From the IMG/VR virus record IMGVR_UViG_3300017917_003822, positions 1 to 64,000 of that record: a DNA stretch of 64,000 nt; one strand, written 5' to 3'. Positions 1 to 64,000 of this stretch are shown piece after piece; within the stretch, counting starts at the first letter, position 1, and every line of letters begins with the position of its first letter. Below the pieces are notes generated by a model. It was not told where the DNA came from. It did not search any database and worked only from the letters and a program-made list of their open reading frames with translations. Made by a program: the position numbers and the translations under genes.

Positions 1-1704
1 AGTGGTTCATCAGGAACTAGCGGGTCATCAGGAACTTCAGGAACAAGAGGATCCTCTGGATCTAGTGGTTCAAGCGGTTCATCAGGATCTAGTGGTTCAT
101 CAGGAACTAGTGGAGTTAATGGAACACCGGGATCTAGTGGTTCGTCAGGAACAAGTGGAACAAGTGGAGTTAATGGAACACCAGGAACCCCAGGATCTAG
201 TGGTTCATCAGGAACTAGTGGAGCTAACGGAACCCCAGGATCTAGTGGTTCATCAGGAACAAGTGGAACTAGTGGAGCTAACGGAACCCCAGGATCACCA
301 GGAACCCCAGGATCAAGTGGTTCGTCAGGAACTAGTGGAGTTAACGGAACCCCAGGAACACCAGGATCAAGTGGTTCGTCAGGATCTAGTGGGACATCTG
401 GACCTTCTACTAATATAAATGCCACAAACACAACAACTAACACCACATATTATCCGGTTTTTGTTACTGGTGCTGGTGGATCTACTCCTTGGATTAGAAC
501 AACTGCTAATGCATTTACATTTAATGCAGGCACTAATGTACTAACTGCAGACTCTATAACTGCAAATACCCGAATGGATGCTCCTATTTACTATGATTCT
601 AATAATACACTGTATTATGTGAACCCGGCAAGTACATCCAGACTGGATATATTGGAGGTAAATAAAACCATAGATGCTGTTACCTCAGTAACAGCCCCTA
701 TTTTCTTTGACAGAGATAATACCACATATTATGCTAATCCTGCAAGTACATCCAGATTATATGCGATAGATGTGGTAGACCTACTTAGTGTTGCTGCTGG
801 TACTATTCAGGGTAGATTCCACGTTTTCCAATATACTAATTTAGGTGGAACTGCTGGTAATAGCTTAATCCTACAGACCCTTGAAAACACTGGAGGATCT
901 GGGGGTAACAGAGTATTTATAAAAGATTATGCTTTTAGAGACGCTACGGGAACATCTTGGACAACTTGGAGACACCACAACTCCATTGATGTTGACGGGG
1001 TTTATAATACCCCTGGAACCAATACTAGAACATTCTGGGAAAGAGATCCTCTTAGCCAGGTACACTATTTTGGATCTAGCGCAAGCTACACTCTGACGAT
1101 AGACTCTGCAAATAACGTTGTTATTGCAAATAACATAGAAGTACAGGCTAATTCATCAGGTATTTACAGCGATGGTGGAGATTTAGCTGTAGGTGATTTT
1201 AATGGAAATGGTTACGGTGTTTCCCTTTATGCTAACGGTAATCAAAACTTCTCGGTGGCTGAGACTGTTATATATGCATACCAACCTTTAGCATACTATA
1301 ATCTTATTGGTACTGGTACTGTAAATGGTGAGATTGCATACTGGGGCGGGGGATCTGTAACAGCGGGACAATTATATTACTATAACTCTTCCGGTAACTG
1401 GGTTGATGCGGATGCAGATGCAGCTTCCACCGCAACAGGTTTACTAGCAATTGCTAGAAGTACAGGTACAGCATCTAACGTGGGAATGCTTTTAAGGGGG
1501 CATGCAAGATTCACTGCAAATTCAAATTACACGGCTCTTACAACAGTGGGTGCTCCTCTTTACATTTCAACAACCGCTGGAGGATTCTCACAAACCGCAC
1601 CAAACGGAACTGGTGATATTGTAAGGATTATCGGTTATGTCCAAAGTACAGCAAACGATCAGATCTATTTCTGTCCGGATACGACTTGGATTGAACTGGT
1701 ATAA
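1..1704 (+). CDS. Tail fibre-like protein with Ser/Thr-rich collagen-like (Gly-X-Y) stalk; 5'-truncated by the window edge
   Basis: Frame 1 is open from base 1 into the listed 574..1704 ORF. It has 45 uninterrupted Gly-X-Y triplets (4..408), a duplicated APIxxDxxNTxYYxNPASTSRL motif and a C-terminal beta-rich domain ending IYFCPDTTWIELV. Confidence 0.8.
   Translation, partial: SGSSGTSGSSGTSGTRGSSGSSGSSGSSGSSGSSGTSGVNGTPGSSGSSGTSGTSGVNGTPGTPGSSGSSGTSGANGTPGSSGSSGTSGTSGANGTPGSPGTPGSSGSSGTSGVNGTPGTPGSSGSSGSSGTSGPSTNINATNTTTNTTYYPVFVTGAGGSTPWIRTTANAFTFNAGTNVLTADSITANTRMDAPIYYDSNNTLYYVNPASTSRLDILEVNKTIDAVTSVTAPIFFDRDNTTYYANPASTSRLYAIDVVDLLSVAAGTIQGRFHVFQYTNLGGTAGNSLILQTLENTGGSGGNRVFIKDYAFRDATGTSWTTWRHHNSIDVDGVYNTPGTNTRTFWERDPLSQVHYFGSSASYTLTIDSANNVVIANNIEVQANSSGIYSDGGDLAVGDFNGNGYGVSLYANGNQNFSVAETVIYAYQPLAYYNLIGTGTVNGEIAYWGGGSVTAGQLYYYNSSGNWVDADADAASTATGLLAIARSTGTASNVGMLLRGHARFTANSNYTALTTVGAPLYISTTAGGFSQTAPNGTGDIVRIIGYVQSTANDQIYFCPDTTWIELV
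4..408 (+). repeat. 9-nt-period coding repeat, 45 x Gly-X-Y (GSS, GTS, GTP, GVN, GAN)
   Basis: Direct translation of frame 1: a GGN codon every 9 nt from 4 to 400. Confidence 0.95.
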
Positions 1705-1721
1705 AAGATCAGAATAAAATT

Positions 1722-2288
1722 ATGTATTATTTAAATCAAAAACTGGTGTTTGAAGATGATATGATTTATTTTTTGAATAAATCAGGCAACAGACATGAGG
1801 TTATGATGAGTTGGGAAGACCCCTTAATGAAGGCCTCAGCGGATTTCATTTGTCAAAATGGCGGACATATATTGGAAATTGGATTTGGTATGGGCATTTC
1901 TGCAAACTACATTCAACAAAACCAAATACTTTCGCATACCATCATTGAGAGTCATCCCGATGTTATACCAAGAGCTTTAGCATGGGCAGAGAATAAACCG
2001 AATGCCACTATAGTTCAAGGAAACTGGTACGATGTCTTACAAAATCTTGGTGTCTATGATGGTATTTTTTATGATACTTATGGTGACGAGGATTTTAGAA
2101 AATTTCCTGCATCTGTGTTACAGTTAGGCAAACCTGGAACTCTGTTGACTTTTTGGAATCCATTCTCTGAGCCTTCGAATATATTTGGGTTTGATGATGC
2201 TGAATATGATGTACATAATGTAAATCCCCCAAAAAATTCATATTTTGAATTCGATAAATATTATTTACCTAAAATCATAATGAAATAA
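1722..2288 (+). CDS. Class I SAM-dependent methyltransferase, GAMT/Rmt2-like
   Basis: VMMSWEDPLM, motif I ILEIGFGMG, HTIIESHP, YDGIFYDTY. Confidence 0.8.
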   Translation: MYYLNQKLVFEDDMIYFLNKSGNRHEVMMSWEDPLMKASADFICQNGGHILEIGFGMGISANYIQQNQILSHTIIESHPDVIPRALAWAENKPNATIVQGNWYDVLQNLGVYDGIFYDTYGDEDFRKFPASVLQLGKPGTLLTFWNPFSEPSNIFGFDDAEYDVHNVNPPKNSYFEFDKYYLPKIIMK

Positions 2289-2974
2289 TGCCAACTACAA
2301 CAGTAAACGCAACATACCAGGGATATGTTAGAAGAAGAATAATTAACTATATTGATTGGATTCTTGATGTTCGTGATGGTTTAAGCGGAACTCCCGTTAC
2401 CATCACTACCAATACATCAACTTCTCTTGCTATTGAGACGACCGAGACTGTTACCAGGTTGGGTTCTGATGGAATTTGTTCGCGAACTTTTTTATATTTT
2501 GACCTATCCAGTGTTCCTGGAATAATAACAGGAGCAACTTTGAGTGTTTTTGGATTTACTCCAAGTATGTTAAATACTATAACTGTTAAAAGCACAGCTT
2601 GGTCAGGTAGCAATTCTCTGGTTGCTAATGATTTTAGTGCGATAGATTTCAGTACACCTTACAGTAGTTCTCTACTTAGTTGGAGTACGACGGGATATAA
2701 CGACTTCGTAATGAACAGTACAGCTGTTTCCGATATGGTTGCTAATGGATACCTTAATATTGCAGTGATAGAGGCAGATTATGATTATGGTAGTAATTAT
2801 CCACCATTCGGAACTAATAATCAAAATGGTGTTGAATTTTTGGATGCAACATCTCCCATTAAATTAACAGTAACTTACATTAGTATCGAGCCTCTAGGTT
2901 TATCCCCTCTATTAGTAAATAAAATAAATGGAACATCATTTAGTAATATTTCTAAGGTAATAGGTGCGGGATAA
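2288..2974 (+). CDS. Putative virion/fibre-associated beta-rich protein
   Basis: T/S-rich; RTFLYFDLSSVPGIITGATLSV resembles DNRLRE/CBM-like domains; lies in the fibre locus. Confidence 0.5.
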   Translation: MPTTTVNATYQGYVRRRIINYIDWILDVRDGLSGTPVTITTNTSTSLAIETTETVTRLGSDGICSRTFLYFDLSSVPGIITGATLSVFGFTPSMLNTITVKSTAWSGSNSLVANDFSAIDFSTPYSSSLLSWSTTGYNDFVMNSTAVSDMVANGYLNIAVIEADYDYGSNYPPFGTNNQNGVEFLDATSPIKLTVTYISIEPLGLSPLLVNKINGTSFSNISKVIGAG

Positions 2975-3005
2975 TAAAAAATAAATAACCATTTCTTGAT
3001 AAATT

Positions 3006-3419
3006 ATGCCACTACCAGCATCTGGACCATTAGGTTTATCTGACATAGCACTCGAATTAGGGCTTTCTCTTAGTAACGTATCTCTGAGAAGTATGTCAAA
3101 CACGGCTGGGTTCACTACTCCCGATGCTATAAGTGAATTTTACGGATATAGTGCGTACACACTCTATGCTCTTGCTTGGTCTGCGTACGGTCCATGTAGT
3201 TATGTTTATTATGATATTTACCTAAGTGGAGATGGTAAATATTACGTAACAAATGACGGAGGATCTACATTTTCTCTAATGTATAGTGTTGCTGAATTTT
3301 GGTATGAATATCTATATTATGATCCGAATTTCATGGCCGATGTGTTTAATGCATATAGTGTAAATACAACATCCACCGTGATAAATGATGATGGGATATT
3401 TTTAAACAATTGTTTTTAA
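3006..3419 (+). CDS. Small tail fibre-associated protein
   Basis: N-terminus MPLPASGPLGLSDIALELG...ISEFYGYS is typical of small phage fibre-tip proteins. Confidence 0.55.
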   Translation: MPLPASGPLGLSDIALELGLSLSNVSLRSMSNTAGFTTPDAISEFYGYSAYTLYALAWSAYGPCSYVYYDIYLSGDGKYYVTNDGGSTFSLMYSVAEFWYEYLYYDPNFMADVFNAYSVNTTSTVINDDGIFLNNCF

Positions 3420-3430
3420 TAATCAAACTC

Positions 3431-3742
3431 ATGATAGAAAAAATTAAGGAAATAACGATAGATGGGATGGGCACAGCTACTGAGATTTTTTATGAAACTA
3501 GTAGCAGAGGAGCTAAGGAAAATGAGATGCTTGTCTATTATCATCTAAGAGATGTGTCACAATCCACAGTGGCTTTTGATTCTAGAACGAATCAAAATGT
3601 GATTTTACCATATAAGATTGTAAAACGTCAAAGAATTGTGGTTGTTGGGGAAGATTTAATTATGTTAAATCTTGATCCTTTGCATGCCAGGGATATAGCG
3701 GTAAGAGAATCCGGAGTGGAATTAGACAGCGATAATAATTAA
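3431..3742 (+). CDS. Hypothetical protein
   Basis: ORF in operon context; ATG at 3431 preferred over 3410. Confidence 0.6.
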   Translation: MIEKIKEITIDGMGTATEIFYETSSRGAKENEMLVYYHLRDVSQSTVAFDSRTNQNVILPYKIVKRQRIVVVGEDLIMLNLDPLHARDIAVRESGVELDSDNN

Positions 3743-3806
3743 TCACCGAAACTTTTTTGAGTTTCTTTGATAGAGAAGTTGTAGATTTTAATCCAATCGT
3801 CGACAT

Positions 3807-4394
3807 ATGATTTTTAATCAACCCCATAACGACCCTCAAAATTATTACTGGTTTCCTTCAGGTTTTAGTAAAGATGAGCTTGATAGAATATACAGTGATG
3901 TAGCAGAGTTACCCTTTGATCTGGCTACAGTAACAAACGGTACCGATCAGGACGAACATAAAAAAATTAGAAGCTCGTCAATTAAATGGATTCCCAAGGA
4001 TACCAAATGGAACTGGTTATACACAAAATTAATGAATCAAGCCACCGAAGCAAATAATGCTCTCTGGAATTTCGATCTTCTATCAGCGCCTGAATTGATC
4101 CAATATACTGAATATTACGCCTCAGAGGACGGACATTATGATTGGCATCAGGATATTGGTGGAGGTCCAGCAAGTCACCGAAAAGTTTCCATAACTGTCC
4201 AATTATCATCACCTGATGAATACGAGGGAGGTGATCTCGAATTATGGCAGGGTGCATCGGCCATACAGACAGCTCATAGAGGTGCAGGTGTCGTCTTTAT
4301 ATTTCCTAGTTATATGATGCATAGGGTCACTAGAGTCACCAAAGGTACTCGTAGAAGTTTCGTCTTATGGGTTGGAGGATCACATTATAAATAA
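3807..4394 (+). CDS. 2OG-Fe(II) oxygenase (prolyl-hydroxylase/PKHD-like)
   Basis: HxD (YDWHQD), distal His and Arg (MMHRVTRVTKGTRRSFVLW), YEGGDLEL. Confidence 0.9.
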   Translation: MIFNQPHNDPQNYYWFPSGFSKDELDRIYSDVAELPFDLATVTNGTDQDEHKKIRSSSIKWIPKDTKWNWLYTKLMNQATEANNALWNFDLLSAPELIQYTEYYASEDGHYDWHQDIGGGPASHRKVSITVQLSSPDEYEGGDLELWQGASAIQTAHRGAGVVFIFPSYMMHRVTRVTKGTRRSFVLWVGGSHYK

Positions 4395-4399
4395 TAATT

Positions 4400-5605
4400 A
4401 TGATAACCTGTGGTATAGTATCAGTTTTGATAGGTAGAGAATTTTCATTAGACCCTCTGCTGAATTATTTTAATAGAGTAGAAATTCCATATGGGGTTTA
4501 TGCAAATCTATATTTAGTATTGGGTTGTGATAACGAATTTGAAAACATACTAAAAAATAAAATCGAGGGTTTAAAATTGGGTAGAAGATACCTAAATATT
4601 AACTTTATTCCTGGTAACTTAAGATCTAATCCTGATTGGAATTGGGTTGAATGGGAAACACTTAGTAGAATAGAAAAAAAAGAAGATAAACATAAATTTG
4701 CTCTGGAGAACATCGAGATCGGGCTAGAGGCGGCAAAAAATGAAACTTATATTCATTTTGTTGATGATGATACGATACCACCCAACAATGCTTTAGTTGA
4801 TCTATTGGAATCATATCGGAAGATTGATAATTGTGGAATAGCCAGCGGAATCTATTTTAATAAAACATGGGTTGAACCAACAATAGCCGTTAGTAAAATA
4901 GAGGCATCAAGAAGAATAGTAGCTAGTTTTGTAAAAGAAACTTGGAGAGGGTGTTCGATTGATGATTTAGCAATTGAAAATTATAAAGACGTAGGATTTG
5001 TGGGAAATGGATGTATGTTGGTCTCTGGTGAAGATTTAAAAAAAATACTTCCCCTGTCTGAATGGCGGGAGGAAGATGATGATATAGCTCCTCCTGATTT
5101 TATAATATGTAGAAGAATTAGAAGACTGGATAGGGTCATATCCATGGTGCCATCGGTTATAGCTGAGCATCTAGATGAATCCGGAAATCCTGTTGGTCTT
5201 ACTTTGGATTATCTGAGAAATGTAAAAAATTCGGAGGGTGAATTTAACTTTCTTGTTACCCATTACGATGAGTACCTAGATTATACTTCATTAAGTAAAC
5301 AGTATGATGAAATACTAGTTCTACATCATAGAGAAATTCATGATGAAATACCCAGTAAATTACTAGATATCGATAATATAAGAATTATAAGGAGAAGTAT
5401 CAAAGAAACCTGCGAAAGATATAAAAGATATAAAAACGTTGACGGAAACTCCATGAAATATGCAGTTTTAGAAGAGATGCACAATTTTGTGATAGATAAA
5501 TCGAATTATATTGCTTACCATTATGATTCTTTAACAAATACAATATTAAGAGTTCCTTTATTAGATAGCAGGAACTTGAAAAAATTATTAAATCAAAAAC
5601 CATGA
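4400..5605 (+). CDS. GT-A fold (GT2-like) glycosyltransferase
   Basis: YIHFVDDDTIPP DxD motif, VGFVGNGCMLV, PDFIICRR, AEHLD. Confidence 0.7.
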   Translation: MITCGIVSVLIGREFSLDPLLNYFNRVEIPYGVYANLYLVLGCDNEFENILKNKIEGLKLGRRYLNINFIPGNLRSNPDWNWVEWETLSRIEKKEDKHKFALENIEIGLEAAKNETYIHFVDDDTIPPNNALVDLLESYRKIDNCGIASGIYFNKTWVEPTIAVSKIEASRRIVASFVKETWRGCSIDDLAIENYKDVGFVGNGCMLVSGEDLKKILPLSEWREEDDDIAPPDFIICRRIRRLDRVISMVPSVIAEHLDESGNPVGLTLDYLRNVKNSEGEFNFLVTHYDEYLDYTSLSKQYDEILVLHHREIHDEIPSKLLDIDNIRIIRRSIKETCERYKRYKNVDGNSMKYAVLEEMHNFVIDKSNYIAYHYDSLTNTILRVPLLDSRNLKKLLNQKP

Positions 5606-5856
5606 GCGATCAAATAAAATTGTCTCCTGAGGAGATAGAAATAGCTAACCAATTTTATAATAAGAGAACCGAGTATTTAGTTAGGTTAGGTGAGATAAAG
5701 CTTGCCGAGATTACTAATAAAAAAATTGTAGAGGAGACTTATTTCAATTTAACTGAGCTGAATACAAGGGAAACTCAATTTATGGGAGATATGCGGGAAA
5801 GATATGGAGTCGGTTATATAGATTTAGTCGAGGGGTATTATATTAAGAAATCCTGA
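5602..5856 (+). CDS. Small coiled-coil protein (paralog of 6285..6560)
   Basis: C-terminal YGVGYIDLVEGYY matches YGNGKLDFQTGIF of 6285..6560. Confidence 0.65.
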   Translation: MSDQIKLSPEEIEIANQFYNKRTEYLVRLGEIKLAEITNKKIVEETYFNLTELNTRETQFMGDMRERYGVGYIDLVEGYYIKKS

Positions 5857-5882
5857 TATATAAATAAATAACCTCGAATAAT

Positions 5883-6206
5883 ATGACCTACACTTGGGAA
5901 ATAACTAACATAAAAACCGCGGATGTCGGAGATTTTCAGAATGCGGTAATCCAAACATATTGGATAAAAAAAGGAATAGACGAAAAGGGAAAGGTTGGTT
6001 TGTTCAATGGAGCAACCCCAATCCCAACCGAAACCCTCAATAATGAAAATTTCATTCCATATACTCAACTAACAGAAGAGATTGTATTAGGTTGGATTCG
6101 TAGCTATATTGATGAAACATACGAACAACATATAAACAACCAAATACAAAAGCAAATCGACGATCAGAATATAAAGAATCTCGATCTCCCATGGGCTTCA
6201 TCATAA
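5883..6206 (+). CDS. Conserved small phage protein, putative tail fibre assembly-associated
   Basis: TYTWEI...FIPYTQLTEEIVLGWI...LPW pattern; preceded by the late promoter motif. Confidence 0.6.
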   Translation: MTYTWEITNIKTADVGDFQNAVIQTYWIKKGIDEKGKVGLFNGATPIPTETLNNENFIPYTQLTEEIVLGWIRSYIDETYEQHINNQIQKQIDDQNIKNLDLPWASS

Positions 6207-6284
6207 TATATCGAACGTATTGAAATGAAATCTTTACAACGAAACTATTTTAAATAAATCCACTAAAAAATTAAAAATAAAATT

Positions 6285-6560
6285 ATGGAAGATAAGCCAT
6301 TTAAATTACCAGAGGATCTTCTGCTAGAAATCCAAGGTTTAAAAGATGAACTAACAGAAAATGTAGTTAGAATAGGAAAATTAAACGTTCAGAAAGCTTT
6401 TTATGAAAAAGATCTGAATATGATAAATCTTGAATTAGATGCTCTTTATGGGCAGGCCGAAGTTCTTTCCAAAAAAGAGGAGGATCTTCAGGCTAAAGTA
6501 GTTTCGCTTTACGGAAACGGAAAACTTGACTTTCAGACCGGGATTTTTACGAACGAATAA
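6285..6560 (+). CDS. Small coiled-coil protein (paralog of 5602..5856)
   Basis: Heptad pattern and shared C-terminal YGxGxxD motif. Confidence 0.65.
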   Translation: MEDKPFKLPEDLLLEIQGLKDELTENVVRIGKLNVQKAFYEKDLNMINLELDALYGQAEVLSKKEEDLQAKVVSLYGNGKLDFQTGIFTNE

Positions 6561-6575
6561 AAACAACATCCCGCT

Positions 6576-7541
6576 TTGAATAGCAGCATTAAAAAAATAT
6601 TATACATCACGCCTCATCTTTCCACTGGTGGACTTCCCCAGTATCTATGGAAAAAGATTGAGGCTTTTAATTCTTATTTTGATATTCATTGCGTTGAGTA
6701 TAGCTATTTAGGTGATGCTTATGTTGTCCAGAGAAATAGAATATCGAATCTTTTGGGAGAGAGGTTCATTCCTATACATGGTAACGGTGAGAAACTACTG
6801 GAAGTAATCTCTGACATAAATCCCGATATTATTCACTTCGAGGAGTTCTGTGAAAGCTTTGTTCCTGACGATGTTCTATCCAAAATATTTTCAAATACTA
6901 GAGACTACCTAATATGTGAAACATGCCACAGTTCAGTGACCGACGTGGAGAGCAAAATATACAGACCAGATATGCTTATAATGGTCTCTAAATGGATTGA
7001 TGATAAATTTAAAAAACTGGGAATACCCTCAAGAATACTTGAATATCCAATAGAAAACAAAATCCCTGATAAGTATCTAAGTATGGCTTATTTAGGTCTG
7101 GATCCCAATTTTAAACATGTTATAAATGTGGGACTTTTTACTCCAGGAAAGAATCAGTCAGAAATCTTTGAATATGCAAGGTTGTCGTTAAAGAATGGAC
7201 TTCCGATAAAATATCATTTCATTGGAAATACTGCTGATAACTTTAGAGATTATTGGGAACCTCTTCTTTCAGATGTTCCTGATAATTGCGTTATTTGGGG
7301 GGAAAGAAACGATGTGGATCTTTTTTATCAGGCTGCTGATATTTTTCTTTTCACCTCAAATTTTGAATTAAATCCGCTTTCTATAAAAGAGGCATTATCA
7401 TGGGGACTTCCCTCTTTTTTTAAAAGACTCCCAACTTATTTAGATACCTATGATAATAATTCTAACGTTTATTACCTAACTGAGAATATCGAGACAAATT
7501 TTTCTATAATTATAAATACACTCAATCAGGAATGGAGATAG
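6576..7541 (+). CDS. GT-B (GT4-like) glycosyltransferase
   Basis: PHLSTGGLPQY, NVGLFTPGKNQ, FYQAADIFLFTSNFELNPLSIKEAL (ExxxxxxxE). Confidence 0.85.
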   Translation: MNSSIKKILYITPHLSTGGLPQYLWKKIEAFNSYFDIHCVEYSYLGDAYVVQRNRISNLLGERFIPIHGNGEKLLEVISDINPDIIHFEEFCESFVPDDVLSKIFSNTRDYLICETCHSSVTDVESKIYRPDMLIMVSKWIDDKFKKLGIPSRILEYPIENKIPDKYLSMAYLGLDPNFKHVINVGLFTPGKNQSEIFEYARLSLKNGLPIKYHFIGNTADNFRDYWEPLLSDVPDNCVIWGERNDVDLFYQAADIFLFTSNFELNPLSIKEALSWGLPSFFKRLPTYLDTYDNNSNVYYLTENIETNFSIIINTLNQEWR

Positions 7542-8734
7542 GTGCAAGTTCTAGATTTATCTATGATGATATAAAAAAATCTGAAGGTGTTTATGTTGAA
7601 TTAAACGTGACCCCTCAGATTTATATGTCTTTTGACTATACTCCAAAAATAACAATCACCGGTAGACCGATCGGGGATAATCCGACTAAATATACAACCA
7701 TCATAAAGGATGGATCTGATGTCATCTATAATACCGAGATCCATGCTGGCATGTTTTCGAGCTCCTTCAGGAGAGGGGTTTTTGATTGCAGAATGGAGGT
7801 TTATGCTGATAATTTATTGATTAAGGAGTTTTCTTTATATGATTATCTTAGAAGCGGTAAAGTCTGTGTTTCTATTGATAGTGCTTCTTTGGGTGATACC
7901 ATAGCTTGGATTCCTTATATAGAGGAATTCAGAAAGGTTTATCAAGTTGAGAATCTGATCGTTACAACATTTTATAATGATCTTTTTGAAACCCAATACG
8001 ATCAAATTAAATTCATGCATCCCGGCTATCGTGAGTCAGGAATGGATGTTATCATCGGTATAGGTTGGTATCATGAGGATGATAGAAATATGCATAAAAT
8101 AGATCCGAGAACAATACCACTTCAGAAAGTTAGCAGCGATATTTTAGGATTGGATTACCTGGGAGAAATTAGACCTCAAATAAATAGGGATATAAAATCT
8201 AGACCCACTTCAAAAAAATATGTCTGTATTGCAACCGAATCCACTGCAGGTGCAAAGTACTGGCATTATCCCGGTGGATGGCAAAGACTTGTTAATCTTC
8301 TTAAGATGGTGGGATACGATGTCGTAGTTATACAGAAAGAAAAAAATACACTTTCTAGAGTTATCGACAAGAGCGGTGATATACCATTTTCGGATAGAAT
8401 CAGCGACCTTTTGCAATGTGAATTTTTCATCGGTCTAAGTTCCGGTTTATCTTGGCTTTCTTGGGGTCTTGGAATTCCCACGGTGGTCATTTCAGGATTT
8501 ACCGAACCGTATTTAGAATTCTCAGACAGATGTCTGAGAATAATAAACAGAAATGTTTGCCATGGATGCTTTACGAACCCGAAAAATAAATTTGATAGAG
8601 GTGATTGGTGGTGGTGTCCGGAGCACAAGGGAACTGAAAGATCCTTTGAATGTACACGCACTATAAAACCTGAGGATGTTTTTATCTCAATATTGGACTG
8701 GGTAGAATCTGATTATTCCTCAAGATGTAACTAA
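7532..8734 (+). CDS. Autotransporter-type protein O-heptosyltransferase (Aah/TibC-like)
   Basis: SLGDTIAW, KYW, FFIGLSSGLSWLSW, VVISGFT and the four-Cys iron finger CHGC...FDRGDWWWCPEHKG...FECTRTI. Confidence 0.85.
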   Translation: MEIGASSRFIYDDIKKSEGVYVELNVTPQIYMSFDYTPKITITGRPIGDNPTKYTTIIKDGSDVIYNTEIHAGMFSSSFRRGVFDCRMEVYADNLLIKEFSLYDYLRSGKVCVSIDSASLGDTIAWIPYIEEFRKVYQVENLIVTTFYNDLFETQYDQIKFMHPGYRESGMDVIIGIGWYHEDDRNMHKIDPRTIPLQKVSSDILGLDYLGEIRPQINRDIKSRPTSKKYVCIATESTAGAKYWHYPGGWQRLVNLLKMVGYDVVVIQKEKNTLSRVIDKSGDIPFSDRISDLLQCEFFIGLSSGLSWLSWGLGIPTVVISGFTEPYLEFSDRCLRIINRNVCHGCFTNPKNKFDRGDWWWCPEHKGTERSFECTRTIKPEDVFISILDWVESDYSSRCN

Positions 8735-8748
8735 CCTTTTTAATAGCG

Positions 8749-8756
8749 GATATATA
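8749..8756 (+). promoter_or_regulatory. Late promoter motif GATATATA (neck/terminase operon)
   Basis: Exact copies upstream of many structural genes; analogous to the T4 late promoter TATAAATA. Confidence 0.75.
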
Positions 8757-8775
8757 ATCAAAGTATCTAGCTATA

Positions 8776-11265
8776 ATGAATTTTTACCCAGAAGATAAAT
8801 TTCCTAAGAAAGGAACATCAGTTAAAAACGGGAACGGCGAACAGTATGATTTGTCGGATCCTAGATATAACTATCATGACGGTCTACAGAACACATCCAA
8901 GATAAAGGAATCGTCTACCGATAATATCTACTCCACTCCGGGTGCTGCTGAAGCAAGATCCCAACAAATAGGTTGTGGTGGATATCACGAGGTTGTTATT
9001 GACGGGAACACTTATTATAAACCTTGTTCGTCACCTTCTTATTACGAAACTAGAATGGAGCAACTGGAAAGTGCTCTTAATTTTACGTATATTGGTAGCT
9101 ATAGGGTACTAAGTTGGGATAAGCCATTTGAATATGTTACTAAGTTTAAAGGGTGGATAATAGATGCCCTAAATAGCAATAACACAGGGTCCAGACTGGA
9201 TGCCAACGACATAGCCATAGATTTCAGATATAGCATAGATGGAAAAACTTGGTCTCTTTGGACAAATGTTGGTACTGCTCTTGGTGGTCTTACCAATGAA
9301 TTCTCTGATATTTTTGAAATTGATCTTGATCCCTCCAACAAATTCTATCCCGAATTTAGATTTACATCGGTCCTGATCAATGATGACGGTACAATAATTT
9401 ATAACACCAATGAACCCATAGATCCTTCAATAGTCATAGTAAGCTTTGAACTTGATTTAGATTATGCGCCAGCACCTGAGGTTGTTATTTATAAACCAGC
9501 CCCGATATGTTCTAATGAGATATCAAATAGACCCGTAGTTTTCTCTGATTGTAAATTTACATTTAATCCCTATGCTGTAAATAGAGCTTTGAATTTATAT
9601 CAGGATCTAAGTTTGATGGTTAATAATATCTTCGGATTAGAAGCAAATTATTACTCAGTTCAACCACAAGCTAGAGGAAAGGATGTTATATTAAGAGAAT
9701 ATACGATTTTTAATGTAGTTGATGAGAAATGTGTAAAAGTTCTTGTCCCACAAAATCAGTTTCCTGACAATAAGATCAACTTCGATCCTTTTGGACTTCA
9801 ATTCGAGGAACCTTTTGAAATTCAGATTGATAAGAAGTATTTCGAGGGTATTTTTGGTAAAGGTTCTCAACCAAGAAAAAGAGACATTTTATACTTCCCG
9901 CTAACAAATAGAATCTATGAAATAAATTCAACTTATTTATTTAGAGATTTTATGAACGCTCCGGTTTATTTTAAAATCGAGCTTAAAAAATACAGTCCAA
10001 AAAGTAACACGTATTTTCAAGATCCAGCTTATAAAGAGGAGCTTGATGGCATTACTCTGACGACCGAGAGTCTATTTGGTGAGGAGACAAAAGCGGAAGA
10101 ACTTAAAGTTTCCAAACCTCAGCAATATGCAACTACAATAACCCAGATGTCTCAGGATCCTATTAGATCCTATGTTTATAAGGACCTTGCCATAATAGGT
10201 TATGATTTAAATAACAATTGGACTATAGTTCTGAATAATTATTATGACCTATCGGATGCTTTTGCTGACAATTCTGAATTTGGTTACGATCCGAGGAGGT
10301 ATAGAAATGCTATTAGATATAAAGTTTTACCTGAACTTGGTTCTAAGGGTGAATTAGCCTACACCTGCTGGTTTAGTTTGAGAGATTATTATGATAATCA
10401 GCAGATGTTAAAAAGACCATATCCCATATTGAATCTTACTCTAGAATCGTTTGATTCGGAACATCTTCACTTTAATAGTTATCCGAAAAGACATAGATTG
10501 TCACAGTGGGAATCTTATGCTTCAAATCCTGAAGGATATGTCTCTATACAGGGTGACAAGTTGCATTCTGGTGGGTATGAAGTTTTAGGTGTTATTGACG
10601 AGTATAGATTCATAGTTAAAAATAACTCAATGAATTTTGCTGAAGGTACGATCATCTGGAAAATGCAGAAGGCTCAAAGTAGAAATCTGATAAGTGGTCT
10701 GTATGAATCCGAAGATGGAGACATTAAGGGAATTAGAATAGATCTGATACACTCGGGGGTTACTGATGAATCTACAAATCCATTTCTTGGACAGGGAAGT
10801 TTAGTTATTAGACTCAATGATAAAATCATAAACTCACCGATTCAATTTACACCAGAGTATGGAAGCTGGTATGGTGTAGTAATAAACGTTTCAAATGTAT
10901 ATAAGCAAATAGCAGCCAATATTTGGGAGATGTCATATGATCCAACTAATCCTAACGATCAGTCGAGTAAACTTAATAAGGTTCACGAGGAAGTTAGAAT
11001 GTTTACAGATCCGATAACATTTAAAGCACCTTCTGATGTTGTTAGTGATACTGCCAGTCCTTATTATGGAACTGATAATAACTCTTATAAGATATACACT
11101 GGACCTATATACTTGAGTAATGTTAGATTATTCAAAAATATGATAGATATAGACAATCAATCAATAGTTCTGAACCAAAACATAGTGAGAGATGCACAGC
11201 TCGCTCACATTATTGACAACGCCAAGCCTCTATTAAACATGCCTAAGTTTGCAAGAAATAGATAA
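8776..11265 (+). CDS. Enlarged neck/head-closure protein (T4 gp14-like core)
   Basis: Central FGLQFEEPFEIQIDKKYF...PRKRDILYFPLTNRIYEI resembles gp14; lies upstream of the terminase genes. Confidence 0.6.
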   Translation: MNFYPEDKFPKKGTSVKNGNGEQYDLSDPRYNYHDGLQNTSKIKESSTDNIYSTPGAAEARSQQIGCGGYHEVVIDGNTYYKPCSSPSYYETRMEQLESALNFTYIGSYRVLSWDKPFEYVTKFKGWIIDALNSNNTGSRLDANDIAIDFRYSIDGKTWSLWTNVGTALGGLTNEFSDIFEIDLDPSNKFYPEFRFTSVLINDDGTIIYNTNEPIDPSIVIVSFELDLDYAPAPEVVIYKPAPICSNEISNRPVVFSDCKFTFNPYAVNRALNLYQDLSLMVNNIFGLEANYYSVQPQARGKDVILREYTIFNVVDEKCVKVLVPQNQFPDNKINFDPFGLQFEEPFEIQIDKKYFEGIFGKGSQPRKRDILYFPLTNRIYEINSTYLFRDFMNAPVYFKIELKKYSPKSNTYFQDPAYKEELDGITLTTESLFGEETKAEELKVSKPQQYATTITQMSQDPIRSYVYKDLAIIGYDLNNNWTIVLNNYYDLSDAFADNSEFGYDPRRYRNAIRYKVLPELGSKGELAYTCWFSLRDYYDNQQMLKRPYPILNLTLESFDSEHLHFNSYPKRHRLSQWESYASNPEGYVSIQGDKLHSGGYEVLGVIDEYRFIVKNNSMNFAEGTIIWKMQKAQSRNLISGLYESEDGDIKGIRIDLIHSGVTDESTNPFLGQGSLVIRLNDKIINSPIQFTPEYGSWYGVVINVSNVYKQIAANIWEMSYDPTNPNDQSSKLNKVHEEVRMFTDPITFKAPSDVVSDTASPYYGTDNNSYKIYTGPIYLSNVRLFKNMIDIDNQSIVLNQNIVRDAQLAHIIDNAKPLLNMPKFARNR

Positions 11266-11268
11266 AAT

Positions 11269-12051
11269 ATGCCAAGAAGAAAACCAAAACCAGAAAAAGT
11301 AGTACAGGAAAAAATCAAGGAAAGCTTAGATTCCATTATTATGGAGGAAGCTTTAGATAGTATTTTACCTAATACTGATGAATTACCGAGAATAAAAACA
11401 ACAGAAATGATGGATTTTGCGGGCGAAAAGTCTACAGCTTTATCAGAGGCTAAAGCACTATTAGATTCCATTACTAAGTTTTATGTTGATCTCGATCAAT
11501 CTGAATCACATGTCGAATTTAAGAAGAAAGCAGATACTCTAAATCTTTCTGCCATGATGTTTCAGCTAAAATCTGCTCAACATGCAATCACCAAGATACT
11601 TGAGGAAATAGATCTAGGTAATATGCACCCAAGATTATTTGAAGTTCTTGCACAGCTGCAATCCCAGATAATGCAAATGCCTAAAGATTATCAGGCTTAT
11701 TTGGAAAAAATGGAACAGAACTATAAAAAAACCAAGATGGAAATCGAGGAAAAAAGACACGCTGGTGGTATGGTTTTAGATCACGTTCAGACCCAGGATG
11801 GAACTTATATAGCATCACAATCCCAATCCGAAGGAGGATTAAGATCTAGAGGAACGAGAGGAATAATGGAGGGATTAAGAGATATAATCGGTTCTGAAAT
11901 AGTTGACGTTAAACCTGAGGTGATAGATCCTAATGCGGTTGTGAATGCTAGAGAAAAGAAAATAATAGATGCACAAAATCCAATGAGACAGGATCCAGAT
12001 ACACACGAAGATCTGGATGAGTTTGAAATTGAGGATGATATACTAGAATAA
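11269..12051 (+). CDS. Probable terminase small subunit
   Basis: Helical protein with a HPRLFEVLAQL motif, immediately upstream of TerL. Confidence 0.55.
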   Translation: MPRRKPKPEKVVQEKIKESLDSIIMEEALDSILPNTDELPRIKTTEMMDFAGEKSTALSEAKALLDSITKFYVDLDQSESHVEFKKKADTLNLSAMMFQLKSAQHAITKILEEIDLGNMHPRLFEVLAQLQSQIMQMPKDYQAYLEKMEQNYKKTKMEIEEKRHAGGMVLDHVQTQDGTYIASQSQSEGGLRSRGTRGIMEGLRDIIGSEIVDVKPEVIDPNAVVNAREKKIIDAQNPMRQDPDTHEDLDEFEIEDDILE

Positions 12052-12052
12052 C

Positions 12053-13876
12053 ATGGAGGATATATTAGAAAATGGCGTCCAACAGGAAACTAGTTATTGG
12101 ACGACTGCCAGGATAGACGAACTTTTAAGAAGAGTTGATGAAGAGGGCTTGGATTATAAAAGCGTGGAAAATCCCTTTCATGACAATAACCCAGAACTTA
12201 AGAGAGCAAACGTTCTTTGGGAGTATACAAAGGAGGAAATCCTTGAGATGAAGAAATGTGCAGAGGACGTTACTTATTTTGCTAAATATTGTAAGGTAAT
12301 GACGGACACTGGATTGGAATACATTAGGCTTCGTGATTATCAGGAGTCGGTTCTGCGGGAATATCAAGGAAGTAGATTTAACATCTTCTTGGCTCCAAGA
12401 CAGGTTGGTAAATCCATTACCTCTTCCATAATTCTTGTCTGGTATCTTCTTTTTAACCACGATAAGAACGCTATGATTCTGGCAAACGTAGGGGATACTG
12501 CGGAAGAATTGATGGATAAGATTAAGTCTATCATAAAAGGTCTTCCATTCTTCTTAAAACCTGGTATAATGGTCAATAACGTGATGTCCATGAGGTTTGA
12601 TAATGGATGTAGAGTTTTAGCAAAAACAACAACTAAAACTTCCGGTATTGGTTTTACCATACATTTTCTATATATGGACGAGTTTGCCCATATTAACCCC
12701 AACTTTATAGAGGCTTTCTTTAGATCAACATACCCAACGGTCTCCTCCTCTAAAGTTTCTCGAATCATAATCACATCCACTCCCAACGGGATGAATAAGT
12801 TCTATGAAATTTATCAGGGAGCACTGGACGGTGAAAATAGTTTTAATCCAATTAGGGTTGACTGGTGGCAAGTTCCCGGAAGAGACGAAGCTTGGAAACA
12901 GAAAGAAATAGGTAACCTTGGTAGTGAGGAATTATTCAATCAAGAATATGGAAATCAGTTTTTAAGTTCGTCCAGTCTTTTACTTGGATCTAGTGAACTT
13001 AAGAAGATAAGGAGAAATGAGGTTGAGTATACATGGAGGGAAATTGGATGCCTTCATGATAATAATATAAATTATGAAAATCTAATTTGGCATCCCAAAT
13101 TTGATCTTGATAAATGTGATTCGCCGGGTAAAAAATTCGTTCTTTCGATAGATCTTAGTGCTGGAGGGAAGGGAGATTTTACAGTTATTAATATATTTAA
13201 AGTTACACCTCTACCAAGAGCTGTTATTGAGAGGATAGATGATTATGAGGACGAGGCAGACTTCTTTGGACTTGTGCAGATCGGAGTTTTTAGAGACAAC
13301 GAGATTAAGCTCGAGGAGTTTACTAAATTAGTACAATTACTGTGTAGTGATCTTTTCACCGTCGACAGAGTTAAAATAGCCTTGGAGATGAATTTTAAAG
13401 GAGAGCTACTTTATGATAAATTAACATCTAGGGATGATTTTTATGACGAGATGTTTTTATTTACCAAACACAGCGAAAGTGCTAGAGTTCTAAAACCTGG
13501 AATAAAGTACAATGAAAAAAATAAGATGAAATACTGCGAAGTTCTAAGAAGTCTTATTAAGGAGGATCGTATATTAGTAAATGAAAAAAAATGGACTATA
13601 CCTGAGCTTTTCACTTTCGGTTTAAATTCTAGAGGTACGTATTCAAGTCAGAGCGGTCATGATGATGTTGCAATGACACTTGTCAACCTTCCTGGTTTAT
13701 TTGATGGCTATGATTTCAACCAGATGGTAGGGGACGTTTTCGATGAACTGGAGGATAACTCATACAAGGACACTATTATTAGAAAAATAGAGGGCGGACA
13801 GGTATTCGATGAAAATCACAGAGGTCCTAGCACCAAGGACGGAAGAAGCTATGGTGATTTCAGTAAATTGATGTAA
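12053..13876 (+). CDS. gp17: Terminase large subunit (T4 gp17-like)
   Basis: LRDYQ adenine motif, APRQVGKS Walker A, LYMDEFA Walker B, ITSTPNG, nuclease IDLS...GHDD. Confidence 0.97.
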   Translation: MEDILENGVQQETSYWTTARIDELLRRVDEEGLDYKSVENPFHDNNPELKRANVLWEYTKEEILEMKKCAEDVTYFAKYCKVMTDTGLEYIRLRDYQESVLREYQGSRFNIFLAPRQVGKSITSSIILVWYLLFNHDKNAMILANVGDTAEELMDKIKSIIKGLPFFLKPGIMVNNVMSMRFDNGCRVLAKTTTKTSGIGFTIHFLYMDEFAHINPNFIEAFFRSTYPTVSSSKVSRIIITSTPNGMNKFYEIYQGALDGENSFNPIRVDWWQVPGRDEAWKQKEIGNLGSEELFNQEYGNQFLSSSSLLLGSSELKKIRRNEVEYTWREIGCLHDNNINYENLIWHPKFDLDKCDSPGKKFVLSIDLSAGGKGDFTVINIFKVTPLPRAVIERIDDYEDEADFFGLVQIGVFRDNEIKLEEFTKLVQLLCSDLFTVDRVKIALEMNFKGELLYDKLTSRDDFYDEMFLFTKHSESARVLKPGIKYNEKNKMKYCEVLRSLIKEDRILVNEKKWTIPELFTFGLNSRGTYSSQSGHDDVAMTLVNLPGLFDGYDFNQMVGDVFDELEDNSYKDTIIRKIEGGQVFDENHRGPSTKDGRSYGDFSKLM

Positions 13877-13923
13877 TAAGTACCTTTTAACAGAGCCTCA
13901 CCAATAATTCTTGTTTCTTTTTT

Positions 13924-13931
13924 GATATATA
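13924..13931 (+). promoter_or_regulatory. Late promoter motif GATATATA (tail sheath)
   Basis: Intergenic exact copy. Confidence 0.75.
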
Positions 13932-13960
13932 GTCTAGAAGCAAAAATATCTTGAAAAATA

Positions 13961-16900
13961 ATGGCAAATAAGGTAAAAATAGACTACTCACAGTTTAGAG
14001 CATCTGGAGTTTATACGTTAGAATTTGACGCATCACAAAATGTTATTCTAACATCTCAAACTATCAGATTGGTTGTAGGTTTCTCTAATAGGGGGCCTTT
14101 CAACACTCCGGTCTATATCCCAGACGTAACAACTCTTATATCTATTTTTGGTGACATAGACAGATCACTAGAAAATAAAGGATCTTTCTTTCAGAGATCA
14201 ATCTTAACTTGTTTAAATACTGGTCCAGTCTTTGCATTAAATCTATTAAGATTAAATGACGACGAAGAATCTGCTGATCCAGATAGAGTTACGTATCAAT
14301 CATATTCTGTTGATACAGAGGAAGCTAACGGTGTTGTAACAAACAGACTTTATTCCTCGTATTATAACAAGGAAAGATTTTGGTTCGCTGACCCGAACTA
14401 CTTCCTTGCAACATTAAGCGTTGCTGATCAGGGTAAACTTTTCAATTTAACAAACCTTGGAAAATCCCCTATGAGTATAATTGTTAGAAAGTCTACGGAT
14501 TCTTCTAGACCACTCAGAGGTTATGATATTTTCGCAATTGACTGGTATGGCGCTGATAATGTGCCAAGTTTTATGCATCCTTACGACTACATCTCTGATT
14601 ATTTCATAGATGTTATTGCTGTTTTTGGAGATTGGACTAATTATCAGGCTCTTGCAATAGATCCTAAATGGAGCACGTATTTCACGAATAACGGGTTTAT
14701 CAAGAGTAGAATAGATCAATTCTTAGCAGATCCTGACGTTTCTATAGTTACTTCCGTGACCGGATGTATAATTCCAGATTTTGTCGATCTTAATGGAGTC
14801 AATCAGTATATCCAGACTCTTATTAATAACGGAACCCCTTCAACAGGACTATTCTGTGCTATTGACGAACAAGCATTTGATGATATTTGTCAGAATCCTT
14901 CCAAGATAGATTTGGTTGGTAACCATTTAATTGACGAACTATCAGGCGATAGGGACTTAGCTACCCCGAGAATTAACTTCCTAAGTTATGACCAGGTTTT
15001 AGTAGCTGATTATTTATATTCACAAAACGTTGTTGGTGTTACTGGAGCTACTGGATTTAACAGTGCAACCGGAGCAACCGTTTACACTACTGGAGCTAAA
15101 GTTGGTACACTTTTCACATTAACTGGCTCTGCTGGTACAACAGCAGGGGTTGCTTATCAGTCTTTTGAGGCTTATAATCCTAATGCTTATGATGGAGGTT
15201 TACATTATCTTCAAACATCTGGAACTTATGGTACAACTGCTGGTTATATGCAGAATACAGCGGATGTAAATGAGCTTAAAACTTTCCTAAGTGTTACTTC
15301 TTCTGATGATCAGAAATTCATACTAGGTGTGGTTTCTGGATACACCGGAGGATTAACCGGATCTTTAATAAACCAATTTGCTGAAGCTGATATAGTTAAA
15401 CTTAAAGTAACTGGTACTAGAGAGATTGGTGGAGCGCTTAGAATTTTCTTCACCCACCCATTAGATACCTCTTTTTATAGATCTCAGGGTATAACTGTTA
15501 CTCCTACCTACAATTTAACATCTTACAATACTGGTGCTTCCGGAAGTAATCAACCTTTCTATACCGATTCTTATCAATTTGGTAACTCTGACTATCTGGA
15601 TATAACAAGTGTTTCTACACCTAATGGCGTTACTGGTCCAGGTGCTCCTCTTGGAGTTTCCAATGTTATAGTTGCTTATAATGCTTCGGATTTATATCAG
15701 GATAATAAATATTCAGAAATAAATGACGGTGATCTTGCATGGACGGATTCAACAGGAACTCAAGTTAGATACCTAGGATTCGAAGAAACTGTAGATAGAG
15801 ATCAATTCAATCTTGTTTACACTAGGGCTTTCAGTAATGTTGATAGAGATGATGCTACAATCACAAACATACCTGCTTTTGGTACAACCTATGCTTCCGA
15901 TAATATTGGTTATCCGGTAGATGCACAAAACTTTGATATAGTATCACAAGAAGGATCAATTAATCAATTTGTAGATTGTACAAGAATAGATGTTACTACA
16001 TTCACTGTTGGTCTTGATTCGAACGGTAATGTTCCTTTCTCTGTAGGTGATTTGGTAGTTTCGACTGATCTTGATATTTGCGATCCTGCAACAGGAAACA
16101 GACAAAACAGATTGGCTAAAATAACTTCTGTGTCTAGAACAACAACAGCTGGTTTATATAGAGTAGTCTCAGCTAGACCTGTACTTTACTATTCGACCGC
16201 TAATGGAGTTAGAGTTCAGAAATTCCTATCTATTGCTCAATTTACAAGATCATTCGATTTCACTTATCTTTCAGGATTTACCATGACTGATTGGCATAGA
16301 CCTAACGGAAGTGATGCTAGAATATCTGAGATTTTAGATGTTATGTACAATACAAACGTAGCTAAAACATTAGCTTCTAAGGATGTTATTTCCTTCAGAT
16401 ATATTGTAGATACGTTCTCTGGACAGATTTTACCTAATTCTAAATATCAGCTTAGTAGACTTGCTAAATTAAGACAACAAGCACTTGCTATAATAAATGC
16501 ACCTTCGATGGCTCAATTTAGAAGTAGCACTGATCCTAGATTTACTGATGCACCAACAGCATCTAATCCATATCCTAAGTTAAATACAGCTTATATAGCT
16601 GAAGGAGGTAATTTATCTCTTAATCCTTCATACACATTCAGCTTACCTACTGAAGAAGATGGATCTAAATTCTGTGGATTCTATTCACCTTATATTACGG
16701 TTAGAGAATCAAACAGAAATATAGACGTTCCTCCGGCAGCTTACGTTTCTAATAACTTTTTAAGAAAATTTGCTAACGGAGAACCTTATGCAATCATCGC
16801 TGGACAGAAAAGAGGGGTAATAAGCGGATCTAATGTAGTTGGTGTTGAATACGACTTCACCGATGAGGACAGAGGAAATTTAGAACCTTTCGGAATAAAT

Positions 16901-17314
16901 CCTATTATAAAGAGAAGAGGAGTTGGTGTGGTTATATTTGGTAACCAAACTGCTTATCAGCAAGTTAACTCAGCATTCAATCTAGTTCACGTAAGAGACC
17001 TTTTAATTAGTATAGAAAGCGACGTACAGGAGATTTTATCTAATTATCTATTTGATTTCAATGACGACTCGATCAGACTTGAAATTAAAACTCTAGTTGA
17101 TAACTATTTAGATGGTGTAAGAGCAGGAGGTGGTATTTATGCTTACCAGACTATTATGGATGCATCTAACAATACTCCAGCTATTATAGATATGAATATG
17201 GGTATAATCGACGTTATCATCGAACCTGCTAGAGGAATCCAGAAATTCATCAATAGAATCACTGTTACTAGAACAGGTGGAATCGCAGCGGGTGGATTTG
17301 TACAGTTTGTATAA
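13961..17314 (+). CDS. gp18: Tail sheath protein with a large G/T/S-rich insertion
   Basis: SGVYTLEFD, GPFNTPV, PPAAYV, INPI...VIFGNQT, VRDLLI, NNTPAIID. Confidence 0.95.
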   Translation: MANKVKIDYSQFRASGVYTLEFDASQNVILTSQTIRLVVGFSNRGPFNTPVYIPDVTTLISIFGDIDRSLENKGSFFQRSILTCLNTGPVFALNLLRLNDDEESADPDRVTYQSYSVDTEEANGVVTNRLYSSYYNKERFWFADPNYFLATLSVADQGKLFNLTNLGKSPMSIIVRKSTDSSRPLRGYDIFAIDWYGADNVPSFMHPYDYISDYFIDVIAVFGDWTNYQALAIDPKWSTYFTNNGFIKSRIDQFLADPDVSIVTSVTGCIIPDFVDLNGVNQYIQTLINNGTPSTGLFCAIDEQAFDDICQNPSKIDLVGNHLIDELSGDRDLATPRINFLSYDQVLVADYLYSQNVVGVTGATGFNSATGATVYTTGAKVGTLFTLTGSAGTTAGVAYQSFEAYNPNAYDGGLHYLQTSGTYGTTAGYMQNTADVNELKTFLSVTSSDDQKFILGVVSGYTGGLTGSLINQFAEADIVKLKVTGTREIGGALRIFFTHPLDTSFYRSQGITVTPTYNLTSYNTGASGSNQPFYTDSYQFGNSDYLDITSVSTPNGVTGPGAPLGVSNVIVAYNASDLYQDNKYSEINDGDLAWTDSTGTQVRYLGFEETVDRDQFNLVYTRAFSNVDRDDATITNIPAFGTTYASDNIGYPVDAQNFDIVSQEGSINQFVDCTRIDVTTFTVGLDSNGNVPFSVGDLVVSTDLDICDPATGNRQNRLAKITSVSRTTTAGLYRVVSARPVLYYSTANGVRVQKFLSIAQFTRSFDFTYLSGFTMTDWHRPNGSDARISEILDVMYNTNVAKTLASKDVISFRYIVDTFSGQILPNSKYQLSRLAKLRQQALAIINAPSMAQFRSSTDPRFTDAPTASNPYPKLNTAYIAEGGNLSLNPSYTFSLPTEEDGSKFCGFYSPYITVRESNRNIDVPPAAYVSNNFLRKFANGEPYAIIAGQKRGVISGSNVVGVEYDFTDEDRGNLEPFGINPIIKRRGVGVVIFGNQTAYQQVNSAFNLVHVRDLLISIESDVQEILSNYLFDFNDDSIRLEIKTLVDNYLDGVRAGGGIYAYQTIMDASNNTPAIIDMNMGIIDVIIEPARGIQKFINRITVTRTGGIAAGGFVQFV

Positions 17315-17359
17315 TTAATATTAGATGATTTCGGAGATAAAAGATAAATATAACTAACT

Positions 17360-17914
17360 ATGGCAGGACTATCACATTTTCAAAATTCACTTTCAGCTAT
17401 AAACAAATTTGAACCTGTTTATCTGAACCAGTTCGAGGTAACAATTATACCTCCTGCTGCTGTTGCTGGTGGTGAAATATTACTCCAACATGTTAGCAAA
17501 GTTAGTGGACTTTCTTTGGATAAAAATCCTGGTGTTACTAGCCAGAAATATAAGTTCGCTAAAAGGAACTATGCGGGAGCTAAGCCAGAAAACACTTTTA
17601 TGGATGTGAGTATAAGCTTTAGCGTCAATTTAAATGATGCTAATTCGATGTATGTCTTTAAAACATTGAGACAATGGTCTGATTTAATTTACAATCCATT
17701 AACCGGTGCAATGGGTCTTAAAAATGATTATACGGGTACTATTGTTATCTCGATATTTAATAAACAGGGAGATGTTTTTAGAAGAATAACATGTAGAGAT
17801 TGCTTCCCGACAAAACCTATTTCACCAATGAATCTGAACTATACATCTACGGATCTGTATAAAATAGATGATATGACTTGGGCGGTTGATTACTGGGAAG
17901 ATTTATTCCTATAA
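17360..17914 (+). CDS. gp19: Tail tube protein, copy 1 (gp19-like)
   Basis: Follows the sheath gene; NQFEV, RQWSDLIYNP, CFP, DYW. Confidence 0.85.
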   Translation: MAGLSHFQNSLSAINKFEPVYLNQFEVTIIPPAAVAGGEILLQHVSKVSGLSLDKNPGVTSQKYKFAKRNYAGAKPENTFMDVSISFSVNLNDANSMYVFKTLRQWSDLIYNPLTGAMGLKNDYTGTIVISIFNKQGDVFRRITCRDCFPTKPISPMNLNYTSTDLYKIDDMTWAVDYWEDLFL

Positions 17915-17929
17915 AATAAGAAAAAATAA

Positions 17930-18505
17930 ATGGCAGGATTACCACATTTTACAAATTCTAGAGCTGCAATAAGCAATTTCGAACCAGTTTATTTAAACCA
18001 ATTTGAGGTTCTAATAAATCCTCCAGCTGGTATAGTTGATGCTTCCACAACCTTTAATGGCGAAGGAATATTAGCTCAGCAAGTTAAATCTATAACAGGA
18101 TTGGCTGTAGATATTGCACCTGCTCAGACTATTAATCAGAATTATAAATTTGCTACCAGACGATATGCTGGTGGTGAGCCTTCTCAGAGTGATATGACTC
18201 TGACCATGGAGTTTGAAGTCAATTTAAACGATGCAAATTCGATGACCGTTTATAAAATTCTTAGACAATGGTCAGATTTAATCTATAATCCACTTACCGG
18301 TGCTATGGGTATAAAATCTGATTATGTTGGTTCTATGTCTATATCTATTTTTAACAAGAGAGGTGACGTTTTCAGAAGAATTAGAATACCTTCGTGTTTT
18401 TTAAGTGAAGCGATAAACCCGATGGAACTTGATTATGAACAAGCAACTATCTATAGCATAACTACAAGCTGGGTGTGTGACTATTGGGAAGATTTATTCC
18501 TATAA
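17930..18505 (+). CDS. gp19: Tail tube protein, copy 2 (gp19-like)
   Basis: Clear paralog of 17360..17914 (FEPVYLNQFEV, RQWSDLIYNPLTGAMG, DYWEDLFL). Confidence 0.85.
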   Translation: MAGLPHFTNSRAAISNFEPVYLNQFEVLINPPAGIVDASTTFNGEGILAQQVKSITGLAVDIAPAQTINQNYKFATRRYAGGEPSQSDMTLTMEFEVNLNDANSMTVYKILRQWSDLIYNPLTGAMGIKSDYVGSMSISIFNKRGDVFRRIRIPSCFLSEAINPMELDYEQATIYSITTSWVCDYWEDLFL

Positions 18506-18534
18506 AATTAGTCTATATAAAATACTATAAAAAT

Positions 18535-18559
18535 GAGGTCAATTTTGGCCTCTTTTTTT
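18535..18559 (+). terminator. Intrinsic terminator after the tube genes
   Basis: GAGGTCAA-TT-TTGGCCTC hairpin followed by a T tract. Confidence 0.7.
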
Positions 18560-18594
18560 GTTTTTGGTTATATAATACATAAATAAAAAAAATT

Positions 18595-19689
18595 ATGGAT
18601 AACATATCACCAGAAGAAATTCTAAAGAGAAAAGAAATTGACGGGGGAATCCAGTATGATGACCCAGTTGAGACCGGTCCAGATCCCGGGAAAGATGAAC
18701 CTAACTTAGCAATACAACCGGAGCAATTTAAGAAATCCGAACCAGGTATTGTCTCAGAAACACCGAATTTAAAAATGGAGCAACCAGCTAAAAATATATA
18801 TTCGGAACAACCAGTGAATAGCTTTGGTAAAGCACAATCTGTCTCGCCGGCTTTTGATACTGGATGGAAAAATTTACCTGTTGAAATATTACCTTCGAAG
18901 GGAATGTTTTATCCCGAGGGTACTAAATTAGCAATAAGAGCCGCTGAAGTTAGAGAAATCAGACATTTTTCCACTATTGACGATGACGATAGATTGGATA
19001 TAGAGGATAAGTTAAGCTATATCTTGGATAGATGTTTAAGAATGGATTTTCCTAACGAAGGTGTGGTTTCATATTTGGACCTTAAACAAGAGGACAGGTT
19101 TTTTATAATAATGGCTATTAGGGATCTAACTTTTGTAAAGGGTGAGAATTCAATTATATTACAACTAGATAAGACATGTAGAGAAACTCCTGATTGCCCA
19201 TACAGGGATGGTATAGAATTAAGAACCGGAGTTTTAAGTTCCTATGAGCTTGATAATAAAATATTAGAATATTACAACCCGGAGAGTAGATCCTTTATAT
19301 TTGATGTTAGAAAAATAGGTAAAAAAATAGAAATGTTCATCCCAAGTATCGGAGTAACTAAGGCTATTTCTAAGTTCGTATCCGATATGGCAAAAAAAGG
19401 AACTGATATCGACGAAGGATTTCTTAAGATAGCACCATTCCTTTTTGAAGAATGGAGAGACTTGACTTCCGATAAGATATCACTTAGAATGAGGGAAAGT
19501 GATTATTGGACTAAGGAGGAATATAGCTTATATTTCGAATTGTCAGAAAAAATAAAATTAGGAACTGAGTTAACTGTTAAGCAAAAGTGCGCAGTGTGCG
19601 GTGATGAGGAGGTCACCGCAGGCATCAACTTTCCCAGCGGGATCAGATCTCTTTTCGTTATTTCAGATATCTTTAGAGAACTTCTTTGA
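18595..19689 (+). CDS. Baseplate hub assembly/tail chaperone (T4 gp26-like)
   Basis: LPSKGMFY, DRFFIIMAIRDLTF, two Cys pairs (CRETPDC, CAVC); lies between tube and tape measure genes. Confidence 0.75.
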   Translation: MDNISPEEILKRKEIDGGIQYDDPVETGPDPGKDEPNLAIQPEQFKKSEPGIVSETPNLKMEQPAKNIYSEQPVNSFGKAQSVSPAFDTGWKNLPVEILPSKGMFYPEGTKLAIRAAEVREIRHFSTIDDDDRLDIEDKLSYILDRCLRMDFPNEGVVSYLDLKQEDRFFIIMAIRDLTFVKGENSIILQLDKTCRETPDCPYRDGIELRTGVLSSYELDNKILEYYNPESRSFIFDVRKIGKKIEMFIPSIGVTKAISKFVSDMAKKGTDIDEGFLKIAPFLFEEWRDLTSDKISLRMRESDYWTKEEYSLYFELSEKIKLGTELTVKQKCAVCGDEEVTAGINFPSGIRSLFVISDIFRELL

Positions 19690-19861
19690 TATCAAGTTTA
19701 GATTGTGGCACGAACATAAAATAGATCCCGATTGGTTAGAATCTATTCCGTTCTATGAATATCAGATATGGTTAGACAAGCTTAACGCAGCAATTGAACA
19801 GGAAAATGCAGAGAAACAGAGTGAAGGTGGTGTTAAACAGATATTTAACCTAACCAGATAA
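19601..19861 (+). CDS. gp51-like hub assembly protein, possibly made by +1 frameshift from the upstream gene
   Basis: SLENFFDIKFRLWHEHKIDPDWLESIPFYEYQIWL resembles T4-like gp51; overlaps the gp26-like gene by 89 nt in the +1 frame. Confidence 0.65.
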   Translation: MMRRSPQASTFPAGSDLFSLFQISLENFFDIKFRLWHEHKIDPDWLESIPFYEYQIWLDKLNAAIEQENAEKQSEGGVKQIFNLTR

Positions 19862-19884
19862 AATATATACAGTAATTATAAAAC

Positions 19885-21387
19885 ATGGCCATAGATCAGA
19901 AACTTATATCCTCTCTATTAGATTTATCTAGAAACGTAGATAAACTCTCCGGTGACATTAAAAAGAATACGGAGACGACAACCGAACTTGTAGCTACGCA
20001 AGAAAAAAGTGTAGATAGTAACAAGGAAATCGGGAAAGTAGCTGAAAGTATAAAGGGTCTGGATTTAAAAAGTTTAAAGGGGGATTTCTCTGAATTAACT
20101 AAAAGCATCAGTGGACTTGATTTTAAGAATCTTTCCACTGATCTTAAATCATTAGACTTTAAGGGACTTTCAAATAGCATCAAATCGCTGGATCTTAAAA
20201 GCGTAACTAGCGATCTTAAAAATTTAGACTTCAAGAATCTATCTAATACAATCAAGGATTTTGATGTAAAAAACATAGCTAGCACGATAAAGGACCAGGG
20301 AATAAAAAACGTAGTCTCTGGATCTGTTGGGGGATTATTGAAAAAAGGTAAGGGTATACTTGGTTCCTTTGCTGATGGCGGAGATGTTAACAAGACTGGT
20401 AACTATCTTGTTGGTGAAAAGGGACCGGAAGTAGTTAAGTTAAATGCAGGATCTGTCGTTATACCCAATAATATTTTAAAAGAAAGGCAGGATATTTTAA
20501 AAAAATTAGGAGCTGACGCTCCTAGCGAAAAGGAAATATCAAGAAAAAGAAATGAATTACTCCTAAGTGATCCTGATTATTATTCGGATGAACCTGGTTG
20601 GTTGGAGGAGGACATTAATTCATATCTGGAGGGTCTTCAGGGAAAATCAACATCACTATTCACCCCGGAGGATTTAAAGAAGCTAAGCAAACCAGTGGAT
20701 AATAAAGCTGAAGCCTTGGTAAATCCTTTATCGACCCCAGCAAAAAATGACAAGAAAGAAAAAAATAAGAAGGACGAACCCAAATTAAAGGAAAAGAAGG
20801 ACGGACTATTTTCTAAAATTTTTGGTAAGAGTGATAAGAGTGAAATTAAAGGATCTGAGATTGTATCTAATACACCATCTAAGGATAAAGTTTTTGATAA
20901 GAATAGCATATTGACTCAGGGATCTAGTTTACTGAAAGGTGCCAGCGGTCTTTTGAATAATGAATTTGGTGGGAAGCTGAATATGGCGGGTGATATACTA
21001 AGTAAAGGAACAGAACTGGGCAAAAAAATAAAAATGCCTTCAATCGAGACCAGAACTCCTGAATTAAAAACTCCGGAAATTAAAACTGACATAAAGAAAC
21101 TTTCACCCCAACCCCAACCTAAGCCATCCAAGGTTGCTGAAACTAAAAATGAATCCCAATCTCAGGAAGTTCTTAAAAATGAAATAATTGAAACAGGTTC
21201 AGCTAAATCTGAAGCTAAAACTCCTGAATCTACAAATTCTAATCAGCAAGGAACCAATCCAACAATGACGTCCAAGGATATTGAGGAAATGAAAGCTGCA
21301 CTAGTTAGAATAGCTTCGCTGTTGGAGGGCCCGTTGAATGTTGCTCCTATGGAGAGACCATTTAGACCCGATTCAAGAAGAATATAA
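19885..21387 (+). CDS. Tape measure / baseplate hub protein (putative)
   Basis: Position after the chaperones; 12-aa LDFKxLSxxxKS repeats; FADGG...LVGEKGPEVV motif common in tape measure proteins. Confidence 0.6.
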   Translation: MAIDQKLISSLLDLSRNVDKLSGDIKKNTETTTELVATQEKSVDSNKEIGKVAESIKGLDLKSLKGDFSELTKSISGLDFKNLSTDLKSLDFKGLSNSIKSLDLKSVTSDLKNLDFKNLSNTIKDFDVKNIASTIKDQGIKNVVSGSVGGLLKKGKGILGSFADGGDVNKTGNYLVGEKGPEVVKLNAGSVVIPNNILKERQDILKKLGADAPSEKEISRKRNELLLSDPDYYSDEPGWLEEDINSYLEGLQGKSTSLFTPEDLKKLSKPVDNKAEALVNPLSTPAKNDKKEKNKKDEPKLKEKKDGLFSKIFGKSDKSEIKGSEIVSNTPSKDKVFDKNSILTQGSSLLKGASGLLNNEFGGKLNMAGDILSKGTELGKKIKMPSIETRTPELKTPEIKTDIKKLSPQPQPKPSKVAETKNESQSQEVLKNEIIETGSAKSEAKTPESTNSNQQGTNPTMTSKDIEEMKAALVRIASLLEGPLNVAPMERPFRPDSRRI

Positions 21388-21427
21388 AAAATTCAGTTTA
21401 ATATTTTTTTATTTCGTACTTTTGTAT

Positions 21428-21435
21428 TACATTTG
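21428..21435 (+). promoter_or_regulatory. Bacteroidota-type housekeeping promoter -7 element (TACATTTG)
   Basis: Matches TAnnTTTG; same element at 35230 and 54658, variant at 41715. Confidence 0.65.
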
Positions 21436-21446
21436 TGGATAATCAA

Positions 21447-22037
21447 ATGGAAGAGAGCTTTATGATACAAACCTACGAAGAATACCCAGATCTGTCATTC
21501 ATGACTGACGAATTTATATCCCTTCCGTTCTGGAGAGTTAGAAAAAAAGAAAATGGGACTTTCGAGGTTTCCAGCTTTCCAAAAAAAATTAAAAATTTAA
21601 ATATAGGTATCGAAAATAGAGATACCATATATTTAGAGATGGCATCTGTTTGGTCCAAGAATTCATATTGTAGTCGAATGAAGGTGGGATGTCTTATAGT
21701 TAAGAACAAATCCATCATATCTGACGGATACAATGGTTCTCCAACCGGATTCCCAAATATTTGTGAAAGTGAAGATAATGTAACCTTACCATACGTTCTC
21801 CATGCGGAGGCAAATGCAATCACTAAGTTGGCAAAGGGAACCCAGAGTTCCGATGGATCTACTCTCTATGTAACTCTGTCCCCGTGCTTTGAGTGCTCAA
21901 AACTAATAATACAATCCGGTATAAAAAGAGTTATTTTTTCTGAGGTTTACAGAAAACCTGAATCCCTGTCTTTCCTGGTCGAGGGAGGAGTAGAAATTAT
22001 AAGATTCTCGAATAACCAAGATAAAACCCAAATTTAA
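21447..22037 (+). CDS. dCMP deaminase
   Basis: HAEANAI and SPCFEC zinc motifs, DGYNG. The GTG at 21435 overlaps the promoter, so ATG 21447 or 21462 is preferred. Confidence 0.92.
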   Translation: MEESFMIQTYEEYPDLSFMTDEFISLPFWRVRKKENGTFEVSSFPKKIKNLNIGIENRDTIYLEMASVWSKNSYCSRMKVGCLIVKNKSIISDGYNGSPTGFPNICESEDNVTLPYVLHAEANAITKLAKGTQSSDGSTLYVTLSPCFECSKLIIQSGIKRVIFSEVYRKPESLSFLVEGGVEIIRFSNNQDKTQI

Positions 22038-22040
22038 TAT

Positions 22041-22649
22041 ATGCAACAAAAAGAAAAAAACATTCAGAAGATCGCGGAGGATTTTATCACTCTAAAGAAT
22101 GACAAAAATTTTAAAATTTTATTTGAGAGACTTAGACCAGGTATATTGAACCACTGCTTTCTTATTCTTAAAGAACAGGAACTTGCTGAGGATGCATTCA
22201 TAAATACTATGTCAAAGATATGGTTGAAAATAGACCAGTATAACGATGAGAGAGGAAATTTTTCAACTTGGTGTTATAACATAGCAAGAAATGAATCTTT
22301 GCTTCTAATGAAATCTAGAAAAAGATATCACAGTCACACGGACAGTGAACTTGAATTTCTTTCCTCGCAAAACACAATCGGTGATTCTGTTCAGTATTAT
22401 ACGATAGACGACGACCCAACTTATGCTTTCTACAATGAGGGTTCAGATTTGGATGTGGTGTATGAGTCAGTACTGGATGAAATTAGAGAATTACCCGAAT
22501 TATATAGGGATATTATGATCGATAGGGAAATCAATCATATGAAATATAAGGACATAGCGGAAAAATATGGAATCAAGAAAAGATCCATAGCAACCAGAAT
22601 TCGTAGAGCTAGAGGTAAAATAAGAAAAAAAATAGACGGGAAACAATAA
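22041..22649 (+). CDS. ECF-type sigma-70 factor
   Basis: Region 2 AEDAFINTMSKIW...FSTWCYNIARN; region 4 LPELYR...MKYKDIAEKYGI...TRIRRAR. Confidence 0.9.
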   Translation: MQQKEKNIQKIAEDFITLKNDKNFKILFERLRPGILNHCFLILKEQELAEDAFINTMSKIWLKIDQYNDERGNFSTWCYNIARNESLLLMKSRKRYHSHTDSELEFLSSQNTIGDSVQYYTIDDDPTYAFYNEGSDLDVVYESVLDEIRELPELYRDIMIDREINHMKYKDIAEKYGIKKRSIATRIRRARGKIRKKIDGKQ

Positions 22650-22666
22650 TTGTTCCTAGTGCTATA
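22640..22666 (+). promoter_or_regulatory. ECF-like promoter GAAAC-N17-CTATA
   Basis: Same spacing at 6241, 23943, 36589 and 60040, and at 29421 with GAAAT. Confidence 0.65.
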
Positions 22667-22681
22667 AAAAATAAAAAATCT

Positions 22682-23125
22682 ATGCTTAGATTATTTAAAG
22701 TTATAAAAGAGATATCACTTTATCGTGAATATGTCAGAATTATAAAAAAAGAAGAGACAGATTCCCCAATTTGGGCAAGAAGAAATCTTCGTAGGGATTA
22801 TCTTAACCGAATCTATACCGTGGTAAATTTACCCCCTCAGGTACTTTTATCTGTCGATTTACCTAGAGATGCAAGACCTTCGTTCGTTATCAGCGAACTT
22901 AAGCCAACTAATGAATATTTCAAATCACTTAACCTTGAAGAACTCTTAACCATGTGGATAGAGCCTGTTAAAGGGACTGATGAGGAATCATATCTTGCTG
23001 TTTATCAGTTTCTGTTCAGACATCTAAGTTGGTTATGGATTCTAAGATTTTTAATTGAAATCTCCTTAATTACTTTTATTATTATTAAATGGGATTGGGT
23101 TTTAAATCTATTTAACTTAGCATAA
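22682..23125 (+). CDS. Hypothetical protein with C-terminal transmembrane helix
   Basis: Hydrophobic C-terminus WLWILRFLIEISLITFIIIKW. Confidence 0.65.
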   Translation: MLRLFKVIKEISLYREYVRIIKKEETDSPIWARRNLRRDYLNRIYTVVNLPPQVLLSVDLPRDARPSFVISELKPTNEYFKSLNLEELLTMWIEPVKGTDEESYLAVYQFLFRHLSWLWILRFLIEISLITFIIIKWDWVLNLFNLA

Positions 23126-23943
23126 TGAGGCCGGAAATACTAGCTCTCAAGAACGAAATAGAAAAAAAATTAGAATTCTTTACTAATGACAATAAATTCT
23201 CATTTGATGAAGAATCTCATACCTATAGATATGGTGGAATAAAATACGATTCTGTTACCACTTTTCTAAAGACATTTAAGGTACCTTTTGATAGGGAATA
23301 TTGGTCGAAGAGAAAAGCACAGGAAGCTGGAGTTGACGTTTCTATCATACTTAATGAATGGCAGAATAAAGCTAACGTAGCTAATGATCTTGGTACCAGG
23401 GTCCATAAATTCATAGAGGATTTTTGGAGCGGACTAAATCCGGAAATACCTGAATTTGATCCAGACGATGAGTATTCAAAGAGAGTTCATAAATTTATTG
23501 ACCTGTATAAGAGAAAACTTCACGTTTTCGTTCCATTAAAATCTGAACTTAGAATATTTTGTAAAAAGTGGAGACTTGCAGGTACTATAGACCAACCTCT
23601 TCTTTTCTGGGACGAGAAAAGACAGAAAGTTTTTTTAATAATAGGAGACTGGAAAACTAACGGAGATTTTAAGCATGATGATCATCCTAAGGGTAGATAT
23701 AAAAAACTTCTTAGACCATTTTCTCATCTATGGGAAAACCAGCATAACGAGTATTCCATACAAATAAGTCTATATAGATTGATGTTAGAAGAGGAGGTTG
23801 GAATTGAAACAGAGAGTGGATTTCTTTGTCATATAGGACCTGACGAATTACCAAAATTATATCCAGCAAAAGATCTGAGAGAACCCCTAAGAGCCTATTT
23901 GGATCAGAATAGAATTAGTTTTGATATTTTTGATCTTAGATAG
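23125..23943 (+). CDS. PD-(D/E)XK exonuclease
   Basis: FDEESHTY, SVTT, GTRVH, AGTID, IGDWKT, YSIQISLY. Confidence 0.85.
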   Translation: MRPEILALKNEIEKKLEFFTNDNKFSFDEESHTYRYGGIKYDSVTTFLKTFKVPFDREYWSKRKAQEAGVDVSIILNEWQNKANVANDLGTRVHKFIEDFWSGLNPEIPEFDPDDEYSKRVHKFIDLYKRKLHVFVPLKSELRIFCKKWRLAGTIDQPLLFWDEKRQKVFLIIGDWKTNGDFKHDDHPKGRYKKLLRPFSHLWENQHNEYSIQISLYRLMLEEEVGIETESGFLCHIGPDELPKLYPAKDLREPLRAYLDQNRISFDIFDLR

Positions 23944-23987
23944 AAACAAAATACAACAAACCGACTAGAAAAATAAAAAAAGAAAAT

Positions 23988-24521
23988 ATGTCAACAAGTA
24001 AAAAACAAGAAAAATTAATTACATCAGAATCTCCTCTACCTGGAGGATCTAACGAAATTGATTTCAGTACGATGGGTCAGGATATGGGTATTTCGTACGA
24101 CCAGGAAAGAGTTGATGAAATCCAAAACGCAATTAATGCAAAGAAGGAAGAAATCAAATCTAAGGTTTATGCAGTATCATGTAACGATGAGCTTTTCGCA
24201 GAATATGAATCCTTCATGGTAAATAAAGCGGAATGGAATTCAACTGAAGCCCTTGGTGTCGTGGAAGTTAATAGAAACATCAGAAAAATCAAAAAGGAGG
24301 GAATCAAGGATAATACTATCTATATGGGGGCACTTCCATTAGAGGCTAGTCATTATTTTCTTTCTAAATCCAAAGGAACTGGACTTAAGAGTGCAGAAGA
24401 TTTTATTAAGCTATTTAAAGCTTTCGATCAGGCTTTATCCGATGCAAAAGAGGATGCTGCACAAATAAAAGAAATGGAAAAACAATTAGCTGCAGCAATG
24501 CAGGGTATCTCTTTAGGATAA
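23988..24521 (+). CDS. Hypothetical protein
   Basis: 177-aa ORF with its own ECF-like promoter (23943) and a downstream terminator. Confidence 0.7.
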   Translation: MSTSKKQEKLITSESPLPGGSNEIDFSTMGQDMGISYDQERVDEIQNAINAKKEEIKSKVYAVSCNDELFAEYESFMVNKAEWNSTEALGVVEVNRNIRKIKKEGIKDNTIYMGALPLEASHYFLSKSKGTGLKSAEDFIKLFKAFDQALSDAKEDAAQIKEMEKQLAAAMQGISLG

Positions 24522-24540
24522 ACTAAAAAAATAATACTCA

Positions 24541-24571
24541 AAAAACCAGCTTTATCATGCTGGTTTTTTTT
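24541..24571 (+). terminator. Intrinsic terminator
   Basis: AAAAACCAGC-TTTATCAT-GCTGGTTTTTTTT. Confidence 0.85.
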
Positions 24572-24618
24572 GTGAGAACTCTTTTTGGATATATAAAAAA
24601 ATAAAAACACTTTAGATT

Positions 24619-24921
24619 ATGAAACTATTAGAAAAAATCAAAGGTAATTTTGAAATTATCGTGTTATGCTTACTAGCAGTTATTTTTATTAGACAGTGCG
24701 GTGCAAATCGTGACATCGATAAATTAGCAAAACAATCAAAAATTCAAACATCAATTCTTGATTCTATTTCTTCTAAGGAGGAATTGAGAATTCTTTTGGA
24801 AATTGAAGGACTAAAATCCGAGAAAAGAATGATCCAATCAACGGATAGAAGAATATTGGATGTTAATCGTCAGACCGAAATTGATGAAGAAATAAAAAAA
24901 TTAGAGAAATCTAAAAAATAA
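24619..24921 (+). CDS. Membrane-anchored coiled-coil protein
   Basis: N-terminal hydrophobic helix ending RQC, followed by a coiled coil. Confidence 0.65.
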   Translation: MKLLEKIKGNFEIIVLCLLAVIFIRQCGANRDIDKLAKQSKIQTSILDSISSKEELRILLEIEGLKSEKRMIQSTDRRILDVNRQTEIDEEIKKLEKSKK

Positions 24922-24927
24922 TCGACG

Positions 24928-25566
24928 ATGAGTAAAAAGGCTGTTAGTTATTTCATTATAGGGACTTTCGTCAGTCTATATTTAATGGTTTCGGTAATTT
25001 CTACTATCCACGTTATAGACTTCTTTAAGATCTCAAATCCAACCTGGCTTGCTGTTAGCTTAGCAATAGCTTTTGAAATAGGTGCTGCTGCTTCGTTAGC
25101 TTCTCTGATCTCACTAGATAAAATGAATAAGGGAATGGTATGGGGACTTTTTATAATATTGACTCTCATGCAAGCGATGGGTAATACATATTATGCATAC
25201 ACACATCTCGAAAACTATCAGGGGTGGATAGAGCTTTTTGGATTATCTGAGGAGGACGTCATATACCAGAAAAGAATGCTTTCTATTATAAGTGGTGCGG
25301 TTTTACCTGTTGTTGCCCTTGGATTCATTAAATCCCTGGTTGATTATATAAAACCTGATGAAACTAAGGAGACTCTTCCCGAGCAACCTGTAGATGCTAA
25401 TGCTGAAATGGCGACAGATACTCCTTTTATCAAGGATGAATCTGGTGATACTATTATAGATCTAGCATCTTCGGATAATATGATACCTTCGGACTACGTG
25501 GATGAACTGATGACTCCAGCAAACAAAAACAGGGTTTCGCTTGAAATTGACCCGACAAAACTTTAA
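24928..25566 (+). CDS. Multi-pass membrane protein (about 4 TM)
   Basis: Four hydrophobic segments and an acidic C-terminal tail. Confidence 0.7.
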   Translation: MSKKAVSYFIIGTFVSLYLMVSVISTIHVIDFFKISNPTWLAVSLAIAFEIGAAASLASLISLDKMNKGMVWGLFIILTLMQAMGNTYYAYTHLENYQGWIELFGLSEEDVIYQKRMLSIISGAVLPVVALGFIKSLVDYIKPDETKETLPEQPVDANAEMATDTPFIKDESGDTIIDLASSDNMIPSDYVDELMTPANKNRVSLEIDPTKL

Positions 25567-25581
25567 AAATAATTAATAAAA

Positions 25582-26256
25582 GTGACAGATTCTGAAACAG
25601 TAAACAATGATAATTTTGATGGAGGTACATCGAGTCAGGTGGGAGACATAAACCTGATTGGAGGTAATTCGGAATTTGCAATATCTCCATCAGGAGCTAC
25701 GGCTGGATTTGATATTAAATATAAGAATATAGCCGAAACCATGCCTGATCTGGAGATAATCGAAGCTACTTTTCAGAGGTTCAATGATCCAAATGAGGTT
25801 GAATTTATAAAGGAATCTTTTGAGGTTGTATACCAGGATAAGACATTAGATAAACTGGATGTTGTTGATTTCTTCCATCCTCTCCAAAGTTTTTCTAACT
25901 ATCAAAAACAAACTTTCGTTATTCTTCCTCAAACATCAGCTAATTTGGACCCTTCGTCATTCACGAGTACCAACGGTGAAGTTTCTATGCTGATAGCTAA
26001 AGCGGAATACCTTCCTGGTACCCCCATTGAGGAAAAGATTATTTTTTGGGATTATAAGGGTAATCAGAGAAATATAATGGGAGAAATAATGATTTTAACC
26101 GGTGCAATAAAGGAGAATCTTTCTTGGAAGGGATGGGACGTTGACCCTTTTTCGACATATGGACACACAGGACCTGCTAATTCGGCCAACGGAGGATTTA
26201 TATTCACGAATCCAACAGATTCGGAGGTACAATTAACAGTAATAACAGCAAATTAA
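25582..26256 (+). CDS. Putative structural protein (paralog of 26258..26755)
   Basis: Shares WxYKGN...MGExMxLxG...GW...GGxxFxNP with the next gene. Confidence 0.65.
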   Translation: MTDSETVNNDNFDGGTSSQVGDINLIGGNSEFAISPSGATAGFDIKYKNIAETMPDLEIIEATFQRFNDPNEVEFIKESFEVVYQDKTLDKLDVVDFFHPLQSFSNYQKQTFVILPQTSANLDPSSFTSTNGEVSMLIAKAEYLPGTPIEEKIIFWDYKGNQRNIMGEIMILTGAIKENLSWKGWDVDPFSTYGHTGPANSANGGFIFTNPTDSEVQLTVITAN

Positions 26257-26257
26257 T

Positions 26258-26755
26258 ATGGCAACTCAACCGATAACCTGTCCTTATGATGTACTTGAAG
26301 GATTTAGATTTTATAGAGGTGATTTAGTACTAGATAACGGCTTAACTAACAATCCACCGAAATATCTCTCTCTTAAGGATCTCAATATACCCGTTGATAA
26401 ATTCTCCAGAAGTAGAGTTACTCTTAAACCCGGAGGATATTCTCTTCTGAGTCAAACTGATATTGGTGACGAATATGGGTATGTTTCTTTTATAGCTGTG
26501 AAAGCGATATATCCCACTTCAACAGTGGAGTCAAGAAAATATATAAACTGGACATACAAGGGAAACACTAACTATATGGGGGAACTTATGGTTCTTTCTG
26601 GACAGAGAACATCTTCTACTGATTCAGAATTCGAGGGTTGGAATCTATCAAAACCTGGCACTATTCCCGAGAATGATCCAGGAAACGGTGGTATAGTTTT
26701 TTATAACCCTAGCACTGAAACCACAGTTAAGTTAGAAATATTGGTGTGTGGGTGA
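26258..26755 (+). CDS. Putative structural protein (paralog of 25582..26256)
   Basis: Shares WxYKGN...MGExMxLxG...GW...GGxxFxNP with the previous gene. Confidence 0.65.
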   Translation: MATQPITCPYDVLEGFRFYRGDLVLDNGLTNNPPKYLSLKDLNIPVDKFSRSRVTLKPGGYSLLSQTDIGDEYGYVSFIAVKAIYPTSTVESRKYINWTYKGNTNYMGELMVLSGQRTSSTDSEFEGWNLSKPGTIPENDPGNGGIVFYNPSTETTVKLEILVCG

Positions 26756-26808
26756 TAAAATGTGACAATAACATTAAATATATACTAAAAGTTTCTTGTC
26801 CTTAGTTG

Positions 26809-26816
26809 GATATATA
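26809..26816 (+). promoter_or_regulatory. Late promoter motif GATATATA
   Basis: Intergenic exact copy. Confidence 0.72.
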
Positions 26817-26841
26817 ATAAACAGTAAAAAAAAAGTAAACC

Positions 26842-29220
26842 ATGGACTTTATAAACCAAGTTAAAAATTTAAAAGAACTAACAAAATCACCAGAGGTAAG
26901 AGCTTTGTGTGAAAGCTTCCTTAGAGGTGAATCTGTTTCTAAGGATCAATTGATAGCTTCTATCAACGAACATAACGATTCAGAGACGATACAAATCAAT
27001 GAAACTCCAAGCATTACTAATCACATGGATGCTATAAGGAGAGAGGAGACCGAGGTTTCTAAGAAAACCGCTGCTGCTCTTATGGAGTCTTGGGGAGGAT
27101 TGGGATCAAGAACATCTTCTAACTCAGGATCTTACTTAAATAAATCGGAGGAGATTGAGAAAAAATCAGAAACCCTTTTTGAGAATATCTCAAAGGTAGC
27201 TTCATCAGACCCAGCTACTATCTCTTTTATGGATTCACAGAGTATAAAAAATCTTGGAGTTATTGAAGCGATTTCTAAATTGAAGGAATCATCAATTTAC
27301 ACATACCCAAAAGCTAAAATCGTTTGTGAGCAATATCAGAATCTTATCGTAAATAAGAGATTGCCTGAATTTGCAGTTATAAACAATTTTATAGCTGAAT
27401 TGGAATCTTTCAGCTGGGACAACACTGTTACCCCTATAGCTGATGATCTTAAATCCAAAGCTAAGAAATATTCAAGAGAGATAGAAGTTGCTAAAGTGTT
27501 GGAATCTATTAAGGGTAGTGGTAGTTCTTCTTTCTATTCTGAACTTTCTGAAACTTTAAATTCTTGGTTGGTTTCTGAGAGTAAGTCAAATGGTCTTTTA
27601 GTTAAAAATATTTCTAAATACAGCTTTAACCCAGTAGTCAGAAATCTTATAAACTTTTTAAATGTTCATGAGAGCAATGACACAAGAAAATTAGAAATCC
27701 CAGTAAATGCTCAGGGTGAATCTAGTGTATCTAAAGTATATTCTCCGGTTTTATTTGAGAACGGAAGAACTTTTTTCTATATAGGTGAATCTGTATTTGA
27801 AGCAACCGAGGATGAGCTTGTTAAACTTACCGAAAGCCAGCTATCTTCTCTTCCTGCTGATTATATTAAATTGGTTGAAGTTTCTAAGAAACCTCATGTT
27901 GCTATCAACGAGAATGGTATTTCAATCAAATTTGGTAAGAAAATAGTTAGATTGATCGAAGAGAATGAAAAAGTTGAAGTTTACTTAGGTAAAGATAAAC
28001 TTAAATTTGGTGAAGTTTCAGGACTTGCTAAAATATTAGGATTAGAGTCTGGCTCTTATTTCGGTGTTAATGAATCTGAAGTTGTTAATGACACTCTGGT
28101 TCTTTACACGAACTATTCTAACATAGTAGAATTAGATTTTGCTAAAAACATTTCTTCCAACATATATGAGGGAGTTTGTGTTAATCTATTCAAATGGAAC
28201 AATCAAATTTATGTTCAGAAGATTAACCAAACAATGAATGAAAATTCTATATTCAAGGTAAATGGAACACAGGCGGTATCTATGGTTAAATCTTATTTAA
28301 GATATGATATTTCCGAAGGTTTAACTGAATTTCTTGAGGGTGAGAATAAAATTAAATCTGTCATGATAAATGACAGAAATAAAGTTCTGGAAAATATCAC
28401 TAAGGTTGAGAATGAAATTCTTAAATTGAATTCATTGATGGAATCAACTCCTCTTTATAGAGAATCTAAAGAAATTTTATCTGCTAAATCTATTCTTGAA
28501 AAAGAACTATTAGTACTAAGAGAAAAATGGAATCAGATTAATTCTGAGCTTTCTAAGATTGATGAAGAGATTAAAATCGCATCTTTAATTAATATCTCGG
28601 AGGATGAGAAATTTAATATTGGTGATTTTATTAAAGTTAAGGAATCTGGAGAAACCGGAAAAATCATATCAGTAGACGGAACATCAGGAAGATACACTGT
28701 TCTTTTAGATAGCGGAAAGACCTCGGATTTCTTAGTTAACGAGATTTCTGATCTTGAGGAGGCACTAAGTCAGGCAGCTGAAAAAAATGCTGAAGATGCT
28801 GAAGATGAAGGACAAGAAGAAGTTAAAGAATCTAATAACTTGAACAAGTCTGATTTAAGTATCGAAGAACAAAAAAATCTTTTAAAAACTTTTGCTGAGG
28901 GACACGGATTTTCTAAAGCCCCAAAAGGAGAGGGTGATTCTATAGAAATGGGATTAGATTCTTTACATGGCTATAATATCACAATGAATGAAGGAAAGGA
29001 TAAAAAAGAGGAAGGGGATTTAGCAAAAGCTCCAGGTAACAACAAGAAGGAAAAAGGTAAAGTTGAAGGTGAAGATCTTTTAGCTGACGCTCCTGAAACT
29101 AAGGATAAGACTGAATTTGATGCTGAGGATGCTGATGGAGAAAAATATGAAATTGGTTACAATCTTAGAGAGGGTAACGAAGAAGGATTAGACGAATCTG
29201 AGGTTTTAAAAAAAAAGTAA
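26842..29220 (+). CDS. Large late protein, probably head-associated; KOW/SH3-like module, acidic tail; -1 frame extension to 29381
   Basis: Late promoter at 26809; many I/L-x-E sites; FNIGDFIKVKESGETGKIISVD; ends in an A9 run before TAA. Confidence 0.7.
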   Translation: MDFINQVKNLKELTKSPEVRALCESFLRGESVSKDQLIASINEHNDSETIQINETPSITNHMDAIRREETEVSKKTAAALMESWGGLGSRTSSNSGSYLNKSEEIEKKSETLFENISKVASSDPATISFMDSQSIKNLGVIEAISKLKESSIYTYPKAKIVCEQYQNLIVNKRLPEFAVINNFIAELESFSWDNTVTPIADDLKSKAKKYSREIEVAKVLESIKGSGSSSFYSELSETLNSWLVSESKSNGLLVKNISKYSFNPVVRNLINFLNVHESNDTRKLEIPVNAQGESSVSKVYSPVLFENGRTFFYIGESVFEATEDELVKLTESQLSSLPADYIKLVEVSKKPHVAINENGISIKFGKKIVRLIEENEKVEVYLGKDKLKFGEVSGLAKILGLESGSYFGVNESEVVNDTLVLYTNYSNIVELDFAKNISSNIYEGVCVNLFKWNNQIYVQKINQTMNENSIFKVNGTQAVSMVKSYLRYDISEGLTEFLEGENKIKSVMINDRNKVLENITKVENEILKLNSLMESTPLYRESKEILSAKSILEKELLVLREKWNQINSELSKIDEEIKIASLINISEDEKFNIGDFIKVKESGETGKIISVDGTSGRYTVLLDSGKTSDFLVNEISDLEEALSQAAEKNAEDAEDEGQEEVKESNNLNKSDLSIEEQKNLLKTFAEGHGFSKAPKGEGDSIEMGLDSLHGYNITMNEGKDKKEEGDLAKAPGNNKKEKGKVEGEDLLADAPETKDKTEFDAEDADGEKYEIGYNLREGNEEGLDESEVLKKK

Positions 29221-29381
29221 GTCGTAATTTCTACTTCGCGCCACAAGCAGAAGATCAGAATAAACCGGGTGAACCTTTTGTACAATCGTCCGAGGGTAAG
29301 TTAAGTAAAGCACCTGATGGAAAGAATATAATAGATAAGGATAACGAAGATAACGAAGAATCTGAAGAATCTAAGGAATAA
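29208..29381 (+). other. A9 / A_AAA_AAG slippery site and 54-codon -1 frame extension
   Basis: The -1 frame reads VSRNFYFAP...LSKAPDGK...EESKE* (TAA 29379-29381), ending just before the terminator. Confidence 0.6.
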
Positions 29382-29384
29382 GAC

Positions 29385-29418
29385 AAAAGAATGTAGCTAT
29401 ACGCTACATTCTTTTTTT
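29385..29418 (+). terminator. Intrinsic terminator
   Basis: AAAAGAATGTAGC-TATAC-GCTACATTCTTTTTTT. Confidence 0.85.
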
Positions 29419-29420
29419 AT

Positions 29421-29448
29421 GAAATCTTTCCCTATTTTTTGACTAAAA
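29421..29448 (+). promoter_or_regulatory. ECF-like promoter GAAAT-N17-CTAAAA upstream of the late sigma gene
   Basis: Same 17-nt spacing as the other copies. Confidence 0.6.
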
Positions 29449-29486
29449 TATAGACCCGAATTAAACAAATTAAACTCAAACTATTA

Positions 29487-29846
29487 ATGACAAAAATTTA
29501 TGTAAAGAATAGCGAGCTCATGGCAGCAGTTATAGAATCAAAGAATGCTGGAAAATTAACACCTGAGACCATAGAGATGTTCAATCTTATGATAGAGGGA
29601 ATATCTAAAAAAATGTCATATAAGGATCCTGAGGATAAAGAGGATTGCATGGCTTTTGCTATGGAGGACTTATGTAAATATTGGAATAGATTCAATCCTG
29701 AAAAATCAAACAATCCGTTTGCGTATTTCACTCAGATTGCAAAGAATGGTTTTGCTAAAGGTTGGAAAAAACTACATCCGCCAAAAAATCCTAAAACTAT
29801 ACCCTTTAGTTATATTACAGGGGAGGATAACTCATATAACGTATAA
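29487..29846 (+). CDS. gp55: Late-transcription sigma factor (T4 gp55-like)
   Basis: YVKNSEL, FNPEKSNNPFAYFTQIAKNGF. Confidence 0.88.
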   Translation: MTKIYVKNSELMAAVIESKNAGKLTPETIEMFNLMIEGISKKMSYKDPEDKEDCMAFAMEDLCKYWNRFNPEKSNNPFAYFTQIAKNGFAKGWKKLHPPKNPKTIPFSYITGEDNSYNV

Positions 29847-29855
29847 TTATTGATT

Positions 29856-30341
29856 ATGACTGATATAAAAAAAGTAAAACCGAACGGTGAATACAGATCT
29901 GGAAAATATGAACCAAAAAATCCGGAGAAATATATCGGTGATATCCATAATATAATTTTCAGATCTTCCTGGGAATATAGATTTTGCACATATTGTGACA
30001 CTAATGATTCCATACTAAAATGGAGTTCAGAACCTTTGTCCATAGATTATTATAATCCATTGGATAAAAAAACACACAAGTATAATGTTGATTTTTATAT
30101 GAAGGTGCTGAAAGAAAGCGGGGAAACCCAGGAATGGATTATCGAGATAAAACCAGAAAACCAAACTAAGAAGCCTATTTATGAGGGAACTATGACCGTA
30201 GCCAAACTTAAATCATATAATAGAAACATGCAGATTTGGATTACAAATCAGGCCAAATTCAAAGCTGCCAAAGAATGGGCGGAAAAAAGAGGTTATAGAT
30301 TCGGTGTGATCGATGAGAATTTTTTATTTAAAAGCAAGTAA
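29856..30341 (+). CDS. gp4: Head completion nuclease (T4 gp4-like, TnsA fold)
   Basis: PKNPEKYIGD, FRSSWE, WSSE, IEIKP, NQAKFKAA. Confidence 0.9.
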   Translation: MTDIKKVKPNGEYRSGKYEPKNPEKYIGDIHNIIFRSSWEYRFCTYCDTNDSILKWSSEPLSIDYYNPLDKKTHKYNVDFYMKVLKESGETQEWIIEIKPENQTKKPIYEGTMTVAKLKSYNRNMQIWITNQAKFKAAKEWAEKRGYRFGVIDENFLFKSK

Positions 30342-30943
30342 TGTATAACGATCTAGTTCTCCAGTATAAAGAATCCTTAAATAAATCGGATGACATTTTT
30401 TCAGCAACTGATGATTTTTTTTTAAAAAAATATTTTAAAAATGAATCAGTGGAGAGAAAATTTACTCCTCCTTTTGTACCAGGAGAGATTTACACTTTCC
30501 TATACCAAACGGATTCCGAGGTAAATGAGAAAAGACCCTTTATAGATAGAATGCCTTTGATTATATGTACAGATACGTTTAATACAAAGGAATCAGGTAC
30601 GATAATTAAGGGAATAGATCTAATAACAGTGCCACCGAGAATCAGGATTGATATCATCGGAAAAATCTATGACAATTTTAGCGAGCAGATAAAGTCCAAT
30701 GACTCATCATATACTAAAGGAGGAGCTAAATCGCCAATAAATTTGAAGGATCAGGTATTAAAAGTTTTGCTAAATAATACTGGTTATGTGAATTCTCTCT
30801 TCGGATTTAAGTACAAGTTTATAAGATCTCCCAAAGTTATATCCTCCGATGACTGGGCAAAGATACCATATTTGAGAGTAAATTTTATAGAGGGCTTACC
30901 TATACAATCGATATATAATGAATATCAATCGAAATTAATTTAG
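30341..30943 (+). CDS. DNA end protector protein (T4 gp2-like)
   Basis: PGEIYTFLY, DRMPLI, GIDLITVPP; adjacent to gp4. Confidence 0.7.
   Translation: MYNDLVLQYKESLNKSDDIFSATDDFFLKKYFKNESVERKFTPPFVPGEIYTFLYQTDSEVNEKRPFIDRMPLIICTDTFNTKESGTIIKGIDLITVPPRIRIDIIGKIYDNFSEQIKSNDSSYTKGGAKSPINLKDQVLKVLLNNTGYVNSLFGFKYKFIRSPKVISSDDWAKIPYLRVNFIEGLPIQSIYNEYQSKLI
30910..30917 (+). promoter_or_regulatory. Late promoter motif GATATATA (portal genes)
   Basis: Exact copy in the 3' end of the gp2-like gene, about 60 nt before portal 1. Confidence 0.65.
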
Positions 30944-30976
30944 TTTTTTCGATAAAATGAATAAAGTATTTAATAA

Positions 30977-32572
30977 ATGGCAGGTTTCGTAGATAATAAT
31001 AATCCATCACAAACCCCTGTTATACAGAGGATAAGGGAATCTGTGAGAAAGATCAGCACCTTTGGAATGAAGTATGATGACATGGTAATCAGAAATTCCC
31101 AAGCTGTTGGTGTAACAGAGGCGGCTTTCCTTAATAAAAATAAATCCAATGTCGAGGACGAGAGTATGTTATGGACGCTTGCTAAGCAAGATGTATCTTC
31201 CCGCCAGTTCATTGGTTATTTTGATAAGGATTATAAGGGAAAGAGAGATTTTCTAAGAAAGTTTTCGCTGAATCCTGAGATTGAATGGGTACTTGATACA
31301 ATTTGTGACGAGGCGGTTTCATATGATCCCTCCAATTTTTTTGCATATCCTGATTTTATAGATCTTACTGACATTAATGAAAAATTAAAAGAGGATCTAT
31401 ATGAAACATATAAAAAGATTTATGATATCTGGGGGTTTTCTGATGATATTACCGGTTGGCAGTATTTTAGACAATTTATTGTCGATGGATTCCTAGCATT
31501 TGAAATCATTTATGATGACAAGGGACAGAATATAATAGGTTTCAAGGAGCTTGATGCTGTTACTTTGGTACCGAGTGTTGAAAAACAAATAGACGGATCT
31601 TTTGTAAATACATGGACACAATATCCTCAGGACCCTAAAAGAAAGAGAGTTCTTTATGATCCTCAGATTATCTATATTTCTTACGCTAAGGGTAACTCAA
31701 TATCAAGAATAAGCTACATCGAGAGATTAATTAGACCTTATAATATACTTCGGATTATGGAGTATACTCGTGTTATTTGGTCTGTTATGAATGCATCATT
31801 TAAGCTTAAAATGACCGTTCCTATCGGGTCAAAATCTCCTCAAAAAGGTATGCAGACTCTAGGTGAGTTGATGAGTATCTATAAGGAGGATATTGAACTT
31901 AATGATGAAAGTGGCGAATTAACAATTGACGGTAGACCAAAAATACAATTCTATAAGAATTACTTGATGCCATCCGGAGTTAATGGAACTCCAACTATAG
32001 AACCTCTAAATACCGAGGGTCCTAATCTTAATGATCCGCAACCGCTGGCATATTTCTTTGATAAATTTATTCTTGAATCTAAGGTACCTCCATCGAGATT
32101 TCATAATCCTGACGGTGGTAGTACATCACCATATTCCAACGGAGCCGAAGGATTGGATAAGGAGGAAATAAGATTTGCTAAATTTATATCTAGACTTAGA
32201 TCGGTTTTCCAGGAAATATTAGTTAAACCTCTGTGGATACAGATGGTTAAAAAATATCCAAAACTGGAGGATGATTTTCTTTTTAAGAGTCAATTGGGAT
32301 TAGATTATTTTTCAGATAATCCATTTAAACTAAATCAGGAGATGGATATGATGAATAAGAAAAAAGAAGCTATAGTATCCATGAGTGGTTTGATTGGAGA
32401 TGATGAAAAACCATTCTTCTCTAATGCATTTCTTATTGAGACGTATCTTGGATTATCTAAGCAGGATATAGACGCAAATAAGGAGGCGATCGAGAGAAAA
32501 GAGAAAGCTAAAAAGAAAAAGGAGAAAGAAGGCGGTGAGGAAGAAGAAGGAACACCGGAAGTAACACTATAA
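30977..32572 (+). CDS. gp20: Portal protein, copy 1 (T4 gp20-like)
   Basis: PEIEWVLDTICDEAV, FIVDG, SYIERLIRPYNILRIME, VPPSRF, EEIRFAKFISRLR. Confidence 0.92.
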   Translation: MAGFVDNNNPSQTPVIQRIRESVRKISTFGMKYDDMVIRNSQAVGVTEAAFLNKNKSNVEDESMLWTLAKQDVSSRQFIGYFDKDYKGKRDFLRKFSLNPEIEWVLDTICDEAVSYDPSNFFAYPDFIDLTDINEKLKEDLYETYKKIYDIWGFSDDITGWQYFRQFIVDGFLAFEIIYDDKGQNIIGFKELDAVTLVPSVEKQIDGSFVNTWTQYPQDPKRKRVLYDPQIIYISYAKGNSISRISYIERLIRPYNILRIMEYTRVIWSVMNASFKLKMTVPIGSKSPQKGMQTLGELMSIYKEDIELNDESGELTIDGRPKIQFYKNYLMPSGVNGTPTIEPLNTEGPNLNDPQPLAYFFDKFILESKVPPSRFHNPDGGSTSPYSNGAEGLDKEEIRFAKFISRLRSVFQEILVKPLWIQMVKKYPKLEDDFLFKSQLGLDYFSDNPFKLNQEMDMMNKKKEAIVSMSGLIGDDEKPFFSNAFLIETYLGLSKQDIDANKEAIERKEKAKKKKEKEGGEEEEGTPEVTL

Positions 32573-32576
32573 TAAA

Positions 32577-34202
32577 ATGGCAGGATTTTTAGATTATTTA
32601 AAACCCAATCAATCTGCTCTAGGTAACATATTAAAAAACCTGGGGAACATATCAAAATTTGGTATGCAATATGATGATATGGTTGTGAGAAATTCACAGG
32701 CCATCGGTAAAACTGAGGGTTATTTCTTTAACCAGGAAGGAACAGGATTCACACAAAACGATGCCTTTTATTGGACAGCTTCCTATCAGGATACTAAGGT
32801 AAGAAAATATATTGCATATTTTGACAAGGACTATATAGAAAAAAGAAACTATCTCAGAAAGTTTTCTTTGAACGGAGAAATTGAATTCATATTAGATACT
32901 GTTGCTGATGAATCGATATGTTATGATGACAGGAATTATTTTGCACAACCCTCCTTTATAAATATAGATTTAAAGGATAAAATTAAGGAGGAGATGTCAA
33001 ATCATTATAATAGGCTGTATAATGTTTTTGGATTTCAGAACAGTGTTTTAGGTTGGCAGTATTTTAAACAGTTTTTAATTGACGGATTCTTAGCATTTGA
33101 AATTATTTATGATAACAAGGGAAAGGAAATCATAGGATTTAAAGAGTTGGACCCATCGTCTCTACAGCCCGTTGTTGAGAAAGTTGGCGAGACTGAATAT
33201 AAACAGTTTTGGATACAATATCCAAAAAATCCTCAGATGACTAGGAAACTTACTAACGAGCAGATCATTTATATTTCTTATGCGAAAGGAAATAGTATAT
33301 CGAGAGTAAGCTACATCGAAAGACTTGTTAGATCATATAACATTTTAAGAATCATGGAGAATTCCAGAGTTATCTGGAATGTTATGAATGCTTCATATAG
33401 ACTTAAGTTTATTATACCCATCGGTAGTCAGTCTCCACAGAAGGCTATGCAGACACTTGGCCAATTGATGTCTAATTATAAGGAGGACATTTCGATTAAT
33501 GATGCATCCGGTGAGTTAACAATAAATGGAAGACCAAAAGTTCAGTTTTATAAGAACTACCTATTCCCAGAGAAGGACGGTGTATCACCTCAGATAGAAT
33601 CTTTAAATCCAAGCGGACCTGATTTTAATGTAATGGAGAATGTTCTTTATTTCTTCAATAAGCTTAAAATGGATTCAAAAATTCCTTATGCTAGATTTGC
33701 ATCAAAGAATGGTACACCAGCCAACTATCAGATTTCCATAGATCAATTGGAGCGGGATGAAATTAGATTCGAGAAGTTCCTTAGAAGATTAAGATCCATA
33801 TTTCAGGAAATATTAGTCAAACCCCTTTATATTCAGATGTGCCTAAATCATCCCGAGTTATCTAAGGATAAGAGTTTCAAAGCTAACATAGGACTTAATT
33901 TCTACAGGGATAGTGAATTTGAGGAAATGGTTGAGATGACTGGATACACCAAAAGAAGTGAATTTATTAAAGGTCTGGGTGAGTTAAAAGTTAAATTTGG
34001 AGAAGAAGAAAAACCATACTTTGATAACGACTTTCTTATTCAGAGATTCCTTGGTATGAATCCTGATCAAATTAAAATGAATAAACTCTACAAAGAAAGA
34101 GAGGATAAAGCTGCTGAAAAAGCTAAAGGTGCTGAAGGTGCTGAAGGAGAAACAGAGGGAGCAGCTGAGGGAGAAGAAACAACACCGGAAGTAACGCTAT
34201 AA
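32577..34202 (+). CDS. gp20: Portal protein, copy 2 (T4 gp20-like)
   Basis: Same motifs as copy 1 (SYIERLVRSYNILRIME, IPYARF, RDEIRFEKFLRRLR); full length. Confidence 0.92.
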   Translation: MAGFLDYLKPNQSALGNILKNLGNISKFGMQYDDMVVRNSQAIGKTEGYFFNQEGTGFTQNDAFYWTASYQDTKVRKYIAYFDKDYIEKRNYLRKFSLNGEIEFILDTVADESICYDDRNYFAQPSFINIDLKDKIKEEMSNHYNRLYNVFGFQNSVLGWQYFKQFLIDGFLAFEIIYDNKGKEIIGFKELDPSSLQPVVEKVGETEYKQFWIQYPKNPQMTRKLTNEQIIYISYAKGNSISRVSYIERLVRSYNILRIMENSRVIWNVMNASYRLKFIIPIGSQSPQKAMQTLGQLMSNYKEDISINDASGELTINGRPKVQFYKNYLFPEKDGVSPQIESLNPSGPDFNVMENVLYFFNKLKMDSKIPYARFASKNGTPANYQISIDQLERDEIRFEKFLRRLRSIFQEILVKPLYIQMCLNHPELSKDKSFKANIGLNFYRDSEFEEMVEMTGYTKRSEFIKGLGELKVKFGEEEKPYFDNDFLIQRFLGMNPDQIKMNKLYKEREDKAAEKAKGAEGAEGETEGAAEGEETTPEVTL

Positions 34203-34224
34203 TTCTTTTTTTAAAATTCCATTA

Positions 34225-35199
34225 ATGAAATTTGATTTTTCAAGATTATTTTCTAAAAGTAAAATACTCGTAATTGGCGATGTTATGCTGGATCATTATG
34301 TTCTTGGTTCAGTTTCGAGAATTTCGCCAGAAGCACCAGTTCCTGTTCTAGTTAGGGAATCTGAGAGTCATTATTTGGGTGGTGCAGGTAACGTTTTTTC
34401 TAATATACATTCTCTAGGTGGGAATGGTGATATAATTTCCGTGATTGGAGACGATTTTAATGGTGAATATATCGAGAAAATGATTTTTGATAAATCCACA
34501 TTAAGTGTTCTTATTAAGGATAAAACAAGAAAAACCACCATAAAATCCAGATACATCGGAAATTCTCATCAATTACTTAGGGTTGATGACGAGGATTGTC
34601 TGGACATTAATCAGGAAATCCAATTACATTTTATGGAGAGACTTAATGCAATCATAGACTTCTACGATTGTGTTATTATGGAAGATTATAATAAGGGACT
34701 TTTAACCCCCGAAATAATAAAAAATGTTGTTAATCTATGTAGATCGAAGGGAAAGAAACTTATAGTTGATCCTAAAATAAGAAACGTTGATTTCTATAAG
34801 GGTTGCTCCGTTCTTAAACCTAATTTTTCGGAATTTTGTATTCTTGCAAATAAGAAGATGAACGTTTCAGATTTTGATTTAATAATAGAGGAGGCCAGAA
34901 AGATTATAAAAAAAATGGATCTCGAGTCTATCTTGGTAACTTTGTCTGATTCTGGAATCCTCTATGTTAGCAAATACGAATCGTACCACAGTCCGGGTTA
35001 TCCAATAAAAGTATCCGATGTTTCCGGAGCTGGCGACACAGTCACCGCTATGTTCTCCCTGTGCTGGTCGTCCGGTGTCGATTTAAAAGAGACTTTGGAT
35101 CTTTGCAATGTAGCAGGATCTATAGCTTGTTCGTTTGTTGGTGCTGTTTCCGTAAACATAGAAGATGTAATTAACAGCGAACATCTAAAAAATCTGTAG
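34225..35199 (+). CDS. rfaE1: D-glycero-D-manno-heptose-7-phosphate kinase (HldE/RfaE domain I, PfkB family)
   Basis: VIGDVMLDHY, RISPEAPVPV, GGAGNV, LLRVD, DYNKG, VDPK, DVSGAGDT. Confidence 0.92.
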   Translation: MKFDFSRLFSKSKILVIGDVMLDHYVLGSVSRISPEAPVPVLVRESESHYLGGAGNVFSNIHSLGGNGDIISVIGDDFNGEYIEKMIFDKSTLSVLIKDKTRKTTIKSRYIGNSHQLLRVDDEDCLDINQEIQLHFMERLNAIIDFYDCVIMEDYNKGLLTPEIIKNVVNLCRSKGKKLIVDPKIRNVDFYKGCSVLKPNFSEFCILANKKMNVSDFDLIIEEARKIIKKMDLESILVTLSDSGILYVSKYESYHSPGYPIKVSDVSGAGDTVTAMFSLCWSSGVDLKETLDLCNVAGSIACSFVGAVSVNIEDVINSEHLKNL

Positions 35200-35229
35200 T
35201 TAATATTTTTTCTGTCCGGGTTTCTTTAT

Positions 35230-35237
35230 TATATTTG
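35230..35237 (+). promoter_or_regulatory. Bacteroidota-type -7 promoter element (TATATTTG)
   Basis: TAnnTTTG about 20 nt upstream of the ligase ATG. Confidence 0.65.
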
Positions 35238-35256
35238 TGGAAATTAAAAAACAAAT

Positions 35257-36588
35257 ATGATACAGGAACTAAGATTATTTAAAACCCTCGAGAATCTAAC
35301 TGGTGAAGGTTCTCAAAAATCTAAACAAAATTTAATTGCTGAAAATCTAAATGAAAGATTTTCATATATGTTGGATGTTTGTTACAATCCTTTCATCACC
35401 ACTAAACTCCATAAGATTGCATTTAATGAATCATTGTCAGATAGCAATCCTAATCATTGGGAAGATTTCAAAACACTCATAGAGGAGCTTAAAACAGCTC
35501 CTGCAGCAAACGATTCTCTCCGAAATAGAGCTCAGAATCTTATATCTCAGAAAATTTCGGATGATCCAGCGGAGGATCTTGAGCTTAGAACTGTTCTTAT
35601 GAAGATTTTCACCAAGAGAATGAATATCGGAATCGGTGCCAAATTAATCAATAAAGCTGTTAAAAGGGAGCTAATTCCCGATCCGTCACTTATGTTGGCA
35701 ACTGATGATCACGAGACCATAGAGAAATGGGAAAAAATATACTGCGAGGAAAAGTATGATGGGGTGAGAGTTATTGCTCTTTATAAAAACGGAGAGTTTT
35801 CTTATTTTACCAGGGCTTTCAACGAGCTTGATTCCACATGCTTTCCTAAGATAACTTTTGATCTTAAAACCTGTATGATAAACAGCGGTTTAAAGGGTGA
35901 TTGGTTTTTTGATGGCGAATTGACAGATTTGAATAGAAAATCAGTAAGCGGTAAAGTTACCCAGATATTAAAAGGAAAGGTTGATTCTTCGATAGAGTCA
36001 GGTTTACTTTTTAATGTGTTTGATTTGGAGGAAGCTTCAACACTGGAGAAAGGTTCAGGTATCATTGATTACAAAACGAGGAGAGATACTCTGGAAGTAG
36101 TGCTTAAAAACATAGATGAAAATTCACCGATTAAATTAGCACAAATGTGGGAGCTTGATGATGTTAGTGAGGTTGCTACTATTTATAAAAGATTGGTTGA
36201 CGTTGGCGGCGAAGGCGTTATTTGTAAAGACAATGGAATTTATGAATGCAAGAGATCAAAATCTTGGGTTAAATTTAAGGAGGTGAATGATTGCGATCTT
36301 GAGATAGTTGGTTGGTATCCTGGTGAAGGTAAAAGGGAAGGTTTTATTGGAGGTTTTATTTTAACTGACAGCTCAAAAACACTAAATGTAAGAGTTGGGG
36401 CTGGGTTTACTGATAATGATCTAAAAACTCTAAGTCAGGATCCGGACTCACATATCGGAAAAATAGCAGCTATTCAGTATAACGTAACGATTACCGACAA
36501 GCACGGTAACAGATCTTTGTTTCTTCCTAGATTCATAGAGGTCAGATCTGATAAAAGCTCACCTGATGATTTTTCGGGCAAATTTTAG
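35257..36588 (+). CDS. lig: ATP-dependent DNA ligase
   Basis: EEKYDGVR (KxDG), FDGE, EGVICK, WVKFK, FLPRF. Confidence 0.95.
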   Translation: MIQELRLFKTLENLTGEGSQKSKQNLIAENLNERFSYMLDVCYNPFITTKLHKIAFNESLSDSNPNHWEDFKTLIEELKTAPAANDSLRNRAQNLISQKISDDPAEDLELRTVLMKIFTKRMNIGIGAKLINKAVKRELIPDPSLMLATDDHETIEKWEKIYCEEKYDGVRVIALYKNGEFSYFTRAFNELDSTCFPKITFDLKTCMINSGLKGDWFFDGELTDLNRKSVSGKVTQILKGKVDSSIESGLLFNVFDLEEASTLEKGSGIIDYKTRRDTLEVVLKNIDENSPIKLAQMWELDDVSEVATIYKRLVDVGGEGVICKDNGIYECKRSKSWVKFKEVNDCDLEIVGWYPGEGKREGFIGGFILTDSSKTLNVRVGAGFTDNDLKTLSQDPDSHIGKIAAIQYNVTITDKHGNRSLFLPRFIEVRSDKSSPDDFSGKF

Positions 36589-36616
36589 GAAACAAGCTTC
36601 TGAATATCAACTAGAA
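36589..36616 (+). promoter_or_regulatory. ECF-like promoter GAAAC-N17-CTAGAA
   Basis: Upstream of the clamp loader operon. Confidence 0.65.
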
Positions 36617-36621
36617 CAATT

Positions 36622-37566
36622 ATGATACAAGAATTATTAACAGAGAAACTTAGACCGAAGGAACTTAGACATATGATCCTTCCGGAGAGAATATCAAGAA
36701 TATTCGAGAATGGACTTAATCAAAATGTTTTGTTAAGTGGACCTCCTGGTTGTGGTAAAACAACTTTAGCTAAAATTTTAGCTGCTCCATATCCCCATAT
36801 TTTTATAAATGGTTCGGACGAGAGCTCAGTAGAAACCCTACGTGTGAAAATTAACGATTTCTGCTCCACGATTTCTGTTATGGATGGTAAATCCTCCAAG
36901 AAAGTGGTTATATTGGATGAGTTTGATGGTGTTTCTGATCAGTTTCATAAAGCTTTACGTGGAACCATAGAGAAATTCGCAGGAAATACTCGATTTGTTG
37001 CTACCTGTAACTATATAAATAAAATTCCTGACGCGATACAAAGTAGATTTGAGGTCATAGATTTTAATCCAGTAAATAGCGAAGAGGAGGAATCTTTAAA
37101 AAAGGAATGGAATAAAAGGGTCAGTCTTATTCTATCTAGACTTAATATAGAAATAGACGAGGATTCTTTATTTGAATTCCAAAAGAATTATTACCCAGAT
37201 TTTAGATCAGCTCTGAATAAAATTCAAAGTTGGAATATTGAGAAAGTTAAGGTTGTTGATTCCAAGAAAATGAGTGAACTTGGATGGTCATATGAATCTC
37301 TATATGAGCTTATAATCTCATCTAAAGACCCTGTTGTTAACTACCAGATAATAGTTGGTGAATACCAAGGTAAGGTTGATGATGTTATGTCAGCACTGGG
37401 TGAGGAGTTCATTAAATGGATCATTGACAATAAACCAGAGTTTAAGAAGATAATTCCTGCTGTGATTGTCCTAGTCGCTGATCATCAGGCACAGAGAAAC
37501 CAGGTTATCGATCCAATGGTCTCACTACTTTCTCTAGTCTTTCAGATACAGAAATTAGTAGAATAA
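36622..37566 (+). CDS. gp44: Clamp loader AAA+ subunit (gp44/RFC-like)
   Basis: EKLRP, GPPGCGKTT, ILDEFD, TCNY, IQSRF. Confidence 0.93.
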   Translation: MIQELLTEKLRPKELRHMILPERISRIFENGLNQNVLLSGPPGCGKTTLAKILAAPYPHIFINGSDESSVETLRVKINDFCSTISVMDGKSSKKVVILDEFDGVSDQFHKALRGTIEKFAGNTRFVATCNYINKIPDAIQSRFEVIDFNPVNSEEEESLKKEWNKRVSLILSRLNIEIDEDSLFEFQKNYYPDFRSALNKIQSWNIEKVKVVDSKKMSELGWSYESLYELIISSKDPVVNYQIIVGEYQGKVDDVMSALGEEFIKWIIDNKPEFKKIIPAVIVLVADHQAQRNQVIDPMVSLLSLVFQIQKLVE

Positions 37567-38097
37567 ATGAGAAGGGTAATATTAGTTGGTAAGGGGGGAT
37601 CAGGTAAGGATTACGCTAGGAAAATACTAGAGGACAAGGGATTTAGATATTGCATTTCTCATACAACTAGACCACCTAGAGAAGGGGAGGTTAACGGGAG
37701 AGATTATAATTTTATATCTAGGGATTCTGCAGCTCATCACTATATTCCTAATAATCTTTTCTATGAGTACGTGATATTCAATAATTGGTTATACGGAACA
37801 ACCAAGGAAGAATTTGAAAAATCCAACCTTTTCATAATGACTCCCTCCGGTGTATCTAAGCTTTTGCCCGAAGATAGAAGGGAATCTTTTATAGTTTATT
37901 TTGACATTGATATAGAAACTAGACGCGGGAGATTAAGTGAGAGAAGGGATGCAGATAACGTCGAGAGAAGGCTGGAGGCCGATGATTTAGATTTTGAAAA
38001 CTTTACAGATTTCGATCATAGAATAGTAGATCCCGAATTTATAATTGAGGGAGACTGGACCGACGTTGAAAGATATAAAATTAAACAATTACAATAG
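37567..38097 (+). CDS. gmk: Guanylate kinase-like protein
   Basis: GKGGSGKD, SHTTRPPREGEVNGRDYNF, YGT. Confidence 0.85.
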   Translation: MRRVILVGKGGSGKDYARKILEDKGFRYCISHTTRPPREGEVNGRDYNFISRDSAAHHYIPNNLFYEYVIFNNWLYGTTKEEFEKSNLFIMTPSGVSKLLPEDRRESFIVYFDIDIETRRGRLSERRDADNVERRLEADDLDFENFTDFDHRIVDPEFIIEGDWTDVERYKIKQLQ

Positions 38098-38102
38098 AAA
38101 GT

Positions 38103-39251
38103 ATGGTTAATATACTGATAGATGGGAATTACATATTCCATAAAACATTTGGGATATTTGGTGGATATGGGAACGTGGATCCCGGTAAAATATTAAAAGA
38201 TAAATCTGAACAAGCTGCTTTTATAAGAAAAGTATCTACCGATTTGTGCTCGTCATTAAAGATGATACCACAGGGAGGAAGATTGGTTTTCACTGCAGAT
38301 AGTAGAAGTTGGAGGAAGGATGTAGAAATAGAGGATGGCGGATATAAATCAGGAAGAGTTAAAGATGAAACTGTTGACTGGTCGATATTTTTTGAACTTA
38401 TGCATTCATTCGGTACACATTTAGAAAAAATGGGATTTATTTTTTCTAAGGTTGATGGTGCCGAGGGTGACGATCTTTTAATGTTTTGGTCCGATTATTT
38501 CAATTCACAGAACGAGAATTGTATTATTATAACCGGAGACGGAGATTTGCATCAGTTAGCAAAAATATCTGATGATTCATGGACAGCCATATGGAACAAT
38601 AACTCAAAGAAAAATACGATCTATGTTCCCAATGGGTGGAAACAACTTTGGCTTGATCGAAGTGAATCTGTTAGCATATTTAATATGTCATCAGCAATCT
38701 CTCCGGAAAAAGAAAGATTCAAAGATTTTTTAAAGAAGGTTAAATTGGAAGAGGTTGAGAGTAGACCTTTCATATTTAAAAAGATCCTTGTTGGTGACGA
38801 TGGAGATTCTGTTCCCTGCGTCTGGAGCTATTCGCAAAATAACAAGGTTGTTAATTTTACACCAAAAAAAGCTGAGACAGCATATGCTGCATTTCTTGAA
38901 TCTGAGTGGTGTGACAAAACTTTTGAATATCTACTTACTTCACCGGAGAGTGATGATTTTTTAAAATGGTTGAGTGGAGTGATTATCAGAACATCCAAAG
39001 GAATTGATAGTTCCGAAAACAGAGAAAAGGTTAAATCCAATATACTTCGTAATTTTAAACTTATGTGGTTAAATTCCCTTATGATACCAGATTTTGTTTC
39101 TCTGGGTTGTAAAAGTGAAATAAACCGAGGATTGGCTTTGGAAAAAAGATCTGTAACATTAGACAGAATAAAAATACTAGAGGGTACAGAATGGGTTACG
39201 CAGGGATATCAGCCTAAGGGATTTGATCCATTTGAACATCTTTTAAAGTAA
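38103..39251 (+). CDS. rnh: 5'-3' exonuclease / T4 RNase H-like
   Basis: LIDGN, SWRK, EGDD, GDGDL, GDDGDSVP. Confidence 0.85.
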   Translation: MVNILIDGNYIFHKTFGIFGGYGNVDPGKILKDKSEQAAFIRKVSTDLCSSLKMIPQGGRLVFTADSRSWRKDVEIEDGGYKSGRVKDETVDWSIFFELMHSFGTHLEKMGFIFSKVDGAEGDDLLMFWSDYFNSQNENCIIITGDGDLHQLAKISDDSWTAIWNNNSKKNTIYVPNGWKQLWLDRSESVSIFNMSSAISPEKERFKDFLKKVKLEEVESRPFIFKKILVGDDGDSVPCVWSYSQNNKVVNFTPKKAETAYAAFLESEWCDKTFEYLLTSPESDDFLKWLSGVIIRTSKGIDSSENREKVKSNILRNFKLMWLNSLMIPDFVSLGCKSEINRGLALEKRSVTLDRIKILEGTEWVTQGYQPKGFDPFEHLLK

Positions 39252-39262
39252 AAATTCTTATC

Positions 39263-39682
39263 ATGCAACTTTTCGATATAGTTAAAAATATATTTTCCAC
39301 CAATAATAAGACATGGAAATCTGTTGGTAGAAATGACAAATCCAGGAATTTCTTTATGATTAACCGGATTATGTCAATCCAATTCCCCATACAAGCCAAC
39401 CAATTTAATAAACTTAGAGTTTCTCCACCTCCTGTGGTTGATTGGTGGAGAGATACTCTGTCCCATAGATTTAGTAAACCTCCTGTATGGATCTATACGA
39501 AAACAAAAAAAGTAGAGAAAGAGGATGTTTCCAAAGTCAAGGAATCTCCTGAGGTCGAATCCTTTATTAGGGAAAAATATAAAGTAACCAAAAGAGATTT
39601 AGCTCAATTAAAACAGTTCTATCCGGAAAAATATCAGGAATGGATTTCAGATATTGCCGATCAAACTGGACTTCAAAAATAG
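39263..39682 (+). CDS. Probable clamp loader small subunit (gp62-like)
   Basis: LFD...FFMINRIMS...ANQFN pattern; same operon as the gp44-like gene. Confidence 0.5.
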   Translation: MQLFDIVKNIFSTNNKTWKSVGRNDKSRNFFMINRIMSIQFPIQANQFNKLRVSPPPVVDWWRDTLSHRFSKPPVWIYTKTKKVEKEDVSKVKESPEVESFIREKYKVTKRDLAQLKQFYPEKYQEWISDIADQTGLQK

Positions 39683-39697
39683 ACGATATATAGAGGG

Positions 39698-40249
39698 ATG
39701 GGAAAGGTAAATAATAAATTGGTTGATAAAGTAATCTCAAGTTTAGATTGGGATGCTATCTACGAGGTTAACAACTGTTTTAAACATGGTGTTGGTGACG
39801 GAACCTCAGCTATTCCTGGGATTAAAAGAAAGCCTTTTGCTGACGGAATAACTAAATCGGATCTTAAAAACGAACTTAAGGGTCTTCTTAAATACGTTAT
39901 AGAAAATGATCTCTCTGAATTGATCTATGGCTATTGGATGATATTTTGGAATAATGCCGAGTGGACCGAAGAATCAATTAGCCAACTGAGGGACCAATAC
40001 GAGGATGAGGATACCGATGAATTTGAGCAGATTGTTCTGGATTCAACTCTTGAAGTAATATACTCACCTCAGAGGGTTTTTGCTATCGAAAATTCCCAAT
40101 TAAAAAATATCAGGACTGAGGATTCCGATATTAATAAACTAGAATCTATGCTTAAGAAAGCATTAGATGGAGAGCAGTATGAATTAGCATCTAAAATAAG
40201 GGATGTTATCAAACTGCACAAAAATAACCCGGAGGAGTCGGATAAATAG
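39698..40249 (+). CDS. Protein with C-terminal UvrB/UvrC (UVR) coiled-coil motif
   Basis: LESMLKKALDGEQYELASKIRDVI. Confidence 0.7.
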   Translation: MGKVNNKLVDKVISSLDWDAIYEVNNCFKHGVGDGTSAIPGIKRKPFADGITKSDLKNELKGLLKYVIENDLSELIYGYWMIFWNNAEWTEESISQLRDQYEDEDTDEFEQIVLDSTLEVIYSPQRVFAIENSQLKNIRTEDSDINKLESMLKKALDGEQYELASKIRDVIKLHKNNPEESDK

Positions 40250-40253
40250 TCTA

Positions 40254-40733
40254 ATGAAACACATAATCCCAATAAACGAATTTGATAGTAATGCATTTGG
40301 AGACACCTACGGATATGGTGGAGCTAATGGCGTACTTAAAATAAACTATAAGCCCTTCAGCGATCTTTCAGTTTCTGTTGGACCTGACCCTAATGTTGAT
40401 AGGACTGTAAAGGGATCTGAATTTCAGTTAGGTGATGTTATAATTGCTGAACCGTTGCATTCTAAGAAAAAAGTCATTGGTGTTATAGTTAGATCATTTA
40501 GAAACCCGGACAATCAGCAATATAGATATTTCATTCAAGTTTATAATAAAGGTAAAAAAACGGAGAGAGTTATCGAGGTCAAATCTAATACTGCCAAATT
40601 TGCGGAAGGTGGAGATCACGGAAACATGGAGACTATTTCTAAATATAAAAACAATGAGATACCAAGTTCTGCTTTCAATTCAAAAACAGTTTATAGTTCG
40701 AATGAACTTGGTTTAGAAACTACGGGAGGATAA
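40254..40733 (+). CDS. Hypothetical late protein with capsid-targeting-like leader
   Basis: GATAAATA at 40241, then MKHIIPINEF; start at 40254 preferred over 40203. Confidence 0.65.
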   Translation: MKHIIPINEFDSNAFGDTYGYGGANGVLKINYKPFSDLSVSVGPDPNVDRTVKGSEFQLGDVIIAEPLHSKKKVIGVIVRSFRNPDNQQYRYFIQVYNKGKKTERVIEVKSNTAKFAEGGDHGNMETISKYKNNEIPSSAFNSKTVYSSNELGLETTGG

Positions 40734-40757
40734 TTTTTATCCGGAACTAATTCCGCT

Positions 40758-41690
40758 ATGTATGATACAAAGAATAAAGGTATTCTTATGGTATCAGGAA
40801 ACAGCAATCAAAACATTTCTTATATTGGACTTCCCAAGAGAAGCATAAAGGGTGATTTTACCATCACCTCCTATGATGATATGTTGGCTCTTATCTTGGA
40901 TGTCTGTACGATTAACTCTGGACTTATGGCAAAAACCATATGTCTGGACGTAAATGAATTGAATCTATCACCATCTTTTTTTGATGACACAATAGAGGAG
41001 GAAAATCCCAATATATCAGAAAAAATAAATGAAATAAACTCTCTGATAAATAAAAATTCTCTAAGAATTTGTTTTTTTGTCGGTAAGGATTATTTTCTGG
41101 GTAGTCAATTAGAGCATGTTAAAAACAACACAGTATCCTTGCTCAATATACTTGGATCCATATTAGATCTTCTGGGAGTTAATTATCCTTCCATTATAGT
41201 TAGAGTAGGATCTGCTTACGGCAACAGAAAGGTAACCATGAAATCTTTTTGCGAGAGAATTTCCCTATTAGATAAATCAGCGTCGAATAAGCTTTGCGTT
41301 ACCAATGACGAGAAACCAAGTCTTTTTTCAATAACGGATCTTTTATCTGGTATTTATTATGAATCCGGGATTCCACTTTGCTTTAGATCCTTACCCCATC
41401 AATTTAATGACGGAGGTCTGAGTTTCAGAGAAGCTCTTTTTCTTTCCAGTTCAACCTGGAAATCCGAACATAAGCCATTTTTCATACATGCAGAATCTAG
41501 CGAAATAAATGAACATGGAATCTCACTTTCTCCGATTCCTTCTTCTTTACTAACTAGAAGAATTCCAACTTTTGGTTTAGATTGTGATATTATCATAGAT
41601 TCACCTCTCGGAGAATCCGCTTATATTGATTATATGAAGGTTCATAAATCTCTTCCTCCGGTTGTTATAAATAAAATTTCCAAGAAATAA
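40758..41690 (+). CDS. UV-damage endonuclease UvsE-like TIM-barrel protein, degenerate active site
   Basis: IIVRVGSAYG, LCVTNDEK, ALFLSSSTW, PFFIHAES; the start may be 40788. Confidence 0.6.
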   Translation: MYDTKNKGILMVSGNSNQNISYIGLPKRSIKGDFTITSYDDMLALILDVCTINSGLMAKTICLDVNELNLSPSFFDDTIEEENPNISEKINEINSLINKNSLRICFFVGKDYFLGSQLEHVKNNTVSLLNILGSILDLLGVNYPSIIVRVGSAYGNRKVTMKSFCERISLLDKSASNKLCVTNDEKPSLFSITDLLSGIYYESGIPLCFRSLPHQFNDGGLSFREALFLSSSTWKSEHKPFFIHAESSEINEHGISLSPIPSSLLTRRIPTFGLDCDIIIDSPLGESAYIDYMKVHKSLPPVVINKISKK

Positions 41691-41739
41691 TTTTTATTTT
41701 CCGACTTTCTCGATTATATTTACAGAAAAATAAATAAGC

Positions 41740-42441
41740 ATGTTTACTAAGGATACCATACAAAATTTTCTATATTTCGATGTTGAAACTGCATCTCTTT
41801 ACCCATCACTCGATGAAATGTATAAAGAAAACTATAGATTATTTCACCTTTGGAAAAAGAGAGAGGAGTATTATAAAGGGGCTTATCCAAAGTTAGCTGA
41901 TTTGGATCCTGATGAAATATACAATCAAAAAGCAGGATTGGAACCAGAGTTTTCTAGAGTTGTTTGCGTTACATTTGGCTCTTATAGCGACGACGGCGAA
42001 AAGAGATTCATGTCATTCTCAGGTGAAGATGAGGTTGACATTCTAACTAAAAGTAACAAGGTTCTAAATAATGCTATGGTCAAAAATTGGAAATTGTGTG
42101 GCCATAATATAAAGGGATTTGATGTTCCATGTCTAGGTAAGAGAATGATATACAATGGAATAAATCCATCACCCAATCTAAGAACATGGGATAAAAAGCC
42201 GTGGGAGATGCCCTACGTTGACACTTCAGAGATTTTTTCCTTTGGTAGCTGGATTCATCAAAAATATTTAAGTTTGGATCTTTTGTCTTGTTCTCTGGGA
42301 ATACAATCACCAAAGGATGATCTTGATGGATCCAAAGTTAATTCCACTTATTGGATAGAAAAAGATTATGAAAAAATAGCAACATATTGCGAATCTGACG
42401 TTAAAACCGTAATGGATGTCATGGAAAAAATATGTTTTTGA
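41740..42441 (+). CDS. DEDD 3'-5' exonuclease (PolB-exo-like)
   Basis: FDVET, GHNIKGFD, YCESDV. Confidence 0.88.
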   Translation: MFTKDTIQNFLYFDVETASLYPSLDEMYKENYRLFHLWKKREEYYKGAYPKLADLDPDEIYNQKAGLEPEFSRVVCVTFGSYSDDGEKRFMSFSGEDEVDILTKSNKVLNNAMVKNWKLCGHNIKGFDVPCLGKRMIYNGINPSPNLRTWDKKPWEMPYVDTSEIFSFGSWIHQKYLSLDLLSCSLGIQSPKDDLDGSKVNSTYWIEKDYEKIATYCESDVKTVMDVMEKICF

Positions 42442-42466
42442 AGTAAATAAAAAACACTAATACATT

Positions 42467-42505
42467 AAAAGCTTTTCTCGATATATAGAGAAAAGCTTTT
42501 TTTTT
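42467..42505 (+). terminator. Terminator hairpin whose loop is the late promoter motif
   Basis: AAAAGCTTTTCTC-GATATATA-GAGAAAAGCTTTT followed by a T tract. Confidence 0.75.
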
Positions 42506-42506
42506 A

Positions 42507-43322
42507 GTGGATACAGTATTACAATTTACGGAATTTTTAAATAACAGGAATAGCTTACTCAACGAAAGGGAAATAAACCCGTTCTATCACGATGAGTTGA
42601 ATCCGGTTTTTTGGACAAAGAAAAAGGATAGATCTGGTAACGATAAATGGGTCTTTGATCAGAGAGTAAGAAGGAAGTTGCTTCGCATAGCTAAGGAATT
42701 TTTTAGTGAATTTGAAAATATCCTGAAGGAAAAGGATATAGTTGATGTTCAGCTTACTGGGTCTCTAGCTAATTATAACTACACTGATTTCTCGGATCTT
42801 GACGTTCATATCATAGTCAATCTTAAGGGCATTGATGATGATAATCCCCAAATACTTAAAAAAGCCATAGACGGAGTAAGATTTGCATGGAATTTAAGAC
42901 ATGATATAACCATTAGAGGATATGACGTTGAATTGTATATACAGGATAAAGACGAACCCCACACAGCATCGGCTCTTTTCTCTTTACAGGATAATGAATG
43001 GATAAAATCTCCAATATATGATCCACCTGCTGTGGATGAGAGAGACGTTGAGAAAAAATACAACGGTATAGTTGCCGACATTGAACAGTTACATTCGAGA
43101 TTAATGGTCGATTCTATATTACCAACCAACGCTAGACAACTTTATAAAAGATGCATAAAACTTAAAACTAAGATCTTCAAGATGAGAAAAGAAGGTTTAG
43201 CCAAAGGTGGTGAAATGTCGATAGGAAATTTAGCTTTTAAAAAGCTCAGAAATGAGGGATATATAGAAAAATTGATAACTATCATATCAAAGTCATACGA
43301 CAAGATTTACACAGAAAAATAA
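42507..43322 (+). CDS. Pol-beta superfamily nucleotidyltransferase
   Basis: LTGSLANYNYTDFSDLDVH (GS...DxD), third acidic residue in YDVELY. Confidence 0.8.
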   Translation: MDTVLQFTEFLNNRNSLLNEREINPFYHDELNPVFWTKKKDRSGNDKWVFDQRVRRKLLRIAKEFFSEFENILKEKDIVDVQLTGSLANYNYTDFSDLDVHIIVNLKGIDDDNPQILKKAIDGVRFAWNLRHDITIRGYDVELYIQDKDEPHTASALFSLQDNEWIKSPIYDPPAVDERDVEKKYNGIVADIEQLHSRLMVDSILPTNARQLYKRCIKLKTKIFKMRKEGLAKGGEMSIGNLAFKKLRNEGYIEKLITIISKSYDKIYTEK

Positions 43323-43330
43323 GATAAAAA

Positions 43331-45940
43331 ATGATTATATTATTACCCAAGAAGGCTGAATATAAGATAGGTGAGGATTTCCCCTTTTTAACTGTCCCTC
43401 TAGAGATGGAAAATTCAGAAAATGCATCATTTGAGGATTTCCAATGGTGGTCAACTTCAGAGGATTTTCAGAAATGGCTAAAGAATAATCCTAGAGAATG
43501 GGTAGCTGATTCTGAGAATATGCAAAAATATGGTGATTTAACATCATATCTTAAGGAAAATTACGGGTTAAATATCGATCAATTGGACGTTGTTATTAAT
43601 GAAGAAACTGGTGTGGTTTCGTTTAGTGATTTTTCCAAACTGAATGAGCAGACTTCAGGTAAAGCTGATGAGGATCCAAAATACAGAGAAGCAATAAAAT
43701 TTCACTTTGCATACAATAAACTTAGATCCGAGGGTAAAATTGATGAAACTTTAAGTCCTACTGAAATTCCGGTTGGAAGTGATAAAGCAATTTTTGTTTG
43801 CGGCGAAGACCCAAATACCGGAGATAACATTTTAGAAACTTTAAAAGCAGTTAGAGCAACTGGTTTTAGTAAAACCAGCAGCGATTCTAAGATCACTTTA
43901 TTGAAAGTTTCGGAAATGGTACCCGGAGGTCCTATAGCTGATGATGAAACTGCTGAGGGTCTAACTCAAAGAATTATACAGGACGCATCAATTCTTGCTG
44001 CAATGGGAGGAGCTGGTATAGTTCTTTTCGGAGCTCTTAAATTAGCAGGAAGTGCTTGGGCAGGTAACAGACTACTAAAAACCATATCAGGATTTACTCC
44101 GGCTGGAAAGGCGGCGGCTCAAGCTTCTAAGGGAGCTGGATGGATGAGTAAATTTAAATCTTATTCTAGTGCTGGTATAAAGAGTCTATGGGGAACTGCT
44201 AAAGATATGGCTTTGCTTAAAAACACTAGAACTGTGGGCTCTGCGGTAGCTAGAGGAGCCAGAGGAGCCAAAGCAGCATACACTTTGGGTAAAGTTGGAC
44301 CAAAGGGTGCACTAAAAGCTTTTGGTAAAGGTCTAAGTAGAGGAGCTACTCAGGGAGGAGCTAAATTGATTCCTTTTGTCGGTGAGGTTCTGATGGTTGT
44401 TGATGCTGTTGGATCTACTTGGAACTGGTTTAGCGATAAACAGGCACCTAAATACACGGAGGTTAAGGAATTTGCCCATAATGAGATGGACCCTAAGAAA
44501 CTTCCTATTGGCGTTCCTATTACTATTTGTTGGTCTCAGCCAGCTGGTGGTGGATGGGGAAGTGTTACTAGTTTCTTATTCAATAACGAAACCAGAACAA
44601 CCGCTGAATTCATAAAAATTGCGGACAAGAATAACTATTCCATTCTTATATTAACTCAGGTTAACTCTAAAGCTGTGCAGAAACAAATAGCCGAACACGA
44701 TTTGGTTTTGATTGCTCTTGATAATAATGATATCGTAAATGATCAGGGAGGATTTCTAAACACGGTGGCAAGAGTTTTTGATAACGAGGATCTTGATTTT
44801 AAAATATCATATGTTGATGGTATATCTAAAATAGCAACTATTTTTAATTTTCAGGGAATGTGCGACTGGAGCGTTTTAGAGGAAGCTATGCAAAATGCAT
44901 CAGATCAGCTCATAGTATCTGACACGAGTGCTCCTGCAACTTATGAGTTCTATTATGAGGATTCTGAAGATAATATAATTAATGTATCGGGTAGACTTAT
45001 GACCGATGAGGAATTAAGATCAACATCTCAATCAGATATAGAGAAAATATTCCTACCCAAGGATGACAAAACCCCATACGGTACCAATCCGGGTGAAAAA
45101 TCGAAAGATTCTAAGAATGAAAGTGAAAATTTAGTAGGCTATAACTTACTCGTCAATGAATCCGGTGTGATAACAAATTTTGGTGACTTTAATAGGAGAT
45201 TGGATTCAATCGATCCAGATCAGATTAATGAAAAAGAGGGATCAGGTGATCAGATAAAACTTGATCGGGATCAATTATCCGGACCTGCTAAGGTTGCAAT
45301 CTATTGGGTAACTGACAGAGAATATGCTGATCCGGATCTTAGAAAATATAAAGCTGGTTTATTTACAAACTTTACGATAGAACCTAAGGATTATGATGCT
45401 AAGAAGGGTCAATCCATAGAAGTGGAGGTTAATACTGTTAATGAGGATATAGAAAATCCAAAAAGAGGTATTTACACATTCAAGAAAGTTAAGGATGAAG
45501 ACAATAAGAAGGAGGAAGATGGTAAAATCGTAAAAGTAACAAAACCTAAAACCGAAGAGGATGACAAAGTAACAGCTCAGGATTCGGGTACTAGCGTATC
45601 TGATGATTACTATATCAAGGTTGATCCTAAGGACGTCCAGATCAAGGATAGAAGAAGTTCCACGGTAATTAGGGATAATTCCGTAACTGGTGGGATAAAT
45701 TTAATTGACAAATTCCTTACAGATAAAGAGAAGGAAGTATTGGGTATACAAGATTGGAAAGCTATTACTTTCGCTAAAGCTCTACAAGACAATAGAGGAG
45801 ACGTAGTTGAAGTTAAGTTAAAGAACAGATTTGCAGCTTTCGGTGATAAAACAAGAAAATATAGAGTTACTGATGGAGAATCTTTCCAGATAGCTAAGAA
45901 TTTCGCTTCTGAGGTTGAAGAAAGAATAAAATATGAATAA
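43331..45940 (+). CDS. Large putative internal virion/ejection protein
   Basis: GATATATA at 43258; Gly/Ala-rich hydrophobic region; internal SFSDFSKLNE motif. Confidence 0.55.
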   Translation: MIILLPKKAEYKIGEDFPFLTVPLEMENSENASFEDFQWWSTSEDFQKWLKNNPREWVADSENMQKYGDLTSYLKENYGLNIDQLDVVINEETGVVSFSDFSKLNEQTSGKADEDPKYREAIKFHFAYNKLRSEGKIDETLSPTEIPVGSDKAIFVCGEDPNTGDNILETLKAVRATGFSKTSSDSKITLLKVSEMVPGGPIADDETAEGLTQRIIQDASILAAMGGAGIVLFGALKLAGSAWAGNRLLKTISGFTPAGKAAAQASKGAGWMSKFKSYSSAGIKSLWGTAKDMALLKNTRTVGSAVARGARGAKAAYTLGKVGPKGALKAFGKGLSRGATQGGAKLIPFVGEVLMVVDAVGSTWNWFSDKQAPKYTEVKEFAHNEMDPKKLPIGVPITICWSQPAGGGWGSVTSFLFNNETRTTAEFIKIADKNNYSILILTQVNSKAVQKQIAEHDLVLIALDNNDIVNDQGGFLNTVARVFDNEDLDFKISYVDGISKIATIFNFQGMCDWSVLEEAMQNASDQLIVSDTSAPATYEFYYEDSEDNIINVSGRLMTDEELRSTSQSDIEKIFLPKDDKTPYGTNPGEKSKDSKNESENLVGYNLLVNESGVITNFGDFNRRLDSIDPDQINEKEGSGDQIKLDRDQLSGPAKVAIYWVTDREYADPDLRKYKAGLFTNFTIEPKDYDAKKGQSIEVEVNTVNEDIENPKRGIYTFKKVKDEDNKKEEDGKIVKVTKPKTEEDDKVTAQDSGTSVSDDYYIKVDPKDVQIKDRRSSTVIRDNSVTGGINLIDKFLTDKEKEVLGIQDWKAITFAKALQDNRGDVVEVKLKNRFAAFGDKTRKYRVTDGESFQIAKNFASEVEERIKYE

Positions 45941-45976
45941 TTCTAAAAAAATGTAAAAAATACTGAAATCAGTATC

Positions 45977-45984
45977 GATATATA
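45977..45984 (+). promoter_or_regulatory. Late promoter motif GATATATA (protease-capsid operon)
   Basis: Intergenic exact copy. Confidence 0.78.
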
Positions 45985-46010
45985 AGAAACATAAAAAAGA
46001 AGATATAAAA

Positions 46011-47960
46011 ATGCCAACAACTCAAAAATTGAACGAAGATTTGGTCTTTATTCTTGAAAGACAGAACACAATTCTCGAATCTAAGAAGACAGATTCTGAA
46101 GAGTATGTCTTAGAAGGTACTGCTGCTGTTTTCGGAAAAGAAAATAATAACAACAGGATCTATGAAGAGGCTGAATATTTACCTCATTTAAATTACCTTA
46201 AAGACAAAATAGCTCAGAAAAGGTTAGTTGGTGAATTAGATCACCCTGAGAAATTTGATGTCTCATTAAAGAACATCTCACATATCATTACTGACCTTAG
46301 CTATGATAAGCCGAGCAGAGAAATCAAAATTAAGGTGAGACTTCTGGACACCCCAGCGGGTCAAATTGCTAAAAAGCTAGTTGATGCTGGAGTTCCTTTA
46401 TCGATATCGTCTAGAGCTGCTGGAGCAGTTGGTAACGATAAGAAAGTACAAATCAAAAAAATATTCACGTACGATTTAGTTGCAGACCCTGGATTTCAGG
46501 ATGCACAATTAGAAAGAGTATATGAGAGTGCAGGTTATACATTTGAAGAATTCTTTCAAATGAGAAACAATAGCATCTTATCTGATCTAGTTTGTGTAAA
46601 TGAATCATTAGGTCTAGAAAATGAATCTTCAGTGAAGATATATAAAGTTGAAAACAACGAAGAATTCAACAATCTCGTATCAAAATCAGACAAAAATAAA
46701 ACAATCCTCATGGAGAATAATGAATTTGTTACTGCGAAAGAACTTAACGAATATTCAATTTTCTTGAAAAAAGAAATGGATTCGATGAAGACTACATTGG
46801 CAGAAATTAAAGAACAGAAAGAAAAAATAAGCGAATCAGCTGGAGAATCTAACACATCTGAGTTAGAAGAAAGAGTAGCAAAACTTGAAAAGTACTCTGA
46901 ATATCTTGCTGAAAATTTGGACAATGCTATTAAATACGGTGAGTATTTAGCAGAGAATCTTGATTCAAGCATCAGTTATAGCAAATACTTAGCTGAAAAC
47001 CTGGATAAAAATATTTCTTATTCTAAATATTTAGCTGAGAATGTAGATAAATCTATCTCTTATTCTGAATATGTTGCTGAGAGCGTTGATAAGTCTATCG
47101 AGTATTCCAAATATCTTGCTGAAAAAGTAGATCAGAACATTCAATATTCTGAGTATTTAGCAGAGAATTTAGATAAAGGTATTGCTTACAGCGAATATCT
47201 AGGAGAAAACTTAGATAAAGGTATTGCTTATACTGAGTATGTTGCTGAAAAATTAAATGATGGCATTGAATATTCTGAGTATTTAGGTGAAAACTTAAAT
47301 AAAGCGATCCAATATTCTGACTATTTAGCAGAAAATCTTAACAGAGGATTAGATTATTCTGAATATTTAGCAGAAAAAGTTAAAAGATCTATCTCTTACA
47401 GTGAATATATAGCAGAAAACGTTAACAACGGAATAATGACTAATAAGGAATCTTTAAGAGAAAGTGTTGATCTTTCAGCTCAAGCAGGTTTAAATGAATC
47501 TGGATTTGCTGGAGATTACAATAATCTTTCATCACAAATTGATAGTTTGATAGAATCAGTTAAAACACAAAAAACTGAATCAAATATAAACGAAGCTTCT
47601 AGATCAATAGAAGCACCAGCCGACACACAAAAGGCAGAAGCTCTTAACGAAGAGGAGAACACTAACAAAACTGGTCTTAAGTTTATCGACGAAATGCCTG
47701 AAGAATATGCACAGGTTTGGGAATCACTTAATGAGGGACATAAGCAATCAATTATTGCTCAAAGTAACTTCTATAGATTGGATACACCATACCAAATCAA
47801 AAACTTCTGGTCAACACGTCAACTTGGAACTAAAACAGTTGGAGTTCAAAAATTAGACGAGAGCGAAAACGTAGCTCAGACAAATGCAACACAAGCTTAT
47901 TCAAGTGATTACATGAATTATATAGCTTCTGCATTAGAGCAAAAATTCGTAAGACGATAA
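46011..47960 (+). CDS. gp21: Prohead protease (gp21-like) fused to a repeat-containing scaffold
   Basis: NNNNRIY, GELDHP, LDTPAG, ISSRAAG, YDLVADPGF; C-terminal 14-aa repeats. Confidence 0.92.
   Translation: MPTTQKLNEDLVFILERQNTILESKKTDSEEYVLEGTAAVFGKENNNNRIYEEAEYLPHLNYLKDKIAQKRLVGELDHPEKFDVSLKNISHIITDLSYDKPSREIKIKVRLLDTPAGQIAKKLVDAGVPLSISSRAAGAVGNDKKVQIKKIFTYDLVADPGFQDAQLERVYESAGYTFEEFFQMRNNSILSDLVCVNESLGLENESSVKIYKVENNEEFNNLVSKSDKNKTILMENNEFVTAKELNEYSIFLKKEMDSMKTTLAEIKEQKEKISESAGESNTSELEERVAKLEKYSEYLAENLDNAIKYGEYLAENLDSSISYSKYLAENLDKNISYSKYLAENVDKSISYSEYVAESVDKSIEYSKYLAEKVDQNIQYSEYLAENLDKGIAYSEYLGENLDKGIAYTEYVAEKLNDGIEYSEYLGENLNKAIQYSDYLAENLNRGLDYSEYLAEKVKRSISYSEYIAENVNNGIMTNKESLRESVDLSAQAGLNESGFAGDYNNLSSQIDSLIESVKTQKTESNINEASRSIEAPADTQKAEALNEEENTNKTGLKFIDEMPEEYAQVWESLNEGHKQSIIAQSNFYRLDTPYQIKNFWSTRQLGTKTVGVQKLDESENVAQTNATQAYSSDYMNYIASALEQKFVRR
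46890..47435 (+). repeat. 13 x 42-nt (14-aa) coding repeat, consensus xYSEYLAENLDKxI
   Basis: Counted from the translation. Confidence 0.92.
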
Positions 47961-47990
47961 AAAATAAAACAAAAAAAAGTAAATAAAATC

Positions 47991-49709
47991 ATGAAATTGA
48001 TTAACGAACAAGAAATCTATGATACCTGGTCTCCGATTATCGAGAGCAAAGCAGGAATCACTGATTCAAGCAAAAAAGAGTGGTTAACTAAATATTGTCA
48101 CTATCACTCATTAAACGAGTCTGCTGGTGCATACCAATCATTAGGAGTTGTAAACGGTATGGGTGCTGTAGCTCCACCTGCTTTCCCTGGTGCTAACATC
48201 GGTGGTAATGCATTCTCAACTGGTGCTAATGCAGGTTTCTATAACCAAACTTGGCAAGGTTCAGGAGATAAATTCCCTTCATTGTTACCTTTAGCTATTC
48301 AGGTAGCTGCTAAAACAATCGGGTTTGATATCGTTCCTGTTATCCCTATGTCAGGTCCAACTGGTATCTTATCTTACTTAGATTATGTATACGCAGGTGG
48401 TAAATTAGCTGGTGCTACTTCAGCTGCTTCTGGAGACAGTTTATCTAAAGCTCCTGCAATGATTAAATTCCCTGTTTACCAAGGATCATCATCTGGTGCT
48501 ACTGGTGCTACAGCTGGAACTTTCACTGTTGGACAATCTTACACAGTAACTAACGCTGGTACATTAACTTTAACTTTCGTTGGACTTTCTAGAATTGATG
48601 GTTTCCCAATCTTCGAAATCACAAACATCACTGATGGTTACAACGTAGCTGCTATCGTAAATGGTACTTCTGTACAAGTTGGTTCTACTGGTATGTATAC
48701 TGGTACTTCAGCTTCATCTAACGGTTACGTTGCTCAGTTAGTTAAAGCTTTAGAAGATCACATCCAAGGATTCTCTGGTGCTGGTTTCAACAACGACGCT
48801 GATTGGCAAGGTCCTTATGTTGATGGTACTAAAACTTACAACCCAATGTTAAGAGGTGTTGGTGAGTCTAACTACTACAACTCAATGGGTCTTTCTACTT
48901 TCACTAAGTTCGTAGAAGCTGACACTTTCCAAGTTGCTGCTTCAGTTACAACTGAGCAAATCCAAGACCTTAACAAACAATTCGGTATCGACGTTATCTC
49001 AATGATCGAGAACGCATTAGTTAATGAGGTTTCACAAGCAATTAACAAGCACATCCTTTCAAGAGCATTTGCTTTAGGTTGGTCTAACCACGTTCAATTC
49101 AACAATGTTGAAAACCAAAACTTGAACTTGAACTTAGTACTTAACGGTTCTGCTGGTACTACTGCATCTTACGTTAACAAGTCTGATGTAAATGTATCTA
49201 TGGCTATCCCTGCAGGTCCTGCATCAACTTCTTTCGAGAACTTATCAACTTTACAAAGAAGATTATTCTCTAGAATCCTTGCAGCTGCAAACGTAGTAGC
49301 TAACAGAGGTAGAAGAGGTCCTGCTAACTTCATCGTAACAAACGCTGCAGTTGCAAGTGCACTTCAAGATATCTCTCAGTTCACTTTCGCTCCATTCTCT
49401 AACACTTTAACTCAAAATAACGGTACTTTATACCCTGTAGGTTCTCTTGCTGGTATGACAGTTTACGTAGATCAGAACATGAACTACTCCGATACTAGAG
49501 TATTAGTTGGTAGAAAAGGTGGTGATGATGAACCAGGTCTTAAATTCATGCCTTACATGATGGCAGAGTCAATTCAGACAATCTCTGAAGGTACAATGTC
49601 ACCTAAGATCGCAGTTAAATCTAGATACGCTCTAGTTGAAGCTGGTATGTTACCTGAAACTATGTACTTAACATTCTATGTTAATGTACCTGCTGGAGGT
49701 TTAGCATAA
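47991..49709 (+). CDS. gp23: Major capsid protein (T4 gp23-like)
   Basis: WSPIIE, VPVIPMSGPTG, RRGPANF, FMPY, PKIAVKSRY; strongly biased codon use. Confidence 0.96.
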   Translation: MKLINEQEIYDTWSPIIESKAGITDSSKKEWLTKYCHYHSLNESAGAYQSLGVVNGMGAVAPPAFPGANIGGNAFSTGANAGFYNQTWQGSGDKFPSLLPLAIQVAAKTIGFDIVPVIPMSGPTGILSYLDYVYAGGKLAGATSAASGDSLSKAPAMIKFPVYQGSSSGATGATAGTFTVGQSYTVTNAGTLTLTFVGLSRIDGFPIFEITNITDGYNVAAIVNGTSVQVGSTGMYTGTSASSNGYVAQLVKALEDHIQGFSGAGFNNDADWQGPYVDGTKTYNPMLRGVGESNYYNSMGLSTFTKFVEADTFQVAASVTTEQIQDLNKQFGIDVISMIENALVNEVSQAINKHILSRAFALGWSNHVQFNNVENQNLNLNLVLNGSAGTTASYVNKSDVNVSMAIPAGPASTSFENLSTLQRRLFSRILAAANVVANRGRRGPANFIVTNAAVASALQDISQFTFAPFSNTLTQNNGTLYPVGSLAGMTVYVDQNMNYSDTRVLVGRKGGDDEPGLKFMPYMMAESIQTISEGTMSPKIAVKSRYALVEAGMLPETMYLTFYVNVPAGGLA

Positions 49710-49727
49710 TCTTAACCGATATAAATC

Positions 49728-49762
49728 AAGAAACCCTAGGATTAATCCTAGGGTTTCTTTTT
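49728..49762 (+). terminator. Strong terminator after the capsid gene
   Basis: Perfect 32-nt palindrome AAGAAACCCTAGGATTAATCCTAGGGTTTCTT followed by Ts. Confidence 0.88.
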
Positions 49763-49770
49763 GTGTGTGG

Positions 49771-49778
49771 GATATATA
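49771..49778 (+). promoter_or_regulatory. Late promoter motif GATATATA
   Basis: Intergenic exact copy right after the capsid terminator. Confidence 0.75.
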
Positions 49779-49804
49779 GAACATAAAAAACAAATTGTTT
49801 GTAA

Positions 49805-50947
49805 ATGAAAAATATACCATCTTTTAGCGAGTTTAAGAAATATGGAGATCTGCTGGAGAAAGCTGATCCCAGATTAATTCATGAACTTAAGTCCTTGGAC
49901 AAGGTGGAGCCTTATCACTCGGTCAATGAGGGTCAATTGATGAACGTTCTAAAAAACAATCTATCTAAATTTTTTCTTGGATCTATGTCAAGAATAAATA
50001 TGATAGATCAGGCTAGAAAAATCATACTTGATCTGGAGCTGGATATAGTTGAGAAGAAGCACGAATTCGAGAAAGCTATAGATAAGCTCGATAGTCAGAT
50101 AGACGGTCTTTCTAGAATAGGAGATAGAGAAAAAATAATATCTCTGGAGAGGGAAAGAGAAGCAAAAGCTAAGGAGATGGAAACATACCTTAAAGCACAA
50201 AGACTCAAGATAAAAAAATCTAAGGATGTTGCTTCGAGATTAGCTGATGATAATGCCAGAAGAAAACAATATCTTTTAGCCGGTTATGCAGAGGACGAGA
50301 TAGCAATAGCTGAGCTTGAATATAAACTAGCTGTTGAAAGAGCCGAAGAGCAGAGTAAGATAACGGAATACAAGGAAAAAATAGAATCAGCTAAAAAAGA
50401 AGCTGAGGAAAAAGCTAGGGAGATAAACGACAAAACTGAGGAAGATCTTAAAAACAAGGAAGCCGGGGTAGAGCTTTTAGTGGATCCCGAAAAAGAAAAA
50501 AGAAAAATTTCTAGCAGAAAAGGTAAGGATGTTATACAAAGAAAGAATGAGCTTGTAAAAGAAATTGCCGATTTGAGATCCGAACTTGAAAGAAAACTGA
50601 TTTCTTTTAAAAATAAGGTCGAGAAAACACCTAAAGGTGTTAGCCCGAGATATCTTAGCAGCATGGAGATGGAGCTGCTAGAAATCACTTCTTCCATAGA
50701 TGCCAAGGAAAATCTTTTATCTCTATTCAGAAAGATCGGAAAAACCGAAGAACAGATAACCAAAGTTTTAAGTAATGAATCTAAATTAACCAAGATTTTA
50801 AATCAAATAAATCAGGAAGTTGGCGATGCCAATGATATTAACTCTGGAACCAAGAAGCTAGCGGCAGATCTCTTTTCATCACTAAAATCTGGAGGTAAAA
50901 TAGATCCTCAAAAAATTAAAAATGTAATATCCAAATTAAACGATTAA
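49805..50947 (+). CDS. Coiled-coil putative internal head protein
   Basis: Leader MKNIPSFSEF; distant paralog of 50949..51839. Confidence 0.65.
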   Translation: MKNIPSFSEFKKYGDLLEKADPRLIHELKSLDKVEPYHSVNEGQLMNVLKNNLSKFFLGSMSRINMIDQARKIILDLELDIVEKKHEFEKAIDKLDSQIDGLSRIGDREKIISLEREREAKAKEMETYLKAQRLKIKKSKDVASRLADDNARRKQYLLAGYAEDEIAIAELEYKLAVERAEEQSKITEYKEKIESAKKEAEEKAREINDKTEEDLKNKEAGVELLVDPEKEKRKISSRKGKDVIQRKNELVKEIADLRSELERKLISFKNKVEKTPKGVSPRYLSSMEMELLEITSSIDAKENLLSLFRKIGKTEEQITKVLSNESKLTKILNQINQEVGDANDINSGTKKLAADLFSSLKSGGKIDPQKIKNVISKLND

Positions 50948-50948
50948 T

Positions 50949-51839
50949 ATGACTCTTAATTTTAAAGAATGGGAAAAATTGAACGAAGCCAATGTTTTTG
51001 ATAAAATAAAAGATTGGTTTAGCAGCAATTTTGGTGGGTCAATAGGTAAACTTGACGGGTTACTTTATGATTATAAAAATGCTGAGCTTGAGTTCGTTGA
51101 TGAGTGGGAGGAGATCCTAGTCGAAATAGATAAACTTGAACTTGAAAAGGGACAGGCAAAAAATGACCCAGCGGAAGTTAAAAAAGCTGAAAGATACATT
51201 CAAAGAAATAATCAAGTCCTGGTTAATTCAAAAAAAGCCCATGCTAAAAAAATTGACAGCCTGATGGTTAAGGTCAAACAATTAATAGGTGATAGTAGAA
51301 AGCTTCAAAACTACTGGGAAATGAATAAATCCAAGATTGATGCTGAGGTTGCTGAGGAGATGTATAAGAGATCTAAAGATCTCGCAGATACTTCGACCTC
51401 TAGGGAGCTTTATAACACCTATAAAAATGCGGTTTTAAAAGCTAAAGAAAGGGATATTGAATTTAGAGATCAATATGGTGATCTTATTAGAAGAGAAGGA
51501 AAAAGAGAGATCCCAAAAATAAAAAATGCGGCTCAATCAACCGAAGCTTCAGCGGATCTTTATGGTTCTATGTCATTGTCTGATTTTACTAAAGCAGTTT
51601 CAGATCTTACTTCGACACAAGCTAAAAGCTTGGTTTCTGAACTCATCAAAGCAAGAAATGAGCTATATGTACAGATGGACTTAGAAAGAGATGCTCTTAA
51701 TGCAGAAATTGCTAGCAAGACAGGATCCGGATCGACCAGAGAAGATGCTGCTAAAAAAATAAAAGAAATCCGTGAGAAATACATGGAGAAAATTAGAGAT
51801 CTCAGATCCAAAATAACAATAACTAGAAAGTATGCTTAG
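50949..51839 (+). CDS. Coiled-coil putative internal head protein
   Basis: Leader MTLNFKEWEKLNE. Confidence 0.65.
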   Translation: MTLNFKEWEKLNEANVFDKIKDWFSSNFGGSIGKLDGLLYDYKNAELEFVDEWEEILVEIDKLELEKGQAKNDPAEVKKAERYIQRNNQVLVNSKKAHAKKIDSLMVKVKQLIGDSRKLQNYWEMNKSKIDAEVAEEMYKRSKDLADTSTSRELYNTYKNAVLKAKERDIEFRDQYGDLIRREGKREIPKIKNAAQSTEASADLYGSMSLSDFTKAVSDLTSTQAKSLVSELIKARNELYVQMDLERDALNAEIASKTGSGSTREDAAKKIKEIREKYMEKIRDLRSKITITRKYA

Positions 51840-52089
51840 TTTTAATGAATTTAGACTATCTGAGGCTTCCGAAAATACGAAAGCACAGGAAATCAAACTT
51901 GAGATTGCTAAGAAATTTGATGAGATCTCCGAGATAAAAAAATCAAAGAAGGAGGGTGATGTTAATTCAGAGGTTGATGCGTTAAACAAGCAGGCAGCAG
52001 CTTATTTACAAATTTCGACCCTTATGAAATCACTCTCGACTGAAATAAAAGCCAGTGCTGCCAAAGGTGGTTCAACTAATATATATTAA
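51832..52089 (+). CDS. Small putative internal head protein
   Basis: Leader MLSFNEFRLSE. Confidence 0.6.
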   Translation: MLSFNEFRLSEASENTKAQEIKLEIAKKFDEISEIKKSKKEGDVNSEVDALNKQAAAYLQISTLMKSLSTEIKASAAKGGSTNIY

Positions 52090-52093
52090 AGAA

Positions 52094-54580
52094 ATGATGA
52101 ACAAGAATCCGTATTTAAATAACCTAGTAGCAAGATCTCTTTTTGAGAATCACTACGAAAAAATTTTTGAGAACGAGAAGGTCGATGCCTTATTAAATAA
52201 AATTTCAGATAACGCTCTTGATGCATTCAAAATATTAACTTTTGATCTTGCACCGTCCAGAGACAGAAATCCTGATATTATGAGGGTTAAATTATCTGAC
52301 ATTAGCAATTCTGATAATGTTAAGGAGCTTACAGCCAAACTTCTTGATTATGCTGATGATAATGATCTCCTTAATCCGAAATACGCAGAGACAAAAAGAC
52401 TTTATTTAGAGGCTCTTAAAAAATTATCAGCTGCTCTAAATAGAGCTGTTGAGATAGGTAAAGATAAGGACGAGGTTATATTAAAAGCTTTTAAAAAATC
52501 TCCACTTAAACTTCAGAATACATTAGATAACATAGCTAAGGATGCTGAAGAAGCTCTGAAAGCTAAAAAGAAAAATGAATCTGAGGATTTTATCGGAAAT
52601 CCTATTTTTGAATCTATATTCACCGGCTATAGAGGTAGAGTTGAGAATTTGAAAAAGTTACTAGCTAATCTAATTACTTCTTCCGAAGGTAAGGATCAAA
52701 GAAACGGGTATGGTAGGGACTGGAAAAGAACCTTCATAGATCTTGATGAGAAAAGGAAAGTCCTGGATACCACAAGAGGAGGTTTCGGTGAGAAGGATAA
52801 AAAAGCTCTTGATGAGCTTGAGAAACAGGTTGAAAAATTCCAGGATGATTTTAATAAGTCTATAATTCAAGCAGCAAACAGATCTCTTCAGAATTTGGAG
52901 GACGATGAGGAAGTTTATACTTCTTATTCTGATGTTACTGAATTGACAAACACTGCTCTTGACCTTCTAACAAGAGCAAAAGCACAGTATTCTATAACTG
53001 CCAAAGAAATAAAAGAAGATCAGATAGCAGAAGAAAATACCGTAATTAAATCGGTATTTCCACTTAAGAGAGGTGACGCTGATACTGATAAAAAAATCAA
53101 AGGTAGCGGACTTATCTATGCTATACAAAGTGCACTTGTGAATGGTATACCTTCCGCTGGGAAGCTGATAAGATCTAAAGGAGGTCCTAATGGTAAATAT
53201 GGACCAGCAACAACCGCTGTAGTTTCGACCTTACAAAAAATAATTGGTAATAAAAATACCAATGGTGAGATGGATAAGGTTTTATTGGATGATATAATTT
53301 CTTCTGATTGGGTGTCTGAAAAAGACAAAAAAGCTATACAGAAATCTCTGGAGGTGGTTAGAAACAAAATGAATGAAAGCACCAGTCCAGTTATTAGCCT
53401 TTCAGATTTTGGTAAAATTTACGAGGGAAAAATTGTAATAAATAATGCAGATTTCGAGAAAGAGCTTGATGTCCAATATAAAAATATTGGAGGTTCTCTA
53501 CCTGGTAAAAAAGAAACTCACGAATCACCAAAGAGCGGAGGATCATCATCCGGTGTTAAGACTCTGGCCAAAAATTTAAGATCTGCTTATAATTTAAAAA
53601 TAGAGGACGAGGATTTTCTTAAGCAAGATGGGTCGCTAAGATCAGTGTACAGTCCACAGTTTATAAAAGCTTGGAACTCAACATTGGAAAAAATAATAGC
53701 AGATAAAAAAGTTGAGGAATATTCATACTTTTTCTTTTCCGGTGGGGTCTATAATATAAATCTATCATCGAGCTCACTAAAAAATCCATGCAATTGGAAT
53801 AAATGGGCTGACGCAAGAGGAATAAAAACATTAGGTAATGATGATGCTACTGACTTTATTGAAAACTACTTAAAGGGTTGGAAAACTTTCGGTATGATCA
53901 GACCTGGATTTAGATATGATGGAATCAGATCTTTACTTAAAGAAAATGCACAGAACGATTCTCTTGATTTAAGTTCAGCATACGAGATGATGGACACCTC
54001 AATCAAAAATAAAAGTATTCCTTTTATTGATTTTGATAACTTAAAGGGTGATATATCTAAAGCATTCGGTTTAGCTTTACAGAAAGGTGAAAAAAATCCG
54101 GATTTAGGTAAAGAGGAATTCGTTGCAATAAACAATTTCCTAGTTATGGTAGCCAATGCTATTACTTTCGACGGTAGCAAATTTATAAGTTGTCTTAAAT
54201 GGATACATGATAATCTTTTGGGAGAGTCCACAGCTAAGAGAATAAAGAGAGATCAGATGTTTTCGGTTACTAATGAGGATAAAGACAGCGGAAAAATGTT
54301 AGGCTTTGACGGTTCAAGTATAGTTTCGTCAACTTCCAAAAAGATAGCAGATAAGAAGCTAAATAAAAAGTCCGATGTTAGTGAGGATCTTCCTGGATTA
54401 AAGGTTCTTGCAGAGACTGGTCAGGACTCACAGATCAAAGAAGCTCTTGCTAAGAACTGTTATTATATGGGAGCTGACATATACCCTAGTATCAAAATAC
54501 ATTTAAAGAGAATGAATGCTACCAATTTTGAACAAGTTCCTCAGACTTCTCCTTTTAAATGTAAGGAATTTAAAGTCTAA
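52094..54580 (+). CDS. Large virion-associated protein with a peptidoglycan-binding-like motif
   Basis: PLKRGD...AIQSAL...NGKYGPATTAVVSTLQ resembles PG_binding_1; ATG at 52094 preferred. Confidence 0.6.
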   Translation: MMNKNPYLNNLVARSLFENHYEKIFENEKVDALLNKISDNALDAFKILTFDLAPSRDRNPDIMRVKLSDISNSDNVKELTAKLLDYADDNDLLNPKYAETKRLYLEALKKLSAALNRAVEIGKDKDEVILKAFKKSPLKLQNTLDNIAKDAEEALKAKKKNESEDFIGNPIFESIFTGYRGRVENLKKLLANLITSSEGKDQRNGYGRDWKRTFIDLDEKRKVLDTTRGGFGEKDKKALDELEKQVEKFQDDFNKSIIQAANRSLQNLEDDEEVYTSYSDVTELTNTALDLLTRAKAQYSITAKEIKEDQIAEENTVIKSVFPLKRGDADTDKKIKGSGLIYAIQSALVNGIPSAGKLIRSKGGPNGKYGPATTAVVSTLQKIIGNKNTNGEMDKVLLDDIISSDWVSEKDKKAIQKSLEVVRNKMNESTSPVISLSDFGKIYEGKIVINNADFEKELDVQYKNIGGSLPGKKETHESPKSGGSSSGVKTLAKNLRSAYNLKIEDEDFLKQDGSLRSVYSPQFIKAWNSTLEKIIADKKVEEYSYFFFSGGVYNINLSSSSLKNPCNWNKWADARGIKTLGNDDATDFIENYLKGWKTFGMIRPGFRYDGIRSLLKENAQNDSLDLSSAYEMMDTSIKNKSIPFIDFDNLKGDISKAFGLALQKGEKNPDLGKEEFVAINNFLVMVANAITFDGSKFISCLKWIHDNLLGESTAKRIKRDQMFSVTNEDKDSGKMLGFDGSSIVSSTSKKIADKKLNKKSDVSEDLPGLKVLAETGQDSQIKEALAKNCYYMGADIYPSIKIHLKRMNATNFEQVPQTSPFKCKEFKV

Positions 54581-54604
54581 TACGTAGCAACATATATTTT
54601 TAGT

Positions 54605-54632
54605 AAGGAGGGATCTAAGATCCCTCCTTTTT
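54605..54632 (+). terminator. Intrinsic terminator
   Basis: AAGGAGGGATCT-A-AGATCCCTCCTT followed by Ts. Confidence 0.85.
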
Positions 54633-54657
54633 ATTTTTAATCCCCGGATTTTTTTTC

Positions 54658-54665
54658 TATATTTG
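54658..54665 (+). promoter_or_regulatory. Bacteroidota-type -7 promoter element (TATATTTG)
   Basis: TAnnTTTG upstream of the kinase-asnB pair. Confidence 0.6.
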
Positions 54666-54722
54666 CACCAGGTGAAATTAAATGTAACTATCGGGGTATA
54701 ATAACATGTAAATATAAAAATT

Positions 54723-55304
54723 ATGCTATACGTATTTGAAGGACCAAGGAATTCTGGTAAATCTTTCCTTTCTGATTACATATCAAAGAAATTTGATATA
54801 CAAAGATATCAATTTGCCTTTGCTGAGTATTTCTCAAGACTTAATATGGAAAGTCAGAATAATAGGGAGGCTCATGCATTTGCAATGGGTAAGGAACTAA
54901 TGATTATGCAGCTTTTTAAAGAGTTAAACGTCAAACTTGAAGGTGGTGAGAATTTCTCCCTTATTCACGATAGAGGTATCTTAACAGTATTGGCATGGGG
55001 AATAATGGAGGGTAGGATAACTGAATCTGAGATGGAAGATCAAATACAAATGTTATTCGATCTTGATTTAATGAGGGAGGTCACTTTTATTTTTATTACC
55101 GGAGATAATCCAAACAAGAATGATAGAAATAAGGATCAATGGGATAGGATAGATGGCGATAATAGAGAACTTGAATCCTATTTGAAAGTTATCTCCAAAA
55201 TAAGTGAATATGGAAATGCCAGAATATGCTTGTTTAAAAATACATTCGATGACAATTCACTACTAGACATAACACAAACTTTCGAGAATATTTTATTTAA
55301 TTAA
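54723..55304 (+). CDS. P-loop nucleotide kinase (dNMP/thymidylate kinase-like)
   Basis: FEGPRNSGKS, IHDRG. Confidence 0.75.
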   Translation: MLYVFEGPRNSGKSFLSDYISKKFDIQRYQFAFAEYFSRLNMESQNNREAHAFAMGKELMIMQLFKELNVKLEGGENFSLIHDRGILTVLAWGIMEGRITESEMEDQIQMLFDLDLMREVTFIFITGDNPNKNDRNKDQWDRIDGDNRELESYLKVISKISEYGNARICLFKNTFDDNSLLDITQTFENILFN

Positions 55305-55306
55305 TT

Positions 55307-56713
55307 ATGTGCGGAATACTACTTACTACACAAGCAAAATCAAATCCGAATGTACTGGATTCTATAAAACACAGAGGTATAGAGAGCTCAAGTGAATCTT
55401 TCGGCGATATAACATTATGTCATCATAGATTACCGATACAAACCCTGGATGGTGATAATTGGAATCAACCAATTGAAATAAGTGACGGCATTTATATGAT
55501 GTTCAACGGGGAGATTTTTAATTATGATTCTAATATATTTGAATCTGACACTGAATATTTATGCGATCTGTTTAAAAATTATAAAGGGGGAAATTTAGAA
55601 TTCTTTGCTGCAATGTACATTCCGCATATTATAAAATGGGATGGTTTTTGGGCTATCGTTATTTATAATTCCAAAAATGGTGATGTTGTTTATTTTACTG
55701 ATCCTCTGGGTAAAAAATGCCTTTATAAGAATGAACTGGGAGAAATTTGTTCGGAAATAAAAGGTCTTTACACTGAACAATCGGAGTTCGATGAGAAGTT
55801 TATAAGCTCCGTCAGAAAATGGGGCTATAATACGGATAATAGAACAGCTTATAGTAATATAAAGAGGGTTTTACCAAATACCATCTACTACCATAATATG
55901 CAATCCCCTTTGTTCGAACAAACATACAGAGAATATTATAGAGCTTGGGATTTACCTATACCCGAGTTAGTGGGTGCTGATTATGACACCCATGTTGATT
56001 GGTTATGGGACAAGATGTTCGAAAGTGTTTCGAACAGGTTGGTTTCTAAGAATTACCCGATCTCGATATTGGTTTCAGGTGGGTTAGATTCCTCCATAAT
56101 TGCCGCTATTTTAAAAGAAATGAATGCCAAGGTAACTTGGTTTAGTATAGAGAATGGAGAAACCCCCTTTGTTAATGATTTAGGAGCTCATTTAGACACT
56201 TCTGTAACTTTTCTTGACTATGATATGGATCAGGAAAAAAATGGAGCTATATACGCTTTATGGAACGAAAGCCCAATCGATCTCGGTTCTGTTATACCGC
56301 AGTATCACCTATTTGAGGCAATTAGAAAAAGTACAGATTATAGAATAGTTATAAGCGGGGATGGATCGGATGAACTTTTCGGTGGATATTCTAGGATTCA
56401 TGAGTATGATTCTCAAAAATCTGATATATTTGAGGAACTATCATTCTACCATCTTCCACGATTGGATAAAATGTCAATGGCACATACACTGGAGTTGAGA
56501 AGTCCATTTTTAAACTTAGATATAGTTAGATTTGCAATGCACCTTCCGCTTGAATGGAGAAAGGATAAAAAAATTCTCAAGGATACTTTTGGTCCGATGC
56601 TTCCCGAGTCAATAATAAATAGGAAAAAAGAGGCTCTTAAAAATCCGGAGATAAAACAAGATAAACTTGCATACAGACAAAAAGCTGTGGATCTATTTCT
56701 CACTTTTTCTTAA
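55307..56713 (+). CDS. asnB: Asparagine synthetase B-like glutamine amidotransferase
   Basis: N-terminal MCG, HRG, FNGEIFN, SDTE, SGGLDSS, GDGSDELFGGY, ELRSPFL. Confidence 0.9.
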   Translation: MCGILLTTQAKSNPNVLDSIKHRGIESSSESFGDITLCHHRLPIQTLDGDNWNQPIEISDGIYMMFNGEIFNYDSNIFESDTEYLCDLFKNYKGGNLEFFAAMYIPHIIKWDGFWAIVIYNSKNGDVVYFTDPLGKKCLYKNELGEICSEIKGLYTEQSEFDEKFISSVRKWGYNTDNRTAYSNIKRVLPNTIYYHNMQSPLFEQTYREYYRAWDLPIPELVGADYDTHVDWLWDKMFESVSNRLVSKNYPISILVSGGLDSSIIAAILKEMNAKVTWFSIENGETPFVNDLGAHLDTSVTFLDYDMDQEKNGAIYALWNESPIDLGSVIPQYHLFEAIRKSTDYRIVISGDGSDELFGGYSRIHEYDSQKSDIFEELSFYHLPRLDKMSMAHTLELRSPFLNLDIVRFAMHLPLEWRKDKKILKDTFGPMLPESIINRKKEALKNPEIKQDKLAYRQKAVDLFLTFS

Positions 56714-56766
56714 CATCGAATATTCGGATGTTCTTTGGATATATAGTTTAAAATAAAAATCAAAGA

Positions 56767-57411
56767 ATGTCAAATATAAAAAAATTCGAAGATTTTCCGT
56801 ATGATCCTTCACCGATTAACGAGGGATTTCTTGATGATGTTACTAGCATTATAGGAAAAATGGTTCCTTTCTTGGGAACTGGTTTTATCAAAACAATCAA
56901 GCAGAAATTAGCGGCTACTCTTTTAGAAAAGCTAGGTATAATGGAAAATACAGCAGCTTCTACGATAGTTCAGGAGTTGGTTGATTCGATAGAGGTTAAG
57001 GAAATGCCTGGATTATTAACTGGGGAAAATGCAAATGCAGAGTTTCTTGCACCAAGATTGGCACAGGCAGTTCAGGAATATATCCAAAGAAAAGGTTTCG
57101 ATTCATTATACGCCCCATTTGGTATAGATCCAAATGGATGGTTAGCCTCAACTATAAGAGAATCGTTCCAGGAGGAAGTTGGCAAAGAGAGATTGACTAA
57201 CTTCTTTTTAAAAGCTCTTGGTAGTGAACCTGTTGGTAGAGATTTAATAGGTAAACTTGATGATAAAAGCAAGGACCAATTTAAAGATGCCTTATCTCAG
57301 CAGTTAGCTAAAGAATACCCGACAAAGGTTAAATCTGAAGGTGGATCAAAAGGTTTTATGGATACTGTAGGTTCCATTTGGGATAGCTTTTTGGGAGGAT
57401 CTAATAAATAA
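56767..57411 (+). CDS. Putative internal head protein
   Basis: Late promoter at 56738; leader MSNIKKFEDF...INE. Confidence 0.6.
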   Translation: MSNIKKFEDFPYDPSPINEGFLDDVTSIIGKMVPFLGTGFIKTIKQKLAATLLEKLGIMENTAASTIVQELVDSIEVKEMPGLLTGENANAEFLAPRLAQAVQEYIQRKGFDSLYAPFGIDPNGWLASTIRESFQEEVGKERLTNFFLKALGSEPVGRDLIGKLDDKSKDQFKDALSQQLAKEYPTKVKSEGGSKGFMDTVGSIWDSFLGGSNK

Positions 57412-57424
57412 TTAATAAATTACT

Positions 57425-57763
57425 ATGAATCAACAAAACGTAGCAAAAAGGGAAATTCTGGATTATAAAGAATTTCTGGGTAAAGTTCACGATGATACTT
57501 ATAAACCATTTTCGGCTGAAAATCAAACTCCGCAACCAGAAAAAACTGGTCTTTCTAAGATAACCAGAGAGCCTGCATTTGATTATGCTGGGTATGCTGA
57601 TTCTGTTTTTGCCGGCACATCTAAGGTTGACGTTCCTGGATATAGAATTTCGATAGGGGATAAATCTGGTATGGCTGATGCTTCCGGTGCTAGTGGAATA
57701 TTTAACATGGGTGCAGCAAATGAATCTGAAGAATTTACAATTAAGAAATTAAACGATTTTTAA
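57425..57763 (+). CDS. Hypothetical protein
   Basis: ILDYKEFL near the N-terminus, IKKLNDF at the C-terminus. Confidence 0.6.
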   Translation: MNQQNVAKREILDYKEFLGKVHDDTYKPFSAENQTPQPEKTGLSKITREPAFDYAGYADSVFAGTSKVDVPGYRISIGDKSGMADASGASGIFNMGAANESEEFTIKKLNDF

Positions 57764-57770
57764 TAAAATA

Positions 57771-57799
57771 AAAAAAGCCAGACATCGTCTGGCTTTTTT
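57771..57799. terminator. Bidirectional terminator between convergent genes
   Basis: AAAAAAGCCAGAC-ATC-GTCTGGCTTTTTT. Confidence 0.88.
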
Positions 57800-57805
57800 G
57801 TGAAC

Positions 57806-58531
57806 TTATGATACGTATTCTATAAATTTTTCTTTGGCTAGCTTGTAGATTTCAGAATTCTCATCGAAGTTTTCGTATATCTCTATAACGTGTAGATCTG
57901 GTGATATCTTTTTTTCCGCAGAAAATTCTTCCAATATCTCGTGGTAAATGTACTCGTAATTTAGGGAGAAAGTCTGATTTTTTATGTGTATTTTTTTAAG
58001 AACACAAATTTGTTTGTCGCCTTCCTTTGTTTTCATGATAACCGAACCCTGCCAATAGTAGGATATTATTTTATCAGTAATCATATTTCTGACTATCAAT
58101 ATTCCGGAATTACTCTTTTCGTTGATTTCTAATAAATTTCCAGGATTTACCCTAAATATTCTTATTTTTGATTCTTCTTCCTTCAATATGTCTAAGCAAA
58201 CCTCTGAATATTCATATAAAGTTTCCAGCGAGGATTCAACTATTTTCGTGATTGTATCCTTTTCGATTTCCGATAATTTTTCGTATTTGAATTTTTTAAT
58301 AAGATCTTTTTCCTCATTTTTGAGTTGTCTTATTATGGACTGGTTGATTTTTTTAGTCTCTTTAAATTCATTCAGTATCTTAACTATATTCGAAACTGAT
58401 CTCAGTATAGAATAGCAATTTTCAGCATCTAAATTTTTGCTAATTGATTTTAGATAATCTAATAAGATGTATTCCTTGTGCTCCGGGTCTATTGGATCTT
58501 TTATGAACCAAATTGGACTTATATTCTTCAT
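57806..58531 (-). CDS. Hypothetical protein (only convincing minus-strand gene)
   Basis: 241-aa ORF filling the gap and ending at the bidirectional terminator; WFIKDPIDPEHKEYILLDYL. Confidence 0.8.
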   Translation of the reverse strand: MKNISPIWFIKDPIDPEHKEYILLDYLKSISKNLDAENCYSILRSVSNIVKILNEFKETKKINQSIIRQLKNEEKDLIKKFKYEKLSEIEKDTITKIVESSLETLYEYSEVCLDILKEEESKIRIFRVNPGNLLEINEKSNSGILIVRNMITDKIISYYWQGSVIMKTKEGDKQICVLKKIHIKNQTFSLNYEYIYHEILEEFSAEKKISPDLHVIEIYENFDENSEIYKLAKEKFIEYVS

Positions 58532-58619
58532 ACTCCAACTTTTTAAAAAACATGCTTTCCTTATATATTTGAAATATAAAAATGTTACAAAAGGATATAT
58601 AGAATAAAAAAAAAGAAGA

Positions 58620-59069
58620 ATGTCAAGAATATACGACTACACAGCGTTTTCAGGAAATTCGAGCAAGGGTGGAAATACCAATGATTATTCTTTTGGTATT
58701 GATATGAAATATGTTGATATTGATCTTTTCGGTAGACCTGAAGAATATGAGGACATTAGCGATGCCAAGGCTTTTATTGAATATTCTGTTGATTTGGTGG
58801 TAAAAAAAGGAGGGATCGACGGGATGATCTTTAATGTAAATTCAATAGAGTTAGAATTTGAGGTTGATGATTATCCGAATGGATCTAAGGAATTTGATAT
58901 TGATCTTATACCAGGAAAAACTGTAGATTACAGTCAGATAAAAACAGAGATTCATGAAAGTCCAATCCCAACTTATCCTGATAAAATCGAGATAAACATG
59001 AATAAATCCACAGATCCCAAAAACTTTGACATAACCGTTTATTTTGGAAATGATGTCAGATATAGATAA
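58620..59069 (+). CDS. Hypothetical late protein
   Basis: GATATATA at 58594; acidic, beta-rich. Confidence 0.65.
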   Translation: MSRIYDYTAFSGNSSKGGNTNDYSFGIDMKYVDIDLFGRPEEYEDISDAKAFIEYSVDLVVKKGGIDGMIFNVNSIELEFEVDDYPNGSKEFDIDLIPGKTVDYSQIKTEIHESPIPTYPDKIEINMNKSTDPKNFDITVYFGNDVRYR

Positions 59070-59070
59070 A

Positions 59071-60024
59071 ATGAGAGTTTTAAATTTCAAAGATTTCATA
59101 TTAAATGAATCTGATTCCGGGGGTTACGGAATTCCCGACGTTAAGAATATCATGGATGATGGTTATGAATTAACTGCGGAGGATTTTGTTGGTCAAAAAT
59201 CAACACCACCGGTGGGAAAAATATTGGTTGTTGATGATAGCAATAATTCACTAACCCTATCTTTCAGAGATAGATCAGGTAAGATGGACAGAAAGCTGAT
59301 GGTAGGTAAGGATTCCGTTAAATTCTCAAAGAATTCGGATGGGAACTATATAATAAAAATAGATCCAAACCTTAGATGGTTGAATACCGGTAACAATAGG
59401 GAAAATATAGAGGATTTTATAGAGGATCTGATAAATTGTAAATTGGATTCTGAGAATCATGAAAGTAGATTTATTGACGGTATTAAGGATGATGTTTATT
59501 TCATAATGGATATTCTTGGAATTCCTTGTGAAGTTTCAGATATTAAGAAAATAGAGGACAATAAATATGAGATTACTTTGGATAATGACATGGTGATTGA
59601 TGTTAAAAAGAGATCATCGGATGACCTTGTTGGTAATTTTGATATTTATAAAAAACATTCTGATGTTTATCCGTCCGTTACAATAAAGAGCGATTTAGGA
59701 AAGATGCATTTCAATTTCGATCAGGATAATCTTGATGGTAATGAGGAGGTTGAATCGGATATAACTGACGTAAGTAAAAATGATTACTTAAACTTCCTTC
59801 TTAAGAAATCACTTGGTTTAGAAACTACCGCCGACGAGGAAAGACTATATAATCACTTCTTAGAAGTTATAGATTCTAAAGATTGGGAATATTCTGAAAT
59901 AGACGAAGAGGAAAAAAAGGAGAGGGGTAGAAAAACTCAAAAATATATAAAGAAACTTAAGAAACTTGTATTATCATTCCTACCGGAAACTAAGATTCGT
60001 GAGATTTATCCTGATAAAAATTAA
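59071..60024 (+). CDS. Putative internal head protein
   Basis: Leader MRVLNFKDFILNES; start at 59071 preferred over 59044. Confidence 0.65.
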   Translation: MRVLNFKDFILNESDSGGYGIPDVKNIMDDGYELTAEDFVGQKSTPPVGKILVVDDSNNSLTLSFRDRSGKMDRKLMVGKDSVKFSKNSDGNYIIKIDPNLRWLNTGNNRENIEDFIEDLINCKLDSENHESRFIDGIKDDVYFIMDILGIPCEVSDIKKIEDNKYEITLDNDMVIDVKKRSSDDLVGNFDIYKKHSDVYPSVTIKSDLGKMHFNFDQDNLDGNEEVESDITDVSKNDYLNFLLKKSLGLETTADEERLYNHFLEVIDSKDWEYSEIDEEEKKERGRKTQKYIKKLKKLVLSFLPETKIREIYPDKN

Positions 60025-60044
60025 ATAACACCAATTAACGAAAC

Positions 60045-60083
60045 AAAGACCATTCTAGATTCTACAATTTAGGATGGTTTTTT
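60045..60083 (+). terminator. Intrinsic terminator with G-U pairs
   Basis: ACCATTCTAGATT-CTAC-AATTTAGGATGGT followed by a T tract. Confidence 0.65.
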
Positions 60084-60146
60084 ATTGCTGGCTTATGCTC
60101 GGACAAATAGAAACAATCCTCTTAAAGAAATGTAAAATATATAAAG

Positions 60147-60821
60147 ATGCGTGATTTTATTGCTCTTTTATTTGGAAAAAACAAAAAAAGTAAAAAAATG
60201 GAAATAACACAAAAAACCCTGGATGAGGCTAGATCTATGTACTCAAACATGGATTTCCAGTGGATTAAGGGTGATGATGCTCTCTCATTAGAAACTTTCA
60301 AATCCATAAACATGGTGGGTGATCTAGCCTTTATCGAGTTTGCTAGCGGTAAAAGAATTAACATGGAACTTTTGGATGAATATATGACATATTTCCCATC
60401 CCAACCAAAAACGAATTCATTGCCACCCGTACGTACCGAACAACAATCTTTTGTCGAGCCGCCAAGAATTTCCACAGTAACGGAGGTTGTTTACAAGGAT
60501 CAACAACAATCTTCAGTAGATATCGACTCTCCGATATATAAGCTATTAAGAAAGCAAAAAAAGAACATTGTTGAGGTTTCTATAAAAATGAAGCTTAATC
60601 TTCCTCCTAAGGATCTGTATGGTGTTCTTTCTAGCTCCTTTGAGGATGCGGATAACGAGATTATAAACTTTGTTTTGGATGGAGTTGATATTGATGATAT
60701 TAAGGCTTCTTTAGCTGAATCGATCAAGAAAACATACTATTCAGTCAGCAAACCAGAATCAGTAAAATCCGGAGCTTCTGAAAAAAACACAAACAGAAAG
60801 AATTCAACAGAAAATGAATAA
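60147..60821 (+). CDS. Hypothetical protein
   Basis: Long ORF in operon; the start may be 60198. Confidence 0.7.
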   Translation: MRDFIALLFGKNKKSKKMEITQKTLDEARSMYSNMDFQWIKGDDALSLETFKSINMVGDLAFIEFASGKRINMELLDEYMTYFPSQPKTNSLPPVRTEQQSFVEPPRISTVTEVVYKDQQQSSVDIDSPIYKLLRKQKKNIVEVSIKMKLNLPPKDLYGVLSSSFEDADNEIINFVLDGVDIDDIKASLAESIKKTYYSVSKPESVKSGASEKNTNRKNSTENE

Positions 60822-61395
60822 AGAAAAAGTTTTACTTAACACCAAAAAATTCGATGTTGTTGAGAGAGGGGATAAACCAGGTATAGTTTCCAAAGTTGAA
60901 ACCGTAATGCTTCTACCTTTTATTACCGACGATAACGGGCTCCCATTAATGCTTGGAGTTCTGAAGGAAAGAAATCTTTTCAGAGAGGGTGGATATGCAC
61001 TGTCTCTCATCACAGGTACCTGCGAGGAAGAAGATCCAGATTATCTTCAAACGGCTAAGAGGGAACTTAAGGAAGAATCTGGTTATGACGTTCCTGATAA
61101 TAATAAATGGTATTTTCTAGGAACCGTTACTGCAACTAAATTCGTTGAAAAAGAATACCCATGTTTTGCAATTGATGTTACTGGGATAGAGAAAGGCGAT
61201 CCACAAACGGATGGATCTGAGCAAGAGGCTCTTTCATCTTTCCATTTTATTCCTGCCAACGACGTGGTTAAATCTAAGGATGTTTTCATACCTGCATTAT
61301 TTCTTAAACTTTTTAAGTTCGTTGTTGGTATGGATTTATATAACAGAGATGATTCAGTTTTTACTAAAAGTAAAGGATTCACAGCAGAAATTTAA
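60814..61395 (+). CDS. NUDIX hydrolase
   Basis: Nudix box GTCEEEDPDYLQTAKRELKEESGY. Confidence 0.88.
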   Translation: MNKEKVLLNTKKFDVVERGDKPGIVSKVETVMLLPFITDDNGLPLMLGVLKERNLFREGGYALSLITGTCEEEDPDYLQTAKRELKEESGYDVPDNNKWYFLGTVTATKFVEKEYPCFAIDVTGIEKGDPQTDGSEQEALSSFHFIPANDVVKSKDVFIPALFLKLFKFVVGMDLYNRDDSVFTKSKGFTAEI

Positions 61396-61416
61396 AGATT
61401 TAAACATTTTCATTTT

Positions 61417-61716
61417 ATGAGTAATAGAAGAGAACGAAGACAGATACTTAGAAGAATGGGACTTCTTTCTGAGGTTAAGTCCAAAAAAAATACACTAGAA
61501 AATTCCATCGAAGATGGAAAAAACAAGCACCGTCAGCATTTACAAAGGGTTAAAAATGATTTAATAAAAAAAGAGAAAGAAAAATCGACTAAATCAGAGA
61601 ATTCTGATGACTTTTTCTTTTATAGAAATCAAAATAATGAGTACTCCTCATTAAAATCAATCTTATTAAATAGAGATTGGAGTAACTTCGAATCGGAAGA
61701 TAGTGATGCAGAGTAA
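61417..61716 (+). CDS. Basic hypothetical protein
   Basis: ORF starting MSNRRERR. Confidence 0.6.
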   Translation: MSNRRERRQILRRMGLLSEVKSKKNTLENSIEDGKNKHRQHLQRVKNDLIKKEKEKSTKSENSDDFFFYRNQNNEYSSLKSILLNRDWSNFESEDSDAE

Positions 61717-62035
61717 AAATAAAATAAACTTCTACATATCAAGATATTCACCAAAGGAGGCTAAAAAAAGAGCTACTGATGGGAATGATTTCTATGTGGT
61801 TGACATTTCCAAAATAATAAGGGAACTTGGATATGAATTGGACAATCTTTCCGATGAATCTGAGTTTATAATAAACTACACCATTCGCAAGAAAATCTTA
61901 CAAGGAATATATAGTACAAAGTGTGACGGTATACTTGTGTGCTATAAGAGTCTTTCCGATGATTTTCTTGAAAATCTGGAGATTTTTCTGGATGAACATG
62001 TAGAAGAATTTGAGTATACCATTCACAGTCTTTAA
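61706..62035 (+). CDS. Hypothetical protein
   Basis: ORF in operon context. Confidence 0.6.
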   Translation: MQSKNKINFYISRYSPKEAKKRATDGNDFYVVDISKIIRELGYELDNLSDESEFIINYTIRKKILQGIYSTKCDGILVCYKSLSDDFLENLEIFLDEHVEEFEYTIHSL

Positions 62036-62053
62036 AAAAAAGATTAATGGTAA

Positions 62054-63904
62054 ATGCCAAATGGACCTAGTGCTCAAGAGCAACTTTTAAGACAGAATGT
62101 TTCTGATGTAGTAAACAGAAACAGTAATCTCGGATCTAATAATCCATTTAAAGGACCTACTGCTAGGAGTCTCTTCTATGATGCTGGGAGGAGAAATCCA
62201 AGCAAATATGGTCAGTTTTTATTCTATGCTTTAGGTAACAATGATAATAACTTTGTTGACGCCTATTATAAATCTGAGAATGCTCAATATAATAGGAAAG
62301 TATCCTCTTTAAAATCAAAAAATCCATCTGCCGGATATCTCGTAAGAGAAACAGCAACGCTGGAAGCACTTAGTGCCAATCCCAATGGTATCCTTTCTGG
62401 ATTAGTTTCTAATTTCGAAAAAAACATAGTCGGTGGGTTATCCGCACCTTATTATTGGAAGGATTTCTTATACTGTAAGTATTATGGTACAATACCAAAT
62501 AACTACATGATAACATTGAGAAGGTTTCCTACACCAGTTTTGGATAATCTCTCGGTTCCGGATTCCATAAAATCTTCGGAATCTTATAGAACCCAGGGAG
62601 CGGGAAGACCCGTTGCCCAAGCAGTAACTTGGTTTGGTGGGAATACCGGAAACACTTTAAGTTCTCTTATTGAATTTAGTACTGGACTTGAATGGGCACC
62701 AAGATCTCAATCCGATATAATAGAGCAGGAAGCTTTTTCTAAGGGTTTCTTTAATGATCTACCTTTTCAATGGTTTTCTCAGGCAGCTAGAGCAGCTACA
62801 GGAACGGATGCACTTAGTAATGGTGCCAATGTTATCGGGGAGTCAGCAGTTATTGGTTTCGATCCAAATAACACATCCATAGAAAATCAAAGGTTTAGAG
62901 GTTTAAGAGACAGAGCGAAGGACGGTAGAATGGGTCTTCTTAGTGAATATCAATGGGTTCCTATGGATGTCGTGAAGGACACTCAAGTTAGAACTTCTGG
63001 ACTTAAATTCACTTGGGGTGGACTAAGTATTGTTTTTGAATATGATTTGACCTCGGTCGGTGAGGTCAATACGAAGGCTGCTATGCTGGATATTCTCGGT
63101 AATTTACTTTCTATTGGAACCAATTATGGTAATTTTTTAACTCCCGATGTTCGATATCAATCTAATTTTGCTGGTATTGGTTTCCCTGGTGGTGATGCTG
63201 GACTTGCTCTGTTTTACAAGGACCCTTTGGCATTTTTGCTCTCCTATGGTGAAAAGATAGTTAACCCGAAGGGTGATGCCATCAAATCCGCTCAGGATGC
63301 ACAGATAACTGGACAAATAAATCCATCGGATTCTTCCAGTGGTACTTTTGATACCGAGGTTGCTGATCTAAAAGCACAGCTTTCTAAAATTAGTGAGGAT
63401 GGTATAAGTATAGATAAAATTAAAGATCTAGCTAAAAAATTTCCCGCAGCTTTTGGTAGAATATTACAGGGTGTAGTTACTCCGGATTTTTTAGAAAAAT
63501 ATCAAGCTTCTGCAAGTTTGCTGACTGGTGCTCCCATAGGGGAATGGCATTTGACGATAGGCAATCCTTGTAACCCGATTGCTATGATTGGAAATCTTAT
63601 ATGCGACGATGTTAAAATAACTTTTGGCGACACCTTGGGTCCTGATGATTTTCCAACCACACTTAAAGCAACATTTACCCTTGCGCATGCAAGAGCAAGA
63701 GAAAGAGGTGAGATCGAAAGTATATTCAACCGAGGGGATGGTAGATTGTATCAAACAACACTTAGTACATCTTCGAGTTCTCAATCTTATAGTGCATTTG
63801 CAGATACTGCGGGTAATATTTTAAGCGAGCAAACTAAGGATAATATACTTAATTTCAATTTTTATAAATCTGGATTACCAGATCAACAATCGCCAAATCA
63901 ATAA
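62054..63904 (+). CDS. Probable baseplate/tail-tube initiator (gp48/gp54-like) structural protein
   Basis: C-terminal WHLTIGNP...IGNLICDDVKITF...FPTTLKATFTL resembles tube-fold baseplate proteins. Confidence 0.5.
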   Translation: MPNGPSAQEQLLRQNVSDVVNRNSNLGSNNPFKGPTARSLFYDAGRRNPSKYGQFLFYALGNNDNNFVDAYYKSENAQYNRKVSSLKSKNPSAGYLVRETATLEALSANPNGILSGLVSNFEKNIVGGLSAPYYWKDFLYCKYYGTIPNNYMITLRRFPTPVLDNLSVPDSIKSSESYRTQGAGRPVAQAVTWFGGNTGNTLSSLIEFSTGLEWAPRSQSDIIEQEAFSKGFFNDLPFQWFSQAARAATGTDALSNGANVIGESAVIGFDPNNTSIENQRFRGLRDRAKDGRMGLLSEYQWVPMDVVKDTQVRTSGLKFTWGGLSIVFEYDLTSVGEVNTKAAMLDILGNLLSIGTNYGNFLTPDVRYQSNFAGIGFPGGDAGLALFYKDPLAFLLSYGEKIVNPKGDAIKSAQDAQITGQINPSDSSSGTFDTEVADLKAQLSKISEDGISIDKIKDLAKKFPAAFGRILQGVVTPDFLEKYQASASLLTGAPIGEWHLTIGNPCNPIAMIGNLICDDVKITFGDTLGPDDFPTTLKATFTLAHARARERGEIESIFNRGDGRLYQTTLSTSSSSQSYSAFADTAGNILSEQTKDNILNFNFYKSGLPDQQSPNQ

Positions 63905-63910
63905 TAAAAA

Positions 63911-64000
63911 ATGGGATATTTTAATATAGATACTCTATCGAAAAATAAATCGGTATTTAATCCAAGAACATCTTTGGAATCTACCAGCAGCTATGGTATA
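63911..64000 (+). CDS. Start of a gene truncated by the window edge
   Basis: ATG after an A-rich leader; frame stays open to the end (MGYFNIDTLSKNK...). Confidence 0.55.
   Translation, partial: MGYFNIDTLSKNKSVFNPRTSLESTSSYGI

What the first reader, a model, noticed from the sequence alone, without database searches (positions are those of the whole stretch)
21428..29846. Three-tier sigma cascade readable from promoter motifs
Seen: (i) TAnnTTTG precedes the operon containing the ECF sigma gene; (ii) GAAA(C/T)-N17-CTANA precedes replication/accessory genes and the gp55-like gene (29421); (iii) GATATATA precedes structural operons. Known: T4 uses MotA/AsiA for middle transcription, and SPO1 uses a sigma cascade. 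Inference: this T4-like phage uses its own ECF sigma for middle transcription, wired host sigma -> ECF sigma -> gp55.
Basis: partly seen in the sequence, partly recalled or inferred. Interest (0 to 1): 0.72.

Follow-up and report, generated by a model that had tools for sequence, protein, structure and literature searches.

The report
Three-promoter sigma cascade in jumbo phage
A 270-kb T4-related phage of Bacteroidota carries three sharply distinct, conserved promoter types wired so that the host sigma should switch on a phage ECF sigma, which should switch on a gp55-like late sigma; it looks like a fully sigma-based replacement for T4's MotA/AsiA step, but it has not been tested by experiment.

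Summary
There are three promoter-like classes.

- Early (E): 27 sites, T-run + CCG, then 11 nt, then TAnnTTTG. One lies at 21393-21443, before the dCMP-deaminase/ECF-sigma operon.
- Middle (M): GAAA(C/T)-N16/17-(C>G,A)TAnA. It is enriched upstream of genes only at these two spacers. It precedes the clamp loader, SSB, thymidylate synthase, exonuclease and the gp55-like gene (29421-29447).
- Late (L): GATATATA, with 41 of 48 copies within 80 nt upstream of a gene and no -35 box. It precedes sheath, portal, protease, terminase, fibre and endolysin genes.

The genome has exactly two sigma-like genes: an ECF type (sigma2 + sigma4, closest solved relative SigW) and a gp55-like one (region 2 only). 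I found no RNA polymerase, MotA or AsiA.

In 32-50 distinct relatives, each orthologous promoter keeps its class (88-100%; other classes 0-1, apart from the portal's extra M-like box) while spacers drift.

Assigning each sigma to its promoter class is inference. No start-site or timing data could be obtained.

Verdict: a new variant of a known kind, combining an SPO1-style sigma cascade with T4-style late transcription. Interest is moderate to high.

The parts
21393..21443 (+). Early (E) promoter of the dCMP-deaminase/ECF-sigma operon: T-run and TCG at 21401-21416, 11-nt spacer, -7 box TACATTTG at 21428-21435
   Evidence: Weight-matrix score 35.9, one of 27 genome-wide sites scoring 30 or more. 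An E-type box is present upstream of the ortholog in 45 of 50 distinct relatives.
21447..22037 (+). dCMP deaminase gene, first gene of the early operon
   Evidence: PF00383 E 7e-25; phrog_174 E 6e-53.
22041..22649 (+). ECF-type sigma factor (202 aa, sigma2 + sigma4 only)
   Evidence: PF04542 + PF08281. TIGR02937 scores 70.4 bits, above its cut-off; best subfamily hits are Bacteroidetes ECF models. Closest solved relative is B. subtilis SigW (5WUQ, E 2e-8). It is the only region-4 sigma gene in the genome.
22640..22666 (+). Middle (M) promoter: GAAAC-N17-CTATA, overlapping the end of the sigma gene, 15 nt before the next ORF
   Evidence: An M box is present in 45 of 49 distinct relatives.
22682..23125 (+). 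147-aa protein with a C-terminal hydrophobic helix; candidate anti-sigma or membrane protein, function unknown
   Evidence: Translation. No family hit. Syntenic in relatives. The complex prediction with the sigma gave no answer.
23125..23943 (+). Exonuclease gene
   Evidence: phrog_298 E 2e-30.
23943..23969 (+). M promoter: GAAAC-N17-CTAGA, before the 177-aa ORF at 23988-24521
   Evidence: Present in 45 of 46 distinct relatives. The -35 and TA.A columns are about 90% or more conserved, while spacer columns are 30-70%.
24540..24571 (+). Hairpin with T-run (terminator-like) ending the middle unit
   Evidence: A hairpin with a T-run is kept at this position in relatives.
24588..24595 (+). Late (L) promoter box GATATATA, 23 nt before the 100-aa ORF at 24619-24921
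   Evidence: Present in 37 of 38 distinct relatives.
26809..26816 (+). L promoter box GATATATA before the 792-aa ORF at 26842-29220; a second conserved AATATATA box lies at 26777-26784
   Evidence: Present in 34 of 34 distinct relatives.
29389..29418 (+). Strong hairpin with a T7 run that insulates the gp55-like gene from the upstream late gene
   Evidence: Sequence; scan. A hairpin with a T-run stands immediately before the M box in nearly all relatives.
29421..29447 (+). M promoter of the gp55-like gene: GAAAT at 29421-29425, 17-nt spacer, CTAAA at 29443-29447
   Evidence: Among 34 distinct relatives, M is present in 30, E in 0 and L in 0. TGAAAT and the TA.A columns are about 90% or more conserved, while spacer columns are 40-70%.
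29487..29846 (+). gp55-like late sigma (119 aa, region 2 only)
   Evidence: phrog_234 E 1.5e-15; PF04542 at 24.9 bits. The only PDB hit is T4 gp55 (7D7C chain F, E 7e-5). It is 81-95% identical in relatives.
29856..30943 (+). Head-closure (gp4-like) and DNA-end-protector (gp2-like) genes, directly downstream of the gp55-like gene
   Evidence: phrog_218 E 5e-47; phrog_429 E 4e-6.
30910..30956 (+). Tandem L box (30910-30917) and M-like box (GAAAT-N16-ATAAA, 30931-30956) before the portal gene at 30977-32572
   Evidence: Among 32 distinct relatives, L is present in 32 and the M-like box in 26. Portal: phrog_213 E 2e-55.
35195..35245 (+). E promoter before the ATP-dependent DNA ligase gene (35257-36588)
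   Evidence: Matrix score 37.9; phrog_114 E 1e-77.
36589..36615 (+). M promoter (GAAAC-N17-CTAGA) before the clamp-loader gene (36622-37566)
   Evidence: phrog_168 E 6e-63.
13924..13931 (+). L box before the tail sheath gene (13961-17314); example of a late structural operon
   Evidence: phrog_34521 E 3e-121.
45977..45984 (+). L box before the prohead protease gene (46011-47960), which is followed by the major head protein gene (47991-49709)
   Evidence: phrog_207 E 4e-37; phrog_138 E 1e-35.

Best explanation
The phage runs its whole programme on the host core RNA polymerase by changing the sigma subunit twice.

Step 1 (inferred). On entry, host sigma-A holoenzyme uses about 27 early promoters. 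These carry the Bacteroidota -7 box TAnnTTTG plus a phage-specific T-run/CCG module. They drive takeover and nucleotide-metabolism genes, including the dCMP-deaminase/ECF-sigma operon at 21447-22649.

Step 2 (inferred). The phage ECF sigma has sigma2 and sigma4 domains, so it can read a two-box promoter. It directs core polymerase to about 20-30 middle promoters of the form GAAA(C/T)-N16/17-(C)TAnA. These sit before replication and accessory genes (clamp loader, SSB, thymidylate synthase, exonuclease, kinases, glycosyltransferases) and before the gp55-like gene. That gene is insulated from upstream late transcription by a terminator.

Step 3 (inferred). The gp55-like sigma has region 2 only, so it can read only a -10-type box. 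It directs polymerase to about 45-60 late promoters (GATATATA, no -35) before head, neck, tail, packaging and lysis genes.

Shown directly: the three motif classes, their positions, the functions of the downstream genes, the two sigma genes and their domain make-up, and conservation of class at orthologous sites.

Inferred: which sigma reads which class, the temporal order, and that the boxes are promoters.
For: Motif statistics:
- E: 27 sites, with a clear gap in scores below them.
- M: enriched near gene starts only at spacers of 16 and 17; window count 10 against 2.7 expected.
- L: the most enriched 8-mer, 41 of 48 copies upstream of genes, with information content confined to the 8 bases.

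Sigma genes:
- Exactly two sigma-like genes in a 99%-complete genome.
- ECF: sigma2 + sigma4, and above the TIGR02937 cut-off.
- Its nearest solved relative is SigW. SigW's published -35 is TGAAAC with -10 CGTA (PMC5758882).
- A phage ECF-like sigma that reads GTAAtg-N16-aCTA is experimentally established in phage 7-11 (PMC8948821).
- gp55-like: phrog_234, and the only PDB hit is T4 gp55.

Gene functions by class:
- E: deaminase + ECF sigma, ligase, exonuclease, endonuclease, tRNA nucleotidyltransferase, and many unknowns.
- M: clamp loader, SSB, thymidylate synthase, exonuclease, gp55-like sigma.
- L: sheath, portal, protease, terminase, neck, fibre, endolysin, virion proteins.

Conservation in 80 syntenic loci from relatives:
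- dcd: E in 45/50. p147: M in 45/49. p177: M in 45/46. p100: L in 37/38. p792: L in 34/34. gp55: M in 30/34.
- Other classes occur 0-1 times at each of these positions.
- Boxes are about 90% or more conserved while spacers are 30-70%.
- The sigma4 and sigma2 DNA-reading segments are invariant across the clade.

Other evidence:
- The -7 box TAHHTTTG is the hallmark of Bacteroidota sigma-A (PMC6847099).
- No RNA polymerase, MotA or AsiA was detected.
- E. coli-type sigma-70 promoters are not enriched.
Against: - There is no transcript 5'-end or time-course evidence. The two RNA runs that hold this phage gave only a few short contigs.
- The sigma-to-class assignment rests on domain logic and analogy.
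- There is no covariation test: both the sigma reading segments and the boxes are invariant in all relatives retrieved.
- More distant relatives (LR756500, Lak-B5, MA9V-2) show no obvious M box before their gp55 genes, and they carry other sigma genes.
- The ECF sigma is not autoregulated and has no proven anti-sigma, unlike typical ECF systems.
- The portal gene has both L and M-like boxes.
- 71 of 160 intergenic gaps of 25 nt or more carry none of the three motifs.
- The T4 late co-factors are not clearly present: gp33 gives only a weak hit (E 0.015), and the gp45 N-domain was not found.
Confidence: 0.66

Rival explanations
1. The three motif classes are real promoters, but the M class is not read by the phage ECF sigma. 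It is read either by a host ECF sigma that the phage exploits, or by host sigma-A helped by an unrecognised phage activator (a MotA-like logic). The phage ECF sigma would then have another job, such as redirecting host genes.
For: - No experiment links the ECF sigma to the M boxes.
- The ECF's best subfamily matches are Bacteroidetes host-type ECF models, so a host paralog might share its specificity.
- Many early genes have no known function and could encode activators.
- The ECF sigma is not autoregulated (0 of 50 relatives have an M box before the operon).
Against: - The M -10 box bears no resemblance to TAnnTTTG, so sigma-A is unlikely to open it.
- GAAAC-N16/17 with a CTA-type -10 is the standard ECF layout (PMC5758882, PMC8948821).
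- There are three promoter classes, and exactly one two-domain and one single-domain phage sigma, so the assignment is the parsimonious one.
- The ECF gene, its DNA-reading segments and the M boxes are all strictly conserved together across the clade.
- No MotA or AsiA was found.
Confidence: 0.14
2. There is sigma switching but no strict three-step relay. M and L, or E and M, overlap broadly in time, and the ECF class is a 'delayed early/continuous' class rather than a discrete middle tier. Late onset would be set mainly by something else, such as replication coupling as in T4.
For: - Dual boxes exist: L plus M-like before the portal gene (26 of 32 relatives), and E+L, M+L and E+M pairs at a few genes.
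- Nothing blocks read-through from the E promoter into the M-driven genes at 22682-24521, because no terminator lies between them.
- Late-function genes (head closure, end protector) sit directly behind gp55 in the M-driven unit.
Against: - The gp55 gene has only an M box and is insulated by a conserved terminator. Late sigma therefore cannot appear before the ECF sigma acts, which by itself imposes an order.
- The functional split between M genes and L genes is clean for almost all annotated genes.
Confidence: 0.15
3. The motifs are not promoters at all. They would be other conserved intergenic signals, such as regulator binding sites, packaging or replication signals, or translation-related leaders.
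For: No 5' ends are mapped. A-rich leaders are also strongly enriched upstream of genes.
Against: - All are strand-specific and sit about 5-80 nt upstream of starts (median 21-24 nt).
- One class contains the phylum's known -7 promoter box.
- One class has strict 16/17-nt two-box geometry.
- One class resembles the T4 late box in length, AT content and lack of a -35.
- They follow terminators, and they partition by gene function.
Confidence: 0.03

Closest known systems
Bacillus phage SPO1 sigma cascade (host sigma-A, then gp28, then gp33/gp34)
   Same: Same logic: each temporal class has its own promoter type, and the sigma for the next class is encoded in the previous class. The host core polymerase is kept throughout. 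(PMC9429907 summarises the gp28 and gp34 roles.)
   Different: Different proteins and host phylum. Here the middle sigma is a canonical ECF type and the late sigma is a T4 gp55 homolog rather than the gp33/34 pair. Homology to gp28 or gp34 was not tested.
Phage T4 late transcription (gp55 + gp33 + gp45 clamp; late box TATAAATA)
   Same: A gp55 homolog is present (the only PDB hit is 7D7C gp55). The late promoter is a single AT-rich 8-bp box with no -35, about 20-30 nt before late genes. T4-type core genes are present: major head protein, portal, prohead protease, sheath, clamp loader, gp32-like SSB, and gp2- and gp4-like proteins.
   Different: - The box is GATATATA rather than TATAAATA.
- The sigma is only 119 aa, against 185 in T4.
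- gp33 gives only a weak hit (E 0.015), and the gp45 N-domain was not detected.
- T4 makes gp55 from early/middle promoters that depend on sigma-70 with MotA/AsiA, whereas here its gene sits behind an ECF-style promoter.
Phage T4 middle transcription by sigma appropriation (MotA/AsiA)
   Same: It fills the same slot in the programme: switching on replication genes and the late sigma gene after the early phase.
   Different: No AsiA or MotA family match. No MotA-box-like motif. A separate sigma appears to replace the remodelling of host sigma.
phiEco32 gp36 and Salmonella phage 7-11 gp47 (phage-encoded ECF-like sigmas)
   Same: A phage-encoded group-4-like sigma redirects host core polymerase. 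The 7-11 gp47 promoters are bipartite, GTAAtg-N16-aCTA. They share the CTA -10 core and the spacing with the M class here (PMC8948821).
   Different: Those are small podoviruses of enterobacteria. Their sigma drives late (or middle plus late) genes and is the only phage sigma. Here the ECF sigma is an intermediate tier that feeds a second phage sigma. Sequence relatedness was not tested.
B. subtilis SigW and other cellular ECF sigmas
   Same: SigW is the closest solved relative (5WUQ, full-length alignment). The T-R-I-x-R recognition helix is shared. The SigW -35 TGAAAC and 16-17-nt spacing resemble the M class (PMC5758882).
   Different: The -10 is CTAnA rather than CGTA. There is no autoregulatory promoter and no proven anti-sigma. 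It is expressed from a sigma-A-type early phage promoter.
Group 2 jumbo phages with 'minimal' plus 'complete' sigma factors (Iyer et al. 2021, PMC7824862); possibly the aquatic 'moraphages' (PMC12619734)
   Same: These surveys already noted that T4-related jumbo phages lack their own polymerase and encode both a minimal sigma and a fuller sigma. They also noted that large freshwater phages of Flavobacteriia have a core sigma gene.
   Different: Those surveys describe no promoter classes, wiring or cascade. I did not test whether this genome belongs to the moraphage lineage.

Membership tests
ECF (group 4) sigma-70 family | Only sigma2 and sigma4 domains, about 200 aa, above the family model cut-off | tested here: met
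   PF04542 + PF08281, 202 aa. TIGR02937 scores 70.4 bits against a cut-off of 42.9. Full-length alignment to SigW.
ECF (group 4) sigma-70 family | Target promoters with an AAC-containing -35 and a short -10 at 16-17 nt | tested here: inconclusive
   The M class has that form (GAAAC/T-N16/17-CTAnA). That this sigma reads it is inferred, not shown.
ECF (group 4) sigma-70 family | Positive autoregulation from its own promoter type (typical of the family, not universal) | tested here: not met
   The operon has an E box, not an M box. 0 of 50 relatives have an M box upstream of the operon.
ECF (group 4) sigma-70 family | Co-located cognate anti-sigma factor (typical of the family, not universal) | tested here: inconclusive
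   The next gene (22682-23125) encodes a 147-aa protein with a C-terminal TM helix and no family hit. The complex prediction gave 'no answer'.
T4-type late transcription system | gp55-family sigma with region 2 only | tested here: met
   phrog_234 E 1.5e-15. T4 gp55 (7D7C) is the only PDB hit, E 7e-5. No region 4.
T4-type late transcription system | Late promoter is a single 8-bp AT-rich box with no -35 element | tested here: met
   GATATATA; information content is confined to the 8 bases plus the weak flanking G/A. It precedes structural, packaging and lysis genes.
T4-type late transcription system | gp33 co-activator | tested here: inconclusive
   phrog_254, identified by scanning T4 gp33, gives one weak hit at 127744-127893 (E 0.015, 13.5 bits). 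That ORF has no Pfam hit.
T4-type late transcription system | gp45 sliding clamp as mobile activator, with clamp loader | tested here: inconclusive
   A clamp loader is present (phrog_168 E 6e-63). The gp45 N-domain PF02916 was not found; a diverged clamp could be missed.
T4 middle-mode sigma appropriation | AsiA and MotA proteins | tested here: not met
   PF09010 and PF09114 give no match even at E 10 or below.
Bacteroidota sigma-A promoters | -7 element TAnnTTTG (TAHHTTTG) | tested here: met
   Most of the 27 E sites carry the exact box; five end in TTTA, TTAG or CTTG. The consensus is from PMC6847099.
Bacteroidota sigma-A promoters | -33 element TTTG about 19-21 nt upstream | tested here: not met
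   There is no spacer-specific TTG/TTTG signal. Instead there is a T7 run plus CCG exactly 11 nt upstream of the box. The F. johnsoniae study also finds the -33 element weak (PMC6847099).
Phage sigma cascade (SPO1 type) | Each sigma gene lies behind the promoter type of the preceding tier | tested here: met
   E box before the ECF operon; M box, and only M, before gp55; conserved in relatives. The temporal order itself cannot be tested with these tools.

The most novel reading that the evidence does not exclude
A very large, globally distributed clade of environmental jumbo phages of Bacteroidota has replaced the T4 MotA/AsiA middle step with its own ECF sigma. The clade comprises at least 549 protein clusters (at 90% identity) of this sigma, on contigs up to about 430 kb. 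This would give a complete host sigma-A -> ECF -> gp55 relay whose regulons can be read from sequence alone. It may include a membrane-anchored anti-sigma (p147) expressed from an ECF promoter, which would shut the middle tier off again.
Probability: 0.3. Interest if true: 0.72.

Novelty: new variant of a known kind. Interest (0 to 1): 0.6.

Why it matters
How T4-related phages that lack MotA/AsiA organise middle transcription is still poorly understood. This includes most of them, for example cyanophages and many jumbo phages.

Here the answer can be read from sequence. A second, ECF-type phage sigma has its own sharply defined promoter class, and the late sigma gene sits inside that regulon. 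If confirmed, this would provide:

- a sequence-only way to assign early, middle and late classes to hundreds of uncultured Bacteroidota jumbo phage genomes;
- three orthogonal promoter/sigma parts for Bacteroidota, a phylum whose promoters differ from the E. coli paradigm;
- a natural example of an ECF sigma used as a timer rather than a stress sensor.

Tried and rejected
1. Transcript evidence. Two RNA runs hold the phage, but only as a few 150-490-nt contigs. They gave no 5' ends and no operon boundaries.
2. Complex prediction of the ECF sigma with the N-terminal 108 aa of p147. The result was 'no answer', so it cannot be used either way.
3. Distant relatives as a test (LR756500, Lak-B5, Chryseobacterium phage MA9V-2). 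None has an obvious M box upstream of its gp55 homolog. MA9V-2 cannot serve as an 'ECF-less' negative control because it has another sigma gene, and LR756500 has four.
4. Walking outwards from the most divergent ECF ortholog (L079) found only itself. No covariation between sigma and box could therefore be tested.
5. One-position relaxations of the M boxes gave no spacer-specific excess, except G or A in place of C at the first -10 position.
6. A search for a fourth motif in the 71 unexplained gaps found only A/T-rich leader words.
7. The textbook TTG/TTTG -33 at 10-29 nt from TAnnTTTG gave no signal.
8. The M match at 24889 was rejected as probably chance (8 of 43 relatives), and the matches at 21181 and 33289 as coding-region matches.
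9. The E. coli-type sigma-70 scan was at chance level.
10. My unguided two-box enumeration was swamped by A/T-rich composition and did not recover M on its own.


Full report
**What the sequence is.** The window is the first 64 kb of a 270,629-bp viral record rated 99% complete. It is 36% G+C, with about 343 ORFs, 312 of them on the + strand, by my own simple ORF caller. T4-type core genes are present:
- tail sheath, two portal paralogs and prohead protease;
- gp23-like major head protein and large terminase;
- gp4-like head closure, gp2-like end protector and a neck protein;
- clamp loader and gp32-like SSB.

The nearest database phages are uncultured huge phages, the Prevotella Lak megaphages and Chryseobacterium phages. 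'T4-related jumbo phage of Bacteroidota' is therefore a fair description.

**The two sigma genes.** A six-frame search of the whole genome finds exactly two sigma region-2 matches and one region-4 match.
- The gene at 22041-22649 encodes a 202-aa protein with Sigma70_r2 and Sigma70_r4_2. It passes the ECF superfamily model TIGR02937 (70.4 bits, cut-off 42.9). Its best subfamily matches are Bacteroidetes ECF models, followed by SigW-like models. Its closest solved relative is B. subtilis SigW, aligned over its full length.
- The gene at 29487-29846 encodes a 119-aa protein that matches the 'late sigma' family phrog_234. Its only PDB match is T4 gp55.
- No multisubunit or T7-type RNA polymerase, AsiA or MotA was detected.

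**Late motif.** GATATATA is the most enriched 8-mer upstream of genes. Of 48 copies, 41 lie within 80 nt of a same-strand start (p 4e-46). The window holds 15 copies, all on the + strand, against 5.9 expected.
- Alignment of 43 sites shows information only in the eight bases, with a weak G before, R after, and a preferred A five bases downstream. Nothing is conserved upstream.
- The median distance to the start codon is 21 nt.
- Downstream genes with a known function are structural, packaging or lysis genes: neck/terminase operon, sheath, portal, protease/major head, tail fibre, virion proteins and endolysin.

**Middle motif.** The stronger test is the spacer control:
- Hits ending within 110 nt upstream of a gene number 14 of 25 at N17 and 6 of 14 at N16. 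They number 0-3 at every other spacer from 8 to 27.
- The -35 GAAA(C/T) tolerates no single change. The first base of the -10 may be C, G or A.
- About 26 matches have the -10 box in non-coding DNA.
- Downstream genes include the clamp loader, SSB, thymidylate synthase, exonuclease, a PfkB-type kinase, glycosyl- and methyltransferases, an RNA-binding protein and the gp55-like sigma.

**Early motif.** TACATTTG at 21428 is real, but it is only the end of a 51-nt motif: (A/T)ATTTTTTTATnCCG, then 11 nt, then TA(Y)ATTTG.
- A weight matrix finds 27 sites scoring 30-48 bits, all on the + strand, and then nothing above 22 bits.
- They cluster between 180 and 264 kb among small genes of unknown function. 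They also precede the ligase, an exonuclease, an endonuclease, a tRNA nucleotidyltransferase and the deaminase/ECF operon.
- TAHHTTTG is the near-invariant -7 element of Bacteroidota sigma-A promoters (PMC6847099).
- The textbook -33 TTTG is absent. The function of the T-run/CCG module is unexplained.

**Wiring.** The ECF operon is preceded by an E site (21393-21443) and nothing else.

The gp55-like gene is preceded by a 9-bp-stem hairpin with a T7 run (29389-29418), and immediately afterwards by the M site (29421-29447).

Two further M sites (22640 and 23943) and two L sites (24588 and 26809) lie inside the flagged interval. A terminator-like hairpin at 24540-24571 separates the M units from the L unit.

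**Relatives.** A scan of IMG/VR with the ECF protein returned 197 relatives. The 80 loci kept are 62-91% identical and share the order deaminase, ECF, p147, exonuclease, p177, p100, p212, p224, p165, p792, gp55, head closure, end protector, portal. The protein database holds at least 549 clusters of this sigma.

The table shows how many distinct upstream sequences keep the expected class.

| Gene | Expected class | Sequences keeping it |
|---|---|---|
| deaminase | E | 45/50 |
| p147 | M | 45/49 |
| p177 | M | 45/46 |
| p100 | L | 37/38 |
| p792 | L | 34/34 |
| gp55 | M | 30/34 |
| portal | L | 32/32 |

- Other classes occur 0-1 times at each of these positions. The exception is the portal, which has an extra conserved M-like box in 26 of 32 relatives.
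- Box columns are about 90% or more conserved, while spacer columns fall to 30-70%. This is a classic footprint of selection on two boxes at fixed spacing.
- The sigma2 and sigma4 DNA-reading segments of the ECF protein are invariant across eleven diverse orthologs, while the linker varies.

**Mechanism.** The assignment of sigma to class is inference from three facts.
- The class with the phylum-specific -7 box must belong to host sigma-A.
- A sigma with both sigma2 and sigma4 needs a two-box promoter. The M class has the canonical ECF form: an AAC-containing -35, a 16-17-nt spacer and a short -10. The SigW consensus is TGAAAC...CGTA (PMC5758882). [quoted passage not shown]
- A sigma with region 2 only can read only a -10-type box, as T4 gp55 does.

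With three classes and exactly these two phage sigmas, the mapping is parsimonious. Because gp55 has only an M box behind a terminator, late transcription cannot begin before the ECF sigma has acted. This gives the order E, then M, then L.

**What weakens it.**
- No 5' ends or timing could be obtained.
- There is no covariation, because everything is conserved.
- Distant relatives show no obvious M box.
- The ECF sigma lacks the family's usual autoregulation.
- The candidate anti-sigma, p147, is unproven.
- T4's gp33 and gp45 partners are not clearly found.
- Some genes carry two box types.
- 71 of 160 sizeable gaps have no recognised box.

**Comparison and novelty.** The logic is that of SPO1's sigma cascade. 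The late tier is T4-like, and the middle tier resembles the phage-encoded ECF-like sigmas of phiEco32 and 7-11.

Surveys have already noted that T4-related jumbo phages encode a minimal and a fuller sigma (PMC7824862). They have also noted that large freshwater phages of Flavobacteriia have a core sigma gene (PMC12619734).

My literature searches found no description of these promoter classes or of an ECF-to-gp55 relay. I therefore rate it a new variant of a known kind. It is well supported in silico and untested experimentally.

Noticed in passing
window 30977-32572 and 32577-34202: Two tandem portal-protein paralogs. Both match phrog_213 (E 2e-55 and 4e-65), and both are conserved in relatives.
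   Followed up: partly
window 30910-30956: The portal gene has a late box followed 14 nt later by a middle-type box (GAAAT-N16-ATAAA). The second box is conserved in 26 of 32 relatives, so the portal may be made from both tiers.
   Followed up: partly
window 26777-26816: The 792-aa gene of unknown function has two late-type boxes (AATATATA and GATATATA). The 20-nt block around the upstream box is strongly conserved in relatives. The protein has no family match.
   Followed up: partly
window 21393-21416, 35195-35218, 41680-41703, 54623-54646 and 23 further sites genome-wide: Every early promoter carries a T7 run plus CCG exactly 11 nt upstream of TAnnTTTG, in place of the textbook -33 TTTG. What recognises it is unknown (host sigma-A region 4, an UP-like contact, or a phage factor).
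   Followed up: partly
window 22682-23125: The 147-aa protein directly after the ECF sigma, behind a middle promoter, has a C-terminal transmembrane helix. It is a candidate anti-sigma that would give negative feedback. The complex prediction gave no answer.
   Followed up: partly
L091:13052-13525 (genome 157052-157525); L096:15116-15193 and 15951-16060: A phage-encoded tmRNA (Rfam RF00023, 59 bits, tag EVEYAVAA) and at least two tRNA genes. One tRNA gene is 110 nt long, possibly with an insertion. Further tRNA-like 3' ends are visible near 258-260 kb.
   Followed up: partly
window 21300-29900: At least 18 DNA metagenome runs hold 45-100% of this stretch's 31-mers. They come from pond, marine, freshwater, soil, wastewater, river and salt-marsh samples dated 2018-2025. 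One marine run differs at only about 0.5% of positions. This is an unusually cosmopolitan near-clonal phage.
   Followed up: no
L073, L078, L082 (upstream of the gp55 ortholog): In this divergent subclade, a hairpin with a T8 run lies between the middle-type box and the gp55 start codon. It could be an attenuator controlling late-sigma production.
   Followed up: no
window 21435-21465: By the F. johnsoniae numbering, the early start site would fall near 21440. That leaves only a 7-nt leader before the ATG at 21447. An in-frame ATG at 21462 may be the real start of the deaminase.
   Followed up: no
L086 (MA9V-2 record 62440-62637) and LR756500 (four loci): More distant Bacteroidota jumbo phages also carry one to four extra sigma genes beside the gp55-like one. 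Multi-sigma programmes may therefore be general in this group.
   Followed up: no

What the first reader, a model, noticed from the sequence alone, without database searches (positions are those of the whole stretch)
29200..29418. Hidden C-terminal extension by -1 frameshift or slippage at an A9 run
Seen: the 792-aa ORF ends TTA AAA AAA AAG TAA, which contains the heptamer A_AAA_AAG. The -1 frame continues for 54 codons with matching acidic composition and another copy of the protein's own repeat (LSKAP; compare FSKAP, LAKAP, LADAP upstream). It stops at 29381, 3 nt before the terminator hairpin. Known: A_AAA_AAG drives -1 shifting in E. coli dnaX and IS elements, and A9 runs cause transcriptional slippage. 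Inference: two isoforms of a late head-associated protein. A one-base homopolymer assembly error is the main alternative.
Basis: partly seen in the sequence, partly recalled or inferred. Interest (0 to 1): 0.66.

Follow-up and report, generated by a model that had tools for sequence, protein, structure and literature searches.

The report
Conserved A9 recoding site, phage gene
A run of nine A's at the end of a large phage gene is a real recoding signal, kept across a whole clade of uncultured giant T4-like phages, that lets some molecules carry an extra, strongly conserved 54-residue tail; the role of the protein and of the tail is unknown.

Summary
The 792-aa ORF (26842-29220) ends TTA AAA AAA AAG TAA. 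The -1 frame runs 54 more codons to 29381, 3 nt before a terminator hairpin.

It is not an assembly error. Three independent assemblies of near-identical phages read A9 with no indel. All 48 IMG/VR contigs matching the site pattern need a -1 shift (42 with A9, 6 with A10, none with A8).

The site is conserved in homologues down to about 25-30% identity. An A9/A10 run, usually with an adjacent stop, is followed by an open -1 frame. The extension is under strong purifying selection in that frame (pN/pS 0.26, against 1.5-1.9 in the other frames), and 38 of 40 distinct versions have no start codon.

One derived subclade has the extension fused in frame or split off as its own small ORF. Both forms keep the A9 run.

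No RNA structure is conserved on either side, and the base after the run varies (C, G, T, A). The invariant element is therefore the run of at least 9 A. This favours RNA-polymerase slippage, with ribosomal -1 slippage as the live rival.

The protein's function is unknown. "Head-associated" is not supported.

This is a new member of a known kind of system.

The parts
26842..29220 (+). Zero-frame gene for the short isoform (792 aa). The model shows a helical N-terminal region, beta-rich domains (about residues 294-473), a long helical hairpin (495-574), a small SH3/Tudor/KOW-like domain (593-637) and a disordered Lys/Glu-rich tail with h-x-x-A-P repeats (about 655-792).
   Evidence: The family has 281 hits in the 90%-identity cluster database and 238 representatives at 50% identity. 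No Pfam, PHROG or PDB assignment was found. AlphaFold2 model: mean pLDDT 75.5.
29208..29216 (+). A9 run, the slippage site. The in-phase heptamers A_AAA_AAA (29208-29214) and A_AAA_AAG (29211-29217) overlap it.
   Evidence: A9 is read in 3 independent assemblies. A run of at least 9 A is present in every homologous locus examined that reaches the 3' end. The terminal KK[K/N] has an A run of 9 or more in 32 of 32 cases, against 1 of 23 non-homologous internal KK[K/N] sites in the same genes.
29218..29220 (+). Zero-frame TAA stop directly after the run. It ends the short isoform.
   Evidence: The adjacent stop is conserved in nearly all lineages. It is TAG in L055, one codon later in L033, and 16 codons later in L032/L047.
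29217..29381 (+). -1 frame extension of 54 codons plus TAA. The long isoform would be 846 aa. A conserved peptide, SRNFYFAPx(4)Qx(3)Gx(2)Fx(5)Gx(3)KAPxGK, is followed by an acidic tail.
   Evidence: pN/pS is 0.26 in this frame, against 1.5-1.9 in the other two. Column entropy by codon position is 17.7 / 12.4 / 44.1. There are 11 invariant residues among 29 sequences. 38 of 40 distinct versions have no start codon.
29385..29418 (+). Intrinsic-terminator-like hairpin plus T run, 3 nt after the -1 frame stop.
   Evidence: By eye, a hairpin plus T run follows the -1 stop in 29 of 31 distinct related loci. Two different stem sequences occur (GAATGTAGC and GAGAACGTAG).

Best explanation
This is a genuine, evolutionarily conserved programmed recoding site.

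Standard expression of the gene ends at TAA 29218-29220 and gives a 792-aa protein. A fraction of products continue in the -1 frame from the A9 run (29208-29216). They gain a 54-residue tail, giving an 846-aa long isoform. The tail carries a highly conserved peptide (SRNFYFAP...GKLSKAPDGK) followed by an acidic end.

The shift happens on the homopolymer itself. The most likely route (about 60:40) is RNA polymerase slippage, which adds one A to part of the transcripts. Ordinary translation of A10 mRNA then reads straight into the extension. Ribosomal -1 slippage on the overlapping heptamers A_AAA_AAA and A_AAA_AAG, helped by the adjacent stop, may contribute or may dominate. Both routes give the same junction in this window: ...VLKKK-VSRNFYFAP....

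Shown:
- the site exists and is A9;
- the site is conserved;
- the extension is protein-coding and has no start codon of its own;
- in one subclade the extension is naturally fused to the same protein.

Inferred:
- both isoforms are made;
- their ratio;
- which machine slips;
- what the tail does. My guess is that it is a docking or interaction peptide carried by only a subset of molecules, as with the minor extended form of phage T7 capsid protein 10B or lambda gpGT.
For: The site is A9 and not an error.
- Contigs from 3 separate studies span it with 0 gaps.
- IMG/VR pattern scans found 42 contigs with A9, 6 with A10 (still needing -1) and 0 with A8.
- Among 5.8 billion protein clusters, only P0108, P0109 and P0111 carry the extension in frame.

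The site is conserved.
- About 50 loci at 42-85% identity show an A9/A10 run, a stop, and a -1 ORF encoding KKK[L/V]SRNFYFAP....
- Representatives with only about 25-46% identity over their matched stretches (L062, L064, L066, L067, L068) also have an A9-N-TAA site followed by an open -1 frame.
- A tree places this arrangement on all deep branches.

The extension is coding.
- pN/pS is 0.26 in the -1 frame, against 1.5-1.9 in the others, with third-position variability.
- 11 residues are invariant.
- The other two frames contain stops in 29-32 of 32 sequences.

The extension belongs to this protein.
- It is fused in frame in L036/L037/L043/L054.
- 38 of 40 distinct versions have no start codon.
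- The terminator follows the -1 stop.

The run itself is selected.
- The terminal KK[K/N] has an A run of 9 or more in 32 of 32 cases. Apart from L036's copy of this same site, 1 of 23 internal KK[K/N] sites does.
- In the whole genome, about 10 of 16 A/T runs of 9 or more lie in the 5% of sequence that is non-coding.
- The run is kept even where the extension is fused or split off.

Transcriptional slippage is favoured.
- The base after the run varies: C in most, also G, T or A.
- No RNA structure is conserved downstream or upstream (window z = +0.43).
- No Shine-Dalgarno-like element is conserved upstream.
- A review (PMC5009743) states that bacterial RNA polymerase slips efficiently on 9 A or 9 T. 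Its examples are Thermus thermophilus dnaX and Shigella spa13, where 25-30% of the product is C-terminally extended. It also states that in E. coli A_AAA_AAC and A_AAA_AAA are much less shift-prone than A_AAA_AAG.
Against: - There is no direct evidence that the long isoform is made. The only RNA-library contigs found lie inside the gene (27246-27735 and 28049-28268), not over the site. Contigs cannot show minority A10 transcripts in any case.
- The polymerase and the host are unknown.
- An adjacent zero-frame stop and in-phase heptamers are what a ribosomal site would also show. The split between transcription and translation therefore rests on indirect arguments.
- The run could be partly explained by AT-rich codon usage (AAA is 79% of Lys codons). 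However, internal controls argue against that.
- No function or binding partner for the tail was found. The complex prediction gave no answer.
Confidence: 0.8

Rival explanations
1. Purely ribosomal -1 programmed frameshifting. tRNA-Lys slips on A_AAA_AAG (or A_AAA_AAA), stimulated by the adjacent TAA, and RNA polymerase slippage plays no significant part.
For: The window has the classic E. coli dnaX heptamer in phase. An in-phase A_AAA_AAN or A_AAA_AAA heptamer exists in every arrangement seen, including the phase-shifted L032 and the A10 lineages. The zero-frame stop lies directly after the site in nearly all lineages.
Against: Most lineages have A9-C, and some have T or A. A review reports these as weak ribosomal sites in E. 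coli. No stem-loop, pseudoknot or Shine-Dalgarno-like stimulator is conserved. A heptamer needs only 6-7 A, yet at least 9 are always kept, including the third position of the preceding, variable codon (GTA, TTA, TCA, CTA, GCA, GAA). Nine is the length reported for efficient polymerase slippage.
Confidence: 0.3
2. Assembly or sequencing error. The true sequence is A10 and the gene is a simple in-frame 846-aa ORF.
For: Homopolymers are error-prone. A one-base insertion would fuse the frames exactly.
Against: Three independent assemblies from different studies and habitats read A9 with no indel. All 48 IMG/VR contigs matching the site pattern need a -1 shift, and there is no frame-restoring length variant. 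No in-frame version exists in 5.8 billion protein clusters, apart from a subclade with a different junction sequence.
Confidence: 0.01
3. The extension is not joined to the 792-aa protein in this phage. It is made separately (non-canonical initiation or reinitiation after the TAA), or it is an untranslated relic.
For: In L038/L039/L042 the homologous peptide is a stand-alone 74-codon ORF with its own ATG. The module can therefore work unlinked.
Against: 38 of 40 distinct versions have no ATG, GTG or TTG between the upstream -1-frame stop and the motif. Strong purifying selection rules out a relic. The split form is a single derived lineage, sister to the in-frame fusion.
Confidence: 0.05
4. 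DNA-level phase variation. Replication slippage switches the phage population between A9 and A10 genomes.
For: A9 tracts are also prone to slippage during replication.
Against: No A10 in-frame or A8 allele was found in any assembled contig. Contigs do hide minority variants, so a low-level mixture cannot be excluded.
Confidence: 0.03

Closest known systems
Thermus thermophilus dnaX (tau/gamma by transcriptional slippage on a 9-nt homopolymer)
   Same: A 9-nt A/T homopolymer inside a coding region. It gives two isoforms with a common N-terminus and different C-termini. No RNA stimulator is needed. Stops lie nearby in the other frames.
   Different: In Thermus the zero frame gives the long product and slippage gives the short one. 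Here, in most lineages, it is the reverse. Only the L036-type in-frame variants have the Thermus polarity. The protein family is unrelated, and slippage has not been shown experimentally here.
E. coli dnaX -1 ribosomal frameshift cassette (A_AAA_AAG with an upstream Shine-Dalgarno-like element and a downstream stem-loop)
   Same: The window has the identical heptamer in phase. The outcome is two isoforms.
   Different: No downstream stem-loop or upstream Shine-Dalgarno-like element is conserved. Most relatives have A_AAA_AAC instead. The shift lengthens the product rather than truncating it.
Phage T7/T3 capsid gene 10A/10B; Listeria phages PSA and A118 capsid and tail proteins; lambda gpG/gpGT
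   Same: A phage late gene in which a minority of products gains a C-terminal extension by recoding near the 3' end. In T7 10B the extension is about 50 aa.
   Different: Those cases are ribosomal shifts in identified capsid or tail-chaperone genes. Here the gene family has no known function, the signal is a homopolymer of at least 9 A, and the virion location is unproven.
Shigella spa13 and mxiE (type III secretion genes expressed through transcriptional slippage)
   Same: Slippage on an A/T run produces a C-terminally extended product from overlapping frames. For spa13 this is about 25-30% of the product (review PMC5009743).
   Different: Those are bacterial chromosomal or plasmid genes with unrelated proteins.

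Membership tests
Programmed -1 ribosomal frameshift cassette (dnaX / IS-element type) | Slippery heptamer X_XXY_YYZ in the zero-frame phase | tested here: met
   A_AAA_AAG at 29211-29217 and A_AAA_AAA at 29208-29214. An in-phase all-A heptamer is present in all arrangements.
Programmed -1 ribosomal frameshift cassette (dnaX / IS-element type) | Downstream stimulatory RNA structure (stem-loop or pseudoknot 5-9 nt after the site) | tested here: not met
   RNAalifold on 27 sequences predicted 0 pairs. The fold of the window sequence has z = +0.43.
Programmed -1 ribosomal frameshift cassette (dnaX / IS-element type) | Upstream Shine-Dalgarno-like stimulator | tested here: not met
   The window has GAGG 5 nt upstream, but homologues read GACGAA or GACGAT. 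No conserved element or structure was found.
Programmed -1 ribosomal frameshift cassette (dnaX / IS-element type) | Overlapping -1 ORF that is conserved as coding sequence | tested here: met
   pN/pS is 0.26 in the -1 frame, against at least 1.5 in the other frames.
Productive transcriptional slippage site | Homopolymeric A or T run of about 9 or more in the coding region, conserved as a run | tested here: met
   A9 or A10 in every locus examined. The run is kept regardless of the flanking codon, the following base or the frame arrangement. Internal KK[K/N] sites avoid such runs.
Productive transcriptional slippage site | Heterogeneous run length in mRNA over a homogeneous DNA template | not testable with these tools
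   Only assembled contigs were available, and the RNA-library contigs do not cover the site.
Productive transcriptional slippage site | Trans-frame protein product detected | not testable with these tools
   There is no proteomics. The phage is uncultured.
   - Pfam, PHROGs and a PDB profile search gave nothing.
- Foldseek and VIA-align matched only a Tudor/KOW-like mini-domain and a helical hairpin.
- BFVD and the ESM Atlas returned only uncharacterised phage proteins.
- The only hint is synteny: gp15-like upstream in relatives, and gp55-, gp4-, gp2- and portal-like genes downstream.

The most novel reading that the evidence does not exclude
The run of at least 9 A is an ancient, clade-wide isoform switch based on transcriptional slippage, in a conserved late gene of uncultured huge T4-like phages (relatives of the Lak phages and of the huge-phage record LR756500). 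Host or phage RNA polymerase stuttering sets a fixed ratio between a 'bare' protein and one carrying a conserved docking peptide. The run is kept even where the peptide has become fused (where slippage would instead truncate the product) or split off. In deeper branches the same signal sits in front of a whole SH3-like domain. As far as I know, this would be the first dsDNA-phage morphogenesis or late gene family whose isoforms depend on polymerase slippage rather than ribosomal slippage.
Probability: 0.45. Interest if true: 0.72.

Novelty: new member of a known kind. Interest (0 to 1): 0.62.

Why it matters
- Gene callers truncate this gene in hundreds of metagenomic phage contigs and leave 150-550 nt of 'intergenic' DNA that is in fact coding. 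Recognising the site corrects the annotation of a whole family.
- The site is a clean natural test bed for telling polymerase slippage from ribosomal slippage. The lineages differ in the base after the run and in frame polarity.
- The site marks a short, nearly invariant peptide as the functionally important end of an abundant but uncharacterised protein. That gives a handle for finding the protein's partner and role.
- In these giant phages, whose closest named relatives are the Prevotella Lak megaphages, stop-codon reassignment is the better-known decoding oddity. This adds a second kind of non-standard decoding. The genome itself reads well with the standard code.

Tried and rejected
- **Function search.** Nothing was found beyond a sub-threshold MSSS/SH3-like hit, a Tudor/KOW-like mini-domain and a generic helical hairpin. 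I tried Pfam, PHROGs, a PDB profile, Foldseek against PDB and BFVD, VIA-align wide, and the ESM Atlas by features and by shape.
- **Tenacibaculum phage PTm1.** A BFVD structural neighbour comes from this phage, but the family profile finds no match in the PTm1 genome. I did not pursue it further.
- **Complex prediction.** The structured core (residues 100-660) with the extension peptide gave 'no answer' (score 0.00). This is neither evidence for nor against binding.
- **Other copies of the extension peptide.** There are none elsewhere in the 270-kb genome, so it is not a shared targeting signal.
- **Conserved RNA structures.** None was found downstream or upstream of the run. A small upstream hairpin in the window alone (z = -2.56) is not conserved.
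- **Distant relatives.** The Lak phages and LR756500 lack the run and the extension.
- **Other A8 runs near ORF ends in this genome.** These simply overlap the next gene's frame and are not recoding candidates.
- **Reads.** Only assembled contigs were on offer, so an A9/A10 minority in RNA or DNA could not be measured.
- **Literature.** Five literature searches found no description of this family or site.
- No alternative genetic code was needed or used; table 11 gives 95% coding density.
Full report
**What is there**

- The ORF at 26842-29220 (+, 792 aa) ends GTT TTA AAA AAA AAG TAA, with an A9 run at 29208-29216.
- The -1 frame is open from 29202. After a shift it reads VSRNFYFAPQAEDQNKPGEPFVQSSEGKLSKAPDGKNIIDKDNEDNEESEESKE: 54 codons (29217-29378), then TAA at 29379-29381.
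- A hairpin (29385-29415, core stem GAATGTAGC / GCTACATTC) with a T7 tail follows 3 nt later.
- The -1 ORF has no ATG, GTG or TTG.

**Context**

The window is the first 64 kb of a 270,629-bp IMG/VR virus record. CheckV estimates it as 99% complete. GC content is 36%, and table 11 gives 95% coding density, so the standard code suffices.

The neighbouring genes are T4-like:
- upstream: a tail sheath gene and two tail tube genes;
- directly downstream: a gp55-like late sigma factor (29487-29846), a gp4-like head completion protein, a gp2-like DNA end protector, and two portal paralogues.

The portal is closest to the uncultured huge-phage record LR756500 (44% identity), then to other LR75xxxx records and the Prevotella Lak megaphages. 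A Bacteroidota host is therefore plausible but not shown.

**Not an assembly error**

- Logan contigs from three different studies (marine, aquatic, wastewater) carry about 99.5%-identical sequence across the site, with zero gaps.
- I scanned IMG/VR for the site plus the first codons of the extension. This found 42 contigs with A9, 6 with A10 and none with A8.
- The six A10 contigs have the run in another codon phase (GAA AAA AAA AAT TAA). They still need a -1 shift.
- A word search of 5.8 billion protein clusters with a naturally fused C-terminus found only three clusters with the extension in frame. Those three have a different junction (KKN-P-SRNFYFAP).

**Conservation**

The 792-aa protein has 281 relatives in the clustered database. 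Nearly all full-length ones end ...[ED][VL]KK[NK]*.

In 57 IMG/VR loci at 42-85% identity, every locus that reaches the 3' end has four features:
- an A9 run (rarely A10);
- one more base, usually C, and G in the window's case;
- a stop;
- a -1 ORF encoding KKK[L/V]SRNFYFAPK..NQNKPG..FV.SS.GKLSKAP.GK plus an acidic tail.

Across 32 distinct sequences, the first 35 codons show clear coding-type conservation in the -1 frame:

| Frame | pS | pN | pN/pS |
|---|---|---|---|
| -1 (extension frame) | 0.71 | 0.18 | 0.26 |
| Other two frames | 0.17-0.20 | 0.31 | 1.5-1.9 |

- Column entropy by codon position in the -1 frame is 17.7 / 12.4 / 44.1.
- Eleven residues are invariant among 29 peptides.
- 38 of 40 distinct versions have no in-frame start codon upstream of the motif.
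- By eye, a terminator-like hairpin plus T run follows the -1 stop in 29 of 31 distinct loci, with two alternative stem sequences. The transcription unit is therefore built around the extended frame.

**Depth of the feature**

An exhaustive HMMER search gave 238 representatives at 50% identity. I fetched DNA for five distant ones.

| Locus | Identity over the matched stretches | Site | -1 frame content |
|---|---|---|---|
| L066 | 46% | A9-T-TAA | A recognisably homologous extension (SKVWSFAPE...SSEGKMSVAPDGK...) |
| L062 | 33% | A9-C-TAA | 86 open codons, unrelated sequence |
| L068 | 26% | A9-C-TAA | More than 100 open codons, unrelated sequence |
| L064 | 30% | A9-G-TAA | SH3-like domain and more (over 200 codons) |
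| L067 | 28% | A9-C-TAA | SH3-like domain and more (about 85 codons) |

In L064 and L067 the site lies directly after the helical hairpin. The SH3-like domain, which is in the zero frame in the window's protein, is in the -1 frame there. A maximum-likelihood tree puts the '-1 with adjacent stop' arrangement on all deep branches.

**Variants**

One derived, well-supported subclade shows every other arrangement:
- L032/L047: a -1 shift is still needed, but the zero frame runs 16 more codons.
- L033/L034: A10-GCT-TAA.
- L036/L037/L043/L054, and proteins P0108, P0109 and P0111: an in-frame fusion (TCA AAA AAA AAC CCC AGT).
- L038/L039/L042: a split. The main gene ends TAA TAA, and a 74-codon ORF with its own ATG encodes ...NEENADVKKNLSRNFYFAP....

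All of them keep the A9 run. In the fused form, slippage would give a truncated product, which is the polarity of Thermus dnaX.

**Is the run itself selected?**

- In these genes AAA makes up 79% of Lys codons, and 39% of third positions are A.
- The terminal KK[K/N] has an A run of 9 or more in 32 of 32 cases.
- Of 24 internal KK[K/N] sites, only two do, and one of those is the homologous site in the L036 fusion.
- Genome-wide, roughly 10 of the 16 A/T runs of 9 or more lie in the 5% of sequence that is non-coding.
- The codon before the run varies (GTA, TTA, TCA, CTA, GCA, GAA) but always supplies the A needed to reach 9 or 10.

**Mechanism**

Neither RNAalifold (27 sequences, 0 pairs on either side) nor folding of the window (z = +0.43 downstream) shows a stimulatory structure. 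A weak upstream hairpin in the window (z = -2.56) is not conserved. No Shine-Dalgarno-like element is conserved.

The base after the run is C in about 25 of 32 common contexts. It is G in 4, and T or A elsewhere.

According to the review PMC5009743:
- bacterial RNA polymerase slips efficiently on 9 A or 9 T, as in Thermus dnaX and Shigella spa13, where 25-30% of the product is C-terminally extended;
- the RNA-DNA hybrid in the polymerase is 9-10 bp long;

The invariant is therefore what polymerase slippage needs, not what a classical ribosomal cassette needs. On the other side, an in-phase all-A heptamer and an adjacent zero-frame stop are always present, and these are compatible with ribosomal slippage.

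I put transcriptional slippage at about 60% and ribosomal slippage at about 40% as the main route. They are not exclusive. In this window both give the same product...VLKKK-VSRNFYFAP... (846 aa). Transcripts with A8 or A11 would give ...KKSKS*, which is effectively the short form.

**What the protein is**

The function is unknown.
- The AlphaFold2 model (65-sequence alignment, mean pLDDT 75.5, above 90 over much of residues 140-580) shows a helical N-terminal region, beta-rich domains, a long helical hairpin, a small SH3/Tudor/KOW-like domain and a disordered tail.
- Structure searches match only the mini-domain and the hairpin, plus uncharacterised phage proteins, including one from Tenacibaculum phage PTm1.
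- Some relatives carry inserted PG_binding_1 domains.
- Synteny is conserved in relatives: gp15-like upstream, and sigma-, gp4- and gp2-like genes downstream.

Together this suggests a late or morphogenesis role, but no more. 'Head-associated' is not supported.

The extension occurs nowhere else in the genome. A complex prediction with the protein's own core gave no answer.

**Expression**

One metatranscriptomic library holds two contigs inside the gene (27246-27735 and 28049-28268). It holds none over the site, and DNA carry-over cannot be excluded.

**Verdict**

- The assembly-error alternative is excluded.
- The site is a deeply conserved homopolymer recoding signal in an uncharacterised gene family of uncultured huge T4-like phages.
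- It is a new member of a known kind of system (recoding for a C-terminally extended isoform). Its unusual, testable feature is that the signal looks transcriptional.
- Five literature searches found no prior description.

Noticed in passing
window 30977-32572 and 32577-34202: Two tandem gp20-like portal paralogues. Both match Portal_T4 / phrog_213 strongly, at 531 and 541 aa. A duplicated portal gene is unusual.
   Followed up: no
L064 (gene 1501-3090) and L067 (gene 602-2122): In distant homologues of 506-529 aa, the A9-N-TAA site lies right after the helical hairpin, and the SH3-like domain is encoded in the -1 frame. The same signal therefore gates a whole domain there, not just a tail.
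   Followed up: partly
L038 5805-6032 (also L039 and L042): The extension is a stand-alone 74-codon ORF with its own ATG. The main gene ends TAA TAA about 10 nt upstream. The main protein in this lineage carries two inserted PG_binding_1 (PF01471) domains near the N-terminus.
   Followed up: partly
window 26826-26834: A second A9 run lies in the 5' leader of the same gene, 7 nt before the ATG. It may be an A-rich leader or ribosome-binding region of the type seen in Bacteroidota-like systems, or another slippage-prone site.
   Followed up: no
window 30415-30423: A T9 run followed by A7 lies inside the gp2-like gene (30341-30943). It is one of very few A/T runs of 9 or more within coding sequence in this genome. 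I did not check for an alternative frame.
   Followed up: no
window 25582-26256 and 26258-26755: Adjacent genes of 224 and 165 aa, with no family hits, appear to be paralogues. They share a motif, ...W.YKGN....MGE.M.L.G.... A 166-aa homologue precedes the recoded gene in distant relatives (L062, L063).
   Followed up: no
window 22041-22649 and 29487-29846: The window holds two sigma-factor-like genes: a 202-aa protein (phrog_1740) and the 119-aa gp55-like late sigma factor directly downstream of the recoded gene.
   Followed up: no
window 29416-29430 and the equivalent positions in related loci: After the terminator, the sequence TTTTTTTATGAAATC (or TTTTTTTTGAAATA) is conserved across relatives. 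It may be a promoter or leader element for the sigma-factor gene.
   Followed up: no
whole genome G000:C1 157052-157523 (outside the window): ARAGORN calls a tmRNA-like gene (tag EVEYAVAA*) and only one tRNA in the 270-kb genome. I did not verify either call.
   Followed up: no

Follow-up and report, generated by a model that had tools for sequence, protein, structure and literature searches.

Tailed phages normally build the portal, the ring through which DNA enters the head, from one gene. Why, then, does a 64,000-nt stretch of DNA from virus record IMGVR_UViG_3300017917_003822 (the whole stretch analysed here, hereafter the window) carry two portal genes side by side, and could these phages build the ring from two proteins? 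An earlier note, made from the sequence alone, had pointed to two intact, diverged gp20-like genes 4 nt apart with near-identical 3' ends, and had proposed a heteromeric portal (for example alternating 6+6) or two specialised vertices, with the shared C-terminal tag TPEVTL as a possible docking signal for scaffold or protease. As detailed below, what the note saw in the sequence is correct, whereas our follow-up gives its interpretation only partial support.

Two intact portal genes in tandem

The two ORFs lie on the + strand at 30977..32572 (A, 531 aa) and 32577..34202 (B, 541 aa), and the TAA stop of A is followed by the spacer TAAA (32573..32576, + strand) and then by the ATG of B. Profile searches showed that both match PF07230 (Portal_T4) over nearly the whole profile, A with 196.6 bits over positions 9-432 of 433 and B with 222.8 bits over positions 3-427 of 433, against a cut-off of 22.9 bits, and both also match phrog_213 (portal). 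The two proteins are 52% identical over 518 aligned residues. To compare their predicted folds, we computed AF2 models of the single chains, which gave pLDDT 79.5 and pTM 0.76 for A and pLDDT 79.1 and pTM 0.75 for B, with the same secondary-structure elements in the same order. The top Foldseek hits for both models are all T4 gp20 chains (for A, entries 9mkb, 9lu7, 6uzc and 3ja7), at E values of 1e-15 to 1e-22 and TM up to 0.70, in agreement with a portal fold comprising wing, stem, clip, tunnel loop and crown.

The gene context is likewise that of a T4-like head and packaging module. Upstream, in the T4-like core order, are a neck-like protein (829 aa), a 260-aa ORF, the large terminase and the tail sheath (8776..17314, + strand; matches to PF11649 and phrog_679, PF03237 and PF17482), followed directly after the sheath gene by the tail-tube locus described below. 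A small sigma-70-region-2 protein and a TnsA-like endonuclease (29487..30341, + strand; PF04542 and PF08722) and a gp2-like DNA end protector (30341..30943, + strand; phrog_429) precede the portal genes. The same upstream gene order is seen in single-portal relatives, and PF26869 (Phage_T4_gp2) sits at the same position in the related contigs L088, L089, L090 and L291. An S77-like prohead protease (649 aa) and a gp23-type major capsid protein (572 aa; together 46011..49709, + strand; PF03420 and PF07068) lie about 12 kb downstream, whereas in LR756500, LR756501 and PTm1 these genes follow the portal closely (directly in the first two). A scan of 29000..36000 for sigma-70 promoters and intrinsic terminators gave counts no higher than in shuffled sequence and nothing between A and B, a result that says nothing either way about co-transcription.

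Both proteins start with MAGF and end with an acidic low-complexity tail plus TPEVTL. The MAGF start is not special to the pair, because single-copy relatives also start with MAGF, MSGF or MASY. The 3' tracts encoding the tag and stop, 32551..32572 in A and 34181..34202 in B (both + strand), match at 21 of 22 positions, and this part of the AF2 model of A is disordered. Other genomes show tracts of 24-33 nt with at most one mismatch (L004, L021 and L047) or a longer near-identical stretch (L045), while still others have the same residues with 3-4 synonymous differences. Among 33 unique relatives with a tag on both copies, the last five residues are identical in 22, against 7.9 expected from shuffling and a maximum of 15 in 5000 shuffles. 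The match is therefore not due to chance, and the tag is under selection or homogenised across the clade.

Retention, ancestry and constraint of the two copies

To exclude that the tandem is an assembly chimera of two strains or that one copy is only sporadic, as the earlier note had asked, we examined related viral contigs and inferred trees of the portal proteins. A megablast search of the 3.2-kb region against 50,697 phage records found nothing, and only protein-level searches reach relatives. About 160 related contigs, from many different samples, could be judged. The pair is present in the same order in 78 of 80 loci of the clade containing the window (clade I), the other two being cut at the contig end just before B, and in 80 of 80 loci of the sister clade (clade II). 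Orthologues of A are 67-94% identical in 78 clade-I loci and those of B 68-94% identical in 80 loci. The gap between the copies is 1-23 nt in clade I and 2-11 nt in clade II, and no gene is ever inserted between them. One relative, the 5-kb contig L133, has an in-frame TAG in its first copy, though this may be a sequencing error.

In the most careful tree, first copies (A, A2 and P0123) form one clade with support of 100/99 and second copies (B and B2) another with 99/96, the four groups together form a clade at 100/99, and the two subtrees mirror each other; quick trees also separated the A and B copies. Of the five nearest outgroup lineages, the four that could be judged (P0122, P0125, P0126 and P0131) are single-copy by gene context and lie outside. 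The gene following the P0125 portal, which starts 8 nt downstream and looked like a possible second portal, has no similarity to portals. This points to one ancient duplication that was never lost.

We then asked if the two copies evolve under different constraints. Both are under strong purifying selection, with dN/dS of 0.021 for A and 0.015 for B, and they evolve at equal rates (median dN 0.171 against 0.172, r = 0.96). Fixed A-versus-B differences cluster in the stem, clip and tunnel loop (23 of 145 columns, against 11 of 380 elsewhere; Fisher P = 5.5e-7, and P = 0.002 among columns conserved in both copies). Compared with single-copy outgroups, A keeps the ancestral state at 13 and B at 15 of 35 fixed differences, 7 being unclear, such that each copy is derived at about half of these sites.

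Retention of the C-terminal tag is also reciprocal. In clade I, B keeps the strict tag in 52 of 56 unique genomes and A in 35, while in clade II the first copy keeps it in 44 of 46 and the second in none, and no genome lacks a hydrophobic C-terminus on both copies. The tag is on both copies only in the window's subclade; in other subclades of clade I only B keeps it, and in clade II only the first copy does. The idea of an identical shared docking tag is thus only partly right, as the tag is a family-wide feature, a flexible acidic tail ending in a hydrophobic-x-hydrophobic carboxy terminus, and single-copy relatives also end in a hydrophobic or aromatic residue. We also looked for TPEVTL, or any hydrophobic-T-hydrophobic carboxy terminus, on other ORFs of the window. 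Apart from the two portals, the only match is a 57-residue stop-to-stop segment at 923..1096 (ending QATL) that lies out of frame inside the long ORF 574..1704 and is probably non-coding, and no partner can be suggested from a shared tag.

A possible mixed portal ring, or two rings

We regard as shown by these analyses that the T4-type portal gene is duplicated in tandem in two large sister clades of uncultivated jumbo phages (probably hosted by Bacteroidota, with Chitinophagales or Saprospirales suggested by binning), the data pointing to a single event in their common ancestor, that both copies have been kept adjacent and in the same order in every descendant that could be judged, and that both are under equally strong purifying selection, with models predicting a complete portal subunit for each. 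These results make a two-protein portal system a serious proposition, but beyond this we are inferring. On balance, and with no more than even confidence, we favour a model in which the two proteins are co-expressed and co-assemble into one mixed dodecamer, most simply an alternating A6B6 ring with six-fold symmetry. In this view each paralogue changed, after duplication, a different subset of otherwise conserved positions in the ring-forming, channel-lining core (stem, clip, channel loop and tunnel loop), and both copies are now needed as a result. The disordered acidic tail with its hydrophobic-x-hydrophobic tip would be an ancestral docking peptide that projects from the crown into the capsid interior and is needed on at least one of the two subunit types, with short gene-conversion tracts keeping the two versions identical in the window's lineage, where both copies retain it. 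Candidate partners of the tail are the scaffold and protease protein at 46011..47960, the capsid protein or a neighbouring portal subunit. A feature that can sit on either paralogue fits best if both are in the same assembly. Moreover, a freshly duplicated homomer forms mixed oligomers by default when both copies are co-expressed. T4 gp20 subunits already occupy non-equivalent positions in situ, and the T4 portal-neck complex is solved in C6 (PMC12929587, PMC7136217). On the other hand, there is no direct evidence of co-assembly, the fixed differences are mostly conservative and no charge-swapped pairs are visible, so nothing shows that A-A or B-B contacts have become disfavoured. A BLASTP self-comparison of the 829-aa neck-like protein, conducted to ask whether it is an internally duplicated adaptor that would present six-fold symmetry to the portal, found no internal repeat and gave this idea no support.

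Equal rates and strict linkage would also fit two separate essential homo-oligomeric rings with different jobs, one the portal proper at the tail vertex and the other a second portal-like ring, for example stacked coaxially inside the head as part of a core or acting only during prohead initiation. Both copies are full-length and strongly constrained, the enrichment of fixed differences in clip and stem, where terminase and neck bind in T4, could equally reflect two rings that bind different partners, and giant heads often contain extra internal structures. This possibility cannot be excluded, but we consider it less likely, as loss of the tag from either paralogue in different clades is hard to reconcile with rings of fixed, distinct roles, co-expressed paralogues at 52% identity with mostly conservative interface changes would be expected to mix, and neither copy looks like the unchanged portal at the fixed sites. 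Even less likely is that A and B are interchangeable portals, either of which alone can build the ring, kept to serve host range, growth conditions or evasion of host defences. Portal proteins do trigger some antiviral STAND (Avs-type) defences and the two copies differ at surface positions, but no loss of either copy was seen in about 160 loci spanning deep divergence, the spacing of 1-23 nt implies obligatory co-expression rather than a switch, the equal and very low rates contrast with arms-race genes, which usually evolve fast, and a second portal would not hide the first from a sensor. By contrast, the reading of the pair as a strain chimera or as one portal with a decaying duplicate, for which only the prior rarity of two portal genes and the stop codon in L133 speak, is refuted by the recurrence of the same order across samples, the 52% identity, the mirrored clades and the dN/dS of about 0.02 for both copies.

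The portal is the most conserved machine of tailed phages and herpesviruses, in every solved case it is a ring of twelve copies of one protein, and how such a ring copes with five-fold, six-fold and twelve-fold partners is a long-standing question in virus assembly. The retention of two diverged portal subunits for a long evolutionary time offers a natural experiment: if the ring is mixed, evolution has hard-wired non-equivalent subunit positions that T4 achieves by conformational change alone. As the portal is widely used as a single-copy marker gene for phage diversity (gp20 surveys), it would be counted twice in this clade, and automated annotation would benefit from recognising that the pair is genuine.

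A second paralogue pair and comparison with other phages

All-against-all BLASTP revealed a second tandem pair in the window at 17360..18505 (+ strand), two tail-tube genes (184 and 191 aa, 57% identical) that match tail-tube phrogs. This pair is present in all 80 clade-I tube loci and in clade II, whereas LR756500 and the Lak phages have one copy. We entertain, more tentatively than the mixed ring itself, that these phages build their whole DNA conduit from paralogue pairs, with an ordered A6B6 portal of true six-fold rather than twelve-fold symmetry and a tail tube made of two tube proteins, both pairs having arisen before the two clades split and having been fixed ever since. If so, this would be the first hetero-oligomeric portal in any tailed phage or herpesvirus, and part of the 12-to-6 symmetry step would move from the neck into the portal itself. 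Full-text literature searches for two, paralogous, duplicated or heteromeric portals found no report, and papers on related aquatic and marine large phages do not mention a portal duplication.

A and B share family and fold (N-terminal arm, wing, stem, clip, tunnel loop and crown, as predicted) with T4 gp20 (PDB 3JA7, 6UZC, 9MKB and 9LU6/9LU7) as well as the order neck, terminase, sheath, tube, gp2, portal, protease and capsid protein, but sequence identity to T4 is only about 17-22%. T4 and every phage in the 50,697-record collection that could be judged have one full-length portal gene, whereas here there are two full-length paralogues, each with a long acidic tail and a hydrophobic tip. The nearest relatives are single-portal huge phages of the same family, namely LR756500 (462 kb), the Lak megaphages and contig L090 carrying P0122, at 44-50% identity to both A and B. 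They share the upstream synteny of sigma-like gene, TnsA-like gene and gp2, and L090 also has the same downstream clamp loader and 5'-3' exonuclease; their portals also end in a low-complexity tail with an aromatic or hydrophobic last residue.

T4 gp23 and gp24, the major capsid protein and its vertex paralogue, provide a precedent for a duplicated structural protein whose two copies occupy non-equivalent positions of one symmetric shell (PMC12929587), although this concerns the capsid lattice and gp24 forms separate pentamers rather than mixing with gp23 within one ring. The tube pair is paralleled in the megaphage G, where two adjacent tail-tube genes lie next to the sheath gene and both proteins were detected by proteomics. 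Phage G has one lambda-like portal, and its two tube proteins differ in length (242 and 189 residues) and are described as having diverged homology to tube proteins. Finally, only LR756501 and LR756503 in the collection showed a second portal match, and it is a truncated paralogue. In the related 735-kb phage LR756501 this gene is 32% identical to that phage's own portal over the N-terminal arm and wing, is only 342 aa long, lacks the clip and crown, lies 70 kb from the real portal between a thymidine kinase and an M16 peptidase, and arose independently.

Two adjacent portal genes and their genomic setting

Inspection of the window revealed two adjacent ORFs on the + strand, at 30977..32572 (A, 531 aa) and 32577..34202 (B, 541 aa), in which the TAA stop codon of A is followed by TAAA and then by the ATG of B, placing the two genes 4 nt apart. 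Both proteins match Pfam PF07230 (T4 gp20 portal) across almost the whole profile, with scores of 196.6 and 222.8 bits for A and B, respectively, versus a cut-off of 22.9, and both also match PHROG 213 (portal). A and B are 52% identical over 518 residues, both begin with MAGF and end in a low-complexity acidic tail plus TPEVTL, and the last 22 nt of the two genes agree at 21 positions. The earlier note, which had described two intact portal genes in tandem with matching termini, is thus accurate in every detail of what it observed.

The window is the first 64 kb of a 270,629-bp IMG/VR contig for which no similar phage was found at the DNA level in a collection of 50,697 records. At the protein level, the nearest relatives are the huge phages of Al-Shayeb et al. 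(LR756500 at 44-46% identity, then LR756502/4, LR745206 and LR756501), followed by the Lak megaphages of Prevotella and by jumbo phages of Tenacibaculum, Chryseobacterium and Sphingomonas. Related contigs (L292, L293 and P0013 in our numbering) have been binned into MAGs named Saprospirales, Chitinophagia and 'uncultured bacterium', which provides a weak hint of a Bacteroidota host and also shows that phage contigs are being deposited as bacterial genome sequence.

The window keeps the T4-like core gene order, with a neck-like protein (8776..11265), the large terminase (12053..13876), the sheath (13961..17314) and two tail-tube genes (17360..18505), followed by a sigma-like gene, a TnsA-like gene and a gp2-like gene (29487..30943) and then the two portals. 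The small sigma-70-region-2 protein and the TnsA-like endonuclease (29487..30341) are conserved in this arrangement upstream of gp2 and the portal in the contigs of the portal representatives P0123 (contig L088) and P0122 (contig L090, single portal), whereas a further contig (L089) and the P0131 contig show the TnsA-like gene without a sigma-domain hit. Downstream of the portals, about 12 kb of metabolic and replication genes (34225..46000; PfkB sugar kinase, ATP-dependent DNA ligase, clamp-loader subunit, guanylate kinase, 5'-3' exonuclease, UvdE-like endonuclease and others) separate them from the S77 prohead protease (46011..47960) and the gp23-type capsid protein (47991..49709). By contrast, the protease and capsid genes follow the portal closely in LR756500, LR756501 and PTm1, and directly so in the first two, while L090 also has the clamp loader directly after its portal. 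The prohead protease is 649 aa long and its S77 protease domain covers only about the first 170 residues; the long remainder may be a fused scaffold, since the PTm1 homologue is annotated as scaffolding protein and protease. It is a candidate partner for the portal tails.

An ancient tandem duplication retained under equal constraint

To exclude that the pair is an assembly chimera or is only sporadically present among relatives, both of which the earlier note had named as grounds for refutation, we scanned IMG/VR with B and examined the best 80 loci among the 148 related stretches that were found (clade I). In 78 of these an A orthologue (67-94% identical to A) is located 1-23 nt upstream of a B orthologue (68-94% identical to B), with A-versus-B identity remaining at 48-56% throughout, and the other two loci start at the contig end just before B. 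A representative-level search of 1.84 billion proteins then gave the wider family, in which one representative, P0123, grouped with A, and its 5-kb contig carries a second portal ORF 9 nt downstream. Scanning with P0123 found 184 more viral stretches, and all 80 loci examined among these (clade II) again carry a tandem pair, with gaps of 2-11 nt. The pair is neither an artefact nor sporadic.

Next, we built a maximum-likelihood tree of 95 sequences (support given as ultrafast bootstrap / SH-aLRT). All first copies (A, the clade-II first copies and P0123) form one clade at 100/99, all second copies (B and the clade-II second copies) form another at 99/96, and the two together form a clade at 100/99, with the branching order inside the A half mirroring that inside the B half. 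The nearest outside lineages that could be judged are single-portal by gene context: P0122 has a clamp loader directly after its portal, P0126 and P0131 are also single, and the gene downstream of the P0125 portal is not a portal, whereas the P0121 contig ends at the portal and is therefore left out of this comparison. There was therefore one ancient tandem duplication, and no clean loss was seen in about 160 genomes sampled. One 5-kb clade-II contig (L133) has a single in-frame TAG at codon 328 of its first copy (1542..3035), which is otherwise 98% identical to a relative; this is most simply a sequencing error or a rare (nonsense) variant, although it could also be a hint of TAG recoding as in the related Lak phages.

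We then asked if the two copies are under comparable constraint. Pairwise Nei-Gojobori estimates on the 18 genome pairs with unsaturated dS gave a median dN/dS of 0.021 for A and 0.015 for B, with a maximum below 0.05, and over all 1540 pairs the median dN is 0.171 for A and 0.172 for B (r = 0.96, slope 0.92). AlphaFold2 models of A and B (pLDDT 79.5 and 79.1, pTM 0.76 and 0.75, respectively) have the same predicted helices and strands in the same order, with the first about 10 residues and the C-terminal tail disordered, and for both models the 13 best PDB matches are all T4 gp20 chains. Both copies are thus working genes of equal standing.

Divergence between the copies and the C-terminal tag

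To determine where the copies differ, we aligned 56 unique clade-I pairs and identified 34 columns in which the residue is at least 90% conserved within A and within B but differs between them. We placed the T4 domain boundaries (PMC4493910) on the alignment using the HMMER alignments to gp20 and found that, on this mapping, 23 of the 34 columns fall in the 145 columns of stem helix 5, clip, stem helix 7 and tunnel loop and only 11 in the other 380 columns (odds ratio 6.3, P = 5.5e-7; P = 0.002 when only columns conserved in both copies are counted). In T4 this core forms the inter-subunit beta-sheet, lines the DNA channel and binds the terminase and the neck. Compared with 20 single-copy relatives, A keeps the ancestral residue at 13 and B at 15 out of 35 sites. 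For example, A replaced a glycine that is invariant in those relatives (A residue 336, near the inner clip loop), while B replaced a near-invariant Leu and a conserved Asp (351 and 353 in A numbering, the channel loop). The divergence is therefore reciprocal and neither copy is the unchanged original.

The TPEVTL tag is the tip of a disordered, Glu/Gly/Ala/Lys/Pro-rich tail and fits the pattern hydrophobic-x-hydrophobic-COOH (VTL, ITL, FTL, FKL, VTI). As single-copy relatives also end in a low-complexity tail with an aromatic or hydrophobic last residue (..NNFGF, ..GGDMF, ..TSGY, ..EFEF, ..APTF), the feature is ancestral to the family. Among the 56 unique clade-I genomes, both copies are tagged in 33, only B in 19, A is tagged and B merely hydrophobic in 2, and both are merely hydrophobic in 2. 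Among the 46 unique clade-II genomes, by contrast, the first copy is tagged in 44 and the second in none; the second copy ends in a Pro/Ala/Glu/Thr-rich tail with no hydrophobic tip in 29 and in a hydrophobic residue in 15. No genome lacks a hydrophobic end on both copies.

Where both copies are tagged, the tags co-vary between genomes (PEVTL, PAVTL, PQVTL, PAVTI, EAVTL), and the last five residues are identical in 22 of 33 genomes, versus 7.9 expected by shuffling. Two processes are visible at the DNA level. Some genomes (the window and the relatives L004, L021 and L047) share 22-33 nt with at most one mismatch at the two 3' ends, and relative L045 shares a longer near-identical stretch, indicating short gene-conversion tracts. 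Others (L007, L016, L024) encode the same residues with three or four synonymous differences, indicating purifying selection on the peptide itself. Within the window, the only other stop-to-stop segment ending this way is a 57-residue stretch at 923..1096 that lies out of frame inside a longer ORF. The identical shared tag to which the earlier note drew attention holds only for the window's subclade, where it results from gene conversion on top of an ancestral tail motif.

A putative mixed portal ring and duplicated tail-tube genes

While the duplication, its age, its universal retention and the equal constraint on both copies are established by these data, the mechanism, including the joint expression and co-assembly of the two proteins, is inferred. 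We favour a mixed ring. The copies have never been separated by an inserted gene, even though in the same lineage the portal itself has been separated from the protease and capsid genes by about 12 kb, which suggests selection for joint, balanced expression. Duplicated homomers mix by default when co-expressed, and the interface differences here are mostly conservative, while the reciprocal divergence is centred on the ring-forming and channel-lining core. Moreover, the tag can be dispensed with on either paralogue but apparently not on both, as expected if the two proteins sit in one assembly where six tips suffice. Non-equivalent positions for chemically identical portal subunits already exist in T4, whose in situ portal chains differ and whose portal-neck complex (12 gp20, 12 gp13, 6 gp14) is solved with C6 symmetry, and an alternating A6B6 ring would make such non-equivalence genetic. 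On the other hand, none of this is proof, and two separate rings with different partners would explain most of the same data, although this possibility fits the interchangeable tag less well. The interpretation in the earlier note is therefore partly supported: the heteromeric portal that it proposed is the best-supported mechanism, but on present evidence it is a hypothesis that we consider about as likely as not.

Both proteins are clear members of the T4-type portal family, and what is unusual is the fixed paralogue pair, which is real, robust and widespread and, as far as we could search, unreported: full-text searches for two, duplicated, paralogous or heteromeric portals found nothing relevant, and papers on related large aquatic phages do not mention it. 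The only other extra portal match in the phage collection is in the 735-kb genomes LR756501 and LR756503. In LR756501 it is an independently derived, truncated paralogue of 342 aa (14021..15049 of the stretch L297, about 142.0-143.0 kb of the record) that keeps the N-terminal arm and wing but lacks the clip and crown, is 32% identical to that phage's own portal, and is located 70 kb from the real portal between a thymidine kinase and an M16 peptidase.

An all-against-all comparison of the window's ORFs revealed a second tandem pair, two tail-tube genes (17360..17914 and 17930..18505; 184 and 191 aa, 57% identical) lying directly after the sheath gene. All 80 clade-I tube loci have both copies, as do clade-II contigs, in which the portals lie about 16.5 kb downstream on the same contigs. 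In a quick tree the first tube copies of both clades group together (SH-aLRT 91), so that this duplication also predates the split of the two clades, while the second copies are unresolved. LR756500 and the Lak phages have one tube match and one portal match, whereas phage G offers a precedent for two tube subunits, both detected by proteomics. Thus, the two ring-forming parts of the DNA conduit were both duplicated in this lineage, although the contigs of the nearest single-portal relatives are too short to show whether the two events fell on the same branch. A third adjacent pair of weakly similar ORFs lies at 25582..26256 and 26258..26755 (29% identity over 160 residues, E 3e-11), neither of which has a family match in PHROGs. 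The phage also carries auxiliary genes, namely an asparagine synthase (55307..56713), a group-1 glycosyltransferase (6576..7541) and the PfkB-family carbohydrate kinase (34225..35199).
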